57,957 bases of DNA from a virus. Lineage: Duplodnaviria; Caudoviricetes. The notes under the pieces are model-generated. The model did no database searches, had not been told where the DNA came from, and saw only the letters and a program-made list of their open reading frames with translations. The number at the start of each line of letters is the position of its first letter. Position 1 is the first letter of the stretch. The position numbers were made by a program, and so were the translations under genes. The stretch is from the IMG/VR virus record IMGVR_UViG_3300041583_000163, positions 1 through 57,957 of that record. One strand, written 5' to 3'. Positions 1 to 57,957 of the stretch are shown here, piece after piece.

Positions 1-173
1 TGGCGCCTGTTGCGGATGCTGCCGCTGAGCCGGTTGATGCTGCGCCTGTTGCGGAAACTGCGCCTGTTGCGGATGCTGCGCCCGTTGATGCTGCGCCCGT
101 TGATGCTGCGCCCGTTGATGCTGCGCCGACACCTACTGAGCCCCTCTTGACGGCGGGCACCGCTGAATCAAAC
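1..173. repeat. Terminal overlap (left copy) with 57755-57957; circular or permuted assembly
   Basis: TGGCGCCTGTTGCGG...GCTGAATCAAAC at 1-173 recurs at 57755-57957. There are 3 full copies of GATGCTGCGCCCGTT here versus 5 at the end. Confidence 0.95.
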
Positions 174-3100
174 ACCGAGGTCGAGACAGTAGTGCCTGCG
201 GATGCAACGGATGCAACGGATGCAACGGATGCAACGGATGCAACGGATGCAACGGATGCAACGCCCCGCGTGCAGGCGCTCATTGAGCGGACAGAAAATG
301 CCGTGACGGACGCAGACTTAATGGGCGCAGTAGAAGCGCTCGTTGCTGCCGAAAAAGAGGGCACGCCAGCGGAGCAGGCGCAGGTGCGCGCGTACATAGC
401 TGAAGGTGAAAAGGTAGCGGACTTTAGGGAAAAGGTAGGCGCCGCTCGAAGTGAGGGGCGTAGGTTCCGAACACCGCAAGCCACAGCAGCGCCCACCACA
501 CCTGTCACACCCGAATCGTTGCGCCAGACCATTGCGCAGGTGACACGCTCCTTGGGGCTTCCAGCCAACACCATCTCAGTGCGGGACTCGGTGACGGAAG
601 TAGACCCCTCACAGCAGCCAGGGTCTCGGGCAGGGGCGTTCGTAGACGGGCAAGCCTTCGTATTTGCGGACGGCGTAAGCACCGGGATCGAAGGCCGAAA
701 GACCGTCTTTCATGAGCTGTTCCACAAGGGGCTGCGCACGCTTTTCCCAGGCGCCGATTACATGCGGGTGATGACCTCGCTGTACAACCAAAGCAAGCCG
801 GTAAAAGACCTCGCCGACGCGTGGCTGAACAATGCACAAAACAAAGCAGATGTGGCCGGCATGTCCGTACCCATGCGCCGCGCAGTTGCCGTAGATGAAG
901 TCTTGGCCGGCACGGCCGAGACGCGAAAGTCCCCCACTCTGCTGCGCCAGCTGGGAAATTGGATGGCCGGCATCGCGCAGCGCATGGGAATGACCGACCT
1001 TGCTACCAACATTCGCACTATGGGCATGGGGCCGCTGGAGGCATTCATAGACACCGCGCTACGTGCGGCAGGCAACAAAAACCCTTTGAGCACCCCTGCG
1101 GCCTCGATCGACACACGCTTCAGTACAGCGGGGCCATCCGCAAACCCGGACGTCCAACAAGCCCGAGACATTGTTAACCGACTGGTGCCCCTGGCAGAAC
1201 CTGCACCCGGCATCATCGACGTGACGCGCGACGCGCTCACAAGTGCCGCAGAGAACCCACGTCAAGCGCTGCGATCGGTGCGAGAGGCCACGGCCAACAT
1301 TGCGGAGCGATTTGGTCAGTCCATATGGTCCAACAACACCATCCTCACGGCCAACATCGCACGCGCAACCGTAGAGGCCAACATGACCGCCCCGCAGCAA
1401 ACAGACATGCAGCTGCGAGTGTCAACAGCCATCGCGGTGCACGCAGGGCATACCGCTGACTTGGCTATGACCGAGGGCTCTTTGCGGTACGACCCAACCA
1501 CCTACGGGTGGAAGACCGTGCGTTCGCAGTTCAACTTGCCCAACTTCCAAGAGGCGATACAGAAGGTGTCGACCAAGTATGCGGTCTCGATAGCAGAAGC
1601 TGAGCGCATGTGGCACGCCAGCAGCGAGGCCGGCCGGGTCCAAGAACTGCGTGCAAACAACAGCCGAGCCGAGCTGGCCGCACAGGCGTTTGAGGCTCGT
1701 GGCGACGCTGTGGGCGCCAAGCGGATGCGAGATACCATAAAGAGGCTTCAACGGACCTTGGATCAGGAGCGCGAGGGGCTTGAACTGTACCGCTTGATGC
1801 CTGAACTGCTGGAAGCCAGCAGGATCTGGGACGGCTTTCGCGGCAACATGCTGGACATCATGGTCGAGGGCGGTATGACATCTCAGGCGGAGGCTGAGGC
1901 GCTTTTTGATAACGCCGCCTACGTGCCGTTCTACCGCGATGAGCAGCTGGAGTCCTCTGCGGGACCAAAGACTTTCATCAGCGGCCTGCGTGTGCAACGC
2001 GAAAAGGGGATGACAGGCTCCGAAAAACCCGTTGCAAACCTGATCGACAACATCGTTCGCTGGTCCCATTACGCAGTGGAGCGCTCGGTCAGAAACCGCA
2101 AAGCGCTCGATATGATGGACGCCTCGGTTGAGATGGGTCTGGCCACACCTATTCAAGGCAAGCCCCAGCGTGGTGTGAATTCTGCTCGCGTGTACCGAGA
2201 CGGCAAGGAAGAGTTCTACGACGTCCAAGTGCCCGGCATGATGGAGGCGTTCAGCGGCATCGAGAGTATTGCCATCCCGCTCCTGAACCCGTTCACAAAA
2301 ATAGCTAACTTGCTGCGCGCGAACATCGTGCTGAACCCATTGTTCTCGTTGGTGCAGGTGCCCCAAGACGCCTTCGCAGCCATGTTTACCTCGGGGCTCC
2401 AGCCCAAGTTCGCACTCAGCATCCCCATGCGCGCAATGCGGGAGTTTGCCAAGGTGAGCGTGACGGGTACCAGCAAGACCTACGAGGAGCTGCGCAAGTT
2501 CTCGATCACAGGCCAGAAAGACATCTCAGCGGCCGTGCGGCGCAACGACAGCAACATCCGAGCCGGACTGGGGTCCCAGCCCAGCTATGTGCGCAAAGGG
2601 CTCAGCAAGCTGCACCAGATCTCGATGGCGTCTGACAATGCGGTGCGCCAAGCGGTGTACGAGGCAGCGATGGCGCAGGGTGTGCCCCGCGCACAGGCCA
2701 TGCGAAAAGCCACCGAGATCATCAACTTCCGCTACCGGGGCACCAACGGTGCGATCGGCGTGTTGTCTCAGGTGATACCGTTCATGACTGCGTACTTGGC
2801 AGCAACGAACGTCATGTACAAGACGATCACGGGCACTGGCGTCGCGCCAGCCGAACGCAAGGCAGCTCTGGGTACCTTGGCCGCAACCACGGCAGTCGTA
2901 ACGGCGCTGTCAGCCATCTACGCCATGATGGTGAGTGGCGACGATGGCTACGAAGAGGTGCCAGCCTACAAGCGCGACCGTGTCTTGCTGGTGCCTGGGC
3001 TGGGGGTGAGTATCCCGCTGCGCAACGACTTGTTCCTGCTGCCAAAGATCACGGGCGAGTATCTGTGGAACTCCTTGGCTGACAACGGGATGACCGACAG

Positions 3101-3869
3101 TGCCAAGTTCAAGACCGCTGTGCGTGACTCCGTGGTCAACAGCATGTTTAGCCCGACAGCAGTCCCTCAGTTGCTCAAGCCCGCAGCGGAGGTGATGGCC
3201 AACTACAGCTTCTTCACCAAGCGCGCCTTGATCAGCCCCTACGTGCAGCAGGTCGACGCATCATTGCAGTTCAGCGACAGTACCTCGGAGCTGTCCAAAG
3301 CCCTGGCGCCAATGTTTGGGCGCAATTCGGTATCCCCCATCGCGATGGACCACCTGATTCGAGGTTACCTGGGTACGACAGGCGGGCTGCTGTTGTATGG
3401 AACCAACAAAATATTTGGTCAGATCGGAGATGTCGAGCGTGCAGACCTAAACTTCCGAGACGCCATATCGACCTTCCCCGGGCTGGGCTCCTTAGTGACC
3501 AGAGAAAATGAGTCGGGTTTGGAGGCGGACTTCTACGAGCTGCGCAACGCCACGCTGCGCGCCAAGCGTTCGCTCGACAACATAGAGAGCCGACGCCCCC
3601 AGCAACGCGAAAGCTACCTTGCGCAGCCGAACGTCTTGGCTCGCCTGGAGCTGTCAGGCACAGTAGAGAGCATCAACACCGATCTTGCCGCCATCAACAA
3701 AGAGATACGGGGACTGAACGCACTGCCGGCCACAGCGATAAGTGCCGCTGAGAAGGGTGTGGCCATTGACGAGCTGAAAAAGCTCAAGGCAGACCTGCTG
3801 AAGAATGTGCGTCTGCCAGAGATGCGCGAGAAAGCGAACCTCTTCTCTATCACGGGCAGCGGGGGGTAG
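1..3869 (+). CDS. C-terminal part of a large polyvalent/internal virion protein (HExxH metallopeptidase-like domain plus LPD38-like C-terminus); continues from 56053 across the junction
   Basis: ORF 147..3869 is in frame with the open frame from ATG 56053. It has an HELFH zinc motif, and its C-terminal YEEVPAYKRDR...IPL...PQLLKPAAE region resembles LPD38. Confidence 0.8.
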   Translation, partial: APVADAAAEPVDAAPVAETAPVADAAPVDAAPVDAAPVDAAPTPTEPLLTAGTAESNTEVETVVPADATDATDATDATDATDATDATPRVQALIERTENAVTDADLMGAVEALVAAEKEGTPAEQAQVRAYIAEGEKVADFREKVGAARSEGRRFRTPQATAAPTTPVTPESLRQTIAQVTRSLGLPANTISVRDSVTEVDPSQQPGSRAGAFVDGQAFVFADGVSTGIEGRKTVFHELFHKGLRTLFPGADYMRVMTSLYNQSKPVKDLADAWLNNAQNKADVAGMSVPMRRAVAVDEVLAGTAETRKSPTLLRQLGNWMAGIAQRMGMTDLATNIRTMGMGPLEAFIDTALRAAGNKNPLSTPAASIDTRFSTAGPSANPDVQQARDIVNRLVPLAEPAPGIIDVTRDALTSAAENPRQALRSVREATANIAERFGQSIWSNNTILTANIARATVEANMTAPQQTDMQLRVSTAIAVHAGHTADLAMTEGSLRYDPTTYGWKTVRSQFNLPNFQEAIQKVSTKYAVSIAEAERMWHASSEAGRVQELRANNSRAELAAQAFEARGDAVGAKRMRDTIKRLQRTLDQEREGLELYRLMPELLEASRIWDGFRGNMLDIMVEGGMTSQAEAEALFDNAAYVPFYRDEQLESSAGPKTFISGLRVQREKGMTGSEKPVANLIDNIVRWSHYAVERSVRNRKALDMMDASVEMGLATPIQGKPQRGVNSARVYRDGKEEFYDVQVPGMMEAFSGIESIAIPLLNPFTKIANLLRANIVLNPLFSLVQVPQDAFAAMFTSGLQPKFALSIPMRAMREFAKVSVTGTSKTYEELRKFSITGQKDISAAVRRNDSNIRAGLGSQPSYVRKGLSKLHQISMASDNAVRQAVYEAAMAQGVPRAQAMRKATEIINFRYRGTNGAIGVLSQVIPFMTAYLAATNVMYKTITGTGVAPAERKAALGTLAATTAVVTALSAIYAMMVSGDDGYEEVPAYKRDRVLLVPGLGVSIPLRNDLFLLPKITGEYLWNSLADNGMTDSAKFKTAVRDSVVNSMFSPTAVPQLLKPAAEVMANYSFFTKRALISPYVQQVDASLQFSDSTSELSKALAPMFGRNSVSPIAMDHLIRGYLGTTGGLLLYGTNKIFGQIGDVERADLNFRDAISTFPGLGSLVTRENESGLEADFYELRNATLRAKRSLDNIESRRPQQRESYLAQPNVLARLELSGTVESINTDLAAINKEIRGLNALPATAISAAEKGVAIDELKKLKADLLKNVRLPEMREKANLFSITGSGG
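201..263 (+). repeat. 9-bp tandem repeat (GATGCAACG)x7 encoding (DAT)7
   Basis: Read directly from the sequence. Confidence 0.95.
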
Positions 3870-4071
3870 GCGCTCTTCTAGATCGTGCGTCAGGCAAGCG
3901 ACTGAACCAGACGCCGTACTGCCCTCTCACAATGGCAGGCTGTCCCTCTGCTTTAATTCGCAGAGGGACAGCGGCTCTTAACCCTAGTTCTCGGACACGC
4001 CCCACGTTGATGCAGGGGACGAAGAACCCCTGGCCAACCTCAAGGCCCCCCCAAGGCCAGCTCAGCTTCAT
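3850..4071 (-). CDS. Small hypothetical protein (possible DNA-binding)
   Basis: 73-aa ORF coupled to the primase 3' end; PWxxLEVGQGFFVPC pattern is typical of small phage proteins. Confidence 0.6.
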   Translation of the reverse strand: MKLSWPWGGLEVGQGFFVPCINVGRVRELGLRAAVPLRIKAEGQPAIVRGQYGVWFSRLPDARSRRAPTPRCP

Positions 4072-7048
4072 CGAATTCTCCCACAGGGGTCGTGTAGTGC
4101 AGGGTGCTCACCCGCATCTCGGGCGCATCGGTGCCGGCCGTCATGTTCTTGCGTTGATCGAACCGGATGCCGTATAGCTTGCCTGCCGCGCGACGCCCCG
4201 CCACCAGCTTGTCCATATGGCGCTTGAAGTCCGTGTAACCGTAGCTCATGGCAGCGCAGTGCTGGCGCAGCAGCTTCTCCTCGATCCAGATCTCCTTGAC
4301 TGAGTTGCGCGCATCTATCTCCACACGCCCCATGACTGCGGTACGCGTGCTGGTCTTGGTGGACAGGTCCAAACCAAGTTCGGTCTTCACGCCCCCCAGC
4401 TCGTCCTTGCGCACGGTGACGAAGCGCCCGTTGTTGTCCCCGATGTAGCTCGACAGGATGTCTTCGGCCGTGCGCACGTTCTTCTTCTGAGCTTCGCGGG
4501 CGTTCTTCACTAGCGTGCCCAGCGCGTCCATGACCGCCTCAATCGGGGTGTCGATCAGGTTGGCGTGCTTGGAGCCACACAAGATGGCCGCAGTCACCAC
4601 AGAGGTGCACGCAGCGTGCCAGTACCGCTCCTCGTCCACGAAACCGATGCGCTCCTTCACAATCAGGTAGGCCCTGTCCCACACGCGCTGCACTTCGCGG
4701 TGGTTCTTCACGACGTAGCGTACCCAGGCTTCTCCCGCCACGCCGTAGTTGCGCCGCATACTCTGCAAGGCATCTCGATCTTCTGGTGCCCAGTTGATCT
4801 GCTTGGTGGGCGTCCACTCCAGCATCCGCATAACCTCGCCGTTGGAGGCGTGTTTGCGTGCGCCCATCAGCACGTCGTGCATGTGGGTGTTGGATGTCAT
4901 TGTGCAAGTCAGCGCCCAGGTGCTGTTGTTGACGCGCTCCTTGTTGGCCCCGGACTCCATGCGCTCCTTGCCCTGGCCTTCGGAGATATTGAAAATGAAC
5001 TCGGGCACCCATGAAGCGTCGTTGCGCGCCTTGTCCGTCACCTCGTCGATCAGCAGCGGCATGCTATTGAGTAGACCCGCTCGCTGCTGCATAGCCACGT
5101 GGGATGTGCCTTTACCGGTTCGGTATCGCACAGGATGGCCCCAGACTGCCGCCTTGGCATTGAGCGTGAGGGACTTGCCAGTGCCCGACTCGGTCGATCC
5201 GATGTGCCAGACGAAACCCTCGTACTCGCTGAACTGCATCAGCGTGGAGCCGAAACTGTCCAGACAGAGCGCCAGCATCGTGTGCATCTTGCGCCGAATC
5301 ATCAGCTCCCAGAACTCGCGCCACTCCTCGACGGTGCCCTTGCCTGCTGTTGCACGGTTCAGGTTCTCCAAGCCCGGCATGGGTACGGTCACCACGGTGC
5401 CATCCGACTTGAAGATGCGGCTGTTGTAAACGAAGCTGCGGTCCTTTTGCCAGCCGTACTGCGTAGGGATGTCCACGGGCTTTTGCTGCATGCCGGCCTG
5501 CTCGACGGACCCGCGCACATAGGCGTAGAGGTACTGATCGTTGTACTTGCCGTTGGCAGCAGCCACGCCATGACTTGCAAGCACCTTGAGCAGCTCATCC
5601 TGGGATACGACCGTCTTCTGCGGCAGCAGTATCTGGATGTACTCCTTCTCGCGGTTGCCCTCTGCGTCCTCTGGGCCGCACGGCTTGATGGCCATCAGGT
5701 TGGCGTACACCTCTTGAGTGTCCATACGCAGCAGGTCGACAACGTACAGGTCATAAGGCAGCACGACAACTTGCACCTTGGACTTCTGGCCAGAGGCGTC
5801 GGTCAGTTCCACCGAGCGGTAGACGCCACCCCGTACACCATAGTCGAAGCCTTGCGGAGGCAGTGGGCGCGTGAAGCTGCGCGTTACCAGCAGGTTGGTG
5901 TCGTACTCGTCATCTGCGTCCACGGGCTCGGCCGGCGCCAGGATCTTGGTCGGAATCGTAATTTCACGACGTGCGTTGTCGACAGCCACCTCACGCCCGA
6001 GCGCCAGCGGGTTCGTGATCTTGCCCCAGTGGGCGCAGCCCGTGCAGATGCCTGGGTTCTCGCTGTCGAGCTTGACGCAGGGGTAGGGTCCCTTGATGCT
6101 GTTGAGCTTCTCGTGCATGCGCTCCACAGGGTATGGGTGCAGTGCAGACAGCTTCAGGGCATACTCATCTGCGTCTTCGCAGACTTTGGCCAGCGACAGC
6201 AGACCGCGCCACAGGGGCTCCATGCCCTCATCCTCGGCGTTGTTGCGGTAGTAGTCGAGCTGGCCACACCCACCCCCCTTCTCGGACTTCAGCCAGATGG
6301 TCTCAAAGCATGTGGTGCTGTTGCCCATGAGCGCCTCGGCCACGGCGGTGCGCGCCTTCGTGGGAGGCCGGCCGGGGAGTGACATGCCTGCTTGGGGAAA
6401 GCTGTCGGACGCCGCCTTGAACTCATCACGCAGCAGGCCGCGCACGGTGGCGGAGAAGCGCCGCAGGTCCACTTGAGCGTTACCCTCTTGGAGCATCTTG
6501 ACCGGGCGAGGCTCGCCGTATTTCTTCTTGAAGTTCATAGTGCCCGGCACCCGCAGCACGCGCGCAGCGTCGGCGGTGACTGTCATGTCTATGCTGAGCC
6601 CCTCTTGCTTGCACAGGCGCTTGAACGCTTCTGCCACGGGTTTCCACTGATCAATGTCAGCCACCTGGGTCAACGGCCAGTAAACGTGCAGCCCGCCGCC
6701 GGAGGCGATGATGTGCGGCATGCCGAAGGAGTCCAGTCCCGTCTTGGCCAGAAACGCGAATAGAGCCAAGCCCGCTTCCTTCTTGCTGTCGTAACCGTCC
6801 ATGTCTAGAAAGATCGCCTTGACGTGCTGGGCGTTGAGGGCCTTGCGGCCCTTTGATGGGTCCTCGAACGTAGCCAGGGCGAAGTACACGTCGCGCCCTG
6901 CCGTCAACCACTCACGAATGTGGGGCTTGGTGTCCGAGATTTTGAGCACGAAGCGGTGTTGCTTGCGCGGTGAATTTAGTTCGGCCACGCAGTAGTGGCC
7001 GTGATCTGGCGGCGGGAGTACCGCCGCCAGGAACTCAAGCGGTGTCAT
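4040..7048 (-). CDS. DNA primase-helicase (RepB-like primase N-terminus, DUF927-like region, SF3-like ATPase)
   Basis: 1002 aa; DMD and SGGGLHVYW primase motifs, ARVLRVPGT, Cys cluster, Walker A GSTESGTGKS, Walker B LLIDE. Confidence 0.85.
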   Translation of the reverse strand: MTPLEFLAAVLPPPDHGHYCVAELNSPRKQHRFVLKISDTKPHIREWLTAGRDVYFALATFEDPSKGRKALNAQHVKAIFLDMDGYDSKKEAGLALFAFLAKTGLDSFGMPHIIASGGGLHVYWPLTQVADIDQWKPVAEAFKRLCKQEGLSIDMTVTADAARVLRVPGTMNFKKKYGEPRPVKMLQEGNAQVDLRRFSATVRGLLRDEFKAASDSFPQAGMSLPGRPPTKARTAVAEALMGNSTTCFETIWLKSEKGGGCGQLDYYRNNAEDEGMEPLWRGLLSLAKVCEDADEYALKLSALHPYPVERMHEKLNSIKGPYPCVKLDSENPGICTGCAHWGKITNPLALGREVAVDNARREITIPTKILAPAEPVDADDEYDTNLLVTRSFTRPLPPQGFDYGVRGGVYRSVELTDASGQKSKVQVVVLPYDLYVVDLLRMDTQEVYANLMAIKPCGPEDAEGNREKEYIQILLPQKTVVSQDELLKVLASHGVAAANGKYNDQYLYAYVRGSVEQAGMQQKPVDIPTQYGWQKDRSFVYNSRIFKSDGTVVTVPMPGLENLNRATAGKGTVEEWREFWELMIRRKMHTMLALCLDSFGSTLMQFSEYEGFVWHIGSTESGTGKSLTLNAKAAVWGHPVRYRTGKGTSHVAMQQRAGLLNSMPLLIDEVTDKARNDASWVPEFIFNISEGQGKERMESGANKERVNNSTWALTCTMTSNTHMHDVLMGARKHASNGEVMRMLEWTPTKQINWAPEDRDALQSMRRNYGVAGEAWVRYVVKNHREVQRVWDRAYLIVKERIGFVDEERYWHAACTSVVTAAILCGSKHANLIDTPIEAVMDALGTLVKNAREAQKKNVRTAEDILSSYIGDNNGRFVTVRKDELGGVKTELGLDLSTKTSTRTAVMGRVEIDARNSVKEIWIEEKLLRQHCAAMSYGYTDFKRHMDKLVAGRRAAGKLYGIRFDQRKNMTAGTDAPEMRVSTLHYTTPVGEFDEAELALGGP

Positions 7049-7063
7049 AGGGCGTCCCTGACG

Positions 7064-7282
7064 TCAGGCGAGGACGGAGGGAACCCGGGTCACCTCACCA
7101 AAGAGTTCTCTGATCTGCCAGCTCTCCCAACCAGCCCCACCTTTAAGGGGGTGCCTAAATATCTCGACGAATCGAAGCGCCACATGTTGTAGATCTTCAG
7201 GAGTTGCAGCCGCAACGCCGATGGTGTCTAAGTACCGTGCCAGCTCCTCATTGGTCAGCCCTGCAAGTTGAATTCTCGACAT
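7064..7282 (-). CDS. Hypothetical protein
   Basis: 72-aa ORF in the operon with an upstream SD. Confidence 0.55.
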   Translation of the reverse strand: MSRIQLAGLTNEELARYLDTIGVAAATPEDLQHVALRFVEIFRHPLKGGAGWESWQIRELFGEVTRVPSVLA

Positions 7283-7548
7283 ATTGTTCTCCAGACGTCT
7301 TCGGTTGTTTTGTTGGTCGCGTGAGCCTGCTCCATGATCTTTATCATGCGAAGAACACGAGGCTTGAACGCCTTAAAAATCTCGCCGCCCTTCATCCAGT
7401 TGTACACGCTCTGGCGTGTGGCCCCGGTGGCAGCAGCGATCTTGGTGACAGGCAGGTCGAAGTAGATGGCCCAGCGACCCAGGGCAGCGCCCATGTGCGT
7501 CAGCGGTAGCTTCTTGACCTCAGTGACTACTTTTGGGTGGTATGGCAT
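7255..7548 (-). CDS. HTH (Cro/XRE-like) DNA-binding protein
   Basis: VTKIAAATGATRQSVYNWMKG helix-turn-helix pattern. Confidence 0.75.
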   Translation of the reverse strand: MPYHPKVVTEVKKLPLTHMGAALGRWAIYFDLPVTKIAAATGATRQSVYNWMKGGEIFKAFKPRVLRMIKIMEQAHATNKTTEDVWRTICREFNLQG

Positions 7549-7555
7549 ATTGCGA

Positions 7556-7577
7556 AGGGGGCCGTAACAGGCCCCCT
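7556..7577. terminator. GC-rich hairpin, terminator-like, downstream of the putative SSB gene
   Basis: AGGGGGCC-GTAACA-GGCCCCCT 8-bp stem; weak U-tract. Confidence 0.5.
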
Positions 7578-7590
7578 CTCTGTTTAATTA

Positions 7591-8685
7591 TCAGTCGTCC
7601 CAACCGGACACAACAGACGCCAGATCCGATGCTGGGAGTGCTTCAGGCTTGGCCTTGGTGGTGCGCTTGGCAGGCTCACCATCCTCTTCCTCGACCACGG
7701 GGGCCTTGGCTTTGACAGACGGTGCGGGCTCGTCATCTTCTTCCTCGACCACAGGCGCTTTGGCCTTGGCTTTGACAGACGGTGCGGGTGCCTCGTCTTC
7801 TTCCTCGACCACAACGGCTTGGGCTTGGGCCTTGGCCTTCACGACAGGCTTCTTGACCTTTGGTGCGGGTACCTCGTCTTCTTCCTCGACCACGGGGGCC
7901 TTGGCCTTGCGCACGGGCGGTGCACCTGCAACCTCATCCTCGACCTTGGCGCTCGGTGCGAAAGACATCGTGACCGCTTCCAAGGCGGTGGGGGAATCCG
8001 CCAGCGTCTCGACTACGGACATCTCGGTGTCATCGAGCCAGCGCATGGCCTTGAACACCACCTTGACTGCGTCGACGGAATCACCCGTGTCGAACTTCAT
8101 GCGGGTAACTACCATGTCGGGGCTGTACTTCTGAGCAACGAGCCAACGCGCGTACTCTTGCAGTGGGCGCTTGTCCCCGTCGGCCTTGCCGAAGAGGCTG
8201 GTGGCCGGCACCGTGAAGCTCATGACTGGCGCATCTTCGCCGTATTCCATCAGATCACTTAGCGTTGCCACCGCGATGCGCTGCTGAAAGCGACAGGCGC
8301 GGCTGTTACCCAGGCCGGAGCCTGCGACGTTCTTCTCGCACTTGGCGCAGCTGCTGGCTTGGGGAGACTTGATCGAGGCATCTGGCGTTTCACCGTCACC
8401 GCTCCAGCAGTCAGGGCCTGTCGTGCTAGTCGGGTCATACTTCCCAAGAAACATCACGCGCCCGACCTTTGGTGCGGCCTTGACGATCGCCACGTCCAGA
8501 TAGCGCTCTTCGATCTGACCCACCTCTTTGCCGCCATCGAGCAAACGCCAGACGCCGTTCTTGATAGAGATGCGACGACCGCCGCTGCTGCTACCCGCGA
8601 GGGCCTTGGCGACTTCGGAGAGACCTGCGCGAGCCAGGATGTGTGCCGGCAGCTTGCCGGAGAAAATTGAAACTTCGTTGGCCAT
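7591..8685 (-). CDS. Putative ssDNA-binding/annealing protein with acidic repeat tail
   Basis: RISIK, PDCWS.DG..P, C..C..N..GS...RAC motifs; PVVEEED repeats; acidic-aromatic C-terminus WDD; located in the replication module. Confidence 0.65.
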   Translation of the reverse strand: MANEVSIFSGKLPAHILARAGLSEVAKALAGSSSGGRRISIKNGVWRLLDGGKEVGQIEERYLDVAIVKAAPKVGRVMFLGKYDPTSTTGPDCWSGDGETPDASIKSPQASSCAKCEKNVAGSGLGNSRACRFQQRIAVATLSDLMEYGEDAPVMSFTVPATSLFGKADGDKRPLQEYARWLVAQKYSPDMVVTRMKFDTGDSVDAVKVVFKAMRWLDDTEMSVVETLADSPTALEAVTMSFAPSAKVEDEVAGAPPVRKAKAPVVEEEDEVPAPKVKKPVVKAKAQAQAVVVEEEDEAPAPSVKAKAKAPVVEEEDDEPAPSVKAKAPVVEEEDGEPAKRTTKAKPEALPASDLASVVSGWDD

Positions 8686-8736
8686 TATTGGGCTCCTGAA
8701 TTGATAACTTGGGTTGAGGGGCGTTAGGTGTGTGCT

Positions 8737-9120
8737 TTAGGCGAGGTCTTTTTTCTCTGCAAGATGCAGCTCCTGTTTGAGTTGATGGCCCATGAAGGAC
8801 CACACTTTTAGCACTGCATTAGATCGAGCGATCTTGCGGCCGATCTCGGCGTCGAAGTTAGCGGGACTGGCGCAGGCTGACTTACCCGTGACAGTGAATC
8901 CGTTTTGCAGGACAAGGACGCAGAAGGTGAGAAGCGCAAGTTCTGCATGAGCGCCGGTTAATCGCGTCAATTCATCTTGACTGTGAAACGCAGCCTGAAC
9001 ACCGTCCTTTGCCGTGAAGTAATACACGCCGGCAATGTTTGCCTCAACGTCAGCAGGGGTCACGCGCGGCGCGGTCTTGCCCTTGGCTTGAATCTCTCGT
9101 TCGATGGTGTTGTCGTTCAT
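8737..9120 (-). CDS. Gp49 family protein (N4 gp49/Sf6 gp66-like)
   Basis: APRVTP...LTFCVLVLQNGFTVTGKSACASPANFDAEIGRKIA signature; start chosen at ATG 9120 (AGGA SD). Confidence 0.85.
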   Translation of the reverse strand: MNDNTIEREIQAKGKTAPRVTPADVEANIAGVYYFTAKDGVQAAFHSQDELTRLTGAHAELALLTFCVLVLQNGFTVTGKSACASPANFDAEIGRKIARSNAVLKVWSFMGHQLKQELHLAEKKDLA

Positions 9121-9143
9121 GATATTTCCTAGTTGGGTTGTGT

Positions 9144-9557
9144 TCACGATCCTGGCTTTCTAACGCTGATGGTGTATTTGGCGTCCGACACGAGGGACGG
9201 GATCGCCAGCTGTGGGTTATCTTCCAAGAACCGCTCGGTGTTCTTCTGCGCCAGCCTACCCTCGAAGAGGTCAAAGGCGCCGTGCTCGACAACGAATGCG
9301 CGAAAGGCGTCCAAATCCTGCACGCTGTAGCGTGTGGACTTGCCCATGACGATAGTGCCCTCGATGGTTCGTACAGACGTTACACCCAACGCCTTCAGGC
9401 ACTCTTTCATGGCGTTGGTGACGGCATCCATCTGTCCGTCGATCTTGGCGACATCGGCTTGGTAGGTGGCGGTAAGCGCCCCTTTGGCATCGCGCATCTT
9501 GCGGTAGACCTTGGCTAGACGATCCAGCGGGACCGTTGCTTTCTCGACTTCTGACAT
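9144..9557 (-). CDS. Conserved replication-module protein (coiled-coil N-terminus)
   Basis: 137-aa ORF with a strong AGGAG SD; SVRT..GT motif. Confidence 0.7.
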   Translation of the reverse strand: MSEVEKATVPLDRLAKVYRKMRDAKGALTATYQADVAKIDGQMDAVTNAMKECLKALGVTSVRTIEGTIVMGKSTRYSVQDLDAFRAFVVEHGAFDLFEGRLAQKNTERFLEDNPQLAIPSLVSDAKYTISVRKPGS

Positions 9558-9626
9558 TGCTTTCTCCTGTTTGAAAGTATAACGATTGACAATGATAACC
9601 CCAGTTTTGCGCTCTGGGTAGGCTCC

Positions 9627-11189
9627 TTATGAAATAATTTCGTTGCGGAACAAGTCGACCATAAGTGTGTGGTCGCTCACTTTCGCGGCAACCGCTTTGA
9701 ACATCTTCTGCTCCACGGGGCTACTCTCGATGTGGATGACGCGGACACTGGTTGACGTCTGCCCCTTGCGGTCTGCACGGGCTATGCACTGCACGTAAAG
9801 CTCCACGCTCATCACTGGCCCATAGAACACCACCGTGTCCGCAGCTGTCAGCGTGATGCCATGCGCCGTAGCCTGGGGCTGGAGTACCAGCACCCGCACT
9901 CGGTCGGAACTCTGAAAGTCGTCGATGATCTTGGCGCGCTTGCTGGCGCTTACATCTCCGTGGATCTGCTCGGCTACAATGCCGTGCTTGGTCAGGTCTG
10001 CGTAGATGGTCTCCATGCTGGCCCGGAACAACGCGAAGATCAGCACCTTGCGATCGGTCTCCTCTAGGATCTCGCGCAGCACACTCAGCCTGGGCTTGGC
10101 ATCGAACTCGATCACCTCTTGCATGTCCGTGATGGCAGCTCCGGCAGAAATTTGTAACAATTTACTTACAGCTACGCCCGCATTGACCGCAGAGATCGTC
10201 TCACCCGCCGTGTGCACCAGCATCTGGGTCTTGAGCTGGTTGTAGTATTTGGACTGCTGGGCAGACATCGCCACGTGGCGAGTCTCGGTGATGACAGGGG
10301 GCAGGTCTAGGCAATCTTTCTTGGCAAATCGGATCGCGGGCTGCAGCGCCTCGAACACCAGATCGCGCGCATTGGGCTTGGGCACCCACTTGAAATTGGT
10401 GATCTTGTTCATGACCTTCTCCTTCCAAGCCGTCACGAAGCGCGGCACCCGGTCAGGAGACACCAGCTTTGCCAAACCGAACGCGCCCACCGGGGACTGC
10501 GACGCCGGGGTGCCGGTCATCATCCACAGCAAGGTCTCGGGCTTAAGAATAGAGTTGAGCGCCTTCCAGCGTCTTGTAGTACTATTGGAGTAAGAATTCG
10601 CTTCATCCACGATCACCAGATCAAAGCGCCCATCACTGCGGACCTCTTGCGCGATCAGGTTCAAGCCGTCGTAGTTGACGATCACAAACTCGTAGTCCCC
10701 TTGGACCATCTCGATCCTGCGGGATGCCTGGGCGTGGTGCGCCACGATGGCGCTGCGGTGCATGATGCTGTTCATGATGTCTGCCATCCACGCGGTGTAC
10801 ATGATCGACATGGGGCACAGGACCAGCACCCGGCGCACGCGCTTTTGTTTCATCAGGTAGTCCGCCGCCCACAGCACGCTGATTGTCTTCATGGTGCCCG
10901 CATCGTTGAAGACGAAGCACCGGTTGTGCAGTGTGGCAAACGCTGCCGTATCTATCTGATGCTGCGCGGGCTTGTAGCGCCCGGGCCAGTCATAGCGGTG
11001 GACTATTGGGGATGGCACCTTGGTAAACCCCAGGTTGCGCAGCACCCGCACCTCATCGAGCCCTAGGTACACCAGCACCTCTGCACCCCCACCCTCGAAG
11101 GTCTGAACGACCTTGTGCTTTGGAATTATCGCGAGCTTCTCCGGGAACCGCGTGCGAAGCAGAACGGCCCGATCGTTGATTATTTGCAT
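9627..11189 (-). CDS. SNF2-like superfamily 2 helicase
   Basis: Motif I GTMKT, motif II DEAN, motif III TGTP, HGITLTAA, motif VI QCIARADRKGQ. Confidence 0.9.
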   Translation of the reverse strand: MQIINDRAVLLRTRFPEKLAIIPKHKVVQTFEGGGAEVLVYLGLDEVRVLRNLGFTKVPSPIVHRYDWPGRYKPAQHQIDTAAFATLHNRCFVFNDAGTMKTISVLWAADYLMKQKRVRRVLVLCPMSIMYTAWMADIMNSIMHRSAIVAHHAQASRRIEMVQGDYEFVIVNYDGLNLIAQEVRSDGRFDLVIVDEANSYSNSTTRRWKALNSILKPETLLWMMTGTPASQSPVGAFGLAKLVSPDRVPRFVTAWKEKVMNKITNFKWVPKPNARDLVFEALQPAIRFAKKDCLDLPPVITETRHVAMSAQQSKYYNQLKTQMLVHTAGETISAVNAGVAVSKLLQISAGAAITDMQEVIEFDAKPRLSVLREILEETDRKVLIFALFRASMETIYADLTKHGIVAEQIHGDVSASKRAKIIDDFQSSDRVRVLVLQPQATAHGITLTAADTVVFYGPVMSVELYVQCIARADRKGQTSTSVRVIHIESSPVEQKMFKAVAAKVSDHTLMVDLFRNEIIS

Positions 11190-11190
11190 G

Positions 11191-11430
11191 TCAGTGCCCG
11201 TTGTCGCTCATGTTTGCCTTGGGAGCGCGCAGGCGCAGGTTGCCCTTGGTGCTCTTGCCGCCGGCCTTGAGCTTGACCTTGTGGTCGATGTGCTTGCCGG
11301 TACGGTCCACGCCGGCCTTGTCATACTTGCGTCTGGCTTTCTGGCGCTCGATCTGGTCTGCGGTCTCACCGCTCGCCTTCTGCAACTCGTAGGCTTTCTT
11401 GAAGTCGCGCTTACCGTTCTTCTGTACCAT
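11191..11430 (-). CDS. Small HNH endonuclease-like protein
   Basis: HIDH...GG....NLR......N pattern, 79 aa. Confidence 0.7.
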   Translation of the reverse strand: MVQKNGKRDFKKAYELQKASGETADQIERQKARRKYDKAGVDRTGKHIDHKVKLKAGGKSTKGNLRLRAPKANMSDNGH

Positions 11431-11441
11431 GGGGTGTCCTT

Positions 11442-12110
11442 TCAGTGTCTGGGGTGTTGTTCACAGGCTTTGTGGGGGCACCAGCCACACAGTGGGCCGG
11501 GCTTTGGTGGGAACTGCTCGGAGGCGATCGCAGCCTCAATACGACCCAAGCGCTCGCGAACCTTCCACCATGCGCTTTCTACGTCATCGCGGACCATGCG
11601 CTTCTTACGCAAGTCGTTGTAGAGAAGGAACAGCAGGCCGGAGTTGACTTGGCGAATGTGACTGTAATGCGCGAACACAAAGAGCGACATGAACGTCATC
11701 TGATCAAGGTCGGGGTATTTGTTCTTACCCGTCTTCCAGTCCCAGACCCACGCCTTTAGGTCCTCATCGTCCAGCGTGACCACGTCAGCCTTGCCGCGCA
11801 GCCACACATCTTTGGCGAAGAACCCGCAGGGTTGCAGGGAGCGTGTCACACCGAACTCCATCTCGGCGACGTGTCGCCCCGTTTTGCTGAGTACCGCCTG
11901 CACCACGGGCGTGAACCGCGCGTGCTTCTCAGGGATGGGTGTGCGGTCGTTGATGTGGTCCTCCAGCGCCTTGTGCACCTCGTTGCCGTACCGTGCGGGC
12001 TCTGACTCCTCGTACGGATAGAGCTTCAGGATCTTGGTGGCCTGGAACTTGCGAGGGCAGTTCTCGAACTCTTTGAGACCGGAGTAGCTGTGTACGTAGG
12101 GTTTGCTCAC
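11442..12110 (-). CDS. PD-(D/E)XK exonuclease, Cas4/RecB-like
   Basis: SYS..K.FE.CP, GKAD, DWKTG, C-terminal CGWCP...C; GTG start at 12110 overlaps the upstream stop. Confidence 0.85.
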   Translation of the reverse strand: MSKPYVHSYSGLKEFENCPRKFQATKILKLYPYEESEPARYGNEVHKALEDHINDRTPIPEKHARFTPVVQAVLSKTGRHVAEMEFGVTRSLQPCGFFAKDVWLRGKADVVTLDDEDLKAWVWDWKTGKNKYPDLDQMTFMSLFVFAHYSHIRQVNSGLLFLLYNDLRKKRMVRDDVESAWWKVRERLGRIEAAIASEQFPPKPGPLCGWCPHKACEQHPRH

Positions 12111-12409
12111 TTGAACTCCGCTGTCTGGATAGCCTGGGTCAGGCGCTTGCTGAAGCCTTTGACGAACGCCTCGTGCGCCCACCGAGGGTCGCCCATATCG
12201 TGCAGGATTGCATGTGTCAGCTCATGCCAGAAGGTCTCGGCGATGGCTGCATCTGTGCGTGGGGTGCCGGTATGCGTCACCGAGACTTTCATAAGTGCGG
12301 CCCCGGGCCTAACGGACCCCTTGTCGGTACCTCGACTGTCGTACGTCTCAACGCGATACTCGGTCTTGCCGAGCTTGAATTTATTAGGTAGCTCCATTGC
12401 GCTCGTCAT
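12107..12409 (-). CDS. Small HExxH metallopeptidase-like protein
   Basis: TFWHELTHAIL...E motif. Confidence 0.7.
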   Translation of the reverse strand: MTSAMELPNKFKLGKTEYRVETYDSRGTDKGSVRPGAALMKVSVTHTGTPRTDAAIAETFWHELTHAILHDMGDPRWAHEAFVKGFSKRLTQAIQTAEFK

Positions 12410-14496
12410 CCTTTTGCTAGGCCGTATCTACGGTGAAAGCCACCGTCAGCCGCCAGGGGCACCCCCGGCATGTACTTTGGTTCCTCGGTCATGCGCCGAA
12501 TCATCCAGGCCAGTGCTTGCGCACCCTGCGCCTCGGGCACCACCCCAACACCCTCGTCATGCACTGAAAACACAAGCGGGATGCGCTCCGCCACCCGAAG
12601 CAGGCCATCCGTCATCACGATCCTGGCCAGCCCTTGAGTAGCATTGTTGGTTATCTTGCCGGCGTACAGCTTTGTGCGCTCATCGCCGTAGACCCACTGC
12701 ATGCGCTTGCGGCCTTGTGAATCAGGCACGTCGTCAGCCACTTGACGCAGGTTAGGATACTTGATGCTCATGCCGCTGGGCAGCACGATCTCTTCTTTTC
12801 GGAACAGCAGAGCCCCTTTGTGGTTGTATTCCTGACCGTCGGCCAGCGCGCTTTGGATCAGGCTGGTGCACATGTCCCAGAACCCCTTGACCGGTGCGGC
12901 CGTGGCGCGGTAGATGTCGATGATCTTCTTGGCCGTCACGCAGTGGATCAGCAGTTCTTGAGTTGTGCAGTTGCGCTGTATCTCTTGCAGGGCCACCACG
13001 TTGTCGTCCCAGTCCAGAAAGCGTTCGATGTAGTTGGCGTCAACCCCCAGCGTCTTGGCGAACTCTTTGCGGTACAGAACCGGGGGCGCCCCCAGAAAAC
13101 CCACAAGCAGTTGAGCGGCGAAGCTGGCCCACCCCAGCCCATAGCCTGCACCGAGCAAAGCCGACTTTGCACTTTGGCGAAGTTCCGGGTGGCTTGTCTT
13201 GGTCATACCTGGGATGTTGAACATCTGCGCGCCGAACATGGCGTATGCGTCCTGACCCGATCGAAATATCTCCAGCAGGTCGTCATAGTCCGCAAGCCAA
13301 GCCAGCACGCGCGGCTCGATCTGAGACAAGTCGACCACCACCACGGTGGAGCCCTCGGGGGCCATGATAGCCTTGCGCAGAAAGCTGCCGCGCTTCAGGT
13401 TCTGCATGTTGATGGCTGCACCGGCCGCTGCCGTCCACCGCCCCGTGAGGGCTCCGTAGTAGTGCAGTGGTACAGGCAGCGTACCCCTGTGCGAGATGTC
13501 CAAGAATCGCTGTGCCCTGGTGCGCTCGGTAGTGGACTTGACCTTGAGACGGGCCTCGCTGAGCAGGACCACGTTGTCATCCATGTGCGCCAGCAGGGAC
13601 TGAAACCCCGCGTCTGTCTTGGCGAATGCGAAGTTCATGCCCACCGGATTCGGTGTCTTGACCGTCGGGCGCTTCTTCTTCAGCGGTGGCTCGACCCCCA
13701 GGCTGCGCAGGATCTCGGCAAACTTGTCGTTGCTGGCCAAGTCGCTATCACTGATGTTCAGGCGCTTCAGCAGACCCTCACGCGTCTCGCGCTCATCAAC
13801 CAAGGCATGCCCCAGCATCTCACCATCGAGCACCAGCAGTGGACGTGTGAACATACGCACCGTCATGTCGATCAGGCGCAGCTCCTTTTCTGGGTACAGC
13901 CAGTTGGCCTTGTCATAGGCCGCGTCCCACTCGACACCGTCTGCGTGGACTGGGTGCATCAACAAGAAGCGCTTGAACACCTCTTCGCAGAGATAAACGT
14001 CGTGGTTGCAATACACCGCCAGCTCGCGCTCGATGCGCTGGGGTAGCTCTTCTAGGCCGTCGGTCAGCATCAACGCCTCGCCCTTGTCGGGCAGTCTGAA
14101 TTCTTGAGCGAGCACCTTGAGTCCGTTGCGACCCTTGGTGCCCCGCAGCGCGCGGGCCATGGACAGCGTGTCGAAGATGAACGCCGGCTCGATGCCGTAG
14201 TGCCAGCTGAGAATGGCCACGTCGAACGCTGCGTTCTGACACACGACAGCCGTGCGGCCCCAGTCGTAGTAGGAGAAGACTCGGCGCAGCTCCTCGGGGT
14301 TGTACCACTGCGCGACAGCAGCGTGAGCGCTGAACTCTTTGAGAGATGCACCGAAGTCCTTGAACATCGGTGAGCGCACGTACTCCTCGGTCGTTTGCTT
14401 GCGCAGCGTGTACCCGTCAGGGCACCAATGCTGAGGTTTTGTGGAGTACCGAGTCTCCATGTCAAAAACAAGTATTTTATTGAAAGGAACACTCAT
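12406..14496 (-). CDS. polA: DNA polymerase, family A (3'-5' exonuclease plus polymerase)
   Basis: ExoI DMET, ExoII NAAFD, motif A DLSQIEPR, motif B RQSAKSALLGAGYG, motif C VHDE; start at 14496 overlaps the HNH stop (ATGA). Confidence 0.95.
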   Translation of the reverse strand: MSVPFNKILVFDMETRYSTKPQHWCPDGYTLRKQTTEEYVRSPMFKDFGASLKEFSAHAAVAQWYNPEELRRVFSYYDWGRTAVVCQNAAFDVAILSWHYGIEPAFIFDTLSMARALRGTKGRNGLKVLAQEFRLPDKGEALMLTDGLEELPQRIERELAVYCNHDVYLCEEVFKRFLLMHPVHADGVEWDAAYDKANWLYPEKELRLIDMTVRMFTRPLLVLDGEMLGHALVDERETREGLLKRLNISDSDLASNDKFAEILRSLGVEPPLKKKRPTVKTPNPVGMNFAFAKTDAGFQSLLAHMDDNVVLLSEARLKVKSTTERTRAQRFLDISHRGTLPVPLHYYGALTGRWTAAAGAAINMQNLKRGSFLRKAIMAPEGSTVVVVDLSQIEPRVLAWLADYDDLLEIFRSGQDAYAMFGAQMFNIPGMTKTSHPELRQSAKSALLGAGYGLGWASFAAQLLVGFLGAPPVLYRKEFAKTLGVDANYIERFLDWDDNVVALQEIQRNCTTQELLIHCVTAKKIIDIYRATAAPVKGFWDMCTSLIQSALADGQEYNHKGALLFRKEEIVLPSGMSIKYPNLRQVADDVPDSQGRKRMQWVYGDERTKLYAGKITNNATQGLARIVMTDGLLRVAERIPLVFSVHDEGVGVVPEAQGAQALAWMIRRMTEEPKYMPGVPLAADGGFHRRYGLAKG

Positions 14497-14963
14497 ATTT
14501 TTGCTTTCTGCATGTGTGCGCGCACAACGGCTTCTCTTTCCGGAGAGATACTGGCCCAAACACAGCCTCGGTCTTTTGCTCGTACACGAGCCAAAGAATT
14601 TCGGGCACTCACCGTATTGACACCCAGCGCCTCTGCAAGCACCCAAATCTTTGTTTTGGCATAGGGTCTGTTGCGTGATTGAACTTCGCGCGTAGCCCAG
14701 CGGCAGTTGCTCGGCGAATACCCTCGGCCTGTTTTTATTCGATCCAGCGTGTGTAGAACCGAAGGCCTGCGCCCAACATCTTCAAGAAAAGCAGGAAAAG
14801 AAGTTTGCCATTTCTTACACACCGTTATGCCGCGCGCGCCGTAGTAAGGGTAGTCGGCGGAACGCGTGTTGTAGCAACGATTCTTCATGGACTGCCACGC
14901 GCGGTACTCGGGTGACGACACCCGGCGGCCCTCAACCTGTTGAACTTCTCCGTGCTTTTTCAT
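14493..14963 (-). CDS. Free-standing HNH homing endonuclease-like protein
   Basis: EYRAWQSMKNRC, YGARGITVC..W, TLDRI....GYSPSNCRWAT...Q.RN; lower GC than its neighbours. Confidence 0.85.
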   Translation of the reverse strand: MKKHGEVQQVEGRRVSSPEYRAWQSMKNRCYNTRSADYPYYGARGITVCKKWQTSFPAFLEDVGRRPSVLHTLDRIKTGRGYSPSNCRWATREVQSRNRPYAKTKIWVLAEALGVNTVSARNSLARVRAKDRGCVWASISPEREAVVRAHMQKAKI

Positions 14964-15253
14964 CAGTGCTCCACACCGGTGCTGTTGGTCTCTGTGCTGA
15001 TAACATTGTCCAGCACTGCGGTGAGCAGAAAACGAACATCCTCGGACGGCACGTTAAAAGAGTGCACCGACAACTCCCTTACGTCTTCGTGCATGTGCAC
15101 CGACAGCATGGCGCCCTGGGGTTCTTCTCCGAAGCAGGACATCAGCATATTAAGGCCAACACGAAAAGCTGCAACCTCGGCCTGGGGAGCGGCCCCCATG
15201 TAGGCAAAGAATGCGAGTTCTTCGGGGGTCATGTTTTTAAGTAGGTTTTGCAT
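14963..15253 (-). CDS. Hypothetical protein
   Basis: ORF with GAGG SD before ATG 15253. Confidence 0.6.
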   Translation of the reverse strand: MQNLLKNMTPEELAFFAYMGAAPQAEVAAFRVGLNMLMSCFGEEPQGAMLSVHMHEDVRELSVHSFNVPSEDVRFLLTAVLDNVISTETNSTGVEH

Positions 15254-15539
15254 GGAGTGCGTCCTCAAGTTCCTGATAGTTGGTCTCATTGATCACGAGC
15301 GCAATGCCGCCAGCGTCAAGGATCTCGTCGATCTCTCTTTGCTGCAGTGCAGTCACGCCGTGCTTGGTGTGCACGGACTTGGTCTCTATGCCGATGTAGC
15401 GGCCCAGGTGGCAGCAGTAGAAATCGAGCTGCCCAGAGCGGCCATAGCCCCCCGTCGTGGGCTGGCGCCAGTACACCTCGTACTGTGTGAGTAGAGCGCG
15501 CACCCGCTTTTTAACTTGCGCCTCATGTGTCGCGGCCAT
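15237..15539 (-). CDS. VRR-NUC domain nuclease
   Basis: E..VK..V, G..D, IETK, TALQ..E...I...GG.A.V pattern. Confidence 0.85.
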   Translation of the reverse strand: MAATHEAQVKKRVRALLTQYEVYWRQPTTGGYGRSGQLDFYCCHLGRYIGIETKSVHTKHGVTALQQREIDEILDAGGIALVINETNYQELEDALHAKPT

Positions 15540-15855
15540 ACTTCTTCTCCATGGCGATCAGCAGGTCCACCTCGTGCTTGATCTTCTCCAGATCTTTGAT
15601 GCCGTCCTTTTCGCGCCAGCGGGTGATGCGCTTGATGATGCAGCCCTCTAGGTAACCCAGGTTGTTGGCGTGACTGAATTCCACCGGCTGGATCGTCTTG
15701 TTCTTGTAGTGGTCCCCCCCTACTTGAGTGGCCATCGGGTCTTGGGCACTGGGTTGCTGGAGGTAATCGTTAATACTGTTCAGCAGCGGATTGCGCTCCG
15801 TCTGCGTTTCACGCGCTTGAGTAGGCGCCCCGGGTGAGTATTTAGGTAAGTTCAT
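15523..15855 (-). CDS. DUF3310/SaV-like protein (T7 gp1.7-related)
   Basis: QVGGDHYK...IQPVEF...GCIIKRITRWREKDGIKDLEK. Confidence 0.85.
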   Translation of the reverse strand: MNLPKYSPGAPTQARETQTERNPLLNSINDYLQQPSAQDPMATQVGGDHYKNKTIQPVEFSHANNLGYLEGCIIKRITRWREKDGIKDLEKIKHEVDLLIAMEKKYGRDT

Positions 15856-15874
15856 TTGAATAGTCCTTTCAGTG

Positions 15875-16120
15875 TTAAATCTCAACTGCGCGTTGTTTGC
15901 AAACTTTGCAGACTCTCTTTTTAACCCCATCGGGTTGCCAAGTGTGGTCTTTTTGAAACCCTATAGAGTCGCCATGGACACAGCACGGTGCGTCAAACAG
16001 CACTGCCAAGCCCACCATGTACTCACCTTTGTACCGGTACATCGGGTCCTCAACACCACCCCCGTACTGAATACCCCGCTCGTGGGGCTTTAAGGCCCAT
16101 TCGGTTTTGCCATCGGTCAT
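15875..16120 (-). CDS. Small Cys-containing hypothetical protein
   Basis: 81-aa ORF with AAAGGA SD; CKVC motif. Confidence 0.55.
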   Translation of the reverse strand: MTDGKTEWALKPHERGIQYGGGVEDPMYRYKGEYMVGLAVLFDAPCCVHGDSIGFQKDHTWQPDGVKKRVCKVCKQRAVEI

Positions 16121-16440
16121 TTGAATAGTCCTTTGATGTTTTCCTGTTGGCGAAGGTTTTGTTTTCGTACTCGGTATGCGTGACTGCGCTCCTTGGTCGT
16201 TATGGCCCTCTTGGGTTTGTCTCGTCTGGCCCCCATGGCGTACACCGCAGTGGTGTCTCGCCCCATGCCGTCGGGTAGCCACCCTTGGATGTGCATCAGC
16301 TGGCGCTTGTGTAGAGATCGAAGCAGACGCGCCGCCGTGACCGAACTCCAGCCCGTGGCAGCCACAATATCGCTGCTCGAAAAGGGGGCGCCGCGTAACA
16401 TACGCTCAAGCGCTGCTGCGTGGGCGATGCTTGATCTCAC
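16117..16440 (-). CDS. Winged-HTH-like protein
   Basis: SSDIVAATGWSSVTAARLLRSLH; GTG start coupled to the upstream stop. Confidence 0.6.
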   Translation of the reverse strand: MRSSIAHAAALERMLRGAPFSSSDIVAATGWSSVTAARLLRSLHKRQLMHIQGWLPDGMGRDTTAVYAMGARRDKPKRAITTKERSHAYRVRKQNLRQQENIKGLFK

Positions 16441-16844
16441 CTCAAAACTACCAAGGATTTGTACTGCTTATGGTCATCGGCACCAGGGCGCACCGACTCC
16501 CACGAATCCGGCGTGTAGGGGCGGTAAACAGACGGCCTTTTGACGATAGCTGTGCCTTCGGGAACCGGGGCTATTGTCTTGACTGACACCGTGACGGCCT
16601 TGTCTGGAAGCACACTACAAAAGCCATTGGCTTTGCAAAGCTCAGTCAGATCATACCGCCATTCAATACCCGGCCGGCCAGTCATCTTGCACAATCCTTT
16701 TGTGCGCAACGCTTTGATAAGCAGATCAATTGAATTCTGGCTCTTGCCGTATTTCGCAAGACCGGCAGCTATTTCTGCGCCACTGCTGCGGGGGTTATTG
16801 CGAAGAAAATCCACCACCTGTTGTTGGTAACTTTGCATGCCCAT
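16437..16844 (-). CDS. Winged-HTH-like protein
   Basis: VVDFLRNNP.SSGAEIA...L...GL pattern; GAAGGA SD before ATG 16844. Confidence 0.55.
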   Translation of the reverse strand: MGMQSYQQQVVDFLRNNPRSSGAEIAAGLAKYGKSQNSIDLLIKALRTKGLCKMTGRPGIEWRYDLTELCKANGFCSVLPDKAVTVSVKTIAPVPEGTAIVKRPSVYRPYTPDSWESVRPGADDHKQYKSLVVLR

Positions 16845-16846
16845 GA

Positions 16847-17041
16847 TTATTCCTTCAAAAATGTTGGCAGCGGTGCCCAATGTGTCCAGTGGTCCGCAGC
16901 ACGGTAAATGCTGTACGTCGCAACGCCAGATGGCCGGTGAATCAGTTGCGGCTTGACGCCGCGTGGGGTGTCTGCGTCGATGTCAAGCCAGTGGTAAGCG
17001 CGGTCCACGGCTGCGGTGCCACTGCTGTTGATGGCGTTCAT
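16847..17041 (-). CDS. Small hypothetical protein (THWxPLP type, DUF551-like end)
   Basis: W..I....P.G...WTHWAPLP. Confidence 0.6.
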   Translation of the reverse strand: MNAINSSGTAAVDRAYHWLDIDADTPRGVKPQLIHRPSGVATYSIYRAADHWTHWAPLPTFLKE

Positions 17042-17193
17042 TTCTGCCCCGACAAAATCTCACGCTCAAGAACTTCCGACGCCTCAAAGATCCGCTTGTG
17101 CAGGTAGTCTGGCATCGGTTTCCCGCAACTGAAACCCCACGATTCGAGCGCGCTGAGTAGGCGCATGAGTTGCAGCAATTCGGGTGTGGTCAT
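17038..17193 (-). CDS. Hypothetical 51-aa protein (not in ORF track)
   Basis: MTTPELLQLMRLLSALESWG...; ATGA overlaps at both ends. Confidence 0.55.
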   Translation of the reverse strand: MTTPELLQLMRLLSALESWGFSCGKPMPDYLHKRIFEASEVLEREILSGQK

Positions 17194-17507
17194 GGCTTTT
17201 CCGCCTTGCTGGCGAGTATTGCGGCGTCGATAGCATCTTTGACGGTGTAAAGTCTAGATTTTCCTGGGGGCGGTACTTCTCGATCAGTGCCTGCGATTTC
17301 AGCCACACCCCCTCTTGCCGTAAAGCATGTTTCCACATAGGCGTATTCTGTTAGCCATTCAAGCCTCTCTGCATCTTGTAGCTTGTCGGCTAGCTTTGTC
17401 AGCACTGCTGCTTCGATTGCTTCAGCATATTCATGCATGTCGATTTCGTCTTCTCCGATTGATAGGCTTTGCCAGATTTCGTCAATCTCTTCTATTGTCA
17501 GTCTCAT
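17190..17507 (-). CDS. Hypothetical protein (DAERxxWL, Ead/Ea22-like tail)
   Basis: LTIEEI..IW, DAERLEWL, DAIDAAI motifs. Confidence 0.65.
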   Translation of the reverse strand: MRLTIEEIDEIWQSLSIGEDEIDMHEYAEAIEAAVLTKLADKLQDAERLEWLTEYAYVETCFTARGGVAEIAGTDREVPPPGKSRLYTVKDAIDAAILASKAEKP

Positions 17508-17875
17508 GGTTTCTCCTTTATGTTGTGTGCGGCTTCTATTGCTCGGGCAATGTTGATTGCATCGTCTGCGAATGTGCCTATGGCTGCTGCCATCTCGCGC
17601 AGGGTTAGCGGCTGCTGTGCTGGTGCTGGTAAAAGGGCAAAAACTGCTTCCGCAATTTCGTCAGCCATTTCAATCTCGCTGGCTGGAATAAAGTCGTCTT
17701 CTGTCATCGTGCCAACCTGCCACGCATTCCAAACACGAGTGCAGACGTAAACGCTTGTCAGGTGATCGCGCACCAAATCGGCAATCTGTTCGACCGTTAC
17801 AAGCGGCTGCCCGCTGGCAAGCTGCGCCTCTAAGTCCAGAACAGTTTTTGTGCGGGTACTGTTGATTGCGGTCAT
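17504..17875 (-). CDS. Hypothetical protein
   Basis: Y.CTRVW.AW.VGTMTEDDF; ARAIEAAHNI end; ATGA coupling. Confidence 0.65.
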   Translation of the reverse strand: MTAINSTRTKTVLDLEAQLASGQPLVTVEQIADLVRDHLTSVYVCTRVWNAWQVGTMTEDDFIPASEIEMADEIAEAVFALLPAPAQQPLTLREMAAAIGTFADDAINIARAIEAAHNIKEKP

Positions 17876-18072
17876 GGCTTTTCCTTTTCTAACTGCGCCT
17901 CAAGAAAGGAAATGCGCTTTTGCAGCGGCTCAATTGCTTGGCGCATCTCGTACTCGGTGTGCAGCGGGGCTCCATCGGGCATCGCGGTGCCCAGGCCGTG
18001 CCTAGGCAGGCCATCACTCTCGAGGTATGCGAATTCTGTCTTGCCGTTGGTCTGTGTGAGTTCGTGAGACAT
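17872..18072 (-). pseudogene. Truncated or chimeric DUF932-like gene
   Basis: N-terminus MSHEL...FAY.....PRHGLG resembles the PWHGLG start of ~300-aa DUF932 proteins, but the ORF is only 66 aa. Confidence 0.5.
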
Positions 18073-18154
18073 TGTGTATCCTGATTAAGTTGAGCTTGTA
18101 GTTTAACAAAAAGATCACGGCTGAAGGCCCGTGACCTGCTGATCCGATGAACGG

Positions 18155-18253
18155 TTAGTTGTTGAAATGCAGGTATAGAAGGGCGACGCCTGCGCATACG
18201 TTTAAGCCTGCCGCGAAGCCGAGCATGGCCCACAGAAAACAGTGCACACTCAT
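18155..18253 (-). CDS. 32-aa hydrophobic membrane peptide
   Basis: MSVHCFLWAMLGFAAGLNVCAGVALLYLHFNN; ATGA-coupled to the upstream gene. Confidence 0.45.
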   Translation of the reverse strand: MSVHCFLWAMLGFAAGLNVCAGVALLYLHFNN

Positions 18254-18981
18254 ACCCAACCCTTCCCGAGGCCGTGCGCTACGATTGCCACGCTGCGCGC
18301 AGCTTGCTGACTGCCTGCACACAGCATGCAGGTGGAGCATGTGGCCCTGCGGCCTGCCTCTTCACTGGCTGGGCACAGAACCTCTTTGCCTTTGACAATC
18401 TCGCTCACGTCCTTGATGACGCGAAAGGTGCGGTAGCTGCGAGCCCATGCCTTCTTGGCGCCCTCCAAGGTGTCGGCGCTGACCATGGTCATCCATGGTT
18501 GCACGTCTGCGGTGGCGTGCCCGCTCTGGTGGGTGTAGCCTGTCCACCCCCGGGCTTTGCTGATGAGCTTGGCCCAGATGTGAGATGGCACAGCGGCCGG
18601 GTCGCCATAGGTACCCAGTCGGATGCGCTGGCCCCACCCAAGATCCTCGATGTCCGTCGGGGTGTCGCGCAGGGGGTACGCACCTTTCTGGTACTGATTG
18701 AACACGACCAGCGGGCCTTGGCCCATGTTGACGTAGCATGATCGCTTCTCGGCCAGCTTGCGCTCTGGGTCCAGAGTAGGCACACCCTTGTGCTTGCAGT
18801 CGCCGCAGATGCTGTAGTCCTCGCCCAGCTTGTTGGCCAAGATCGGGTCCATGTCGGAGCGCATGATGTAAGATTGAATCATCGAACCTGTTTTACGGTT
18901 GGACGAGTTCCAAATAGCAGCTGCGAATATCGGGGCGCCGTCGATCCTGGACGGGCCGTTGTATATGGTGATGCCGGGCAT
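18250..18981 (-). CDS. Cys-rich putative Fe-S (radical-SAM-like) phage protein
   Basis: N.KTG, CGDC...CY, RLGTYGDP, GYTH, CPA...C..C.LC, I..HG motifs. Confidence 0.6.
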   Translation of the reverse strand: MPGITIYNGPSRIDGAPIFAAAIWNSSNRKTGSMIQSYIMRSDMDPILANKLGEDYSICGDCKHKGVPTLDPERKLAEKRSCYVNMGQGPLVVFNQYQKGAYPLRDTPTDIEDLGWGQRIRLGTYGDPAAVPSHIWAKLISKARGWTGYTHQSGHATADVQPWMTMVSADTLEGAKKAWARSYRTFRVIKDVSEIVKGKEVLCPASEEAGRRATCSTCMLCAGSQQAARSVAIVAHGLGKGWV

Positions 18982-19003
18982 TGTGTATTCCTGATTGATT
19001 TGA

Positions 19004-19034
19004 GTTACCGCAGAACCGCTGCGGTGCCGGTGTT
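19004..19034 (-). repeat. Intergenic hairpin element copy 1
   Basis: GTTACCGCAGAACCGCTGCGGTGCCGGTGTT. Confidence 0.95.
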
Positions 19035-19038
19035 TTTC

Positions 19039-19422
19039 TTAAGCTGTCAGATCGTCTGGCACTTCGGCGGTGTCGCCGATCTTGCTGACCACGTGGCAGC
19101 GCATGGCTGCGACAAGCATAGTTGGGCCAACTGACCTGTTACCGCCTCGCATCCGGCACTCCCACTCTTTGAATGTGGCGATGTACCCGGACTGAATCTT
19201 CTCCCGCTCAATGATCGGCCCGCCTAGAGACCAGTCGGTCGAGTATTCAACATTGGAGAGATATTGCATCGACTCGGGAAAGTCGTCGTCTTTCGGGGTC
19301 GTGTAGACCCAAAAAGAGCGCTCTCCATAAATATGAATACGCAGGTCAGTAGCACCCTCGCATTTCGCCACCAGCCAATTAAGCTGGATGTTGGTGGCTT
19401 CTGACACTTTGACTTTGTTCAT
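19039..19422 (-). CDS. NinX-family (DUF2591-like) protein
   Basis: LNWLVAKCEG...YSTDWSLGGPIIEREKI...GPT.LVAAMRC.V.SK.G. Confidence 0.8.
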   Translation of the reverse strand: MNKVKVSEATNIQLNWLVAKCEGATDLRIHIYGERSFWVYTTPKDDDFPESMQYLSNVEYSTDWSLGGPIIEREKIQSGYIATFKEWECRMRGGNRSVGPTMLVAAMRCHVVSKIGDTAEVPDDLTA

Positions 19423-19437
19423 TGTGTTTCTCCTGTG

Positions 19438-19468
19438 GTTACCGCAGAACCGCTGCGGTGCCGGTGTT
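19438..19468 (-). repeat. Intergenic hairpin element copy 2
   Basis: GTTACCGCAGAACCGCTGCGGTGCCGGTGTT. Confidence 0.95.
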
Positions 19469-19471
19469 TAC

Positions 19472-19678
19472 TTACGAGGTCTTCGCTTTTATTGGTTGAA
19501 ATTGCGGGCACTGCGCATCACCCCAAGAGTTGTATTGGGCCACGTAGTGGTCTCGATCAAACATTCGGAGCACGTCAACTCGTGAGGGTTCTTTGCAAAC
19601 CCCCCGGTGGCATGCCCACGCTGAAAACTTGCAACTAAGAACTACTTTGTTGTCGACAGTTTTTGTGCAATTGCTCAT
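19472..19678 (-). CDS. Small Cys-rich hypothetical protein
   Basis: 68 aa, AGGAG SD. Confidence 0.55.
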   Translation of the reverse strand: MSNCTKTVDNKVVLSCKFSAWACHRGVCKEPSRVDVLRMFDRDHYVAQYNSWGDAQCPQFQPIKAKTS

Positions 19679-19690
19679 GTCCGTTCTCCT

Positions 19691-20032
19691 TTAAGAGGTC
19701 TTCTTAGCCCGCACGTCAATGCGGAAGTACCCTGCCGTCGACACGGTGTGCGCGACGACCCTTTGCTTGCTGGGCTTCATGCTGATAGCCATGGCCTGCC
19801 AGTCGATCTTGGTGCCGCCGGGCACCTCGGACACGGTGCAGCGGAAGAAGTCGGACTCGTATGCGCGCTTGTTGTGTGAGATCAGCAGATCCTTGCACGC
19901 CGCCTCCTCGACCTTGAGCGCTGCGATGGCGCCCTTGATGTATGCCAGCCGGTCGACGGCCTGCTCTGGGGTTGCCATGGCCACGGGGGCGTTGGGGATG
20001 GTGCTGTTGATGGCTTCGATAAAGGTAGTCAT
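19691..20032 (-). CDS. Hypothetical protein (coiled coil)
   Basis: 113 aa, CAGGA SD directly after element copy 3. Confidence 0.7.
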   Translation of the reverse strand: MTTFIEAINSTIPNAPVAMATPEQAVDRLAYIKGAIAALKVEEAACKDLLISHNKRAYESDFFRCTVSEVPGGTKIDWQAMAISMKPSKQRVVAHTVSTAGYFRIDVRAKKTS

Positions 20033-20054
20033 TTTGTTTCCTGATGGGAGAGGT

Positions 20055-20085
20055 GTTGCCGCAGAACCGCTGCGGCGGCGGTGTT
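20055..20085 (-). repeat. Intergenic hairpin element copy 3 (variant)
   Basis: GTTGCCGCAGAACCGCTGCGGCGGCGGTGTT. Confidence 0.9.
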
Positions 20086-20089
20086 TTTG

Positions 20090-20491
20090 TTATGCTGTGG
20101 GGAGCGTGAAGGTCAGGCCAAGCTGGCGCGCTACCGCTTTCATCTGCTCGTGGAAATCCCCGATGGTGTGCTCGCCATACTTACTGTCGGGCATATGGTT
20201 GTCGTGAGTTTGTTGCATCTGGTCGACCAAATTCGAGGCTTGCGCTGTATCGGGTACACCCGACTTGACCAATGCCTCGAATGGAGCCCCCCTCACGGCG
20301 ATTTTCCCCTCTAGCTCTCGGGTGTAGTGCTCATCGGCGATAAGCCACCCTGCGGCGCACTTGCGCCCCTCGGTGCCCCTGTACTGGCAGCTGATGTCAC
20401 ACTCTGGGTTGGTGCGCCCCGTGCTGGCTACGCCCTGCGTGGTGAGGTTTGTGAGTACTGTGTCGAACATTTGTTGAAGTGTGAGAGTCAT
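20090..20491 (-). CDS. Conserved hypothetical phage protein
   Basis: QQMFD.V...L..QG, C.YR...G.KCA.G.LI.D..Y, Q..HD motifs. Confidence 0.75.
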   Translation of the reverse strand: MTLTLQQMFDTVLTNLTTQGVASTGRTNPECDISCQYRGTEGRKCAAGWLIADEHYTRELEGKIAVRGAPFEALVKSGVPDTAQASNLVDQMQQTHDNHMPDSKYGEHTIGDFHEQMKAVARQLGLTFTLPTA

Positions 20492-20691
20492 GTCTTTTCT
20501 CCTATGGTGTTTCCGAATAGCTGCGCCCTTGCTAAGTGGCGATACCTACACTGGTTGTTTGCGTCCGTGAAGGCGTAGCCGTTGCTCATGGTGTCGGTGC
20601 GCCAGAACTCGTTCCATTCACCTTGCAGCTCCTCTTCACAGATCAGGGTGAGGTTCTCTTGGCGTTGGCGAATACCAGGATATGCGGTCAT
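20488..20691 (-). CDS. Hypothetical protein
   Basis: 67 aa; ATGA coupling at both ends. Confidence 0.55.
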   Translation of the reverse strand: MTAYPGIRQRQENLTLICEEELQGEWNEFWRTDTMSNGYAFTDANNQCRYRHLARAQLFGNTIGEKT

Positions 20692-20855
20692 TTGTAGCTC
20701 CAGAAGATGAGTGCGGCCACAGCTGCAGCCGTGGTGATTACGATAGCGATGCCGTCCCAGTCAACGCGCTGGCGCTCCCCCAGTAGTGCGCGCTGTATGC
20801 GCAGGTCGTCGCTGCCGATGCGCACGCCGGAGCGTGTGGTGTATGGTGTTTTCAT
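20688..20855 (-). CDS. 55-aa protein with C-terminal transmembrane segment (not in ORF track)
   Basis: MKTPYTTRSGVRIGS...GIAIVITTAAAVAALIFWSYK; ATGA coupling. Confidence 0.55.
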   Translation of the reverse strand: MKTPYTTRSGVRIGSDDLRIQRALLGERQRVDWDGIAIVITTAAAVAALIFWSYK

Positions 20856-21511
20856 AGTTCGATCTGTGTTGGGTCAAAGGTGGCAGCTGCGATGTTGGCC
20901 ATGCCCAGATACTGAAGCGCTTTGACATGCGTCTTGTCGCCATTGGTGTCAATGAGCACCTTCGAGCGGAACTCGGCCAGAGTGCCAAAGAAGCAGCTAC
21001 TGCGTACCCGGATAGCGTCTACGTGGTTGAAGAAATACGTGGTGCGTGCTTCAGTGCCTGCCCCTGCAATAGCCAGAAACGGATACCCCTCCTTTACTTT
21101 GGAGCCCTCGAAGCGGCAACCTACACCGAAGCGGCAACCTACACCGAAGCTGCACCGCGCACCGAAGCTGCACCGCGCACCGAAGCTGCACACCGCACCG
21201 AAGCTGCACCCCTCGCCGAAGCTGCACCACGCACCGAAGTTGCACCCCTCGCCGAAGCTGCACCACGGACCGAAGCTGCACCGCGCACCGAAGCTGCACC
21301 CCTCGCCGAAGCTGCACACCGCACCGAAGCTGCACCGATCACCGAAGCGGCAACCTACACCGAAGCTGCACCGCGCACCGAAGCTGCACCGCGCACCGAA
21401 GTTGCACCGCGCACCGAAGACACGGATGTCTGTGTAGTCCCCTGACGGGCACTGTCGAAAACCATCAACGATTGGGAAGGCGTCGAATTCTTCTTGTGTG
21501 TATTTTTTCAT
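20852..21511 (-). CDS. Hexapeptide-repeat (beta-solenoid) protein
   Basis: 17 x FGxxC(S/R/N) repeats; C-terminal RTTYFF...V..SCF.GTL.EF...V cap. Confidence 0.8.
   Translation of the reverse strand: MKKYTQEEFDAFPIVDGFRQCPSGDYTDIRVFGARCNFGARCSFGARCSFGVGCRFGDRCSFGAVCSFGEGCSFGARCSFGPWCSFGEGCNFGAWCSFGEGCSFGAVCSFGARCSFGARCSFGVGCRFGVGCRFEGSKVKEGYPFLAIAGAGTEARTTYFFNHVDAIRVRSSCFFGTLAEFRSKVLIDTNGDKTHVKALQYLGMANIAAATFDPTQIEL
21113..21418 (-). repeat. 18-bp tandem repeat x17 (coding)
   Basis: Plus-strand unit ACCGAAGCTGCACCGCGC with variants. Confidence 0.9.
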
Positions 21512-21521
21512 GTCGTCTTCC

Positions 21522-21821
21522 TCAGATGTTTTGTAGGATGAACTGCCGCACGTCGGCGGGCAGGCTGTCGAAGCTAACGCGTTTGCCCAGGTGTCGCCCG
21601 GTCAAGAACTCGGGGTTCTCGCCGTGCTGACCAAAGCCTTGCGGGTGAAACGGCCTTACGCCGGCGGCGAGGTACGGGTAGACCATTTCGTAACTCGAAA
21701 GAAACCGGTAGCCCTTGAAGGCGATGGTGTACCGGTCGGCTGGGCCGTCTGGCCCTGTGTCGAAGATGCGGCAGGTCATGCGCTTGCCGTCGACGATGAT
21801 GGTGTTCTTGATTCGAGTCAT
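21522..21821 (-). CDS. Hypothetical protein
   Basis: D.G....DRYT...PFHPQGFGQHG...HLGKRV.F..LP.DV; AGGAG SD after element copy 4. Confidence 0.7.
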   Translation of the reverse strand: MTRIKNTIIVDGKRMTCRIFDTGPDGPADRYTIAFKGYRFLSSYEMVYPYLAAGVRPFHPQGFGQHGENPEFLTGRHLGKRVSFDSLPADVRQFILQNI

Positions 21822-21835
21822 GTCGTTTCTCCTGA

Positions 21836-21866
21836 GTTGCCGCAGAACCGCTGCGGTGCCGGTGTT
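21836..21866 (-). repeat. Intergenic hairpin element copy 4
   Basis: GTTGCCGCAGAACCGCTGCGGTGCCGGTGTT. Confidence 0.95.
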
Positions 21867-21871
21867 GTTCT

Positions 21872-22021
21872 TCAGATGCTCTCTTCCCAACCCCAAGCGC
21901 TGAGGTTGGACGGCTGGTGCTTGCTGGTGTAGGCGTTCATCTGCACTGCCTTTGTCTTAGACAAGTGCGTCCACTCGGTGCGCTCTCCAGAGCGAGTGAT
22001 GGTGTAAAAGGTGTATCTCAT
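21872..22021 (-). CDS. 49-aa hypothetical protein
   Basis: AAGGA SD before ATG 22021. Confidence 0.55.
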   Translation of the reverse strand: MRYTFYTITRSGERTEWTHLSKTKAVQMNAYTSKHQPSNLSAWGWEESI

Positions 22022-22031
22022 GACGTTTTCC

Positions 22032-22331
22032 TTAGCGGTAAAAGGTGACGTAGGTAATTTTGGCCAGCACTGCTGCCTTCGCATCTGCCCGGTTCTTGGC
22101 TCTCACGTATATCCGGGTGCCTTGAGCTGCTGGCGCGTTGAAGGCGCACCACATGGGCATGCCCATACCCCAGTACGTGCCGTCGGGGGCGTAGGCCGCA
22201 TTGACCATGTTGATGCGCTGTAGGTACAGCTTCAGGGTCATGTCGTACCTGTCCGAGTCGCCCATGGGGGATCCAAAGCGAGCGGGGCACGGGTCGTTGC
22301 GCAGGATGGTGTTGATGTTTGGCGTTGTCAT
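22032..22331 (-). CDS. Hypothetical protein, paralog A
   Basis: 99 aa; 80/99 identical to 23055..23354 by manual alignment. Confidence 0.8.
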   Translation of the reverse strand: MTTPNINTILRNDPCPARFGSPMGDSDRYDMTLKLYLQRINMVNAAYAPDGTYWGMGMPMWCAFNAPAAQGTRIYVRAKNRADAKAAVLAKITYVTFYR

Positions 22332-22356
22332 GTCATTTCTCCTGATGTGTATGCGC

Positions 22357-23007
22357 TTAAGCGCTGGTCGGGAACAGCTCTTCCTGTGTGTATGCGGGCT
22401 CGATGTCTATCGCTTGCGCCAGGGCGAGCATGGCTTCACAGGTGACGTACTCCTCCCCGTAGAAACCCCAGCATGAGTCCAGATGCTTGCGCTCAATCTC
22501 CTCACCGGCATCGTCACACTCGATGCGCTCAATGACGTAGCCGTAGACCTCACCCCTCAAATACATGGCGAACTCGTCAACCACGCCGTCGATGTACTGG
22601 TGAGCCTTGTCGCGCTGCTTGGGTGATAGGCGCTTGTTGCCCCATTCTTTGAGGGCGTCTTTGTCCGTCATGTAGGCCCAGCCGCTGCGCCCGCTGTCCC
22701 AAGGGCATTGGTACGGGTTCTCGCGCAGTCGTGTGCCGTCGGGCAGCAAGCTGCCGGTGCTTATGGTGGCCCCACTGTGGACGTAGGCCCACACCCGCAC
22801 GCCGACCAGCAGGCCGCTCTCGATGTCTTGCCCGATCTGGTCAAGCTCGTCGTGGGTGCAGGGCTGGTTGCCCAGCGTGTTTCGTGCGCTGCCTCGGTAG
22901 GCTATTCTGACGATGTCGCTCTCGGGCGGCTCTGCGTTATCGTCCTGGTAGATGCTGGCCACGATGTTGGCGTGGGTGGTGCTTGCGATCTCTTTGACTT
23001 TGTTCAT
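22357..23007 (-). CDS. Hypothetical early protein
   Basis: Y.HSG, CPWDSG..G, YL.GEVYGY.I, DSCWGFYG motifs; acidic; AGGAG SD after element copy 5. Confidence 0.75.
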   Translation of the reverse strand: MNKVKEIASTTHANIVASIYQDDNAEPPESDIVRIAYRGSARNTLGNQPCTHDELDQIGQDIESGLLVGVRVWAYVHSGATISTGSLLPDGTRLRENPYQCPWDSGRSGWAYMTDKDALKEWGNKRLSPKQRDKAHQYIDGVVDEFAMYLRGEVYGYVIERIECDDAGEEIERKHLDSCWGFYGEEYVTCEAMLALAQAIDIEPAYTQEELFPTSA

Positions 23008-23020
23008 GTTGAACTCCTGA

Positions 23021-23051
23021 GTTGCCGCAGAACCGCTGCGGTGCCGGTGTT
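23021..23051 (-). repeat. Intergenic hairpin element copy 5
   Basis: GTTGCCGCAGAACCGCTGCGGTGCCGGTGTT. Confidence 0.95.
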
Positions 23052-23054
23052 CTC

Positions 23055-23354
23055 TTATCGGTAAAAGGTGACACTGGTCAGTTTGGCCAGCACTGCTGCC
23101 TTCGCAGCGGCGCGGTCCTTGGCTCGCACATACACTCGGGTGCCCTGAGCTGCTGGCGCGTTGAAGGCGCACCACATGGGCGCGCCCATGCCCCAGTAGG
23201 TGCCGTCGGGGCCGTAGTACCAGCCGATGAAGTTGACGCGCTGTAGGTACAGCTTCGGGGTCATGTCGTACCTGTCCGAGTCCCCCATGGGGGCGCCGAA
23301 GCGGCTGTTGCGGGGGTCTGTTCTCAGTATGGTGTTGATGTTGGGCGTCGTCAT
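23055..23354 (-). CDS. Hypothetical protein, paralog B
   Basis: 99 aa; paralog of 22032..22331. Confidence 0.8.
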   Translation of the reverse strand: MTTPNINTILRTDPRNSRFGAPMGDSDRYDMTPKLYLQRVNFIGWYYGPDGTYWGMGAPMWCAFNAPAAQGTRVYVRAKDRAAAKAAVLAKLTSVTFYR

Positions 23355-23355
23355 G

Positions 23356-23610
23356 TCAGAGGTCCTCCCAAAAAAGGATGTTCACGTCGCCCTCGGCCAC
23401 GCCAATGACGCTTACGTTGTCGGGGGTGTAGTGGAGGTGGTCAAAGTCGTCCGCGTCCTCCGGGTCGGGGTTGCCGTTCCAGTCGTCGCAGCATTCGGCG
23501 AGACCCTGCGACTTGGCGTGTTCGAGACTCTCGGCCAACACGGTTGAAATCCAGATCGTGCCGGTGTTGTTCGACTCCCGGCAGAACACGGTGTAGGGTT
23601 TCAGTGTCAT
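23356..23610 (-). CDS. Small acidic hypothetical protein
   Basis: 84 aa, D/E-rich, AGGAG SD after element copy 6. Confidence 0.7.
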   Translation of the reverse strand: MTLKPYTVFCRESNNTGTIWISTVLAESLEHAKSQGLAECCDDWNGNPDPEDADDFDHLHYTPDNVSVIGVAEGDVNILFWEDL

Positions 23611-23630
23611 GTCTTTTCTCCTGATGGTTT

Positions 23631-23662
23631 GTTACCGCAGAACCGCTGCGGTGCCGGTTGTT
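23631..23662 (-). repeat. Intergenic hairpin element copy 6
   Basis: GTTACCGCAGAACCGCTGCGGTGCCGGTTGTT. Confidence 0.95.
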
Positions 23663-23671
23663 TGACACTGG

Positions 23672-23884
23672 TTACTCTGTTCCGGGGAACTCGGCGTCCC
23701 AGTCGATTGGTGCGAAGCTCTTGCGGTCACGCTCGTCTTCTTCAGCGTGTCGCTGCTTTGTAGCCTCGCGTTTGATGCGGTCACGTTCTTGGCGCTCTCT
23801 CTTTTTTATCAGCGCCGGGGGCTCTACCTTCGGGGGTGTGTCGTCCCACCCCCTCATGATCTGGGGCAGTGTTGGTGCGTTCAT
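23672..23884 (-). CDS. Hypothetical charged protein
   Basis: 70 aa; ATGA coupling. Confidence 0.55.
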   Translation of the reverse strand: MNAPTLPQIMRGWDDTPPKVEPPALIKKRERQERDRIKREATKQRHAEEDERDRKSFAPIDWDAEFPGTE

Positions 23885-24219
23885 TTATCGACTGCCGGCG
23901 GTAGTTCCATAGAGCCTGTATCTCGGGATGCTTTGAAGCGCGCTGTGGCAGCGCGTATTAGGGGTAGTGGCACGCCTGGGCCGAAGTCGATGTTTATGTT
24001 GCGAGCGCTCAGCTTGGGGTGGCACCAAGTCATGGCGTGCTTACTTGATAGGGTCAAACTGGTTAGCTCCCCCGCCGCCATGCTGTCTAGTGCGGCGCTG
24101 ATCCGGGCCAATTCACTTACCGCATAGTCGGGGCTATCCACCCACCACCGCCCGGTGTCGATGAACGTGATGCGTGGTGTCACCCACATAGCGGTGCGGG
24201 TTCTGTATGTCTTGTTCAT
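23881..24219 (-). CDS. Hypothetical protein
   Basis: ATG 24219 overlaps the upstream stop; GAGGAG SD. Confidence 0.55.
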   Translation of the reverse strand: MNKTYRTRTAMWVTPRITFIDTGRWWVDSPDYAVSELARISAALDSMAAGELTSLTLSSKHAMTWCHPKLSARNINIDFGPGVPLPLIRAATARFKASRDTGSMELPPAVDK

Positions 24220-25457
24220 TTGGCTAGCTCCTCGTCGATGGCGGCGCAGGCCGCATGGTAGGCAGCGAGTTGCTGCGAATACTGGATCTGTACGGCCTCG
24301 GGCACTTCGCTGTCTCGGACAAGCGCGGCGCGGTCCTTGCGTGTCATGTGCAGGTCCTCCACCCGCTCGAAGATCCACGTGTCGCGGTGAAACATAAACA
24401 TAGGCATGTCCCCCAACTTACGGCCACCCCACTTACCTGTGAAGCGGTCTCGGGGCTTGGCGTGCTCAATGCTGGCGAGATCTTGGCGCACATACCAAAG
24501 CTCGAGCAGACGGTCCATTGGACGAGGACCCAGTGTTTCGTACATGTCGGGGTGGTACAGCATGTAAGTGGGCGTCTGAACGATTCGGTTCTCCGGCGTG
24601 TCGCTGCTGTTCACACGATTGAGCACGGCCAAGTTAGCCACACGAACAAGCACTGCCAACGCCATTCGAGCCGACAAGGCCCACTCGGAGCTGGCCCGCC
24701 CGTAAGGCGTCATGTCTCCTCGGAAGCGGCGCACGTCGTTGCGTACGACGGCAATCTGATTGGCCAAAGAGCTGTTGTTGTACCAAGGGTGCTTGGGGTA
24801 CGGTGTGGCCACTCTGCGGGCGCGGTGCCTGGGTTCTTTGACAGCTGGGAGTATGGGTAGAAAGTGGCGCTCTCTGAGGTTGTGTGACCTGATAGATGTG
24901 TCTCGGTCGGGGTCAGCTCTTCGGGCAGCGTTGCGAGCGCGCACGTCTGCGATCCGCTCTCTGGCGTTCATGGGCACCACGTCGCCCCTATGCCACCATG
25001 TCCAGCGTCTGAGTGACGCGTAGTCGGGATAGTCGGCTCGTTTCTCGGGAGGGGTGTCGGGGGTGTCGGCGCGCCCCCTGCGGTCGAGTTCTATCTGCGC
25101 GGCGCTCTCACTTATGCGGCCCCGGGTGGCCTCTAGGTGTATCTGACTTGCCGGGAGATTCTTGAGCGCGCCCGCCCTTTCTGAGTGGTATTGGGGTTGG
25201 CACGCCTTGCAAATGGAGCTGAAGCGGTGACTTGGGTTGCCCAGAGGGTCTGTGTTTCCGGTCTGTTTTGCTTGCGCTGCGGTCAGGGTTCGCCTGAAGG
25301 ACTGGGTGTTCTTGGCCTCTTTGCACTTGAGGCAGACGATTTTTGTCTTCGAGCATGCGTTGCACGTGAAGGGTTCGTTCAGGATATTGAAGGCTTGCTT
25401 GCGTTTCACGCTGCCGCAAGCGGTGCAGAGTGTGTGTAGGGTGGTGGTCTGTTTCAT
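24216..25457 (-). CDS. Arg-rich protein with N-terminal zinc-finger-like CxxC pairs
   Basis: 413 aa; CTAC, CNAC, CLKC, CKAC. Confidence 0.65.
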   Translation of the reverse strand: MKQTTTLHTLCTACGSVKRKQAFNILNEPFTCNACSKTKIVCLKCKEAKNTQSFRRTLTAAQAKQTGNTDPLGNPSHRFSSICKACQPQYHSERAGALKNLPASQIHLEATRGRISESAAQIELDRRGRADTPDTPPEKRADYPDYASLRRWTWWHRGDVVPMNARERIADVRARNAARRADPDRDTSIRSHNLRERHFLPILPAVKEPRHRARRVATPYPKHPWYNNSSLANQIAVVRNDVRRFRGDMTPYGRASSEWALSARMALAVLVRVANLAVLNRVNSSDTPENRIVQTPTYMLYHPDMYETLGPRPMDRLLELWYVRQDLASIEHAKPRDRFTGKWGGRKLGDMPMFMFHRDTWIFERVEDLHMTRKDRAALVRDSEVPEAVQIQYSQQLAAYHAACAAIDEELAK

Positions 25458-25464
25458 GTCTGAA

Positions 25465-25805
25465 GTATGGCATAAATTATAGCGGTAGGTGTGTCGACGT
25501 ATGGCATAAAGTAACTAATTGGTAAATCTGCCGGATAGGGGGGTGTGCGAACGGGGCAGGCTTAACCTCGCGTGGCACCCTTAAGTCGTTGATTTATAAG
25601 GGAAAATTTGGTATGTGCAGCAAGGTACACCGGCGCTGTGGAGAACTTTTAAAAACAAAAACAAAAACAAAAACAAAAACAAAAACAAAAACAAAAACAA
25701 AAACAAAAACATAACTATATATATATCTTTAAAGTTAAATAGTATTTATATAGGTAGTGTCCGTCACTCACCGCCACCAAAAACCCCCGCTATATCAACG
25801 ACTTA
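25465..25805. other. AT-rich non-coding element, candidate replication origin or control region
   Basis: (AAAAAC)x10 at 25651-25710, AT-rich run, inverted repeat TAAGTCGTTGAT 25582-25593 / ATCAACGACTTA 25794-25805, direct repeat GTATGGCATAAA at 25465 and 25499. Confidence 0.5.
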
Positions 25806-25945
25806 GGTATGTCACGCGGGGTCCTCAACCCCGCTCTTGAGTCCTCCCATCACGGCAAATTCGGTATTTTATGCGACGCTAAGCAGGCACCACTGCCCCT
25901 GGAAGCCCCGGCCCACCTCAATCTCAGGCGTTTTGGAACCATTTT

Positions 25946-26146
25946 TCAGCTGTCACGGTCGAGGTCTTGCGCCTCTAGGGCGCAGCGTATGCACTGCTCG
26001 TCTGACGCATCCCACCCGGGGGCGGTGTACACGCCCTCAAAGACGAACCCGCCCTCGTGTGTCCGTTTTCGGTAGAGGGTGAACGTGGTGCGGCGCCCGT
26101 TCATACTCACGTTGCGCCTCCCCACTACTCGGAAGTTCTCGGTCAT
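25946..26146 (-). CDS. Hypothetical protein
   Basis: 66 aa; ATGA coupling, GAGG SD. Confidence 0.6.
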   Translation of the reverse strand: MTENFRVVGRRNVSMNGRRTTFTLYRKRTHEGGFVFEGVYTAPGWDASDEQCIRCALEAQDLDRDS

Positions 26147-26400
26147 GGCTCGACCTCCCCATAGGCGCTGGGGATCTCACGCCCGCTGTGGGCGCAGATG
26201 CGGGGCGGGCCTTCCCAATGAATAAACACTGCGACAGCGATCCAGTCGCGCCCCGTCTCGCGACGGATCAGGCGGTAGTGCTCTCGGGCGGCCTGGGCGT
26301 CTATCACCTCGCCGTCCAGCATCATTAGGGCGCACTGATACACGCCGGGCCATGCGTAGCCCCCGGACCTGATGAAGTCTTTGAGGTCCGCTTTTTTCAT
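26143..26400 (-). CDS. Conserved hypothetical phage protein
   Basis: YAWPG.Y...DG......A...I.WE....C.H....I.SAYG; ATG 26400 with GGAGG SD. Confidence 0.7.
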   Translation of the reverse strand: MKKADLKDFIRSGGYAWPGVYQCALMMLDGEVIDAQAAREHYRLIRRETGRDWIAVAVFIHWEGPPRICAHSGREIPSAYGEVEP

Positions 26401-26552
26401 TGCGCTGCCTCCAACTGGCGGGCCAGCCGGTACAGGCTCGGGGGTACGCCTCTCAGGGCGCAATACCGCTTCGCGGCGTAGTCACCCCACACCTTGCGTT
26501 CTTGCGCGGCTCTGACGGCGTGGTAGGCCTCTGGGGTACGTGTTGTGGTCAT
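26397..26552 (-). CDS. 51-aa hypothetical protein
   Basis: WG.YAA.RY....GV...LY.LARQLE; AAGGA SD. Confidence 0.6.
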   Translation of the reverse strand: MTTTRTPEAYHAVRAAQERKVWGDYAAKRYCALRGVPPSLYRLARQLEAAQ

Positions 26553-26687
26553 GAGGTTTCCTTGTTCGTGCCGAACTGGCACACCGTAGGCGTGTTGGTG
26601 CCTATGGTGTGCCCCCTGTTGCCAAGGAGCATTCGTTCTCGGGGTGTCTTTTGACACTGGTTGTGGCGCAGTGGCGCCTTGTTGTGT

Positions 26688-27386
26688 CGGAACCGCGCGG
26701 CAAACCACGCGGTTCCGCTCTGAGGTTATGCATAACTTGCATAACACTATGCTTGCTGACTGATTCTCAAATGCCAGAACTGCCGCACACGTAGTCGTGA
26801 TGTTCGTTTGAGACTGTCAGCACCATGCGCCAGTAACCCTAGCACTCGCGGAATTCCGGGTTTGGATATCTGTCAAGCTGTAAACATTCGCCCATAGCAA
26901 AGCGCCCGCTCGGTGTCTGTACCGCTCGGGTTTGGGATTACGTGGGGTTTTTTGATGCGTGGCGCATCGAATGATTACAGCGCCTGATAGTCAGTCCGCG
27001 CCCATGTTGGCGGGTGATAGTTCGGTGGCGCATGGCGGCGCCTTAGATGGCGCCTCATAAAGTGGAATCTGCGCAGCGTTAGAACGCGGTGAAAATAACA
27101 ACGAAAGCAAACCGGGCAAGCGTATTAAACGGTTACGGGTTTGCATTGTCCGACCCAGGCGCGCGATGCGACAGGGGGGAAATGGTATTTTCAGCGGGTG
27201 CTTCGCTGCGCAGATTTTTAAAGGGCAAGCCTAGGGGTGATGCGCTACCGAACATGGCGCGCATTGCGGCATGAGGGAAACGAATACACCGACAACATAA
27301 GGGTAAACCCTTACAAGGAGGGGCCGGAACGATACCGGGTTTCCCATGCGCAGCAAGCCACGCATGGGAAACCCCCCGCAAGGGGT
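26688..27386. ncRNA. Candidate large structured non-coding RNA or ssDNA element
   Basis: No convincing ORF; nested helices 27020-33/27240-53, 27066-78/27204-16, 27090-97/27186-93, 27107-13/27138-44, plus hairpins at 26688-26717, 26755-26821 and 27337-27374. Confidence 0.5.
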
Positions 27387-27397
27387 CTAAAGCGCCT

Positions 27398-27997
27398 TCA
27401 GAAGGGGGGCAGCGCGTCCTCTGGGGGGGTAGTAGCCTTAGAGGGCTTGGAGGGCTTGGAGGGCTTGGAGGGCTTGGAGGGCTTTGCAGCGAGCGCAGCA
27501 AGCGCAGCGTCAAGGTCAATTTTCAGCCGGGCATTCTCACTTTCCAACCGTGCAATGGTTTCCTTGGCGGTTTCCATGTCATTTGCCACCCTAGGTTTAG
27601 GGGCCACGAAAAACCCCTCAAACACAGTGAACATGGAAGACAAGGCGGCATCGTGTGCCATCTGGTCAAACTGGCATGACTTACCAGCGTAACGCTTACC
27701 CTTGCCACATTCCATGGCCAATGCCGCCCATGCGCGGCCAATTTTCCGGGCGGTACCCTTGCCCTCCTTTGCCCAACTCCACAGTGCGGGCACTAGTGTG
27801 CCATTGTGCTGCGCAGCTTCAACGAAATCATTCGAGTTGCCGCCCGACACCAGGAAGATAGAAAAACGCGGGGCAATGGCACCCCACAAACGTTCCGTCT
27901 TCTCCTGGTGCCCCTTGCTGGGGGACAGGATATCTAACGCCTGTTTGTCGCCTAGCACCAATGGGATGGTTTGGGTTTGCTTGCTTGCGTTTGTCAT
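27398..27997 (-). CDS. Hypothetical protein, first gene of the leftward arm (coiled coil plus PSK repeats)
   Basis: 199 aa; CAGG SD; (PSK)x4 encoded by 9-bp repeats. Confidence 0.65.
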   Translation of the reverse strand: MTNASKQTQTIPLVLGDKQALDILSPSKGHQEKTERLWGAIAPRFSIFLVSGGNSNDFVEAAQHNGTLVPALWSWAKEGKGTARKIGRAWAALAMECGKGKRYAGKSCQFDQMAHDAALSSMFTVFEGFFVAPKPRVANDMETAKETIARLESENARLKIDLDAALAALAAKPSKPSKPSKPSKPSKATTPPEDALPPF

Positions 27998-28346
27998 GGT
28001 GAGTTACCTGATTAGTTGATAGCGGCGCTATCGGGGTTGTGTCGAATCGACCAATGAAATGTAGCACGGCAAGCCTTATTACGTGGCGGTTTTGTCAAAC
28101 GATGGGCCGATGCGCGCCAGAACGGCCATGGGGTCGAGGGTACGGGGTGGCACCCCCCATATTTTTGACGTGGCGCCCCCGCGCGCATGTACTGTGTTTC
28201 ACAGCAACGCTCACGTAAATTGTCAAACTCCAGTCAACCCAATCCCAGAAAACGTCAGCGCACACCAAACAGCCACACCCCCCGGGGCTATCAAAAAAAT
28301 CAAGCCTAATTTCTGTCAAACCCCCAACGCCACAAAGCGCGTGACG

Positions 28347-28382
28347 AAAAAAAGCCCCCCATGCTTGCCTGCTTGGGGGGCT
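28347..28382 (-). terminator. Intrinsic terminator-like hairpin (minus strand)
   Basis: AGCCCCCC...GGGGGGCT stem preceded by an A-run on plus (U-tract on minus). Confidence 0.55.
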
Positions 28383-28507
28383 CTAAAATCCTTTGCAGGA
28401 CATCAGGAGACGCAATGACTGCCAAGCGAACTTGGCCTCACCACACCTTCAGTGTACACTGCGCACACCCCGGGGGCAACCCCATCGCTAACTCCAAGCG
28501 CTCACAC

Positions 28508-29089
28508 ATGTTCGACAGCCTCCTGGCCTTGCAGATCGAGACCGAAGACACCGCAGCCCCGCTGCTGGTGAAGGACGCCACGTCCACCCAGGTCCTAAAC
28601 GCTCTGTACAGCAGCGCCGGCACAGACAACCCATTTGCAGAGTTCGGTGCGCCCTCGGACGAAGAGATCGACATTGCCATGCACAGCAGGGACGCCCGGG
28701 CCGCGTTCACCACGCTGATCACCGAGCCCGACGACGACAAGAAGAAGCTGGCGCTAACAACCATCAAAGCGCCCGAAGCAGTCCAGCATCTAGTCGCAAG
28801 CCTCACAGCATATGACTGGGAGTTCATTGAGCAGGCCAAGGGCATCCGGGGCAAGGTAGTAGCCACCCTGCTCAACGAGTTGGAGCACCCCGACGCTCGC
28901 ATCAGGTTGAAGGCCGCACAGCTCTTGGGGCAGGTATCCGAGGTCAGCCTATTTACCACCAAGGTCGAGGTGAAGACCACAGTCACCCATGACAGCACAG
29001 AGATCGATGTCCGGGTAGCAGAGCGCCTGCAACGCCTTCTGGACAGTACCGTGGTGGTCGAGGTACTGGAGGCGCCTAGTGGAACTTAA
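28508..29089 (+). CDS. Putative terminase small subunit
   Basis: Directly upstream of and overlapping TerL; DARIRLKAAQLLG..SEV.LF pattern. Confidence 0.65.
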   Translation: MFDSLLALQIETEDTAAPLLVKDATSTQVLNALYSSAGTDNPFAEFGAPSDEEIDIAMHSRDARAAFTTLITEPDDDKKKLALTTIKAPEAVQHLVASLTAYDWEFIEQAKGIRGKVVATLLNELEHPDARIRLKAAQLLGQVSEVSLFTTKVEVKTTVTHDSTEIDVRVAERLQRLLDSTVVVEVLEAPSGT

Positions 29090-30674
29090 AGGGCTCACGC
29101 AGGCGCAGATACAGCTGCTGATCACCAGGATCCCGGACCTGCCGCTCGCCGAGAAGGTGGCGCTCCTGGAGGAGCTAGAGCAGTTTGATCTGGCCAACGC
29201 ACGCAAGGCGGCACGGGATGACTTTCTGGTCTTCTGCCACAGAGTGGACCCCGCCTTCAAGGAAGGCCCCCACCACCGCCACATGCGCCCCCTGCTCCAA
29301 GACATGGCAGGTACTTGGTCTGGCACAGAAGAGATCCCGGAACACGCCCTGCGCTTGACCGTCTCGCTGGCGCCCCGGTTTGGTAAGAGCCACTTTGTGG
29401 CCTACCTGTATGTGGCGTGGTATCTGGGGCACAACCCGAACCATCAGATCATGATGATCACGCACACCGCAGATCTGTCAGAGAGTTTCGGGAAGAAGGT
29501 CCGGGATATGATTGACAGCCCGGTGTACCAAGACATCTTCGATCGCTCGGTGCAGGTGTCCCGAGATAAAAGTGCAGCAGGAAACTGGACCACGGTGCAA
29601 GGCGGTGTGTATCTGGCGTTGGGTGTCGGTGGTAACGCTGCCGGCAAAGGCGCAGACCTGCTCGTTGCAGATGATCTGGTGTCCGAGCAGGCCGTGCTGT
29701 ACGGAAACCCGGCGGTGGCTTTTGAGACGGCGTGGACCTATATGCAGGTCGGTCCTATGCAGCGTTTGATGCCCGGAGGTCGAATGGTTTTCATTGGGAC
29801 CAGGTGGGGGAAGGCGGACCCCATTGCCAAGGCCATACAGAGCGCTCGAGACAAGCGAGGTGACGGTGCCTTGCAGTGGCATGAGGTCAACTTCCCCGCC
29901 ACCATGGAGGTTGAGCGCGAAGGCGAGATGCAGACCGTCTCCCTGTGGCCCGAGCAGTGGCCGCTCCAAGAACTGCTGGCAAAGAAGGCTGGCATGCGCC
30001 CTATGTTCTGGTCGGCGCAGTACATGCAGGACCCCACGAGCGACAACGTGGCGCTCTTAAAGCGTGAGTACTGGCAGATCTGGCCCCATGAAGACCCGCC
30101 CGAGGTGGACACCATCATTCAGGTCTGGGACACGGCGCATGAGACCAAGAACCGCAGTGACTTCAGTGCCTGCGGCACCTTTGGGGTGTTCTTCAACACC
30201 GAGACCAACCGCAACGAGATGATCCTGCTCAACGCGATCCGAGATCGCTGGGAGTTCCCAGAGCTAAAGCTGCGCGCCCGTGAGCAAGCCGCCGAGTGGA
30301 AGCCCGATCACCTGCTGATTGAGAAGAAGGCCGCAGGCGCCCCACTGATCCAAGAGCTTCGCAGGATGGACCTGTTTGTTGAGGAGTACTCTCCCAGCCG
30401 AGGCAAGGTCGGACACAGCAACGACAAGTACGCCCGCGTCAACTCGATCACGCCAATCTTTGAGGACGGCTGCGTCTGGATGCCAGACACCAAATGGGCC
30501 AGAGATGTGCGTGAGGAGTGCGCCGACTTCCCCAGCGGCGAGCACGATGACTATGTTGACGTTGTGTCCATGGCCTGCATGAGATTTCGCCAAGGCGGCT
30601 ATTTGCGTTTGTCGGACGACGCTGATGATGAGGATAATGAGCCCACCTCTCCGCGCATTGCCGCCTACTATTGA
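29079..30674 (+). CDS. terL: Terminase large subunit
   Basis: Walker A PRFGKS, Walker B LLVADD, GTRW, nuclease WDTA...IEKKAAG...HDDYVD. Confidence 0.95.
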   Translation: MELKGLTQAQIQLLITRIPDLPLAEKVALLEELEQFDLANARKAARDDFLVFCHRVDPAFKEGPHHRHMRPLLQDMAGTWSGTEEIPEHALRLTVSLAPRFGKSHFVAYLYVAWYLGHNPNHQIMMITHTADLSESFGKKVRDMIDSPVYQDIFDRSVQVSRDKSAAGNWTTVQGGVYLALGVGGNAAGKGADLLVADDLVSEQAVLYGNPAVAFETAWTYMQVGPMQRLMPGGRMVFIGTRWGKADPIAKAIQSARDKRGDGALQWHEVNFPATMEVEREGEMQTVSLWPEQWPLQELLAKKAGMRPMFWSAQYMQDPTSDNVALLKREYWQIWPHEDPPEVDTIIQVWDTAHETKNRSDFSACGTFGVFFNTETNRNEMILLNAIRDRWEFPELKLRAREQAAEWKPDHLLIEKKAAGAPLIQELRRMDLFVEEYSPSRGKVGHSNDKYARVNSITPIFEDGCVWMPDTKWARDVREECADFPSGEHDDYVDVVSMACMRFRQGGYLRLSDDADDEDNEPTSPRIAAYY

Positions 30675-30686
30675 TCAAGGATACCA

Positions 30687-33212
30687 ATGGCCACCAGTAC
30701 ATCTTTTGAGAGCAAGGTCCGTGAAGAGGACATGCTGTTTGACGACCCCAAAGAGATGCCTTCGGTGTCCATAACGCTGGAGCCCGAAGAATCCACAATG
30801 GTGGAGTTTGAGGATGGCTCCGTTGTCATTGATCTGGACCCCGAGCTTGACGACATTGAGGCGTCCGAAGACGAATTTGACGAGAACTTGGTGGGTGTGC
30901 TGCCTGCTGCTTCGGTGATGACGATCGGTCAAGACCTTTTGTCCGAGATTGATGACGACCTAAATGCTCGTCGGGACTGGGAGCGCACCTACAAGGACGG
31001 CATTGAGCTGCTGGGCCTGAAATATGAGACGCGAACAGAGCCTTGGATCGGGGCTTGCGGCATTTACCACCCCATGATTCTTGAGGCGGCGGTGCGTTTT
31101 CAGTCTGAGACCATGATGGAGACGTTCCCGGCCCACGGCCCGGTGCTGACCAAGGTGCTCGGCAAGGAAACCCGGGAGAAGCTAGCGGCTGCTGCCCGCG
31201 TTCGAGCTGACATGAACTACCAGCTGACCGAGCGCATGATCGAGTTCCGAGATGAGCATGACCGCATGCTGCTCAATCTACCAATCATCGGTTCCGCGTT
31301 CAAGAAAGTGTACTTCGACCCTACTAAGGGGCGCATGGTGTCGAAGATGATCGACGCGGACAACATGATTTTGCCCTACGGGGCCACCAATGCTCGTGCG
31401 GCCGAGCGCGTATCGCATCGCCTGCGATACACCAAGAACAAACTGAACGCTTTAATCGCCAGCGGCTTCTATGCAGAGTCCGACTTGGGCGACCCGCAGC
31501 GCATGCAGTCCGATGTACAGGAAGAAAAGGACCGTATCACAGGTATTGACGACCTGAATGATGATCGTTTCACGGTCTATGAGTGCGTGGTGCTGCTCAC
31601 GATCGACGAGGACAGCTATGCCACCGGATTGGCGCTTCCCTATGTGGTCACCATCTGCCGAGACAACGATGCGGTGCTGGGTATCCGCCGCAACTGGCGC
31701 CAAGAGGACAAATTCCAGCAAGCGCGTCAGCATTTTGTGCAGTATGACTACATTCCGGGCATGGGTGCTTACGGACTGGGCCTGATTCACCTGATTGGCG
31801 GGTATGCCAAGGCCGGAACATCCATTATTCGCCAGCTGGTCGACGCCGGCACGCTCTCGAACCTGCCGGGGGGCCTTAAATCCAAGGGTATGCGGATCAA
31901 GGGGGACGATCAGCCCATTAGGCCGGGAGAATTCCGAGATGTAGACGTGGGCTCGGGCACCGTGCGGGACAACATCATCCCGCTGCCGTACAAAGAGCCC
32001 AGCACTGTCTTGCACATGCTGCTGAAAGACCTGATTGAGGAAGGTCGCCGTCTGCCCGGCATGGCAGACATGAAGATCAGTGATATGTCGTCTCAGGCCC
32101 CTGTGGGCACCACGCTGGCCTTGATTGAGCGCCAGCTGAAGGTGATGTCGGCAGTGCAGGCCCGCACGCACAACAGCCTGAAGGAAGAGTTCAAGCTGAT
32201 CAAGCAAGGTGTGTCAGACAACGACGAGTCCCCGTATGACTACGAGCCGGCTTCAGGCAAGAAAGGCGACCGAGCCGCCGATTACGCACTGGTGGATGTG
32301 GTCCCCGTAAGCGATCCCAACGCGGCCACGATGACGCAGCGGTTGATTCAGTATCAGGCCGCGATCCAGCTATCACAGTCCGCACCCCAGCTGTACGACT
32401 TGGCCCTGCTGCACCGAGACATGCTGGAGACCATCGGTTTCAAGAACGCTGCCAAGCTGGTGCCTCTGAAAGAGGACATCAACCCCATGGACCCAGTGGT
32501 GGAGAACATGCGCGTGCTTCGCGGCGACCCGATCAAGGCGTTTTTGTACCAGGACCACGCCGCACACATGCAAGTGCACCAAGCTGCGATGCAAGACCCC
32601 GTGATGCAGCAAACCATGGGACAGAACCCGAAGGCGCAGATGATGATGGGCGCTATGCAGGCGCACCTTGCTGAGCACATGGGGTTCATGTATCGCCAAG
32701 AGATCGAGGCCGAGCTGGGCGTGGTGCTGCCGCCAGAGGACGAAGAGATGCCGCCAGACATCGAGGCTGCGGTGTCTAAGCTCATGGCCCGCGCCGCTAT
32801 GCGGCTCCTACAGCGCAAGCAAGCCCAGGCGCAAGCGCAGCAAGCGCAGCAGGCCCAGCAAGATCCCGTTGTCCAGATCCAGATGCGCGATGCCGACCGC
32901 AAAGACAAGCTGGCCGAATCCACAATGGCCAAAACGCAAGCCGACATCGCAGACATGGCCAACAGGAGCGGGCAAGAAACCGCCCGCAAGGACATGCTGG
33001 CCAAGGCAACTGTGGCCAAAACGCAAGCGGACATCGCAAACATGGCCGACAAGAGCGAGCGAGAAGACAAAAAGCTGGCGTTGGATGCGGGTCGCAGCGT
33101 GGATGAAATTGGCCTGCAAGAGCAAGCCCAGATGGCGCAGCAAGACAGAGATGCCGCCGCGCAGCTGATGCAGCGGATGCAGCAGCAGAACGCTGATGGG
33201 CGTGGCCGATGA
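30687..33212 (+). CDS. Portal protein (P22-like, long Gln-rich barrel)
   Basis: 841 aa after TerL; GSAFKKVYFD, YGLGLIHLIGG, DAGTLSNLPGG. Confidence 0.9.
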   Translation: MATSTSFESKVREEDMLFDDPKEMPSVSITLEPEESTMVEFEDGSVVIDLDPELDDIEASEDEFDENLVGVLPAASVMTIGQDLLSEIDDDLNARRDWERTYKDGIELLGLKYETRTEPWIGACGIYHPMILEAAVRFQSETMMETFPAHGPVLTKVLGKETREKLAAAARVRADMNYQLTERMIEFRDEHDRMLLNLPIIGSAFKKVYFDPTKGRMVSKMIDADNMILPYGATNARAAERVSHRLRYTKNKLNALIASGFYAESDLGDPQRMQSDVQEEKDRITGIDDLNDDRFTVYECVVLLTIDEDSYATGLALPYVVTICRDNDAVLGIRRNWRQEDKFQQARQHFVQYDYIPGMGAYGLGLIHLIGGYAKAGTSIIRQLVDAGTLSNLPGGLKSKGMRIKGDDQPIRPGEFRDVDVGSGTVRDNIIPLPYKEPSTVLHMLLKDLIEEGRRLPGMADMKISDMSSQAPVGTTLALIERQLKVMSAVQARTHNSLKEEFKLIKQGVSDNDESPYDYEPASGKKGDRAADYALVDVVPVSDPNAATMTQRLIQYQAAIQLSQSAPQLYDLALLHRDMLETIGFKNAAKLVPLKEDINPMDPVVENMRVLRGDPIKAFLYQDHAAHMQVHQAAMQDPVMQQTMGQNPKAQMMMGAMQAHLAEHMGFMYRQEIEAELGVVLPPEDEEMPPDIEAAVSKLMARAAMRLLQRKQAQAQAQQAQQAQQDPVVQIQMRDADRKDKLAESTMAKTQADIADMANRSGQETARKDMLAKATVAKTQADIANMADKSEREDKKLALDAGRSVDEIGLQEQAQMAQQDRDAAAQLMQRMQQQNADGRGR

Positions 33213-33409
33213 TTGACGACTTCGCCGAATACGTGGTGAAACTACTTGATGAGGAGCGCGCCTCGCGCGTTCACTCGTTACTCATGGGCGGCGCAGACCT
33301 TGCCGCCTACAAATACGGTTGCGGTGAGATTCACGGCCTAGACATCGCAATCGCTCACATTAAGGCTGTGCAAAAGAAAGCTGAGGACGTCAATGACGCA
33401 GATGATTGA
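33209..33409 (+). CDS. Small head-module protein
   Basis: Y...CGEI.GL motif; coupled to the portal gene. Confidence 0.7.
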   Translation: MIDDFAEYVVKLLDEERASRVHSLLMGGADLAAYKYGCGEIHGLDIAIAHIKAVQKKAEDVNDADD

Positions 33410-33857
33410 AACGCTAGAGCGCCCGGGACTTATATTGCCCAGAGGTGTGTTACCCGTACCTACTGTGAAGGAGGTATCAGACGAGGAGTTCGAGAATGCG
33501 CCGGCCGAGCAACGTGGGCGGCAGATCCCAGAGCCTTGCGGCTACAAGATCCTGTGCGCAATTCCCGATGCGGGCGACACCTTTGAGAACTCCAACATTG
33601 TCAAAGCCGACATGGTTCGCAAGAACGAGGAGATTGGCACCACCGTGCTCTTTGTGGCCAAGGTAGGACCGCTGGCATACCTCGATGAAGCCAAGTTCCC
33701 TACAGGGCCTTGGTGCAAGGAGGGTGACTTCATTCTTGTGCGTACCTATACCGGCACGCGTTTCAAAATCCGTGGCACCGAATGGCGGCTGATCAGTGAT
33801 GATCAGGTTGAAGCCGTGGTGCTTGATCCGCGCGGTATCACCCGCGCAGCAGCATAA
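33393..33857 (+). CDS. GroES-like co-chaperonin
   Basis: P.GYKIL...V.KVGP.AY...WCKEGDFI....Y.GTR..I.G.E.RLI.DD.V.AVV. Confidence 0.8.
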   Translation: MTQMIETLERPGLILPRGVLPVPTVKEVSDEEFENAPAEQRGRQIPEPCGYKILCAIPDAGDTFENSNIVKADMVRKNEEIGTTVLFVAKVGPLAYLDEAKFPTGPWCKEGDFILVRTYTGTRFKIRGTEWRLISDDQVEAVVLDPRGITRAAA

Positions 33858-33866
33858 GGAGACAAG

Positions 33867-34856
33867 ATGCCTGGAAAAGAAAAAGTGGGTTTCCCACACG
33901 AAGAGTTCGATCGTGACTTTGACGTCATTGACAACATTGAGGAGCCGAAAGACGTTGTCGTCGATCTGCTGGAGAACCGTGACGAGTTTGAAGTCAACGT
34001 GGTTGACGACACCCCGGAAGCGGACAAGCGCGCCCGCCCGTTGCAACGCGACGTACCGGAGCCGACCGACGACGAGATGGCCAACTACGGCCAGAAGGCC
34101 CGAGCCCGCATTGGTGAGCTGACCCACGCCCGTCACGATGAGCGTCGCAAGCGCGAAGCGCTGGAGCGCGAGCACAACGCGGTTCTTGAGCACACCCGCA
34201 TGTTGCATCAGGAAAATCTGAACCTGCGCAAGGCATACACCGACGGCTCGGCCGAGTACTCCAAGATGAGCACTGCTTCTGCTGAAGCAGAGGTGGCATC
34301 GGCCCGGGCAAAGTTGCTTACGGCCAATCAGACGCTCGACCCCGATGAGGTCACGGCGGCACAGGAGGCGCTGTATGACGCCAAGCTCAAGCTAAGCAGC
34401 GCAAAGGAATTCCGAGCACCTACGGTTGCGCAAAGCCCAAATGTGGTACAAACGCAGCAACAGACGCAAACGGAAGCGCTGGACCCGAAAACAAAAGCCT
34501 GGATGGCTGAGAACTCGTGGTTCACCAATCCCCGACACGTCGCCGAAACCAGCTACGCACTAGGGCTGCATCAAGAAATCGTGCAAGACGGGCGTCATGC
34601 GTCCGGCAGTGATGGGTATTACGAGCAGATCAATGCTCGCATGAAGCAACGGTTTCCAGAGCTTTACTCCTCGAACGACACCGCAGGTAATGAGCCAGCG
34701 ACTCGCCGCAAAGCAGCCTCACCGGTTGCCGCCGTCGAGCGCACACAGTCAGGCAAGCGCCGAGTCACCTTGACCCAGTCGCAAGTCAATCTGTGTAAAA
34801 GGCTAAACATCACCCCGCAGCAATACGCTGCACAGTTGTTCGGAAAAGGAGAATGA
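33867..34856 (+). CDS. Putative capsid scaffolding protein
   Basis: Acidic coiled coil; W...NSWF and V.LT.SQV.LCKRL.IT..QYA end. Confidence 0.7.
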   Translation: MPGKEKVGFPHEEFDRDFDVIDNIEEPKDVVVDLLENRDEFEVNVVDDTPEADKRARPLQRDVPEPTDDEMANYGQKARARIGELTHARHDERRKREALEREHNAVLEHTRMLHQENLNLRKAYTDGSAEYSKMSTASAEAEVASARAKLLTANQTLDPDEVTAAQEALYDAKLKLSSAKEFRAPTVAQSPNVVQTQQQTQTEALDPKTKAWMAENSWFTNPRHVAETSYALGLHQEIVQDGRHASGSDGYYEQINARMKQRFPELYSSNDTAGNEPATRRKAASPVAAVERTQSGKRRVTLTQSQVNLCKRLNITPQQYAAQLFGKGE

Positions 34857-35302
34857 GCATGGTTACACGAAGCACCCGCGAACAAGAGGTTCGCGCATCA
34901 GACGAGCGAATTGATTACGCTCCACCAGATCAACTTCCCGTTCCCCAGGCAGAGCCCGGCTGGAGCTTCCGATGGGTTGCCACTCACGTGCTGGGTGACG
35001 CCAACGGTCGCAACGTGTCGCAGCGGTTCCGTGAGGGCTGGGTTCCAGTCAGGGCTGAAGACTACCCCGAGTTGCTACACCTCAAAGACAAGGATGGCAA
35101 CGTCGAAGTGGGTGGCCTGATGCTCTGCAAGAACGCAGAGGAAAAAGTGATTTCTCGACGTCGGTACTACGCAAACAAAAGCGCGCAGCAGATGTCGAGC
35201 GTGGACGAGCAGTACATGTCTCAAAACAGCGCCCTTATGCCCAAGTTCAGCAAGGTTAAAACCAGCGTGACCAAGGGCCGGGGTTTCGGAAATGGTTCTT
35301 AA
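34853..35302 (+). CDS. Conserved head-module protein
   Basis: GWSFRWV...REGWVPV...VGGLMLCK. Confidence 0.75.
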   Translation: MSMVTRSTREQEVRASDERIDYAPPDQLPVPQAEPGWSFRWVATHVLGDANGRNVSQRFREGWVPVRAEDYPELLHLKDKDGNVEVGGLMLCKNAEEKVISRRRYYANKSAQQMSSVDEQYMSQNSALMPKFSKVKTSVTKGRGFGNGS

Positions 35303-35316
35303 ACTAGGAGTTCAGT

Positions 35317-35922
35317 ATGGCTAAAACTTCAGCCCCCTACGGCCTCAAGCCAATTCGTCGTGCCGATGGCATTTCTTACGCAGGTGCTGTTGAGCAGTAT
35401 CTGATTGACCCTGCCGGTGAAGCTACCAACCTCTTTACGGGGCAAGTGGTCACCATTGGTGCGGACGGCTTCATTGCCCTGGCTACCACTACCGGTGCAG
35501 ATGGCAGTGGAAACAACTTCCCTGTCGGCACCATTGGGGTCTTTATGGGCTGTGAGTACATCAATGCTCAGGGGCAGTTGATCAATGCACCCAACTACCC
35601 ATCGGGCTATGCAGCTCCAACCGGTACGCAGATCAAGGCTTTCGTGGTCAATGATCCTAACGTGCTCTTTCAGGCCCAGATGGACGGGGTGATTGACCAG
35701 TCGGATATTGGCGCCAACACCTTCTTCGCGGCTGCGCAGTCGACCTCGACGGGCACCGTTCGTACCGGCAACTCCACCAGCGCCATTGAGTCGACCACCG
35801 TTACTACTGCTGCGGCCTTCCGTATCGTGGCTGCAGTGTCTCCAATTGGTGACGCCTTCCCCGACGTGTTGATCAAGTTCAACCCCGGTTTCCATAGTTT
35901 CACCAACGCCGTCGGCATCTAA
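35317..35922 (+). CDS. Putative capsid decoration/minor capsid protein
   Basis: Immediately upstream of the capsid gene; strong SD; A/G/T-rich. Confidence 0.65.
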   Translation: MAKTSAPYGLKPIRRADGISYAGAVEQYLIDPAGEATNLFTGQVVTIGADGFIALATTTGADGSGNNFPVGTIGVFMGCEYINAQGQLINAPNYPSGYAAPTGTQIKAFVVNDPNVLFQAQMDGVIDQSDIGANTFFAAAQSTSTGTVRTGNSTSAIESTTVTTAAAFRIVAAVSPIGDAFPDVLIKFNPGFHSFTNAVGI

Positions 35923-35933
35923 GGAGTCACACC

Positions 35934-36842
35934 ATGGCAATTTCCCGCGCACAAATGCTTAAAGAGCTGCTCCCCGGCCTGAACGCCTTGTTCGGCCTGG
36001 AGTACAAGACCTACACCGAAGAGCACAAAGAGATCTTCGAGACCGAGTCCAGTGAGCGCTCCTTTGAAGAAGAAGTGAAGCTGTCTGGCTTTGCCACCGC
36101 CCCAACAAAAGCTGAAGGTGCGGCCATGGCCTTTGACAATGCACAGGAGGCATTCACCTCCCGCTATGTGCATGAGACTATTGTGCTGGGCTTTTCGGTG
36201 ACCGAGGAAGCCGTAGAAGACAACCTTTACGCCTCCGTGGCAGCTCGCTACACCAAGGCCCTGGCCCGCGCCATGGCCAACACCAAGCAGGTCAAGGCCG
36301 CTGCGGTGCTGAACAATGGTTTCAATGCTGCCTTTGCTGGTGGTGATGGCGTCTCCCTGTTCAGCACACAGCACCCCTTGGTTGGTGGCGGTGTGAACTC
36401 CAACACCCCGGCCATTCCGTCGGACCTCAATGAGACTGCGCTGGAGAATGCTGTGATCCAGATCTCTCAGTGGGTGGACGAGCGTGGCCTGCTGATCAAC
36501 GCCCGTGCTGTGAAGGCAGTGGTGCCCACTCAGTCTCAGTTCATCATTGAGCGCTTGATGAAGACAGACCTGCGGGTTGCCACGGCGGACAATGACATCA
36601 ACGCGCTGCGGTCCACTGGGGCCATCCCCCAGGGCTACCGAATTAACCACTACCTCACGGACCCCGATGCTTGGTTCCTTTGCACTGATGTTCCCAACGG
36701 CCTCAAGCACTTTGAGCGTGTTGCCCTGAAGACAGGAAGCGATTCCGATTTTGACTCTGGAAACATGCGATACAAGGCAAGGGAGCGTTACAGCTTCGGT
36801 TTCAGCGATCCTCTGGGCATGTTTGCCTCCCCAGGTGCATAA
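35934..36842 (+). CDS. Major capsid protein (Mu gpT-like family)
   Basis: MAISRAQ.LKEL.PGLNALFG.EY...S.RSFEEEV...YKARERYSFG.SD; followed by a terminator. Confidence 0.9.
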   Translation: MAISRAQMLKELLPGLNALFGLEYKTYTEEHKEIFETESSERSFEEEVKLSGFATAPTKAEGAAMAFDNAQEAFTSRYVHETIVLGFSVTEEAVEDNLYASVAARYTKALARAMANTKQVKAAAVLNNGFNAAFAGGDGVSLFSTQHPLVGGGVNSNTPAIPSDLNETALENAVIQISQWVDERGLLINARAVKAVVPTQSQFIIERLMKTDLRVATADNDINALRSTGAIPQGYRINHYLTDPDAWFLCTDVPNGLKHFERVALKTGSDSDFDSGNMRYKARERYSFGFSDPLGMFASPGA

Positions 36843-36862
36843 AGCACACTAAGGTACTACAG

Positions 36863-36887
36863 AAGGCCCACTTCGGTGGGCTTTTTC
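36863..36887 (+). terminator. Rho-independent terminator after the capsid gene
   Basis: AAGGCCCAC-TTCG-GTGGGCTTTTT. Confidence 0.9.
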
Positions 36888-36953
36888 ACGTCTGGTGTTT
36901 TTGGAGACTTGTAGGTTTATGTGATATAAACTAGTCTTACCAACAGGAACCCC

Positions 36954-38498
36954 ATGAGCCCACACCTAGCTGCACTCTCTCAAGACATCCAGGAGCTGTA
37001 CGATTTTTCAGAAGCCCTTTACCTAGGGGCGCTCACCAGAGTTCAGAACATTCGTTGCAAAGAGCACGGGGTTTTCTCACAGTACACCGGAGCTTTGCGG
37101 AAGGGAATAGGCTGCCCGCACTGCGGAAACGCAGCTAGAGGCGTGTCTAAAAGCAAGAGCGCAGGTGACTTCTTTTTACGTGCCGCCGCAACACATTTGG
37201 GTTTTTACACATACCCTCCGCAAGTGTTCCAAGGCATGAAACACCCCATACAAGCTGTTTGCCCTACTCACGGAGTTTTTAGTATCAAGGCGCTGAAGCA
37301 TTTGTATGACAAGCAAGGGTGCCCAGAATGCGGCGCCTTGAAGCGGGGTATTAGGCTAACGGATGTAAACGTGGGCGCTATGGCCGCAGCTACCAGCATT
37401 GCAAAAAACAGACCCCTGTTTTTTCAGCGTTCCGCCGAAATGCACAAAGGCTTCTATGACTACAGCCAAAGTGACTATCAAGGTGCCCGTAAAAAGCTGG
37501 ACATACTCTGCCCAAAGCATGGTGTTTTCAGTCAACTAGCAGGATCACACATGCGGGGTATGGGCTGCATGAAGTGCAGCAACACCAAGTCCAAAGAAGA
37601 AGACCGCATCTTCCAGCTGATGACCATCTACACCCCCACGCTGCAACGGGACCGCATCCTCATCAAACCCAAGGAGCTGGACATCTACATGCCCGAGCGT
37701 CAGCTGGCCATTGAGTACTGCGGGATGTACTGGCACAGCCACTTCACTGCTGAGGATGAGAAGCGGGACAAGAAGAAGCACATGGCCAAGTACCTTGCCT
37801 GCAAAGAGGCGGGGGTGCGCCTGCTGACCATCTATGAGTCCGAGTGGCTAGAGCATGAATACGCCCTGCGCCGGCTGCTTCGCAACGCTGCTGGTAAGTC
37901 CCGGGGTAAGCTGATGGCACGCAAGTGCGAGCTGCGCAAGGTGGAGGCCCCCGAGGCACGGGCGTTCTACAACAAGTACCACCCGCAGGGCGGCGCAGGC
38001 GCCGGAGAGCACTATGCACTGTTCTGGAAGGGAAAGATCGTGGCCTGTATGCGCTTCGTCTTGGGTGCCAACGACCGAGGCACGGGTGCTGCAAAACGCA
38101 CATGGACCTTGGGGCGCTACGCCACCCGGATCACGGTGGCAGGCGCTGCATCCAGGCTGTTCAAAGCCTTCCTGACAGAGTTCACGCCAGCAGAGGTGAA
38201 GAGCTTCTCGGACAACCGCTACTTTGACGGCGGCATGTACACACAGCTAGGGTTTACCCTAGAGGCAGATGTGATCCCGGACTACCAAGTGTGGAGCCCC
38301 AAGATCGGGGTGCGTCCAAAGTCGCATTACCAGCGCCGCGTTTTGCCTAAGCGATTGTTGGAGCATGGGATCGAAGACAGCTTTGACCCCGAGACAGACC
38401 CCCGCACGGAGCAGGACATGACCTTTCTGATGGGCGCAGGCCGCATCTACGATTGTGGTAAGAAGCGCTGGGTATGGACAGCTGCCCCCAAGCAGTGA
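36954..38498 (+). CDS. Hef-like homing endonuclease (three Zn-ribbon repeats, PD-(D/E)XK domain, GNAT-like C-terminus)
   Basis: 3 x C..HG.F...GC..C; ELDIY.P...LAIEYCG.YWHS; YDCGKKRW end. Confidence 0.75.
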   Translation: MSPHLAALSQDIQELYDFSEALYLGALTRVQNIRCKEHGVFSQYTGALRKGIGCPHCGNAARGVSKSKSAGDFFLRAAATHLGFYTYPPQVFQGMKHPIQAVCPTHGVFSIKALKHLYDKQGCPECGALKRGIRLTDVNVGAMAAATSIAKNRPLFFQRSAEMHKGFYDYSQSDYQGARKKLDILCPKHGVFSQLAGSHMRGMGCMKCSNTKSKEEDRIFQLMTIYTPTLQRDRILIKPKELDIYMPERQLAIEYCGMYWHSHFTAEDEKRDKKKHMAKYLACKEAGVRLLTIYESEWLEHEYALRRLLRNAAGKSRGKLMARKCELRKVEAPEARAFYNKYHPQGGAGAGEHYALFWKGKIVACMRFVLGANDRGTGAAKRTWTLGRYATRITVAGAASRLFKAFLTEFTPAEVKSFSDNRYFDGGMYTQLGFTLEADVIPDYQVWSPKIGVRPKSHYQRRVLPKRLLEHGIEDSFDPETDPRTEQDMTFLMGAGRIYDCGKKRWVWTAAPKQ

Positions 38499-38510
38499 CA
38501 TAATCACGTA

Positions 38511-38582
38511 ACCCCGGACTTCCGGTGTATCTGACGGCTCCGGGCCGACGACATGCAGACAGATACGCCTCAATGCATGCAA
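38511..38582 (+). ncRNA. Candidate Mu-gpT-DE-like structured RNA (double pseudoknot)
   Basis: P1 38513-18/38539-44, P2 38524-33/38560-69 (one G-U), P3 38552-57/38574-79; context capsid gene - terminator - element - small gene. Confidence 0.55.
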
Positions 38583-38591
38583 GGGATTATC

Positions 38592-38810
38592 ATGGGTAGC
38601 ACTACTTTTTCCGGCCCGGTCAACTCAGACAACGGTTTTGTGGGCTCAGTGCAGCTCCCTACCTTCACGGTGGCAAGCGCGCCCGCAGCGACGGGTCTGA
38701 CGGGCACCAGCATCTTTGTCTCCAATGGCCGCGCAGGCGCCCCTACTGTGGCGGTTTCGGATGGCACCAACTGGATCTCTTCGGCCGGCGTCACCATCGC
38801 TGCTGCATAA
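38592..38810 (+). CDS. Small virion protein (head-fibre-like)
   Basis: M.STTFSGPV.S.NGF...A.SDGTNW. Confidence 0.75.
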   Translation: MGSTTFSGPVNSDNGFVGSVQLPTFTVASAPAATGLTGTSIFVSNGRAGAPTVAVSDGTNWISSAGVTIAAA

Positions 38811-38820
38811 GGGGTGCCAC

Positions 38821-38973
38821 ATGAACAAGATGTTCAAACCAGCCTCGGCTGAAGAACTGGCCGCACGGGGTATCTTTCCATCAGCGCCCGTTGAGACTGC
38901 GCAGCTCGTGGAACCTATCGTCGCAAAGGTCGTAAAGCCCAAGAAGGCTTCGACCAAAGGTGATGTCCTGTGA
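38821..38973 (+). CDS. 50-aa hypothetical protein
   Basis: GGGG SD; coupled to the next gene. Confidence 0.55.
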   Translation: MNKMFKPASAEELAARGIFPSAPVETAQLVEPIVAKVVKPKKASTKGDVL

Positions 38974-39248
38974 GCGTTCAAACAGACGTTAAAAGCGTAC
39001 CCGTCACGGTCACCGCGACCGTGTATGGAGCAAGGACCCGTCTCAAGGGCATGCTGGTCATGCCGGGGGCTTCGACCGGATCGGTTGTTGTTCGAGACGG
39101 GGGTGCCTCAGGCGAGGTGCTGCTTAACATCCCGACGATCGGGGGCGAGTCTACGTTTTCTGTGATCATTCCGGGTGAGGGTGTCCTTTGCACGGTAGAC
39201 ATTCATGTGACGCTTAGCAACGCGACGGCCAACGTGTTCCATGGCTAA
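38970..39248 (+). CDS. Small virion structural protein
   Basis: TDVK...RLKG...IPGEGVL...VFHG. Confidence 0.7.
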   Translation: MSVQTDVKSVPVTVTATVYGARTRLKGMLVMPGASTGSVVVRDGGASGEVLLNIPTIGGESTFSVIIPGEGVLCTVDIHVTLSNATANVFHG

Positions 39249-39504
39249 AACACCAGCTTGGACCCGCAAGGAAGGCAAGGACCCCAAGGGGGGTCTGAAC
39301 GCCAAGGGTCGAGCCAGCTACAACAAAGCGAATCCGGGCAAGCCGGGGCTGAAGGCCCCTGCACCAACGCCCAAGACTCCAAAAGACGCTGCGAGGAAGA
39401 AGTCCTTTTGTGCTAGAAGCGCAGGGCAAGCTAAGATGTTTCCAAAAGCAGCTAAAGATCCCAACAGCCGATTAAACGCAGCGAGGAAAGTATGGAAATG
39501 CTAA
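39241..39504 (+). CDS. Small basic protein (DUF6321-like)
   Basis: PAWTRKEGK.PKGGLNAKGRAS...RKKSFCAR...DPNSR....WKC. Confidence 0.75.
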   Translation: MAKTPAWTRKEGKDPKGGLNAKGRASYNKANPGKPGLKAPAPTPKTPKDAARKKSFCARSAGQAKMFPKAAKDPNSRLNAARKVWKC

Positions 39505-39986
39505 TTGAAAACTGGGTTTCTGTGCATGGCTACGAAGGGCGCTATGAAATTAGTGACCAAGGAAGGGTTAAGTCTGTTCAAAGGTTTCGGCGCGGTAAGT
39601 CTGGCTGTATGGTGCCCATACCCGAAAAAATTATGCGGCCTGCCACTAAGAAGCGTTCTGCTAATGGGCGCACACTACCTTACATGGAGATAAAGTTTAG
39701 GGACGGTGGTACAAGAACGGAGCCGTCTCGTTCGTTTTTAGTGCATAGGCTTGTAGCTCAAGCTTTTGTCGGTGAGCTATACGAGGGCGCTCAAGTGGAT
39801 CACATCGACGGTGACCATCAAAATAACCACCGTAATAATTTGCGTATTTTATCGACTAAAGAACACGGGCGTTTGCATCCTTGTTTTGTAGATAAAGCGC
39901 GAAATGCTTCAATGCAAGCCGCAGCAAAAGCTAAATTAAGTGCTATGCGCATATCTGGGGAACTCGTAGGGCGGCACCGTGTGTAA
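39492..39986 (+). CDS. NUMOD4-HNH homing endonuclease
   Basis: ENW.SV.GYEG.YEISD.GRVKS; VHRLVA.AF; VDHIDG...NN...NL; AT-rich. Confidence 0.9.
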   Translation: MEMLIENWVSVHGYEGRYEISDQGRVKSVQRFRRGKSGCMVPIPEKIMRPATKKRSANGRTLPYMEIKFRDGGTRTEPSRSFLVHRLVAQAFVGELYEGAQVDHIDGDHQNNHRNNLRILSTKEHGRLHPCFVDKARNASMQAAAKAKLSAMRISGELVGRHRV

Positions 39987-40047
39987 CGGCCAACGAACCG
40001 AACAGCCCACCCGCAAGGCGCTCTCTCTCAAAGCCTGGAAATGTTGA
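39987..40047 (+). pseudogene. Relic 3' end of the DUF6321-like gene
   Basis: 40006-40047 reads PTRKALSLKAWKC*; 39986-40006 reads TANEPNS in an adjacent frame. Confidence 0.6.
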
Positions 40048-40048
40048 C

Positions 40049-40300
40049 ATGGAAATTACACTCTGGACTGCCCTTCTTACCGTGGGTATTGCTGCCGTGA
40101 GCTGGGTTCTCAAAGACAAGGCGGCAGAGTTGCAACGGGTGACGATCCTCCTGAACAAAACGCGAGAAGAGCTACCTCGGGACTACGTGACCAAGGCCGA
40201 AGTGCATGCGGACATCAACCGCGTTATAGTCCGGCTGGAGGCGCTTGACGCCAAGCTGGATCGGCTCCTTGAGTCCAAGTTTGTCGTCCGCAACCTTTAA
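40049..40300 (+). CDS. Membrane-anchored coiled-coil protein (possibly lysis-related)
   Basis: N-terminal TM segment; TREE...YV.K...R....L..KLD. Confidence 0.7.
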   Translation: MEITLWTALLTVGIAAVSWVLKDKAAELQRVTILLNKTREELPRDYVTKAEVHADINRVIVRLEALDAKLDRLLESKFVVRNL

Positions 40301-40311
40301 GGAAAAGCACC

Positions 40312-40515
40312 GTGAAACCACAATTCGCTCCAGGCAAAGACATGTCAGACATGTCACCGCAAGATGTTGCTGACGCCAAGCGCCGTGCCAAGGACAGCAA
40401 AGCGTATGACAAGGCCACGACGACCAAACCAGCGCCCAAGAAGATGAAGGCCGGCGGATCTGTGCGAGGTGACGGCTGCGCCAAAACTGGTAAGACCAAA
40501 GGGCGCATGCGCTGA
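40312..40515 (+). CDS. Small basic protein with MKAGG / RGDG.A..GKTKG end
   Basis: AAGGA SD; Lys-rich. Confidence 0.65.
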   Translation: MKPQFAPGKDMSDMSPQDVADAKRRAKDSKAYDKATTTKPAPKKMKAGGSVRGDGCAKTGKTKGRMR

Positions 40516-40523
40516 TCTGAACA

Positions 40524-40919
40524 ATGGCCGAAACCGCAACAAAGACCGATCCTGCCAAGTGGGAGCGGGCCAAGACAGCAGCCAAGGCCAAGATGGGCGG
40601 CAAGCACAGCGCTCGCGCCATGCAAGAGGCCACGCGAATCTACAAGGCCGGGGGTGGCGGGTACTCCGGGGCCAAGTCCTCAAGCAACAAGCTGTCCAAG
40701 TGGAGCAAGGAAGACTGGGGTACTAAGTCAGGAAAGCCGTCTACACAAGGCCCCAAGGCCACGGGTGAGCGGTACCTACCCAAGAAGGCACGAGACTCGC
40801 TCAGCTCGTCTGAGTACGCCGCCACCACCAAAGCCAAGCGCGCGGGCACCAAGGCGGGCAAGCAGAACGTGGCACAGCCCAAGAAGATCGCAAAAAAGAC
40901 TGCCGCCTTTCGCGACTAA
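40524..40919 (+). CDS. Basic protein (DUF5872-like)
   Basis: SARAMQ.A...YK..GGGY; KW.KEDWGTKSGK; GERYLPKKA. Confidence 0.75.
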   Translation: MAETATKTDPAKWERAKTAAKAKMGGKHSARAMQEATRIYKAGGGGYSGAKSSSNKLSKWSKEDWGTKSGKPSTQGPKATGERYLPKKARDSLSSSEYAATTKAKRAGTKAGKQNVAQPKKIAKKTAAFRD

Positions 40920-40936
40920 TCAACCAAGGAGCTGTC

Positions 40937-41107
40937 ATGGCCACCAAGAAACCGAACCCATTCCTAGAGATGATCGCCGCCAAGAAGGCGGGCAAGAAGG
41001 ACGCGAAGCCTGTCAAAGGTGGCAAGCCCACCAAAGGCGTCAATCCATTCGCCAAGACCGCGCCGCCTAAGAAGGGCGTGAACCCCTTCGCCAAGATGAA
41101 GAAGTAA
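40937..41107 (+). CDS. 56-aa Lys-rich protein with three NPF motifs (not in ORF track)
   Basis: AAGGAG SD; MATKKPNPFLEM...GVNPFAK...GVNPFAKMKK. Confidence 0.65.
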   Translation: MATKKPNPFLEMIAAKKAGKKDAKPVKGGKPTKGVNPFAKTAPPKKGVNPFAKMKK

Positions 41108-41110
41108 GAC

Positions 41111-41791
41111 ATGGCCACCTCGGGTACCTCCGCGTTCAACCTCGACCTCACTGAAATCCTCGATGAGGCCGCAGAAAGATGTAATTACGAGTTGCGTTCG
41201 GGGCATGACTTCAAGACTGCACGGCGCAGTTTGAACCTGTTGTTCGCTGACTGGAGCAATCAGGGGCTGCATATGTTCACCTTCGAGCAGCTTAATATCC
41301 CCTTGGTGCCGGGAACCACTACGTACGATCTGCCAGTGGACACCGTGGACATCATGGATGCGGTCATCCGAACCGGTACGGGCACGAACCAGTCCGACCT
41401 TGTGATTTCTAGAATTGCGCTGCCGACGTATCAGTCGATCCCGAACAAAAACAACACGGGTCGTCCGTTGCAGATGTTCATCCAGCGCTACACCGAGCCA
41501 AAGGTGTCATTCTGGCCGGTGCCTGACACCTCGATTCCATACACGTTCGTGTACTGGCGCCTGCGCCGCATTCAAGATGCCGGTACGGGTGTGAACACTC
41601 AGGACATGCCGTTTCGGTTTGTGCCGGCCATGGTGGCCGGGCTTGCCTACTATCTGAGCATGAAGCTGCCCGGGGGCTTGGAGCGTATGGGGATGCTAAA
41701 AGCTATGTACGATGAGACCATGCAGAACGCGATCGAAGAAGACCGTGAGAAAGCACCCATGCGTCTCGTGCCTTACATAGGTTTCAGATGA
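41111..41791 (+). CDS. Head-tail adaptor-like virion protein
   Basis: MATSGT..F.LD..EI.DEA.ER...TARRSLNL.FA.W.N...P.RF.PA.VAGLAYYL. Confidence 0.7.
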   Translation: MATSGTSAFNLDLTEILDEAAERCNYELRSGHDFKTARRSLNLLFADWSNQGLHMFTFEQLNIPLVPGTTTYDLPVDTVDIMDAVIRTGTGTNQSDLVISRIALPTYQSIPNKNNTGRPLQMFIQRYTEPKVSFWPVPDTSIPYTFVYWRLRRIQDAGTGVNTQDMPFRFVPAMVAGLAYYLSMKLPGGLERMGMLKAMYDETMQNAIEEDREKAPMRLVPYIGFR

Positions 41792-42042
41792 CACAGCGTT
41801 TTGCCGCCGGCCGACGAGCACATGGTTTTTGCGCCACCTGCTCCTTTCGGTACTTGCTGTCAGACTTGAGAGAGAACATCGTGCGTGGACGCCCAACAGG
41901 CGTGCTGGCATGTCCGACGTGTTACGACCCAGACCATCCTCAAAACTGGCTGGGGAGTTTCCCCGTTGATGATCCCCAGGCGCTTCGACGCCCCCGTCCC
42001 GATCCCGCGCTCGAAGCGTCGCGGGAAATTCCACCAAGTTAG
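41788..42042 (+). CDS. Small Zn-binding conserved protein
   Basis: CATC...CPTC.DPDHPQ...DPQALR.PRPD. Confidence 0.7.
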   Translation: MTQRFAAGRRAHGFCATCSFRYLLSDLRENIVRGRPTGVLACPTCYDPDHPQNWLGSFPVDDPQALRRPRPDPALEASREIPPS

Positions 42043-42050
42043 GGTTTACC

Positions 42051-42479
42051 ATGATGCACGACATGAAGAAGATGAAAGCTGGCGGCATGACCAAGATGAA
42101 AGCCGGCGGCATGACCAAGATGAAAGCCGGCGGCATGACCAAGATGGCCATGGGCGGTACCGCGATGATGCCTAAAATGAAAGCTGGTGGCGCCACCCAC
42201 AAGATGCCTGATGGCAAGATGATGGCGGGCAAAATGCACAAGATGAAGGCTGGCGGTATGGCCGAGAAGACCGTGAACAAGATGCCAGATGGCTCGATGA
42301 TGGCGGGCAAAATGCACAAGATGAAGGCTGGCGGTATGGCCGAGAAGACCGTGAACAAGCACGAGTCGCGGCTGCACCCTGGCAAGACAATGACCAAGAT
42401 GGCCATGGGCGGTGGTATCAAGATGCGTGGTACTGGTGCAGCTACCAAAGGCACCAAGTCCCGTGGGCCAATGGCATAA
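42051..42479 (+). CDS. Met/Lys/Gly-rich repeat protein (MKAGG x6)
   Basis: Low-complexity repeats; RG.GAATKG end. Confidence 0.75.
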   Translation: MMHDMKKMKAGGMTKMKAGGMTKMKAGGMTKMAMGGTAMMPKMKAGGATHKMPDGKMMAGKMHKMKAGGMAEKTVNKMPDGSMMAGKMHKMKAGGMAEKTVNKHESRLHPGKTMTKMAMGGGIKMRGTGAATKGTKSRGPMA

Positions 42480-42491
42480 GAGGCGCCCCCA

Positions 42492-43187
42492 GTGAACTAC
42501 ACAGATCTTTCGGCCAGCATTCGCGCCTACACAGAAAACGACTTCCCGGACTCGTTGCGGGCGGATGGTACGTTTTTCAGCACCGAGCAGCAGATCAATC
42601 TGTTTATCGTGCAGGCCGAGCAGCGCATATTCAACAACATTCAGTTCCCCTCGCTTCGCAAAAACGTGACGGGTACGGTGAACATGAATAGTAAATATGT
42701 GGCCTGCCCGCTGGACTTTTTGGCGGTGTATTCACTGGCGGTTATTGATGCTACGGGGCAGTACACGTTCCTGATCAACAAAGATGTGAACTACATCCGA
42801 GAGGCGTACCCGAACCCGACGGCGACAGGTCTGCCCAAGTACTACGCGTTGTTTGGCCCTGCGGTCTCGGGAGTGGTCATCACGCCCGAGCTGACCTTCA
42901 TCCTCGGCCCGACCTCAGACGCCAGCTACGTCTCCGAGCTGCACTATTTTTACTATCCAGAATCCATCACAACGGCCGGAACTTCCTGGCTAGGTGATAA
43001 TATCGACTCAGTCTTGCTGTATGGGGCGCTGGTAGAGGCATACACATTCATGAAGTCTGAGGTCGACATCGTCACGGGCATCGACGCCAAGTACAAGGAA
43101 GCGCTCAACTTGGCCAAGCGTCTCGGGGATGGTTTAGAGCGGGGCGATGCTTACCGCAACGGGCAAGCCCGAGTTCGGGTCACCTGA
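42492..43187 (+). CDS. Tail adaptor/tail tubular A-like protein
   Basis: MNY..L...I..YTE; G.PKYYA; LGPT.D..Y..ELHY; LLYG.LVEAY.FMK. Confidence 0.7.
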   Translation: MNYTDLSASIRAYTENDFPDSLRADGTFFSTEQQINLFIVQAEQRIFNNIQFPSLRKNVTGTVNMNSKYVACPLDFLAVYSLAVIDATGQYTFLINKDVNYIREAYPNPTATGLPKYYALFGPAVSGVVITPELTFILGPTSDASYVSELHYFYYPESITTAGTSWLGDNIDSVLLYGALVEAYTFMKSEVDIVTGIDAKYKEALNLAKRLGDGLERGDAYRNGQARVRVT

Positions 43188-43218
43188 GTACCTCGCAATC
43201 GAATATAAGGACTCACTG

Positions 43219-43410
43219 ATGCTGATCACCACCACACACGGCCCCATGGACGACGCGCTGCTTGAGCGCAAGACGGGCGTAGTAGACAACGAAATCGAGT
43301 GTACAGACTGGACCGAGTACTGGTTGTCTGGTGAGCTGGTACACCGCTCAGTGCATGTTCGATTGAAGACGTCCCCCGTGCTGTTCGCTGAAGCGGCAGC
43401 TATTGCATAA
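43219..43410 (+). CDS. Small conserved hypothetical protein
   Basis: AAGGA SD; W.EYWL.GELVHRSVHV.LK. Confidence 0.65.
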   Translation: MLITTTHGPMDDALLERKTGVVDNEIECTDWTEYWLSGELVHRSVHVRLKTSPVLFAEAAAIA

Positions 43411-43421
43411 AGGAAAATACC

Positions 43422-43901
43422 ATGGCAAATACCCAGGCGATGACCACGTCGTTCCTTCGAGAACTGCTGACGGCCACCCACAACTTCAGCACAGTCAACG
43501 TGGCCCACACTGCCGACACGGTGGACTCCTTCAAGGCAGCGCTGTTTGTTACCACTGCCACGATCAATGCGGCCACTACGGCATATTCGACGACCAACGA
43601 AGTCACAGGCACCGGCTACACAGCGGGCGGTGTGGCTGTCACAAACTCCACGAATCCGCTGGGCGCTAACACTTCGGCAACTGCAGGGGTTGCGTACTGG
43701 ACACCCGGAGCATCTATTTCCTACACGGACGTGACGCTCTCAACTGCTTTTGACACGGTGTTGATTTACAACTCCTCGCAAGGCAACCGGGCGGTTAGCG
43801 TTCACACCTTTGGCTCGCAGACAGTTACTGCGGGGACCTTTACGCTGACCATGCCCGCGAACTCGGCAACTTTGGGCTTGCTCCGTCTAGCCACAACGTA
43901 A
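43422..43901 (+). CDS. Virion structural (tail) protein
   Basis: QAM.TSF..ELL...HNF...FK.ALF...TTAYS..NEV.GTGYTAGG. Confidence 0.75.
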   Translation: MANTQAMTTSFLRELLTATHNFSTVNVAHTADTVDSFKAALFVTTATINAATTAYSTTNEVTGTGYTAGGVAVTNSTNPLGANTSATAGVAYWTPGASISYTDVTLSTAFDTVLIYNSSQGNRAVSVHTFGSQTVTAGTFTLTMPANSATLGLLRLATT

Positions 43902-43911
43902 GGGGTAGGAC

Positions 43912-44490
43912 ATGGCACTCGGCTGGGGTGACAACGCGTGGGGGGATAACGGCTGGGGCGGTACGCTGGAGATCTCCGGCGTTTCTGCTGCGGCTGCGCC
44001 GGGTGGTACTGGGACCTCCACGGCCCTCTCAATACTGGGCACCCAGGCCGCAGGCAGTGTTGGCTCGGTAGCATCGAGTGCTGTCGTCGCGCTTAGCGGC
44101 GTTCAGGCCAACGGGTTTGCAGGCACACCAAGCACGGCCCGCACCGTAGCACTTTCTGGCAATCAGGCAGCGGCCGAGGTAGGAACAGCAGCACCAGTAC
44201 GTACGCGCAGCCTCTCGGGTGTGCAAGCCACAGGGCTAATCGGGCAGCTAACTGCTACTCAGGGCGTCCAGGCACGTGCCGCTGTCGGAACGGTGGGCAC
44301 CAATGTATTCGTGGCGCTGACGGGTGTCGCCGGCACAGGTGCAGCGGGTAGCTTGCAGGTGCAGCGCACAAACGCGATACTGGGTCAGATAGCCGCCGGC
44401 GCTGCTGCGCGGGTAGGGGTCGACAACTGGATTCTCATTGACAACACGCAGGACCCCGGCTGGGTGGTGTTCGACACCAGCATAATTTAG
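43912..44490 (+). CDS. Gly/Ala-rich tail-associated protein
   Basis: GWG...WG...WG N-terminus; LSGVQA.G repeats. Confidence 0.7.
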   Translation: MALGWGDNAWGDNGWGGTLEISGVSAAAAPGGTGTSTALSILGTQAAGSVGSVASSAVVALSGVQANGFAGTPSTARTVALSGNQAAAEVGTAAPVRTRSLSGVQATGLIGQLTATQGVQARAAVGTVGTNVFVALTGVAGTGAAGSLQVQRTNAILGQIAAGAAARVGVDNWILIDNTQDPGWVVFDTSII

Positions 44491-44498
44491 GAAGCAAA

Positions 44499-45440
44499 AT
44501 GGCAAGTACCTACTCCCCCGACCTCCGCATAGAGCTGATTGGTACTGGTGACCAAGCAGGAAACTGGGGTTCCACGACCAACACCAACTTAGGCACTCTG
44601 ATTGAGAAAGCCATTGTGGGCGTAGCCGCTGTGTCGGTTGTAGCAACGCCGCAGGCACTTACAGCCGCAAACGGTCTGGCAGATCAGGCGCGGCAGGCCA
44701 CGCTGGTGCTGACGACAACCACCACTGCAGACTTCTCGGTACTCGCACCCCCCACGCCCAAGCAGTACGTGGTGTACAACAACACGGCATACGTAGCCAC
44801 GCTGGGCAACGCTACAGCAGTTAACGGAACGACCCCCGCAGGCGGAGCCACAGTCACGGTGGCAGCGGGCAAGATCGCTAGTTTGTGGACAGATGGCACA
44901 AACTTCTTTGGGCAGAACACTGTTGCCGGGGATGTTACGCTTGCTGGGGTTCAGACGCTGACGAATAAAACGCTTGCTTTTGCCGCCAACACATTGACAG
45001 GTGTTGCGTCCACGGGGGCCAATACCTTCACAGGCGCGCAGATACTGTCGGATCAGAGGTTGTCGCGCTCTTTGTTGATCGACACAGGCTACCCGGTTCT
45101 TGACAAGGGTAACTCCGGTACAGCCACGCAGACGTATGACTATACACAGGGCAGCATTCAGACAGCTACCGCCACGGGTTCGCACACGGTAGCGTTTAGC
45201 AACTTCCCACCCACAGGCAATCTTGGCGAGTTGCTGTTTATTCTGACTAACGGGGGCGCGTTCACCGTCACGTGGCCCGGTAGCATTTTGTGGATGAAGC
45301 CCGATGGCACGACTACTTCTTCCATCTCGGTGTATTTGGCGGCTAACAGTGGCCGGACAGCTCTGCAGACATCGGGAGTGGACCAGTTCTTTTTCTGGAC
45401 CAGAAACGCCGGGACTACTGTCTACGGGAAGTTGATATGA
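44499..45440 (+). CDS. Tail fibre protein
   Basis: MASTYS..LRIELI.TG.Q.G.WG.TTNTNL anchor; QTLTNKTL; beta-rich C-terminus. Confidence 0.75.
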   Translation: MASTYSPDLRIELIGTGDQAGNWGSTTNTNLGTLIEKAIVGVAAVSVVATPQALTAANGLADQARQATLVLTTTTTADFSVLAPPTPKQYVVYNNTAYVATLGNATAVNGTTPAGGATVTVAAGKIASLWTDGTNFFGQNTVAGDVTLAGVQTLTNKTLAFAANTLTGVASTGANTFTGAQILSDQRLSRSLLIDTGYPVLDKGNSGTATQTYDYTQGSIQTATATGSHTVAFSNFPPTGNLGELLFILTNGGAFTVTWPGSILWMKPDGTTTSSISVYLAANSGRTALQTSGVDQFFFWTRNAGTTVYGKLI

Positions 45441-46447
45441 GTCTTTTGCAGTTAACGTCACTGGGGGTTGTTGCTAAAAAAATCGACATAGCAATAGCAC
45501 ACAATAGTGCCCCCTTTATTTCAGTCTACCCTTGGTCTTCTGGGTTCGGCACCAAGTACGCCAACCCGTCAACAGCAGTTCCAAGTGCCGGGCTTGGCGT
45601 GGCTTTCAGCCCTTCTGGCAATGACATAGCAATAGCACACATTGATGCCCCCAACATCTCAGTTTACCCTTGGTCTTCTGGGTTTGGTACTAAGTACGCC
45701 AACCCCTCAACAGCGATCCCAAATGTCGGGCTTGGCGTGGCTTTCAGCCCTTCTGGCAATGACATAGCAATAGCACACATTGGTGCCCCCAACATTTCAG
45801 TCTACCCTTGGTCTTCTGGGTTCGGCACCAAGTACGCCAACCCGTCAACAGCGATCCCAAGTGCCGGGCGTGGCGTGGCTTTCAGCCCTTCTGGCAATGA
45901 CATAGCAATAGCACACGATATTGCCCCCAACATTTCAGTCTACCCTTGGTCTTCTGGGTTCGGCACCAAGTACGCCAACCCGTCAACAGCAGTTCCAAGT
46001 AACGGGCTTGGCGTGGCTTTCAGCCCTTCTGGCAATGACATAGCAATAGCACACGAGGGTGCCCCCTTTATTTCAGTCTACCCTTGGTCTTCTGGGTTCG
46101 GCACCAAGTACGCCAACCCCTCAACAGCGATCCCAAATATCGGGAATGGCGTGGCTTTCAGCCCTTCTGGCAATGACATAGCAATAGCACACAATAGTGC
46201 CCCCAACATTTCAGTCTACCCTTGGTCTTCTGGGTTCGGCACCAAGTACGCCAACCCGTCAACAGCGATCCCAAGTGCCGGGCGTGGCGTGGCTTTCAGC
46301 CCTTCTGGCAATGACATAGCAATAGCACACAATGATGCCCCCAACATCTCAGTTTACCCTTGGTCTTCTGGGTTCGGCACCAAGTACGCCAACCCGTCAA
46401 CAGCAGTTCCAAGTAACGGGGTTGGTGTGGCTTTCAGCCCTTCTTAA
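45437..46447 (+). CDS. Seven-bladed WD40-like beta-propeller, putative receptor-binding tip
   Basis: 7 x 46-aa near-identical repeats (VAFSPSGNDIAIAH...); coupled to the tail fibre gene. Confidence 0.85.
   Translation: MSLLQLTSLGVVAKKIDIAIAHNSAPFISVYPWSSGFGTKYANPSTAVPSAGLGVAFSPSGNDIAIAHIDAPNISVYPWSSGFGTKYANPSTAIPNVGLGVAFSPSGNDIAIAHIGAPNISVYPWSSGFGTKYANPSTAIPSAGRGVAFSPSGNDIAIAHDIAPNISVYPWSSGFGTKYANPSTAVPSNGLGVAFSPSGNDIAIAHEGAPFISVYPWSSGFGTKYANPSTAIPNIGNGVAFSPSGNDIAIAHNSAPNISVYPWSSGFGTKYANPSTAIPSAGRGVAFSPSGNDIAIAHNDAPNISVYPWSSGFGTKYANPSTAVPSNGVGVAFSPS
45485..46444 (+). repeat. 138-bp tandem repeat x7 (coding)
   Basis: Units start at 45485, 45623 and onward with a 138-bp period. Confidence 0.95.
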
Positions 46448-46450
46448 AAA

Positions 46451-46762
46451 ATGAACAAACAAGAAACACTAAAAACATCTTTGCAGCAACGCAAAGAAGA
46501 GATATTCGGTTACCAACTGAACATCGACAACTACACATTGATGGTTTCAAGGCTCCCATCCGTCTGGCCTGAAGACATGCTCAAATTCCGAGGGGCCGAT
46601 CTTGCCACGCTGGTCGCCAACATTCAGGACGAAGCGCAGATCATGCTGGTAGCAGACCTTATCTTTCGAGACAAGCTAGCAGCCACACTGATGACCGAAA
46701 AGCTGGAGCAGCGAAAAGCACTGTTGGTGCGCGACATTCTGGCTGAACAAATTAAGGACTAA
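46451..46762 (+). CDS. Helical protein downstream of the propeller (possible chaperone)
   Basis: R.EE...YQ.NIDNY...L.TEKLEQ.K. Confidence 0.65.
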   Translation: MNKQETLKTSLQQRKEEIFGYQLNIDNYTLMVSRLPSVWPEDMLKFRGADLATLVANIQDEAQIMLVADLIFRDKLAATLMTEKLEQRKALLVRDILAEQIKD

Positions 46763-46764
46763 AT

Positions 46765-47256
46765 ATGTTTTACATACGACTTGCCGACAACAAATATCCG
46801 CTCACGGAGACGCAAGTCCGTGCCGCGTTCCCCAACACGAGTTTTCCCAAAGACCTGGGTGAGCCTGAAGGGTACGCCGCCATTGTGTTCAAGCCTGCGC
46901 CAGCAGTCGATCAGACCCTTCAGCAGGTAGTTGAGACAACCCCAGCGCTCGTTAACGGCGAGTACGCCCAGCAGTGGCGTGTGCTGAACCTGACTGCCGA
47001 AGACGTAGAAGCCAAGCGCCTTGCATCAGTCCCTGCGACCGTGACACCAAGGCAGATTCGACAGGCCCTGAGCGCATTCGGGCTGCGCTCCGCAGTAGAA
47101 GACGCTGTGGCGGCCGGCAGTTTAGATCTTCAGGATTGGTGGAACTACGCAAGTGAGTTAGAGCGCAGCAACACGCAGGTCAACGCCATGGCCACGAGTT
47201 TAGGAATCACCTCCTTGCAGCTGGACGATCTGTTCGTAGCCGCCAGCAAGATCTGA
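46765..47256 (+). CDS. Tail fibre assembly-like protein
   Basis: YP.T...R..FPNTSFP; VTPRQIRQAL...LD.LF..A. Confidence 0.65.
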   Translation: MFYIRLADNKYPLTETQVRAAFPNTSFPKDLGEPEGYAAIVFKPAPAVDQTLQQVVETTPALVNGEYAQQWRVLNLTAEDVEAKRLASVPATVTPRQIRQALSAFGLRSAVEDAVAAGSLDLQDWWNYASELERSNTQVNAMATSLGITSLQLDDLFVAASKI

Positions 47257-47263
47257 GGTTAAG

Positions 47264-47740
47264 ATGATCCCATTACTCCCCGCTATTCTCTCCACGCTGC
47301 TGGCGAACAACCTGCCGAAAGTGGCGCAGGCGGTGCTGGACAGGGGTCTGGACTACGTGCAAGAAAAGACTGGCATCGAGATCAAGCCTGATATGTCGGG
47401 CGAGGAGATCACAGCGCTGCGTGATGCCGCCCAGAAGCACGTCGAGCTGGCCAACCAGGACCGCGCAGATGCCCGCGCCATGCAGGTGGCTGCACTGCAG
47501 CAAGAAGACAGCTTCTCCAAGCGCTTCGTAATGTACCTCACCATCTTCTGGTCCGTGGTGTCTTCGCTCTACATCGCGGGTATCACATTCATCGAGCTGC
47601 CTATAGCCAGCACACGCTTCGCAGACACGATCCTTGGTTTTCTGCTGGGCACAGTCATTAGCGCCTTCGTGCAGTTCTGGGTGGGTTCATCCAACGGCAG
47701 CCACAAGAAGACTGACCTCATGGGCGGAGGCCGAAAATGA
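47264..47740 (+). CDS. Putative holin
   Basis: DR.DAR.MQ, two TM segments, F..GSS.GS; directly upstream of the endolysin. Confidence 0.7.
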   Translation: MIPLLPAILSTLLANNLPKVAQAVLDRGLDYVQEKTGIEIKPDMSGEEITALRDAAQKHVELANQDRADARAMQVAALQQEDSFSKRFVMYLTIFWSVVSSLYIAGITFIELPIASTRFADTILGFLLGTVISAFVQFWVGSSNGSHKKTDLMGGGRK

Positions 47741-48405
47741 TCCCTTTGAGCCCGGATCAGTTGATGCTGGCCACGGGGTCGAACCGCGCCAACGCGGAGT
47801 TGTTTCTGCCCTTCTTGCAGGGCACCTGCAAAGCCTATGACATCACGAGCCCACTGCGTGTCGCGGCGTTCCTGAGCCAGATCGGGCACGAGTCTGGTGG
47901 GCTATCCCAGCTCGAAGAGAACCTGAACTACTCGGCCATGGGCCTTGCGGCCACATGGCCCACACGCTTTGCACAACGCGACATGTCGGGTGCCTACCTG
48001 AAAGACGCCAAAGGGCGCCACCTGCCGACGGAGCGCGCGCGACTGTTTCATCGCAAGCCCGAGATGATTGCAAACTCCGTGTACGCCAACCGAATGGGCA
48101 ATGGCTCCGAGGAGTCTGGCGACGGATGGCGCCACCGGGGCTTCGGCCTGAAACAGCTGACTGGCAAGAACAACCAGCGTGCGTGCGGGCGCGCCATTGG
48201 GGAGAACTTTGAACTACACCCCGAGCGCTTGATGCTGCCAGTGAACGCGGCACTTTCTGCTGGATGGTTCTGGTCGGTGAACAAGCTTAACCGGCTGGCT
48301 GACACTGGTGATGTCCGAGGGATGACGCTCGCAATCAATGGCGGTACTATAGGGCTTGCCCAGCGCGAGGCGCTGTACCAGCAGGCGCTTCCTGCGTTCG
48401 CATAA
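47737..48405 (+). CDS. Endolysin, glycoside hydrolase family 19
   Basis: AAFLSQIGHESGG...EENLNYS; GDGWRHRG.G.KQLTGKNN; SAGWFW; INGG. Confidence 0.9.
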   Translation: MIPLSPDQLMLATGSNRANAELFLPFLQGTCKAYDITSPLRVAAFLSQIGHESGGLSQLEENLNYSAMGLAATWPTRFAQRDMSGAYLKDAKGRHLPTERARLFHRKPEMIANSVYANRMGNGSEESGDGWRHRGFGLKQLTGKNNQRACGRAIGENFELHPERLMLPVNAALSAGWFWSVNKLNRLADTGDVRGMTLAINGGTIGLAQREALYQQALPAFA

Positions 48406-48413
48406 GGACCGTC

Positions 48414-50462
48414 ATGCCCCTTCAAAAACTTCAGCTGCGTCCAGGACTGGTGCGAGAGGGCACCTCTTTGTCAAACAAGGGGGGTTTTTTCGACGGGGAC
48501 AAGATCCGGTTTCGGTGGGGATACGCAGAAAAGATCGGTGGTTGGATAAGCGATACCGGGCGCGCTGACGCGACGCTGCAACCCCCAGTAAACCCTGCAC
48601 CACTTAGGCCCGCCTCTTTCTGGGGCATCTGCCGCTCACTTCGCGGGTGGCTCACGCTTGCAAACCTGAACCTGTTGGGGTTGGGCACTCACCTCAAGTA
48701 TTACATTCAGAACGGCCCTGGGGGCAGCTTCTACGACATCACACCACTCAGAGCCACCACGGCCGCAGGGGACGTCACATTCGCAGCCACCACGGGCTCC
48801 ACGACGCTCACGGTAACGAACACAACACACGGTGCCCAGGCTCATGATTTTGTGACTTTCAGCGACGCTGTGTCCTTGGGCGGCGTCATCACGGCGGGCG
48901 TTCTAAACGCAGAGTTTCAGGTCGTCTCGATACTCACAGGGGACACCTACACCGTGGTGGCAGGGGTTGCGGCGGATGCGAGTGATACGGGCGACGGAGG
49001 AGCCGCTGCTGTAGGCGCGTACCAAGTCACAACCGGGGGTGAAATATACACAGTCAATGTGGGCTGGGGTGCGGGCGGTTGGGGCGGTGTCAACACGGGG
49101 TTTGCGGCAACGGGCTGGGGGGACGCCTCGTTTGCAGGCTTGGGCATTGGCGCCCAGCTGCGCTTGTGGAGCGACAAAAACTTCGGTGAGAACTTGATAC
49201 TCAACTACCGAGGTGGCCCTTTGTACTTTTGGGCGGTCAACAACTCGCCCACCGTCTTTGATCGGGCGCAGACACTGGGGCCCGGCGCCAGCGTAGTGGT
49301 CAAGAACGTCCTGACAGGCTCGGGCACCACCACGGTATCCGTGGACACGTCTTGCCCGCTGATGGCCAACTATGTGATTGTCTCAGACTCATCGCGATTC
49401 ATCATCGCTTTCGGGTGCAACGACTACGGATCTACCGTACAGACGCCCATGCTTGTGCGCTGGTCGGATCAAGAAGACTTCTCGGTCTGGGCGCCTGCAA
49501 TAACCAATCAGGCCGGCAGCTACACGCTCAGCAGCGGCTCCACCATCATCACAGCGCTACAGACACGTCAGGAGATTCTGGTCTTCACAGATGCCTCGGT
49601 GTACGCCATGCAGTACCTGGGCCCGCCCTTTGTCTGGGGCTTTCAGCTGGTGGGCGATAACATCTCCATCATGGGTCCTAATGCGGCCGTTAGCGTCAAC
49701 AGCATTACGTACTGGATGGGTGTTGATAAGTTCTACACCTACTCGGGTCGGGTCGAGACACTCCCCTGTTCTGTGCGGCAGTACGTTTTTGATGATCTGA
49801 ACTTGGACCAGAAGTTTCAGTTCTTTGCAGGAACCAACGAGGGATACGACGAGGTTTGGTGGTACTACTGCTCCATTACGGGTGACAGTGGTCTGGGCAC
49901 TGCGGCAAATCCCAACACAGTGGTGGACCGATATGTGATTTACAACCACCTGGAACGCATCTGGTACTACGGAACCTTGAGCCGAACGGCGTGGTCTGAC
50001 GACCCGCTACGGAACACCCCTACGGCTTCGGGCTACAACGGCCAGCTTCTCTATCACGAGAACGGTGTTGATGATGGCACCACCTCCCCGGACAGCCCAA
50101 TTGTCTCGTACGTGGAGTCCTCGGACTTTGATATTGGAGACGGGCACAGCTACGGGTTTGCTTGGCGCATCGTGCCAGACATTTCTTTCGATGGGTCTTC
50201 GTCGGACAGCCCCACTGCCAACTTTACAATACGTCCTCGGCGAAACCCGGGTGCGGCGTATGGGCCGGACAACAACCCCAGCGTAACCAGCAAAAGCGAC
50301 TACCGCCAGCGCGGGAGCTACAAGGTACAGCTGTTCACGGAGATTGTCTACGTACGGGCTAGAGGCCGACAGCTTTCGCTCTCCGTGGGTTCTTCAGAGT
50401 TGGGCGTGAAGTGGCGGCTGGGCATCCCGAGACTTGACGTACGCCCTGACGGCAGAGCTTGA
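48414..50462 (+). CDS. Tail nozzle/stabilisation protein (tail tubular B / P22 gp10-like)
   Basis: 682 aa; DKIRFR.G..EKIGGW, VRWSDQE, EVWWYY, R.DVRPDGR. Confidence 0.75.
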   Translation: MPLQKLQLRPGLVREGTSLSNKGGFFDGDKIRFRWGYAEKIGGWISDTGRADATLQPPVNPAPLRPASFWGICRSLRGWLTLANLNLLGLGTHLKYYIQNGPGGSFYDITPLRATTAAGDVTFAATTGSTTLTVTNTTHGAQAHDFVTFSDAVSLGGVITAGVLNAEFQVVSILTGDTYTVVAGVAADASDTGDGGAAAVGAYQVTTGGEIYTVNVGWGAGGWGGVNTGFAATGWGDASFAGLGIGAQLRLWSDKNFGENLILNYRGGPLYFWAVNNSPTVFDRAQTLGPGASVVVKNVLTGSGTTTVSVDTSCPLMANYVIVSDSSRFIIAFGCNDYGSTVQTPMLVRWSDQEDFSVWAPAITNQAGSYTLSSGSTIITALQTRQEILVFTDASVYAMQYLGPPFVWGFQLVGDNISIMGPNAAVSVNSITYWMGVDKFYTYSGRVETLPCSVRQYVFDDLNLDQKFQFFAGTNEGYDEVWWYYCSITGDSGLGTAANPNTVVDRYVIYNHLERIWYYGTLSRTAWSDDPLRNTPTASGYNGQLLYHENGVDDGTTSPDSPIVSYVESSDFDIGDGHSYGFAWRIVPDISFDGSSSDSPTANFTIRPRRNPGAAYGPDNNPSVTSKSDYRQRGSYKVQLFTEIVYVRARGRQLSLSVGSSELGVKWRLGIPRLDVRPDGRA

Positions 50463-50466
50463 CACC

Positions 50467-50721
50467 ATGCCAACACCACAGAAAATAGCCCCACCGCAGC
50501 TGCCCGTAGCGCCTTTGGAATACGACCGGAGGTACATGGAGCAGCTGCTGAATTCGCTGCGGATCTACTTCAACCAACTGAGTAGCGTGTCCGCGCTGAG
50601 TGCCGCCGCCCTGAATCTTGACTTGCGAACGCTGCCTACCGAAGCGGCGCTGGCCACACTGCGCAGCGGGGACGTGTACCGAGACACGACCGCAGGTGAC
50701 GTGCTCAAGATTAAGACCTAA
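50467..50721 (+). CDS. Small virion protein
   Basis: P.LP.AP.EYD..Y..QL.N.LR.YFNQL. Confidence 0.7.
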   Translation: MPTPQKIAPPQLPVAPLEYDRRYMEQLLNSLRIYFNQLSSVSALSAAALNLDLRTLPTEAALATLRSGDVYRDTTAGDVLKIKT

Positions 50722-50743
50722 AATCGGTCAACGAGGTACACCC

Positions 50744-52347
<1,604 letters not shown>

Positions 52348-52351
<4 letters not shown>

Positions 52352-52752
52352 TTGTGCAGCACGTCCCGCTTGAATGGGTGCAGGCTACATGGCCGCGTGT
52401 CGAGCGTTTTGTTGAGCAGGGTATTGCGGGCGTCTCGGACGAATACACAGCCGCTGAACTTCGGACATTGGTTGCCGCAGGGCAGATGGTGCTCCTCGTG
52501 ATGGTGGACGCCGCACAGATTCACGGTGCTGTTGTGGTGCAGATTTTCAACCGTCCTCGCCAGCGCGTGGCGTTTGTAGTGTCCATTGGGGGGAGTGGCA
52601 TCAGCACCAAAGACACCTTCGCACAGCTCAAGGGTGTTCTGTTGTCGTTCGGCGCTACGGTTCTAGAGGGTGCAGCAAGCGCCGCTGTGGCACGTTTGTG
52701 GAGCCAGTATGGCGCCACCGAAAAATACCGAATTGTTGGAGTTGATCTATGA
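52348..52752 (+). CDS. GNAT-fold-like protein in the ejection module
   Basis: W..VE.F...VVSIGG...GA..LEGA....VARLW..YG; position between ejection genes. Confidence 0.5.
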
Positions 52753-55700
52753 ACTATTCACGCCGTGAGTTGTATGCAGCAGGCGAGCCGTTTGGGGAGT
52801 CAGCAACCCGCCGGGAAGTCGGGGGCCGTATTGTCTATGGCGGTGGAGGCGGGGGCAACACGACGGCTACGTCGAACACCTCAAACGTACCGGCCTACGC
52901 CGAGGGTGCTTTCAAGGACATGCTGGGCCGGGCAGACGCTCTGTCGAATGCGCCCTTTGTGCCATATGGCGGCGAAAGAAACGCTCAGTTCACACCCTTG
53001 CAGCAACAAGCATTTGGTAGTGCTGCCGGGCAGCAAGTAGCACCTCAGGTCGGGCAGGCGTCGGGCCTTGCCGCTGCCGCGTCTCAGCAAGCGATGGGTT
53101 CTGGCCAATTCGGTCCAGGCACCTTTACCCCGATGGGTGTGCAGGCACCGCAGCTCTCCAACTTTCAGATGGGGCCGGCACAGCAAGTCAGCTCAGAGCG
53201 TGTCAACGCGCAAAACATTGAAGCGGCACAAACCGGATACAACCCAAACATTCAGCAGTTTCAGATGGGGCCTGCGGAGCGCGTCGGGACAACCTCGTTT
53301 ACGCAGCCGGGGGCTGCGCAGCAGTTCATGAACCCGTACATGCAGAACGTGGTGAACATACAGACGCGCGAGGCGCAGCGAAACGCTGACATTGCGGGCA
53401 CCCAACGTGGTGCAGATGCTGTTCGAGCAGGAGGCTTCGGGGGTTCTCGCCAAGCGATCATGGACGCCGAGGCGCAGCGTAACCTGTCACAACAACTTGG
53501 AGACATCCAGGCCACAGGTAGCCAAGCCGCCTTCCAGCAGGCACAAAACCAGTTCAACGCTGAGCAGGGTATTGGGCTGCAAGCTGCCCAGGCGAACCAA
53601 CAGGCCGGACTCACGACGGGGCAGCAAAACTTGTCTTCCAACTTGAGCACACAGCAGTTGGGGGTGCAAACAGGACTGCAGACGGCACTGGCTAACCTGA
53701 GCAATCAGCAGCAATCAAACGTCCAGAACGCTGCAAACAATTTGCAGGCGCAGGGCATGAACCAAGAGTCGGCGCTTCGCGCGGCACTGGCTAACCAGCA
53801 AGCAGATTTAACAACGGGGCAACAAAACCTAGCCGCTCAGCTCAGCACACAGCAGCTTGGTGCTCAGACGGGCATGCAGGCGCAGCTGGCTAACCAGCAG
53901 ACGGGCATGGACGCACAGCGGGCATTTGAGCAGTCACGTCAGTTTGGACGGTCGTCAGAGATACAAGGTGCTCAGGCAGCGTTGCAAGGTGCCAATACGC
54001 TGGGCCAGTTGGGCCAGCAGCAGTTTGGCCAGCAGATGGACATAACCCAGCAGCAGAACAACTTAGGCAACCAGCAGCAGCAGAACGTCCAGCGCATCCT
54101 TGACCAGCAGTTTGGGGACTTCCAAGCCGAACGAGATCGGCCATTCCAGCAGATTGGCTTTCAGTCAGACTTGCTGCGCGGCGCGGGGTCGACCACACGC
54201 ACCATGGCCCCAGGCCCATCAGCGCTGTCTCAGATAACTGGGGCAGGCGTTGCCGCAGCAGGGCTCGGCGCATTCAAAGCCGAAGGTGGCATAGTAAGCG
54301 CTCGGGGCTACGCCGAAGGCGGTGAGATTGAAGGCGCTCGCTACGCAGGTGGTTTTGCCGCAGGTGGTATCACAGAACCCTTGGCACTCCCAGATCGGCT
54401 GCGTACCTTGTCGGATCAGCAGCTGTCGCAGTTCGCGCAGCAGAACAAGGAAGACTTGTTCTCGATGGCCTTGGCCAAGTCCGAGACGGACGCTCGCGCA
54501 CGAATGCGCCAGATGGGTGCGCCCACCCAAGCCCCACAGGGCACCGTGATGGACGAGGTGTCGGCCGAGATGGCGCCGCAGGCAGACCCGATGATGGGCG
54601 GCATTGCCGCAGGCGCACCTGACATGGACTTTGCCGATGGTGGCATTGTGGGTTTTGCAGAAGGCGGCACTTCCTCGCAGTTCATGCAAGATCTGTCGCA
54701 ACTCCCCGCGCGGTTTGACGCGTTCAAGGAGCGCACCCGAATCAGCGACGCAGAGAAAAAAGCCCGAGAGGACGCTTCTAGAGCATTTCGTGACGAGCGA
54801 ATGTCCGAGCGGCAAAAGACCAGCTTCGGTAACTACCTCTTCGGTTCTCCCGAACGCGAGGCCGAGGGGTTGGCAAACATGCAAGCGCAGGATGCGGCGG
54901 CTGCGGCGGCCCTGGCAGATAGAGAAGCACAGGCCAACTACGGCAACGAAGGTCGACGCACGCCAACAACCCTTGCCGCGCCGGCATCTCAAAGTCGCCC
55001 CAATCAAGCACCTGGAGCTGGCCAAGGTATTGCAGCCGCAGTACCCCCCACGAGAGCGCCCGCTGCGCCGGCGGCGTCAGGCGGACAAGGCATTGCAGCT
55101 GCGGCGCGTGTCGCACCGGGTGCAGCACAGGCACCTCAAACTGCTGCCGAACTTATGGCTCAAATGCGAGCGCTGTCTGGAGCAGACGTAGCAGAAGGCC
55201 GGATGCGTGCAGATCAGCAAGAAATCAACGCGCTGGGTGCCAAGGGCTCCGAACAAGACAGGGCTGACTTCGAGGCAGAGGTCGCGCAGCGCTCCGTGCT
55301 GGGGGCTGAACGCGAGAAGCGTTTGAAGACTCAAGAAGATCGGGCCGAGGCGGGTGACAAAAAGAGCTTCAACATGGCGCTGGTAGAAGCCGGGCTGGCC
55401 ATCATGGGCGGACAGTCTCCTAACGCACTGACCAACATCGCCGAGGGCGCCAAAGCAGGCGTCAAGGGCTTTCAGGCGCGGCTGGACAAGTACGAGACCG
55501 AGAAGCAGCGCCTTGATGACGCCCGAGACCGCATTGACGAACTTCGGCGTGCCGAGGGTATGGCCGACGGCAAAGAGAAACGCTTGTTGGGCCGTGAGAT
55601 CCGCACCACGGAGCTGGCAGGCAAGCAGGCGCTTGCTAAGATAAACGTTGACATCTTCGGAGCCACGCAAAAGCAAGCCGACAGTGCTGCCAAAGCGGCG

Positions 55701-56045
55701 TTTGAGCGGGATGCTGCTGCAGTGGCTGCTGCGCTGCAGCAGGCCAGCACCGAGCGGACGGCGGAGATATACAGGCCTCCCGGTGATGGCGGCGCTCGAT
55801 CAGCGCTTACCCTAAGCAAAGAGGAGACCCGCGTACTTCTCGGACGTCAGACGTCTATACAGAGAGACCTGAATGGTGCTCTTAAGAGCCCCTTCCGAGA
55901 AGAAGATAAGCAGCGAAAGGCGGCTTTGATTGTGGAGCTTGATGAGATACGTTCGTTGCTTAGGTCTGGGGCGGGTCAAGCGCCTGCTGTAGACTCAAAC
56001 GTGACTCGCTTGCGCTTTGACGCGCAGGGCAACCCGATCCAATAA
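52749..56045 (+). CDS. Large Gln/Ala-rich internal virion/DNA transfer protein
   Basis: 1098 aa; FMNPY.QNV, AGGFGGSRQAI, multiple [FY]AxGG motifs. Confidence 0.7.
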   Translation: MNYSRRELYAAGEPFGESATRREVGGRIVYGGGGGGNTTATSNTSNVPAYAEGAFKDMLGRADALSNAPFVPYGGERNAQFTPLQQQAFGSAAGQQVAPQVGQASGLAAAASQQAMGSGQFGPGTFTPMGVQAPQLSNFQMGPAQQVSSERVNAQNIEAAQTGYNPNIQQFQMGPAERVGTTSFTQPGAAQQFMNPYMQNVVNIQTREAQRNADIAGTQRGADAVRAGGFGGSRQAIMDAEAQRNLSQQLGDIQATGSQAAFQQAQNQFNAEQGIGLQAAQANQQAGLTTGQQNLSSNLSTQQLGVQTGLQTALANLSNQQQSNVQNAANNLQAQGMNQESALRAALANQQADLTTGQQNLAAQLSTQQLGAQTGMQAQLANQQTGMDAQRAFEQSRQFGRSSEIQGAQAALQGANTLGQLGQQQFGQQMDITQQQNNLGNQQQQNVQRILDQQFGDFQAERDRPFQQIGFQSDLLRGAGSTTRTMAPGPSALSQITGAGVAAAGLGAFKAEGGIVSARGYAEGGEIEGARYAGGFAAGGITEPLALPDRLRTLSDQQLSQFAQQNKEDLFSMALAKSETDARARMRQMGAPTQAPQGTVMDEVSAEMAPQADPMMGGIAAGAPDMDFADGGIVGFAEGGTSSQFMQDLSQLPARFDAFKERTRISDAEKKAREDASRAFRDERMSERQKTSFGNYLFGSPEREAEGLANMQAQDAAAAAALADREAQANYGNEGRRTPTTLAAPASQSRPNQAPGAGQGIAAAVPPTRAPAAPAASGGQGIAAAARVAPGAAQAPQTAAELMAQMRALSGADVAEGRMRADQQEINALGAKGSEQDRADFEAEVAQRSVLGAEREKRLKTQEDRAEAGDKKSFNMALVEAGLAIMGGQSPNALTNIAEGAKAGVKGFQARLDKYETEKQRLDDARDRIDELRRAEGMADGKEKRLLGREIRTTELAGKQALAKINVDIFGATQKQADSAAKAAFERDAAAVAAALQQASTERTAEIYRPPGDGGARSALTLSKEETRVLLGRQTSIQRDLNGALKSPFREEDKQRKAALIVELDEIRSLLRSGAGQAPAVDSNVTRLRFDAQGNPIQ

Positions 56046-56052
56046 GGCCCCC

Positions 56053-57957
56053 ATGACAATCGAAGCTGTGCTGTCGGACGGACGCGTCCTTGAGTTTCCT
56101 GACGGCACGCCGTCTTCGGTCATACAAGCCACGGTCAAACGTCTGGTAGCAGCTGCGCCGAACCCCAACGCAAACAAGACGTTCCTCGGAGACATTGGCA
56201 CTTCGCTCAAACAGGGCGCATTGGGGTCTACCAAGGCGCTGACCAATGTGTTCGGCGCGGACAACGCGGCGTCTCGTGCACTCCAAGCGCGTGTGGATGC
56301 GGCCCAGACGGAGTTCAGTCCTGCGCGTCAGGAAGAGCTGAAGATGCAGGCCGAGCGCATGAAGGCCGCTGAGGCATCCGGCAGCATGATGGAAGAGATT
56401 AAGGCAGCTGCAAAAAGTGTTGCGGAGGCACCGCTGCAGTCTGCTGCCCAAGCCATCGGCTCATTCGCACCATATGTACCCGCCCTGATAGCAGGCCCTG
56501 GAGCGGCAGCACTGGGCTTAGCTGGAAGAAGTTTGGCTATTGCCAAGGCCATAACCAGGGTGGCCCCCAAGTACATCGGCACCGCACAAGGTATGGGCGC
56601 TGTCAAGGGCGCGATCTACGACGGCGTGTATCGAGAAGAGCTGAAAGCGGGCACCGACGACGCCGCTGCAAAGGCCAAGGCGCAGAAGGCACAGGAGTTC
56701 TTCGGAGCCAACCTAGACCAGATAGCATTGGGTGGGATATTCGGCCGGGTTGCAGCTTCTACAGGTCTTGAGCGGCTGCTTGTCCCCGGTGCTGTGCGTA
56801 CTGCAGGCGTTATCCCGCGTGTGCTGGGTACCGTAGTGCCCGAGGCGCTCGGCGAGGCGGCACAAGGTGGCCAAGAGCGATTGGCGCAGAACATAGCTTT
56901 GCAGCGCGAGGGCTTCGACGTCCCTACGCTGCGCGGTGTGGCCGGCGGTGCTACACAAGAAGGTCTTACCGGTGCCTTGGGTTCAGGTGTTGTGGCAGCT
57001 GCACTGGGGCCGACGGGTACACCACAGGGCACCCCACCGACTGCAAGCGATGCAGAGACCGCCCAAGAAGAAGCAGACCAGCGTGCACGTGAAGATGCGC
57101 GTGCAGCCGGCCGCACAGAGCGTGCTGATGCCGAGGTAGGCCCCGAGGCCATACGCGGACGCTCCTATGGAGACCTGACGCAGCAACTCGAAGCGCTTAA
57201 GACGCAGCGACGCACCCCTGACATCACGGAGCAGATGCGCCTAATTCGAGCGCAGATGAGCGAGATGAACGTGCAGTCGGTCAACGCGCAGCGTGAAGCC
57301 ACCATACAGGCCAGACGCGAGGCGGGCATGGCCGCGCGAAGTGCGTTTTCTGCCACAGACCCTCAGCAGGTTGAGATCGGTGGGCTTGGAAGGCCCGGTA
57401 TTGCCCCGCAGCCCGCAGCAGATGCGCAGCCCGTTGCGGCCACAACGCAAGAACTCGAGGCCGCTGGTCAAGAGCGCTTACCCCTGCGTCGAACACCTGA
57501 AGGCGTTGATACCTCGCCTGTCATACCCGAGCCCGTGTTGCGCACCAAACCCGAGAAGATCGCACCCCCCGAGATAAACGTCGAAGACGTCGGGGAAGGT
57601 GTTGTTAAGTACGGACAGGGCACCTCGGGGCAGACGTTTATCACCGAAGTGCTGGCGCTTCGAGAAGCGGGAACGCAGACGCCTGAAACACGCAAGGCAC
57701 TCGTTGGGAAGTCGACAAATAAGGCAGTCATATACGACGCCCTGATTCCTGAAGTGGCGCCTGTTGCGGATGCTGCCGCTGAGCCGGTTGATGCTGCGCC
57801 TGTTGCGGAAACTGCGCCTGTTGCGGATGCTGCGCCCGTTGATGCTGCGCCCGTTGATGCTGCGCCCGTTGATGCTGCGCCCGTTGATGCTGCGCCCGTT
57901 GATGCTGCGCCGACACCTACTGAGCCCCTCTTGACGGCGGGCACCGCTGAATCAAAC
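56053..57957 (+). CDS. N-terminal part of the large polyvalent/internal virion protein (continues into 1..3869)
   Basis: Open frame from ATG 56053 (MTIEAVLSDGRVLEFPDGTP...) to the window end, in frame with TTG 147; absent from the ORF track because it has no stop in the window. Confidence 0.85.
   Translation, partial: MTIEAVLSDGRVLEFPDGTPSSVIQATVKRLVAAAPNPNANKTFLGDIGTSLKQGALGSTKALTNVFGADNAASRALQARVDAAQTEFSPARQEELKMQAERMKAAEASGSMMEEIKAAAKSVAEAPLQSAAQAIGSFAPYVPALIAGPGAAALGLAGRSLAIAKAITRVAPKYIGTAQGMGAVKGAIYDGVYREELKAGTDDAAAKAKAQKAQEFFGANLDQIALGGIFGRVAASTGLERLLVPGAVRTAGVIPRVLGTVVPEALGEAAQGGQERLAQNIALQREGFDVPTLRGVAGGATQEGLTGALGSGVVAAALGPTGTPQGTPPTASDAETAQEEADQRAREDARAAGRTERADAEVGPEAIRGRSYGDLTQQLEALKTQRRTPDITEQMRLIRAQMSEMNVQSVNAQREATIQARREAGMAARSAFSATDPQQVEIGGLGRPGIAPQPAADAQPVAATTQELEAAGQERLPLRRTPEGVDTSPVIPEPVLRTKPEKIAPPEINVEDVGEGVVKYGQGTSGQTFITEVLALREAGTQTPETRKALVGKSTNKAVIYDALIPEVAPVADAAAEPVDAAPVAETAPVADAAPVDAAPVDAAPVDAAPVDAAPVDAAPTPTEPLLTAGTAESN
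57755..57957. repeat. Terminal overlap (right copy) with 5 copies of the 15-bp unit
   Basis: Matches 1-173 plus 30 bp. Confidence 0.95.

Follow-up and report, generated by a model that had tools for sequence, protein, structure and literature searches.

Six nearly identical copies of a short repeat separate small genes in the phage record IMGVR_UViG_3300041583_000163 (57,957 nt, all of which was analysed and is called the window here; estimated completeness 91%). The repeat is predicted to fold into a compact RNA pseudoknot, and its counterpart is found in bacterial chromosomes between nusG and the L1-binding leader of rplK. I consider it rather probable, though far from certain, that the repeat derives from a host and acts in cis in the mRNA as a leader and boundary module, and that its identical copies double as crossover points.

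A search of the window with the 31-mer, allowing up to three mismatches, yields exactly six matches, all on the plus strand and spanning 19004-23661, and none in 100 shuffles. A covariance model built from the element family finds these same six sites only (45.5-50.9 bits; next best match 10.6 bits). The preliminary description was right in reporting six intergenic copies in the same orientation; the two changes it noted in the copy at 20055 are there, but the copy at 23631 has two changes as well. The genes around the array lie on the minus strand, and each copy is found between a stop codon and the Shine-Dalgarno (SD) sequence of the next gene. Read on this strand, the order is the stop codon, a spacer of 6-13 nt (7, 6, 7, 8, 6 and 13 nt up to ACCG), then ACCG-GC-(ACCGCAG)-cggtt-(CTGCGGY)-AAC with the stem arms in brackets, and AGGAG or AGGAA; the ATG of the next gene lies 16-25 nt past the end of the 7-bp stem. 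The copies are spaced by 434, 617, 1781, 1185 and 610 bp, intervals that hold 1, 2, 5, 3 and 2 ORFs, respectively, in the ORF lists. As described before, the sense strand has no U-tract after the stem in any of the six copies, and a consensus scan detects no sigma-70-like site on them. The other gene junctions of this phage are without the element, which is therefore not a general requirement for expression. The array genes may be early genes, judging from their position.

Table 1. Predicted pseudoknot copies and the gene cassettes between them, in window coordinates
Feature	Position	Strand	Description
Pseudoknot copy 1	19004..19034	-	S1a ACCG 19028-19031; S2a ACCGCAG 19019-19025; loop CGGTT 19014-19018; S2b CTGCGGT 19007-19013; 50.9 bits; precedes 243-aa gene
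Cassette, copies 2-1	19039..19422	-	127-aa NinX-family protein; missing from G001 and contigs of runs X3, X4
Pseudoknot copy 2	19438..19468	-	7th pair A-U; precedes NinX-family gene
Cassette, copies 3-2	19472..20032	-	113-aa ORF (19691-20032) and 68-aa ORF (19472-19678); 68-aa ORF mostly deleted in G001
Pseudoknot copy 3	20055..20085	-	flank ACCG-CC; 7th pair G-C; precedes 113-aa gene
Cassette, copies 4-3	20090..21821	-	ORFs of 99, 219 (CCCH and hexapeptide-like repeats), 55, 67 and 133 aa
Pseudoknot copy 4	21836..21866	-	7th pair is an A.C mismatch; precedes 99-aa gene
Cassette, copies 5-4	21872..23007	-	ORFs of 216, 99 and 49 aa
Pseudoknot copy 5	23021..23051	-	7th pair A.C; precedes 216-aa gene
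Cassette, copies 6-5	23055..23610	-	ORFs of 84 and 99 aa; replaced by other cassettes in G001, G002, X3, X4
Pseudoknot copy 6	23631..23661	-	flank AACCG complementary to whole loop CGGTT; precedes 84-aa gene

In related phages the layout of CCG, 1-2 nt, a covarying 7-bp stem and the loop CGGUY is kept. Among 54 distinct copies, six of the seven stem pairs show changes in both partners, and pairing holds in 97.9% of the cells, but the family was chosen with filters requiring CCG, CGG and at least five stem pairs, so that the base invariance and the percentage paired are partly built in. The covariation score of this stem is reached by none of 500 shuffles. Genome G003 alone has the stems CAGCAG/CTGCTG, CCACAG/CTGTGG, CAGCGG/CCGCTG and CCGCAG/CTGCGG. 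Read on the sense strand, every non-Watson-Crick pair within the stem is G.U. Of the pentaloops on hairpins of at least 6 bp, CGGTT occurs most often in 955 kb of relatives (24 cases), followed by ACGGT (19), with all others at six or fewer. An SD sequence, a start codon and an open frame occur within 70 nt in 48 of the 54 distinct family members, the start lying at a median of 25 nt after the stem (range 14-58 nt). The spacer between stop codon and pseudoknot varies from 1 to 22 nt across the family, so that no single geometry with respect to a terminating ribosome holds. Counting against the explanation that I favour, the folding energy of whole spacers is no better than that of shuffles (z from +1.1 to -2.1).

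The repeat had been seen as a CCGCAG/CTGCGG hairpin with an invariant loop; that it is structured and strand-specific stands, but a pairing between flank and loop was missed. Compensatory changes, found in phages and strongly in bacteria, support the predicted pairing of the 5' flank ACCG with CGGU of the loop, which would result in an H-type pseudoknot. At one and the same site, before the same downstream gene start (ATGGGTACACG), ACCC:GGGT in G003 stands against ACCG:CGGT in G006 (L037:3401), and G006 also has a GCCG:CGGC pair; among the six window copies the helix is invariant. The 5-nt loop leaves 1-2 nt to cross the flank-loop helix, which is sterically tight, and perhaps only three pairs form. 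In bacteria the helix is far more varied. At least four contiguous Watson-Crick flank-loop pairs are present in 22 of 38 nusG|rplK spacers, where permutations give 6.0 +/- 2.0 and reach 22 in none of 2000 cases. In a fixed register, 73 of 100 cells are paired, a figure that none of 5000 permutations attains; other shifts give 30-53. Both C-G and G-C are common at all four positions.

The phage-type element is located at nusG|rplK on an Azonexus MAG contig (L274) and at six of 30 family-level loci (L310, L311, L313, L314, L315 and L317), and its carriers belong to a betaproteobacterial family including this MAG. The Azonexus contig is only 1.8 kb long and lacks the nusG stop codon; its bin holds a second nusG-rplK contig, and ACCGGCGCCGCAGCGGTTCTGCGGCAA of the first is also present in phage G004. 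No counterpart in the host had been expected. The element is indeed not a host REP, as each of the five bacterial genomes searched has a single real match, but a host element does match it, namely the predicted pseudoknot between nusG and rplK. Phage and bacterial elements have their architecture in common, and in the Azonexus-type variant also their sequence; both lie on the sense strand, after a stop codon and ahead of the leader of the following gene. However, the bacterial element is single-copy and runs directly into the L1 leader with its L1-binding stem, while the six phage copies are each directly followed by an SD sequence. The operon on the rplK side is described as autoregulated, with an L1 operator (PMC3616713). 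The suggestion that the motif is undescribed has held up: Rfam 15 gives no match at the element in the phage and bacterial stretches scanned, none of the GenBank phages carries it, and I found no description of a pseudoknot in the nusG|rplK spacer in Rfam 15 or in the literature searches made. Exact matches to the element number only two in a genome contig collection of about 185,000 species. The exact 23-mer is present in unrelated phages (G004, G005, G008 and G009/G010).

The earlier proposal that the repeat bounds gene cassettes is supported by close relatives. G001 and G002 are 97-99% identical to the window in the flanks, whereas the interior of the array is mosaic, and cassette content varies among such near-identical relatives and in other metagenomes, with junctions at or inside the element. 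In G001 the 5' flank of copy 2 is joined to the 3' flank of copy 1, and an element directly precedes the homologue of the 219-aa ORF. For other metagenomes 15 joints are listed, four of which end right at the 5' edge of an element (19035, 19469, 21866 and 23663). Crossovers inside the repeat leave chimeric copies and have no one fixed point: an A.C combination at the seventh pair is seen in four distinct copies, and this mismatch makes copy 4 look chimeric between the A-U and G-C types. The earlier suggestion of host-takeover or anti-defence genes is conjectural; the only named domains in the array are NinX and the CCCH-type repeat. In agreement with the idea of a recombinase-free array, no recombinase was recognised among 65 ORFs compared with PHROGs and 32, then 22, ORF translations compared with Pfam, nor was an RNA polymerase, sigma factor, integrase or HUH/Y1 enzyme.

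From this I infer a function at the level of RNA. In a polycistronic mRNA, the sense strand of each repeat would fold into a compact pseudoknot some 27 nt long, in which ACCG and the first four loop bases pair and a 2-nt linker crosses the G+C-rich stem. If the phage element is a copy of the bacterial nusG|rplK leader element, presumably captured from a host, its copies would work in cis via the host machinery, and not through a phage-encoded partner. Serving the next cistron as leader and boundary, a stable fold between the stop codon and the next ribosome-binding site could insulate the initiation region of a newly acquired gene from the sequence upstream, and might also shield the transcript against decay or encroachment; in relatives with a U-tract after the element, transcription would be attenuated too. 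Being nearly identical, the copies could serve as crossover points for homologous recombination, by which promoter-less cassettes would be added, deleted and swapped among co-infecting relatives.

Copies with a U-tract fit a role in transcription termination at least as well as one as leader or boundary. It is a serious, if unlikely, possibility that the element is an attenuation, termination or antitermination signal, that is, a terminator-type hairpin for the host RNA polymerase, efficient where a U-tract follows but leaky where none does, and tuned by the flank-loop pairing or a closely following ribosome; alternatively, the pseudoknot might make the polymerase read through terminators after it. 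In some relatives the same hairpin is directly followed by a U-tract (CTGCGGC-TTTTTT in L037, CTGCGGC-ATTTTTG in G003, CACCGGC-ATTTTCTTTC in lineage 2), by a strict criterion in 6 of 54 family copies, and about 14 of 52 phage copies carry or precede a U-tract hairpin according to a reading of the printed tails. A canonical hairpin and U-tract lie a few nt downstream of several lineage-2 copies and of those in the L007 group, right before the next SD sequence, so that the next gene needs read-through, and in the order-level sample several nusG|rplK spacers of other genomes show a G+C-rich hairpin and a U-rich run at the same place. However, all six window copies are without this tract and are not flagged by a terminator scan of the minus strand, the bacterial copies enter the L1 leader without it, and neither loop conservation nor covariation of a flank-loop helix would be required of a simple terminator. 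Terminators of the antisense strand, in which a plus-strand hairpin and a T-rich stretch halt opposite transcription entering the block, are hardly credible. The coding-strand 5' flank is A-rich and the consensus scan flags the plus strand of the copies at 19004, 20055 and 23631 as terminator-like, but the T-run begins 7-8 nt past the stem instead of adjoining it, the position relative to the next SD sequence is fixed, and both the G.U pairs and the bacterial counterpart are in the sense orientation to the genes.

An operator for an RNA-binding protein seems distinctly improbable. The binder of the pseudoknot, putatively a host protein of the nusG-rplKAJL junction (a ribosomal protein or elongation factor) or a phage protein, would regulate how the next cistron is translated, with phage genes plugged into that control. 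Loop CGG and flank CCG are invariant while the stems vary, most copies are near the next start, the host copy adjoins the L1 operator, and an Arg-rich 413-aa protein with CxxC motifs is encoded first in the unit that lies upstream of the array. Yet the supposedly recognised bases vary in bacteria with compensation (GGGC:GCCC, GGGG:CCCC, ACGG:CCGT), which points to pairing and not to base-specific protein contacts; the unrelated phage carriers have no protein family in common across all groups; and for the 413-aa protein a homologue (32%) is found in G003 alone, while neither a family nor a solved structure matches it. The chances are slimmer still for a signal in the DNA, either a hairpin promoter of the N4 kind, used by an RNA polymerase of the phage or its virion, or a site-specific recombination site folded from single-stranded DNA, as integron attC. 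A fixed loop with a covarying stem, one orientation upstream of genes, the missing sigma-70 motif and the cassette-like layout would suit it, as would the coding-strand 3' end GYAAC, which I take to be a loose reminder of the attC core consensus. However, the enzymes that it calls for were not recognised in the ORFs scanned, G.U pairs occur on the sense strand only, recombination has no single fixed point, and the same element sits within a bacterial operon. The phage-specific promoter of the preliminary description is not supported either, no polymerase or sigma gene having been found in the ORFs scanned, the stem covarying around a fixed loop, and the element also lying within a bacterial operon.

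Among known systems, the pseudoknots of the T4 gene 32 leader and of the S15 and S4 operators each consist of one site, to which the product of the same gene binds. They resemble the phage element, as predicted here, in being of the H-type, in an mRNA leader upstream of the ribosome-binding site, and in acting in cis on the next gene, but the phage element precedes at least six unrelated genes and has no known binder. The boxB of lambda nut sites (boxA + boxB) combines a short, G+C-rich stem and a pentaloop with conserved single-stranded sequence on the 5' side; these sites and the HK022 put RNA are likewise small sense-strand elements in early operons. In contrast, the phage has no recognised N-like gene and six copies per operon as opposed to two, the flank of its element is predicted to pair with the loop, and a bacterial operon contains the element as well. 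REP/BIME sequences and integron attC sites are also intergenic palindromic repeats at gene boundaries, the latter bounding cassettes; however, the element is not dispersed in host genomes, neither a RAYT nor an integrase was found in the phage ORFs scanned, and its length of about 27 nt falls well below that of attC sites, which measure tens to more than 100 nt. The PeSL (promoter-early stem-loop) elements of T4-like phages are described as composite terminator/promoter sequences (PMC4122927). The element of the window differs from them in having no sigma-70 promoter and no U-tract, in its predicted fold, in its single-copy host counterpart and in its occurrence in unrelated non-T4 phages. Nevertheless, in both cases a short, conserved regulatory motif recurs between variable small genes and is a point of homologous exchange, at which close relatives differ by motif-bounded indels and replacements (PMC4122927).

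The 31-bp element of the preliminary description, when up to three mismatches are allowed, is observed six times in the window, always on the + strand, and not once in 100 dinucleotide-preserving shuffles of the window. A covariance model of the element family recovers the same six copies at 45.5-50.9 bits, with the next best match at 10.6 bits. The repeat is confirmed. As for sequence changes, the copy at 20055 indeed carries two, but so does the copy at 23631, which had been overlooked. On the minus strand, the coding strand around these copies, each element follows a stop codon by 6-13 nt and reads ACCG-GC-ACCGCAG-cggtt-CTGCGGY-AAC, after which come AGGAG or AGGAA and an ATG, the latter 16-25 nt downstream of the stem. 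None of the six copies has a U-tract 3' of the stem, so that the combination of an intrinsic terminator (a G+C-rich hairpin with a direct U-tract) is absent from all of them. A promoter scan shows no sigma-70-like site on the six elements, and the tail between the stem and the Shine-Dalgarno sequence (SD) is too short to hold a promoter; both absences had been noted by eye and are borne out. I also considered programmed readthrough or frameshifting, but the next ATG lies in frame 0, 1, 0, 2, 2 and 1 with respect to the upstream ORF, hence there is no consistent fusion of ORFs across the element.

When viral contigs were searched for exact matches to the 17-base hairpin core, 24 were found on 18 contigs, and CCG is located at the same position 5' of the stem in 22 of these matches, though it was not part of the query. 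In G003, a complete relative of 66.9 kb whose core-gene proteins are 40-83% identical to those of the window, the stems vary and still pair (CAGCAG/CTGCTG, CCACAG/CTGTGG, CAGCGG/CCGCTG and CCGCAG/CTGCGG), the loops are CGGTC, CGGAC or CGGTT, and every copy is located 5' of an SD. A second phage lineage (lineage 2, represented by G007 and others) carries arrays of its own version, ACCCGTA-GCCGGTG-cggtt-CACCGGC, at the same position as the window elements, and a neighbouring protein of 243 amino acids shares 54-56% identity with its window counterpart. The 19-mer of this lineage has 33 matches in viral contigs, with CCG just 5' of it in 32. The pentaloop seen most often on perfect hairpins of at least 6 bp in 955 kb of related loci is CGGTT (n = 24), followed by ACGGT (n = 19), with every other loop seen at most six times; the ACGGT peak is explained by a near-perfect 17-bp palindrome of lineage 2, GGGGGAAC(G/C)GTTCCCCC, which is repeated in both orientations (L038-L042, L082), often has a T-run on its 3' side and often adjoins the pseudoknot. 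Another conserved palindrome, GTGAGCAYYGCTCAC, adjoins several pseudoknot copies on the 5' or 3' side in G003 and in a further relative, G006, with a possible role as operator or additional hairpin.

In 54 distinct copies, six of the seven pairs of the hairpin stem (stem 2) have changed on both sides and 97.9% of the cells are paired, a covariation score that was reached by none of 500 shuffles. As this set was pre-filtered for CCG, CGG and at least five stem pairs, both the paired fraction and the constancy of those bases are partly built in, but the variety of the stems is not. All non-Watson-Crick pairs within the stem are G.U on the sense strand, apart from an A.C mismatch at the outer pair in four distinct copies, which is the expected remnant of a crossover between A-U and G-C variants. 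The exact 23-mer (CCGGC-N plus the core) is present once each, intergenic and sense to the next gene, in carriers that have no core genes in common with the window (G004, G005, G008 and the pair G009/G010), and no protein family common to all carrier groups was found. In G009 and G010, a pair unrelated to the window phage, the 3' half of the element (GGTTCTGCGG) could instead pair with a downstream AGAACC, giving a hairpin that excludes the pseudoknot. Short-query blastn searches of GenBank phages with both element types gave chance partial matches only, and Rfam 15 (E up to 10) has no match on the elements within window positions 17000-29000.

The same 23-mer has two exact matches among about 185,000 bacterial and archaeal species scanned, which shows that the element is not a host REP, a possibility raised at the outset. 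One of the two is a 1.8-kb Azonexus MAG contig, on which the element separates the nusG 3' end from the rplK leader; the nusG stop codon is absent from this contig, and the same bin has a second nusG-rplK contig. The phage-like form (ACCGG flank, loop starting CGGTT) is found at this place in the Azonexus contig and in 6 of 30 family-level loci, in five of these six loci 4-8 nt after the nusG stop and in the sixth (L315) 25 nt after it, and other bacterial members of the family have different stems. It lies directly 5' of the L1-binding leader GAGGAGCG...ACUCA, which is described in PMC3616713 as a short bulged stem. When the covariance model was run on five such bacterial genomes, the nusG/rplK copy was the sole real match in each, the remaining matches being coding sequence without the loop. 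Rfam 15 applied to six bacterial loci returned only tRNA and two weak matches below the gathering score, all away from the element. I found no description of the motif in the literature searched, which included portions of PMC10931766 and PMC3616713; the supplementary alignments of the latter might show an upstream structure. The E. coli nusG/rplK spacer has another layout and no such pseudoknot. Among the 120 bacterial-genome matches listed for the lineage-2 19-mer, which are dominated by a conserved Streptomyces coding stretch, none has the L1-leader motif downstream. Taken with the G.U pairs on the sense strand, the bacterial site points to a cis-acting RNA element that is read by host machinery.

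The ACCG located two nt 5' of the stem is complementary to loop bases 1-4 (CGGU). This flank-loop helix is invariant among the six window copies and therefore proves nothing there. At one site with the same downstream gene start, it reads ACCC...GGGT in G003 and ACCG...CGGT in G006, and another copy in G006 pairs as GCCG...CGGC. The decisive support for the predicted pairing comes from the bacterial spacers, in which flank and loop vary yet match (GGGC:GCCC, GGGG:CCCC, AGGC:GCCT, ACGG:CCGT, GGGCAG:CTGCCC, GGAG:CTCC, AGGCG:CGCCT, GGGCG:CGCCC). At least four contiguous Watson-Crick flank-loop pairs are possible in 22 of 38 nusG/rplK spacers versus 6.0 +/- 2.0 for permuted pairings, and none of 2000 permutations reached 22. 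With a script that keeps a fixed register in the 25 bacterial spacers with stems of at least 7 bp, 73 of 100 cells pair versus 30-53 when the register is shifted (none of 5000 permutations gave as many as 73), with C-G and G-C both common at all four positions. By z-score of folding energy, the spacers do not differ significantly from shuffled sequence. The predicted fold is a compact H-type pseudoknot: 3-5 bp form stem 1, two linker nucleotides cross the 7-bp stem 2, and 1-2 nt close the loop. A loop L1 of 2 nt across a 7-bp stem is usual in H-type pseudoknots. The closing loop is sterically tight, and perhaps just three pairs of stem 1 form with a 5-nt loop. The motif is a new RNA motif, present both at an operon junction of bacteria and in several lineages of phages.

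The proposal that the element bounds a cassette array and acts as a recombination handle is supported by comparison with two partial relatives, G001 and G002, which match the window at 97-99% identity outside the array and are mosaic inside it. G001 lacks the NinX cassette, and a single element joins the 5' flank of copy 2 to the 3' flank of copy 1. Its element directly 5' of the gene for the 219-aa repeat protein occupies a place where the window carries one more gene, of 99 aa, and the cassette next to copy 6 is swapped for others in both relatives, each bounded by elements. In contigs of three other metagenome runs, joints are found at the 5' edge of the element at four places, representing 4 of the 15 joints listed, with 16 further joints besides. 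The array also appears free of a recombinase as had been suggested, since no integrase or HUH enzyme is recognised by Pfam or PHROGs.

How the element acts is best accounted for, in my opinion, if it is a leader and boundary module for the next cistron. If placed between a stop codon and the ribosome-binding site that comes next, a stable fold would allow an incoming promoter-less gene to be expressed independently of its new upstream context, and would also protect the mRNA. The strongest alternative is control of transcription, by attenuation or termination. By eye, the tails show a hairpin and U-tract, carried or following, directly 5' of the next SD in about 14 of 52 phage copies, and in several genomes of an order-level sample the slot after nusG holds a G+C-rich hairpin and then a U-rich run. 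A strict U-tract criterion is passed by 6 of 54 family members, and by none of the six window copies. Less probable is a protein operator, as the bases that would be recognised covary in bacteria. A DNA-level promoter or recombination site has little support, and likewise an antisense terminator. The phage-specific promoter initially suggested is not supported, as the counterpart sits inside a bacterial operon and Pfam and PHROGs recognise no RNA polymerase, sigma factor or recombinase in the window; a 1098-aa protein gave nothing useful, only unnamed viral clusters in the Atlas. Compared by eye with consensus sequences, sigma-54, ECF, ops/RfaH, boxA, Csy4-repeat, RNase P minihelix and uptake sequence motifs misfit in spacing or key bases, and a likeness of the stem to 16S rRNA helix 45 is not supported by the variant stems. 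Beyond the leader and boundary role, it is conceivable, if rather unlikely, that the pseudoknot is an undescribed signal read by a host factor at the nusG/rplKAJL-rpoBC junction (antitermination or ribosomal-protein feedback), captured by several unrelated phages, in which it would wire accessory genes to host growth-rate control and give a shared, recombinase-free exchange site for promoter-less cassettes between unrelated phages.

The window spans a whole IMG/VR virus record, which is linear and has an estimated completeness of 91%. Small ORFs lie in its leftward block together with genes for replication (family-A DNA polymerase, DUF927 primase-helicase, SNF2 helicase, PD-(D/E)XK nuclease), and structural genes in its rightward block, with two HNH/homing-endonuclease genes inserted near the major head gene. 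Megablast of the element region found no match in GenBank phages, and the DNA polymerase shares no more than 30% identity with those of GenBank phages (Rhizobium RHph_TM3_14A; Pseudomonas KPP25/phiR18). The first gene upstream of the array encodes an Arg-rich protein of 413 aa that has several CxxC motifs near its N-terminus; the ORF is backed by third-position GC, a homologue occurs only in G003 (32% identity), there is no family match, and a sequence search of solved structures gave nothing useful. A perfect TATAAT lies 20 nt 5' of it, in a noncoding stretch of about 490 bp mid leftward block, one part of which is very A+T-rich. This stretch, which may be a promoter or origin region, also has a (GTTTTT)n microsatellite, two copies of TTATGCCATAC and a pseudoknot-like fold, and metagenome contigs break within it. 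The 219-aa ORF consists mostly of 18-nt tandem units encoding CSFGAR-like hexapeptides, has Pfam matches to CCCH zinc-finger and hexapeptide families, and differs in repeat number in G001. Two paralogous 99-aa ORFs lie in separate cassettes; their G001 homologue forms its own cassette with an element directly 5' of it, and the window copy at 22331 has kept the leader (ATCAGGAG...) with the element absent. A hairpin 3' of the 364-aa gene, AGGGGGC...GCCCCCT, has a loop (CTGTT) complementary to AACAG 2 nt upstream, a second pseudoknot-like fold unrelated in sequence to the element. In the metagenome run X1, a contig piece matching the window has a 28-base, type I-F-like repeat on either side, so the metagenome contains a CRISPR spacer against the window phage. 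Genomes of Burkholderiales and Gammaproteobacteria widely carry this repeat, and in the 80 stretches compared, out of 109 with the matching repeat, there was no significant spacer match to the window or its relatives, just two chance matches of 16-17 nt, and I therefore name no host.

Coordinates of the element copies and of other features
Feature	Record	Position	Strand
Element copy 1 (31-mer start)	window	19004	+
Element copy 2 (31-mer start)	window	19438	+
Element copy 3 (31-mer start)	window	20055	+
Element copy 4 (31-mer start)	window	21836	+
Element copy 5 (31-mer start)	window	23021	+
Element copy 6 (31-mer start)	window	23631	+
Joints at element 5' edge	window	19035, 19469, 21866, 23663	
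NinX cassette	window	19039-19422	
Cassette swapped in G001 and G002	window	23055-23610	
219-aa ORF	window	20852-21511	minus
99-aa ORF	window	22032-22331	minus
99-aa ORF, paralogue	window	23055-23354	minus
413-aa protein gene	window	24216-25457	minus
Noncoding stretch	window	25458-25945	minus
Pseudoknot-like fold in noncoding stretch	window	~25834	
Hairpin 3' of 364-aa gene	window	7540-7590	minus
Match to X1 contig piece	window	17206-17237	
HNH/homing-endonuclease gene	window	36954-38498	
HNH/homing-endonuclease gene	window	39492-39986	
Palindrome GTGAGCAYYGCTCAC	G003 (L029)	~50880-55860	
Alternative hairpin	G009	10291-10320	
Alternative hairpin	G010	16625-16660	

What emerges is a small RNA motif that is new and in which both helices covary. 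As it is single-copy at its bacterial site, adjoining the L1 operator, and multi-copy in phages, its function is testable in either setting. The element gives a hint to the host of a group of uncultured phages, and its identical form in unrelated phages could link accessory gene pools. If the insulating role is true, it would be a compact natural part for polycistronic constructs.

Several known systems resemble the element in part. Intrinsic terminators fit those few family members with a strict U-tract, and the window copies differ from them. REP/BIME sequences have many dispersed chromosomal copies, whereas the element is single-copy in five bacterial genomes. Integron attC sites depend on a tyrosine integrase and are long imperfect palindromes with R and L boxes; in contrast, the element spans about 27 nt, its stem is perfect over 6-7 bp, and no integrase was found. 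Hairpin promoters of the N4 type use a phage RNA polymerase, which was not found here, and a 3-nt loop on the template strand, whereas the loop of the element is 5 nt and its counterpart sits inside a bacterial operon. The picture agrees with the promoter-early stem-loop (PeSL) motifs of T4-like phages. These combine a terminator and a promoter and are sites where homologous recombination exchanges variable genes, according to PMC4122927. The window element is likewise located at junctions of indels and replacements between close relatives. However, PeSL has an early sigma-70 promoter and the window element none, and the window element is predicted to fold as an RNA pseudoknot and has a counterpart in the host. 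Where PeSL has a terminator stem-loop, the six copies have a hairpin and no U-tract, and some relatives have a hairpin with one. PeSL-style modular shuffling is thus not limited to T4-like phages or to promoter-terminator motifs, the job of PeSL being done here by a leader pseudoknot that is probably host-derived. The system is a variant of this kind of shuffling, and new in it are the lack of a promoter, the predicted pseudoknot and the counterpart in the host.

Follow-up and report, generated by a model that had tools for sequence, protein, structure and literature searches.

How can a phage protein keep its repeats nearly identical and yet vary strongly at a handful of codons, and is a retroelement needed to bring this about? 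The question is raised by a propeller gene that lies in the putative tail module of a saline-water, podovirus-like phage (IMG/VR record IMGVR_UViG_3300041583_000163), whose 57,957-nucleotide sequence was analysed at full length and is referred to here as the window. A preliminary description of this sequence had left two readings side by side, namely blade amplification with inter-blade gene conversion and selection, or a site-restricted or trans-acting mutagenic mechanism.

Tandem Repeats Finder run on the record returned an array at 45485-46444 with a period of 138, 7.0 copies, 90% matches and 0 indels, in frame within the propeller gene, thus confirming the seven near-identical 138-bp blades described previously. 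In the sequence ATGA the start codon of the gene overlaps with the stop codon of the ORF before it, and the mean pairwise identity of its blades, 0.89, was the top value among 122 proteins. The codons listed at the outset for blade positions 7, 8, 34, 35 and 37 matched the translation exactly, and the claim that 34 of these 35 codons are compatible with AAY was verified, as 34 are NNT or NNC with the third base proper to their position. The sole non-NNY codon is GAG at codon 7 of unit 5. Outside these five codons, hereafter the hypervariable codons, the units consist of a common framework, which is identical in units 3 and 6. The features of the locus are reported in Table 1.

Table 1. Coordinates of the propeller gene, its seven units and the neighbouring genes in the window.
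Feature	Position	Strand	Description	Codons of interest (residues)
Propeller gene	45437-46447	+	336 aa: N-terminal lead of 16 residues, then seven WD40-type blades of 46 residues (ORF list, translation, AlphaFold2, Foldseek, phmmer)	
Unit 1	45485-45622	+		7-8, 45503-45508 (N,S); 11, 45515-45517 (F, TTT); 34-37, 45584-45595 (S,A,G,L)
Unit 2	45623-45760	+		7-8, 45641-45646 (I,D); 34-37, 45722-45733 (N,V,G,L)
Unit 3	45761-45898	+		7-8, 45779-45784 (I,G); 34-37, 45860-45871 (S,A,G,R)
Unit 4	45899-46036	+		7-8, 45917-45922 (D,I); 34-37, 45998-46009 (S,N,G,L)
Unit 5	46037-46174	+		7-8, 46055-46060 (E,G); 11, 46067-46069 (TTT); 34-37, 46136-46147 (N,I,G,N)
Unit 6	46175-46312	+		7-8, 46193-46198 (N,S); 34-37, 46274-46285 (S,A,G,R)
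Unit 7	46313-46444	+	Ends after codon 44; stop 46445-46447	7-8, 46331-46336 (N,D); 34-37, 46412-46423 (S,N,G,V)
Upstream 313-aa ORF	44499-45440	+	phrog_31104 (function unknown); translation coupled to that of the propeller gene	
Downstream 103-aa ORF	46451-46762	+		
SU10-type head-tail adaptor gene	42492-43187	+	Pfam PF24175, E = 1.2e-18; marks the tail module	
Endolysin gene	47737-48405	+	phrog_181, E = 2.2e-74; downstream bound of the module	

The AlphaFold2 model of the protein (pLDDT 94.2, pTM 0.91) consists of seven repeats of strands A, B and C with a D bridge, and a C-terminal A strand closes blade 1; according to the model, the last strand of unit 7 (residues 328-333) would join unit 1 and so complete the ring. 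The best solved matches returned by Foldseek were WRAP-T designs with seven blades and 2ymu, a Nostoc propeller described as "highly repetitive" (E = 1e-18 to 1e-15), and phmmer gave 2ymu_A as the best sequence match among solved structures (E = 1.8e-32), while the beta-propeller matches in Pfam were sub-threshold only. The model points with confidence to a WD40-type beta-propeller. DSSP analysis of the model showed that positions 7-8 come after strand B and that positions 34-37 lead into strand A, position 37 being aligned with the variable R/W/N site of 2ymu. By strand topology and WD40 alignment, the variable codons are predicted to fall in the B-C loop and in the D-A loop or the start of strand A, both on the same side of the propeller, in accordance with the single variable face for which an AlphaFold check had been suggested. 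Position 11 probably belongs to the B-C loop patch as well. A structural blade would straddle two consecutive units, taking its 34-37 patch from the first and its 7-11 patch from the second.

The propeller gene follows the SU10-type adaptor gene and precedes the lysis genes and further virion proteins, with the same order in MW202701, and this gene order suggests that it belongs to the tail module. Its product weakly matched phrog_27373 "tail protein" (E = 7.7e-5), and homologues carry fn3 or discoidin domain fusions. Gene order and fusions suggest that the propeller most likely acts as a host-recognition (receptor-binding) part. The upstream ORF, which shows a 78-base difference from the related contig L007 at 44928-45006, may be a proximal fibre part; the idea that it supplies the N-terminal domain which the propeller lacks relative to homologues of 550-585 aa was discarded, the BLASTP E values of 0.3 and 0.83 not being significant. 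A role as the podophage nozzle propeller was also rejected, the nozzle being a different protein in the available text of PMC13730344. A small ORF similar to the downstream one occurs after the propeller gene in L006, L007, L008 and L011, and no NACHT/NB-ARC-type NTPase was found in the propeller protein or in the neighbouring genes.

Variation within the array was concentrated at the hypervariable codons, where 10 of 15 bases were variable versus 13 of 117 in the framework (Fisher p = 6.6e-6), and the replacement to silent ratio of the variable columns was 10:0 versus 3:10 (p = 3.6e-4). The framework of the window array showed a pS of 0.139 and a pN of 0.018, while the five codons showed a pN of 0.455 and a pS of 0.005; when L007 was included, the corresponding values were 0.187 and 0.039 for the framework and a pN of 0.519 for the five codons. 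Judged by pN/pS counts and column ratios, positions 7, 8, 34, 35 and 37 appear to be under diversifying selection.

AAY-targeted change had originally been named as the DGR signature, but the AAY-compatible pattern of this array is not diagnostic. AAY-compatibility is not beyond chance; it equals saying that third bases are unchanged, and a variable third position occurred in 1 of the five codons versus 10 of the 39 in the framework. A minimum-spanning count on the window and L007 required 27 steps, of which third positions accounted for 2, against 2.1-4.0 expected for replacement changes, and the probability of at most one replacement at third positions was 0.08-0.36, so that the pattern is no stronger than expected under selection. 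Neither L011, a third related array, nor four family arrays that were homogenised independently show it. The share of NNY codons (window 0.97, L007 1.00) and the third-base concordance (window 0.97, L007 0.94) are nevertheless the extreme of 54 arrays, the others ranging from 0.51 to 0.91 and from 0.45 to 0.89 respectively. The third bases of the five codons in the window were slightly less varied than the framework silent sites (0.005 vs 0.139), a difference that was not significant. The direction of this difference is the one a codon-position-restricted process would produce.

A close comparison was provided by L007, whose flanks are 98.2% and 94.2% identical to those of the window. Its array keeps the same seven-unit scaffold (7 x 138, same start and end), yet 4-8 of the 15 bases in the five codons differ in every unit and the residues they encode are entirely different from those of the window. 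The third base of the position is kept in 33 of its 35 codons, AGC occurring beside NNT at codon 7, while in L011, whose array has the same 3' end as the window, GAA, CTC, TGG and CAA occur among the hypervariable codons and third bases differ at codons 7, 8 and 37. Across the blades of 121 other proteins the highest entropy was found at positions 37, 35, 7 and 8, with 34 also high, and in the 12 of these proteins with an internal identity of at least 0.70 the most diverse positions were again 7, 37, 35, 8 and 34. The comparison of blades across related phages proposed in the preliminary description thus revealed the same hot positions family-wide. The homogenised arrays L066, L065, L021 and L063 showed a framework pS of 0.05-0.10 and a pN of 0.31-0.49 at the same codons.

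Seven blades were counted in 106 of the 122 proteins and seven units in 81 of 88 blade-bearing frames; no repeat-number polymorphism was seen between the two full arrays of the lineage, window and L007, both of which have 7 units. The family comprised 1338 proteins at E <= 0.001 among 8000 candidates scored, and 510 stretches in viral contigs. Homologues identified by tblastn included MW202701.1, a "wD40 repeat protein" of 714 aa with 14 blades (56.8% identity), and hypothetical proteins of Pseudomonas phages ZRG1 (30%) and POR1 (25%) and of Salicola phage CGphi29 (27%); BFVD fold matches had TM scores of 0.81-0.87. The phage homologues have the same blade family and the same place ahead of small ORFs and lysis genes, but their blades are far more diverged, MW202701 showing a 141-bp period, 75-76% matches and a framework pS of 0.69, and they are annotated as WD40 repeat or hypothetical proteins only.

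Exchange among the repeats was evident from the site patterns. By the four-gamete criterion, 55 of 91 site pairs were incompatible in the window, which requires at least 4 recombination events, and 47 of 105 in L007, which requires at least 5; the haplotypes of framework and hypervariable segments reassort. Two further positions, 11 and 32, had been reported as biallelic mosaics, and indeed codon 11 is either TTT or AAC and codons 31-32 either GCAGTT or GCGATC, with all four combinations present. Unit 2 of the window has its own silent framework haplotype (codons 12, 14, 21-23 and 28), which also occurs in unit 6 of L007, the two units having a 66-base framework haplotype in common. In one contig of run X2, unit 5 carries a whole TTT codon swapped for AAC. 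Framework differences between two units averaged 5.71 when both came from the window, 9.19 when both came from L007 and, for comparisons between the arrays, 10.14 for units at the same position and 10.40 for units at other positions; differences within arrays were smaller than between arrays (permutation p = 0.0014), and no positional orthology of units was found between window and L007 (p = 0.39). The repeats have thus undergone concerted evolution or shuffling.

These data were weighed against processes in which variation is written into the blades by a dedicated machinery. A DGR, whether of the classical kind or encoded by the host or some other element and working in trans, would rewrite the blades from an AAY template, and would fit the third bases kept in window and L007 while positions 1-2 vary, the 138-bp unit, comparable in length to a DGR variable region, and a target that is probably a phage host-binding protein. 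However, no RVT was detected by Pfam among the 84 ORFs, the six-frame PF00078 search of the record gave 0/1 (the control matched in 3 of 14 genomes), and RT matches were also absent from five related records, of which MW202701 (54.8 kb) is complete and four are 14-51% complete. BLAST of three units against the record returned the array only, with no blade-like DNA elsewhere, in agreement with the earlier statement that the genome holds neither RT nor template repeat. The search for a co-occurring template near an RT, advised at that stage, was likewise fruitless: exact blade-motif searches led to propeller genes only, in viral contigs (5 loci, 1 locus) and metagenome contigs (3 loci), and to nothing in genome contigs, and neither a template nor silent cassettes occurred elsewhere in the record or in genome contigs. 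Adenine specificity was judged by proxies, no template being found for comparison: 23 adenine columns are invariant in the window blades, which upholds the view that silent adenines are mostly invariant, 8 third-position adenine columns are invariant in 14 blades, and 10 variable columns in the window (12 with L007) are without any A. Moreover, units that had lately been overwritten from a single template would not show the silent divergence of 0.14 present between their frameworks, third bases do vary at codon 7 of L007 and in L011, no inverted repeat of at least 10 bases was found in 45300-46600 (a weak test), and the predicted fold is WD40, neither C-type lectin nor Ig. The DGR reading is already largely refuted and deserves hardly any credence; the literature on DGRs with propeller targets and on WD40 proteins in hypersaline viruses offered nothing bearing on the propeller gene. 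An RT-less targeted mutagenesis of unknown nature, acting in each blade on the first and second bases of some codons, would be in line with a replacement divergence near saturation at codons whose third bases are almost unchanged, and with the extreme third-base concordance of this lineage, but it is very unlikely. The excess over silent divergence is about 3- to 5-fold, as is usual for positively selected sites, the third-base constancy lies within expectation, the same positions are variable in old diverged arrays at all three codon positions, and no candidate enzyme adjoins the propeller gene. DNA structure was also considered as the mutational target and rejected, as five 138-base stretches folded as ssDNA gave z-scores of -0.4 to -1.9 and inverted repeats were absent; a stem between codons 26-28 and 36-38 recurred in these folds, with no compensating changes.

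The remaining alternatives concern the history of the array and its assembly. One recent amplification from a single blade, followed by point substitutions under selection only, would explain why all window units agree in the third base of each of the five codons and why these units are closer to one another than to those of L007; "continuous amplification from single blades" is the model of Pereira and Lupas (2022), and independent amplification in close relatives has been reported for other propellers in the accessible part of that work (PMC9218822). Without inter-blade exchange, this history is unlikely in view of the four combinations of the three-base alleles at codons 11 and 31-32, the incompatible site pairs and reassorting segments, the 66-base haplotype common to the two arrays, and the whole-codon change in the X2 contig. 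The array might instead be in part an assembly artefact, with short reads of several strains joined in a chimera whose blade order and combinations are unreal. Blade order and number do rest on the assembly of the record, the read data being at contig level only: no Logan contig of four runs spans the array, which is represented by pieces of 51-168 bases in every run, related strains co-occur in similar samples, and highly conserved WD40 repeats are misreconstructed by Illumina assemblies, as stated in the text seen of PMC12222747. An artefact is nonetheless distinctly unlikely, since run X1, which may be the source sample, has blade-specific pieces at 0 differences, the independent contig L007 has the same architecture, start and end, L011 has the same 3' end, seven blades are both the need of the fold and the prevailing count in the family, and unlike blades are the rule in all relatives. 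A joint in X2 connecting 45614 to 46446 and skipping 831 bases was rejected as a deletion; it appears to be a contig whose start lies in a related strain's final unit, with a 34-37 patch like that of window unit 1.

Blade recombination, i.e. concerted evolution, together with diversifying selection on a putative host-binding face and with no retroelement, is thus the probable explanation. The first of the two initial readings, amplification with inter-blade gene conversion and selection, is supported because blades are mosaic, homogenisation occurs without orthology, pN at the five codons is 0.455 versus a framework pS of 0.139, and the variable positions are in predicted loops; the site-restricted or trans-acting mutagenic alternative is unsupported, because the signature is within expectation and absent from L011 and other arrays, and neither RT nor template was found. 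According to the supported mechanism, repeated amplification and short-tract recombination among the 138-bp units, by unequal crossing-over or gene conversion, would keep the blades near-identical, while selection would favour differing residues at the loop positions making up one face of the disc. New residues would arise by ordinary point substitution, mainly in the first two bases of a codon, since selection sees changes only there, and would then be redistributed among blades as short cassettes, so that the array would be its own cassette store. Neither a reverse transcriptase nor a template would take part.

Among known systems, the Mtd type of Bordetella phage BPP-1 is a DGR-diversified phage receptor-binding protein, and the 3' end of a DGR variable region has a GC-rich initiation element and a hairpin. 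The propeller resembles such proteins in its constant scaffold, its few hypervariable codons, mostly NNY, and its probable host-binding surface, but it has no RT, template repeat, adenine specificity or 3' hairpin, and its predicted fold is WD40 instead of C-type lectin. A closer likeness is found in the HNWD genes of Podospora anserina (het-e, het-d, het-r and NWD paralogues), which, in the sections available of PMC12222747 and PMC4986451, have WD40 repeats more than 80% identical within a gene, undergoing concerted evolution, and a few hypervariable codon positions under diversifying selection on the interaction surface. The phage blades, 0.89 identical, share with them five hot codons at equivalent B-C/D-A loop positions, a pN exceeding pS at these codons, and mosaicism. 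HNWD proteins are, however, cytoplasmic NLRs with NACHT and HET domains and repeats of about 42 residues, usually 11 forming a double propeller, with a marked repeat-number polymorphism that is a hallmark of unequal crossing-over, whereas both full phage arrays have 7 repeats and the phage protein, of 336 aa, stands alone as a propeller of the putative tail module, with 46-residue blades and no NTPase.

The highly repetitive WD40 or WRAP propellers (Nostoc punctiforme, PDB 2ymu) gave the best solved sequence match and are among the best fold matches. The phage propeller exceeds the internal identity cut-off of 0.7 used for highly repetitive WD40 proteins and is diverse at the predicted hotspot sites (Hu 2017, PMC5587647, in the part available); an alternative cut-off is set above 80-85% (Dyrka 2014), which the blade identity of 0.89 likewise exceeds. 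The bacterial proteins are chromosomal, often have 14 blades and are linked to STAND/TIR-type modules. The C-D/D-A stretch is longer in the phage blade, of 46 residues, than in the WD40 unit, of 40-42. The accessible text of PMC5587647 and PMC9218822 describes neither a phage tail member of this group nor inter-strain turnover. The phage propeller would work like the repeat domains of NLR (STAND) sensors, yet is not a member of that group, and by analogy it is best read as the counterpart of the fungal HNWD and prokaryotic highly repetitive WD40 sensors.

Full-text literature searches returned no description of such a regime in a phage tail protein; in the portion available, the survey of repetitive propellers reports recently amplified ones in all kingdoms, "including viruses", and mentions viruses only in passing (PMC9218822). 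The codon pattern also calls for caution, as NNY-type variation alone is not a DGR signature. More tentatively, near-identical tandem blades might constitute a self-templated, RT-independent generator of host-range diversity, in which the seven units would frequently recombine with one another and with those of co-infecting relatives, so that fourteen short hypervariable cassettes are reshuffled while the scaffold stays constant and new binding faces emerge far faster than by point mutation, recurrently across a large family with about one tenth of its members homogenised. If the explanation by blade recombination and selection is right, some phages would vary their host-binding face by the device of fungal and bacterial immune sensors, in which recombination reshuffles repeats that are almost alike apart from a few hot positions, and a retroelement would be unnecessary. 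The large family and the small, confidently modelled scaffold would make the propeller a practical system, in laboratory strains, for the study and engineering of phage host range.

Tandem Repeats Finder returned an array of period 138 and 7.0 copies, with 90% matches and zero indels, which the propeller ORF holds in frame as seven 46-residue units behind a 16-residue lead, the seventh unit ending after codon 44. The codons listed for the blade positions in the preliminary description were all correct on re-reading. Of the base columns in unit codons 1-44, 23 are variable: 10 of the 15 that make up codons 7, 8, 34, 35 and 37, versus 13 of the remaining 117 (p = 6.6e-6). The ratio of replacement to silent columns is 10:0 in these five hot codons versus 3:10 in the framework (p = 3.6e-4). 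The concentration of variation at the five codons is genuine and far exceeds chance. The architecture is backed by two further contigs, L007 (viral) and L011 (metagenomic); the unit order of the window itself comes from one assembly, and run X1, possibly the source sample, carries exact blade-specific pieces.

Coordinates of the features in the window
Position	Strand	Feature	Details
1-190 and 57754-57957		End repeats	Within coding region; copy number of 15-base GCTGCGCCCGTTGAT units differs between the ends
199-263 and 25651-25711		Two perfect short tandem arrays	CGGATGCAA x 7.2, within the gene of a 1240-aa LPD38 protein and encoding a DAT repeat; AAAAAC x 10, intergenic
20852-21511	-	219-aa ORF	Unusual cysteine-rich repeat protein, early/replication region; weak Pfam matches to zf-CCCH_2 and Hexapep
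21109-21419		Repeats of the 219-aa ORF	About 17 tandem 18-base units encoding C-x-F-G-x-x hexapeptides
36954-38498 and 39492-39986	+	Two HNH/homing-endonuclease genes	Among head genes; phrog_559; HNH_3 + NUMOD4
42051-42479	+	142-aa ORF	Immediately 5' of the adaptor gene; no family match
42062-42401		Repeats of the 142-aa ORF	24-, 39- and 78-base; Met/Lys/Gly-rich units, e.g. KMKAGGMT
44928-45006		78-base difference	In the 313-aa ORF upstream of the propeller gene
45437-46447	+	Propeller ORF
45485-46444		Repeat array
46451-46762	+	103-aa ORF	Directly 3' of the propeller gene

AlphaFold2 modelling of the propeller protein from 44 sequences yielded a confident structure (pLDDT 94.2, pTM 0.91) with seven strand sets, in which strand A comprises unit positions 36-41, strand B positions 1-6 of the following unit and strand C positions 12-17, with a D bridge at position 21 and the first blade completed by a C-terminal A strand (residues 328-333). 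Among solved structures, Foldseek ranked highest the WRAP-T designs with seven blades and 2ymu, a "highly repetitive" WD40 propeller from Nostoc; the sequence match to 2ymu_A showed an E value of 1.8e-32, and the variable R/W/N site of 2ymu aligns with unit position 37. In the model, positions 7-8 (and 11) fall in the B-C loop, and positions 34-37 run from the D-A loop into the start of strand A. The B-C and D-A loops of a four-stranded antiparallel blade share a face, known as the "top" in WD40 proteins, and the variable residues are predicted to lie on one face.

Among 8000 candidates scored, 1338 homologous proteins were retrieved at E <= 0.001 (best identity 60%), and a viral-contig scan with one homologue as query returned 510 related stretches. 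A blade HMM assigned 7 blades to 106 of 122 proteins. In the blades of the 121 proteins other than that of the window, entropy was highest at positions 37 (3.61 bits), 35 (3.54), 7 (3.50) and 8 (2.94), with 2.57 bits at position 34. Mean blade-to-blade identity in the 122 proteins is highest in the window (0.89; median 0.54), and in the 12 of 121 others that reach an internal identity of 0.70, positions 7, 37, 35, 8 and 34 once more show the greatest diversity. Since the window tops the identity range and the same hot positions recur family-wide, it represents the extreme of a continuum. The comparison of blades across related phages, proposed earlier, singled out the same five positions as the most variable, and the hot codons therefore appear to be the specificity positions of the propeller family. 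Four viral contigs (L066, L065, L021 and L063) carry arrays with a framework pS of 0.05-0.10, below that of the window, and two or three alternative multi-base cassettes scattered over the blades at their hot codons.

L007, an independent contig retrieved by motif search, contains an orthologous 7 x 138 array, with flanks 98.2% identical to the window over 42930-44928 and 94.2% thereafter. In every unit the two differ at 4-8 of the 15 bases of the five codons and at 6-15 of the 117 framework bases, on the same scaffold; in L007 two more codons (9 and 38) are variable, and codon 7 takes both AGC and NNT forms. The 1390-base contig L011, carrying the last three units, reads AAC/GAT/GAA at codon 7, AAC/ATT/CTC at codon 8 and TGG/CGT/CAA at codon 37. 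In contigs of other runs, codons 7-8 encode additional residues, a G>A change occurs at 45587 and unit 5 has TTT swapped as a whole for AAC. The differing hot codons therefore demonstrate between-strain variation focused on the five codons. The 78-base difference upstream was found against L007 and also against a contig from run X3; the identity to L007 falls there, as if at a boundary between modules. Similar ORFs take the position of the 103-aa ORF in L006, L007, L008 and L011 and share with it an N-terminal motif around GYQ-NIDNY; its product may be a partner of the propeller or a factor in its assembly.

The pN value at the five codons was 0.455, about three times the framework silent divergence (pS 0.139), and framework pN was 0.018, a pattern consistent with diversifying selection on a constrained scaffold. 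The four-gamete test was failed by 55 of 91 informative site pairs in the window and 47 of 105 in L007, framework and hypervariable segments combine differently between units, and a 66-base framework haplotype is common to window unit 2 and L007 unit 6, yet 8 of 15 hot bases differ: the blades recombine. Unit differences were 5.71 and 9.19 within arrays versus 10.14-10.40 between them (p = 0.0014), and same-position units of the two arrays were no closer than others (p = 0.39); homogenisation or re-amplification therefore continued since the phages split, and their flanking genes differ by a pS of only 0.10-0.18. The arrays compared showed no repeat-number variation, the expected product of unequal crossing-over, and the units were marked by neither an inverted repeat nor a significant DNA fold. 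The earlier reading, a receptor-binding surface shaped by blade amplification, gene conversion and selection, is strengthened by the mosaic blades, the likeness within arrays and the excess of replacement: blades would be homogenised or re-amplified and recombine, with selection for diversity acting at five codons on a constrained scaffold. As to binding, we infer a receptor-binding role of the propeller and a benefit to the phage.

The alternative was a site-restricted or trans-acting mutagenic mechanism, with AAY-targeted change of the type produced by a diversity-generating retroelement (DGR), as 34 of the 35 hot codons had been noted to be derivable from AAT/AAC by changing adenines only. 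This compatibility means only that third bases stay unchanged. In the window, third positions vary in 1 of 5 cases in the five codons versus 10 of 39 in the framework; a minimum-spanning count over the window and L007 gave 27 steps; third positions account for 2 of them, one being a replacement, against an expectation of 2.1-4.0 for replacement changes (P = 0.08-0.36), so that third-base constancy lies within expectation. Residues requiring NNR codons (K, E, Q, M, W) are only 2-12.5% of family residues at hot positions. The NNY share of the window (0.97) and L007 (1.00) is the highest of 54 distinct arrays read as DNA (others 0.51-0.91), and the two are a single lineage among many; in the homogenised arrays of L066, L065, L021 and L063 the same codons vary at all three positions, and the proposed signature fails. 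The preliminary description had seen neither a reverse transcriptase (RT) nor a template repeat, and our searches found neither: RT families were absent from the window (Pfam and PHROG scans, RT search) and from the related records searched, and the record held no blade-like copy outside the array. The suggested search for a template in other contigs did not yield one, exact blade-motif scans across viral, metagenomic and genomic contigs returning propeller genes only, or nothing. Silent adenines are indeed mostly invariant, with 8 third-position adenine columns (6 fourfold degenerate) constant across the 14 units of the window and L007, and 10 to 12 variable columns are without any adenine. 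Nor can the units have been overwritten recently from a single template, given their silent divergence from one another. On these grounds a DGR was rejected, and a DGR-like character of the array is not supported.

The window is the entire IMG/VR record of 57,957 bases (CheckV completeness 91%), and the stretch is present in runs labelled salt lake metagenome. Pfam scanning of 84 ORFs and PHROG scanning of 45 indicated a podovirus-like phage with terminase, portal, capsid, SU10-type adaptor, family-A DNA polymerase, primase-helicase, endolysin and large virion proteins. The first 23 bases reappear at 57754, and the ends are therefore terminally redundant; the end repeats suggest a complete genome, circularly permuted or terminally redundant.

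Near-identical WD40 repeats under the same evolutionary regime as the phage array, with homogenised repeats and diversified hot codons, have been described for fungal HNWD domains (PMC12222747; PMC4986451) and, in prokaryotes, for highly repetitive WD40 proteins (PMC5587647; PMC9218822). The array is a clear phage example of this already known evolutionary design.
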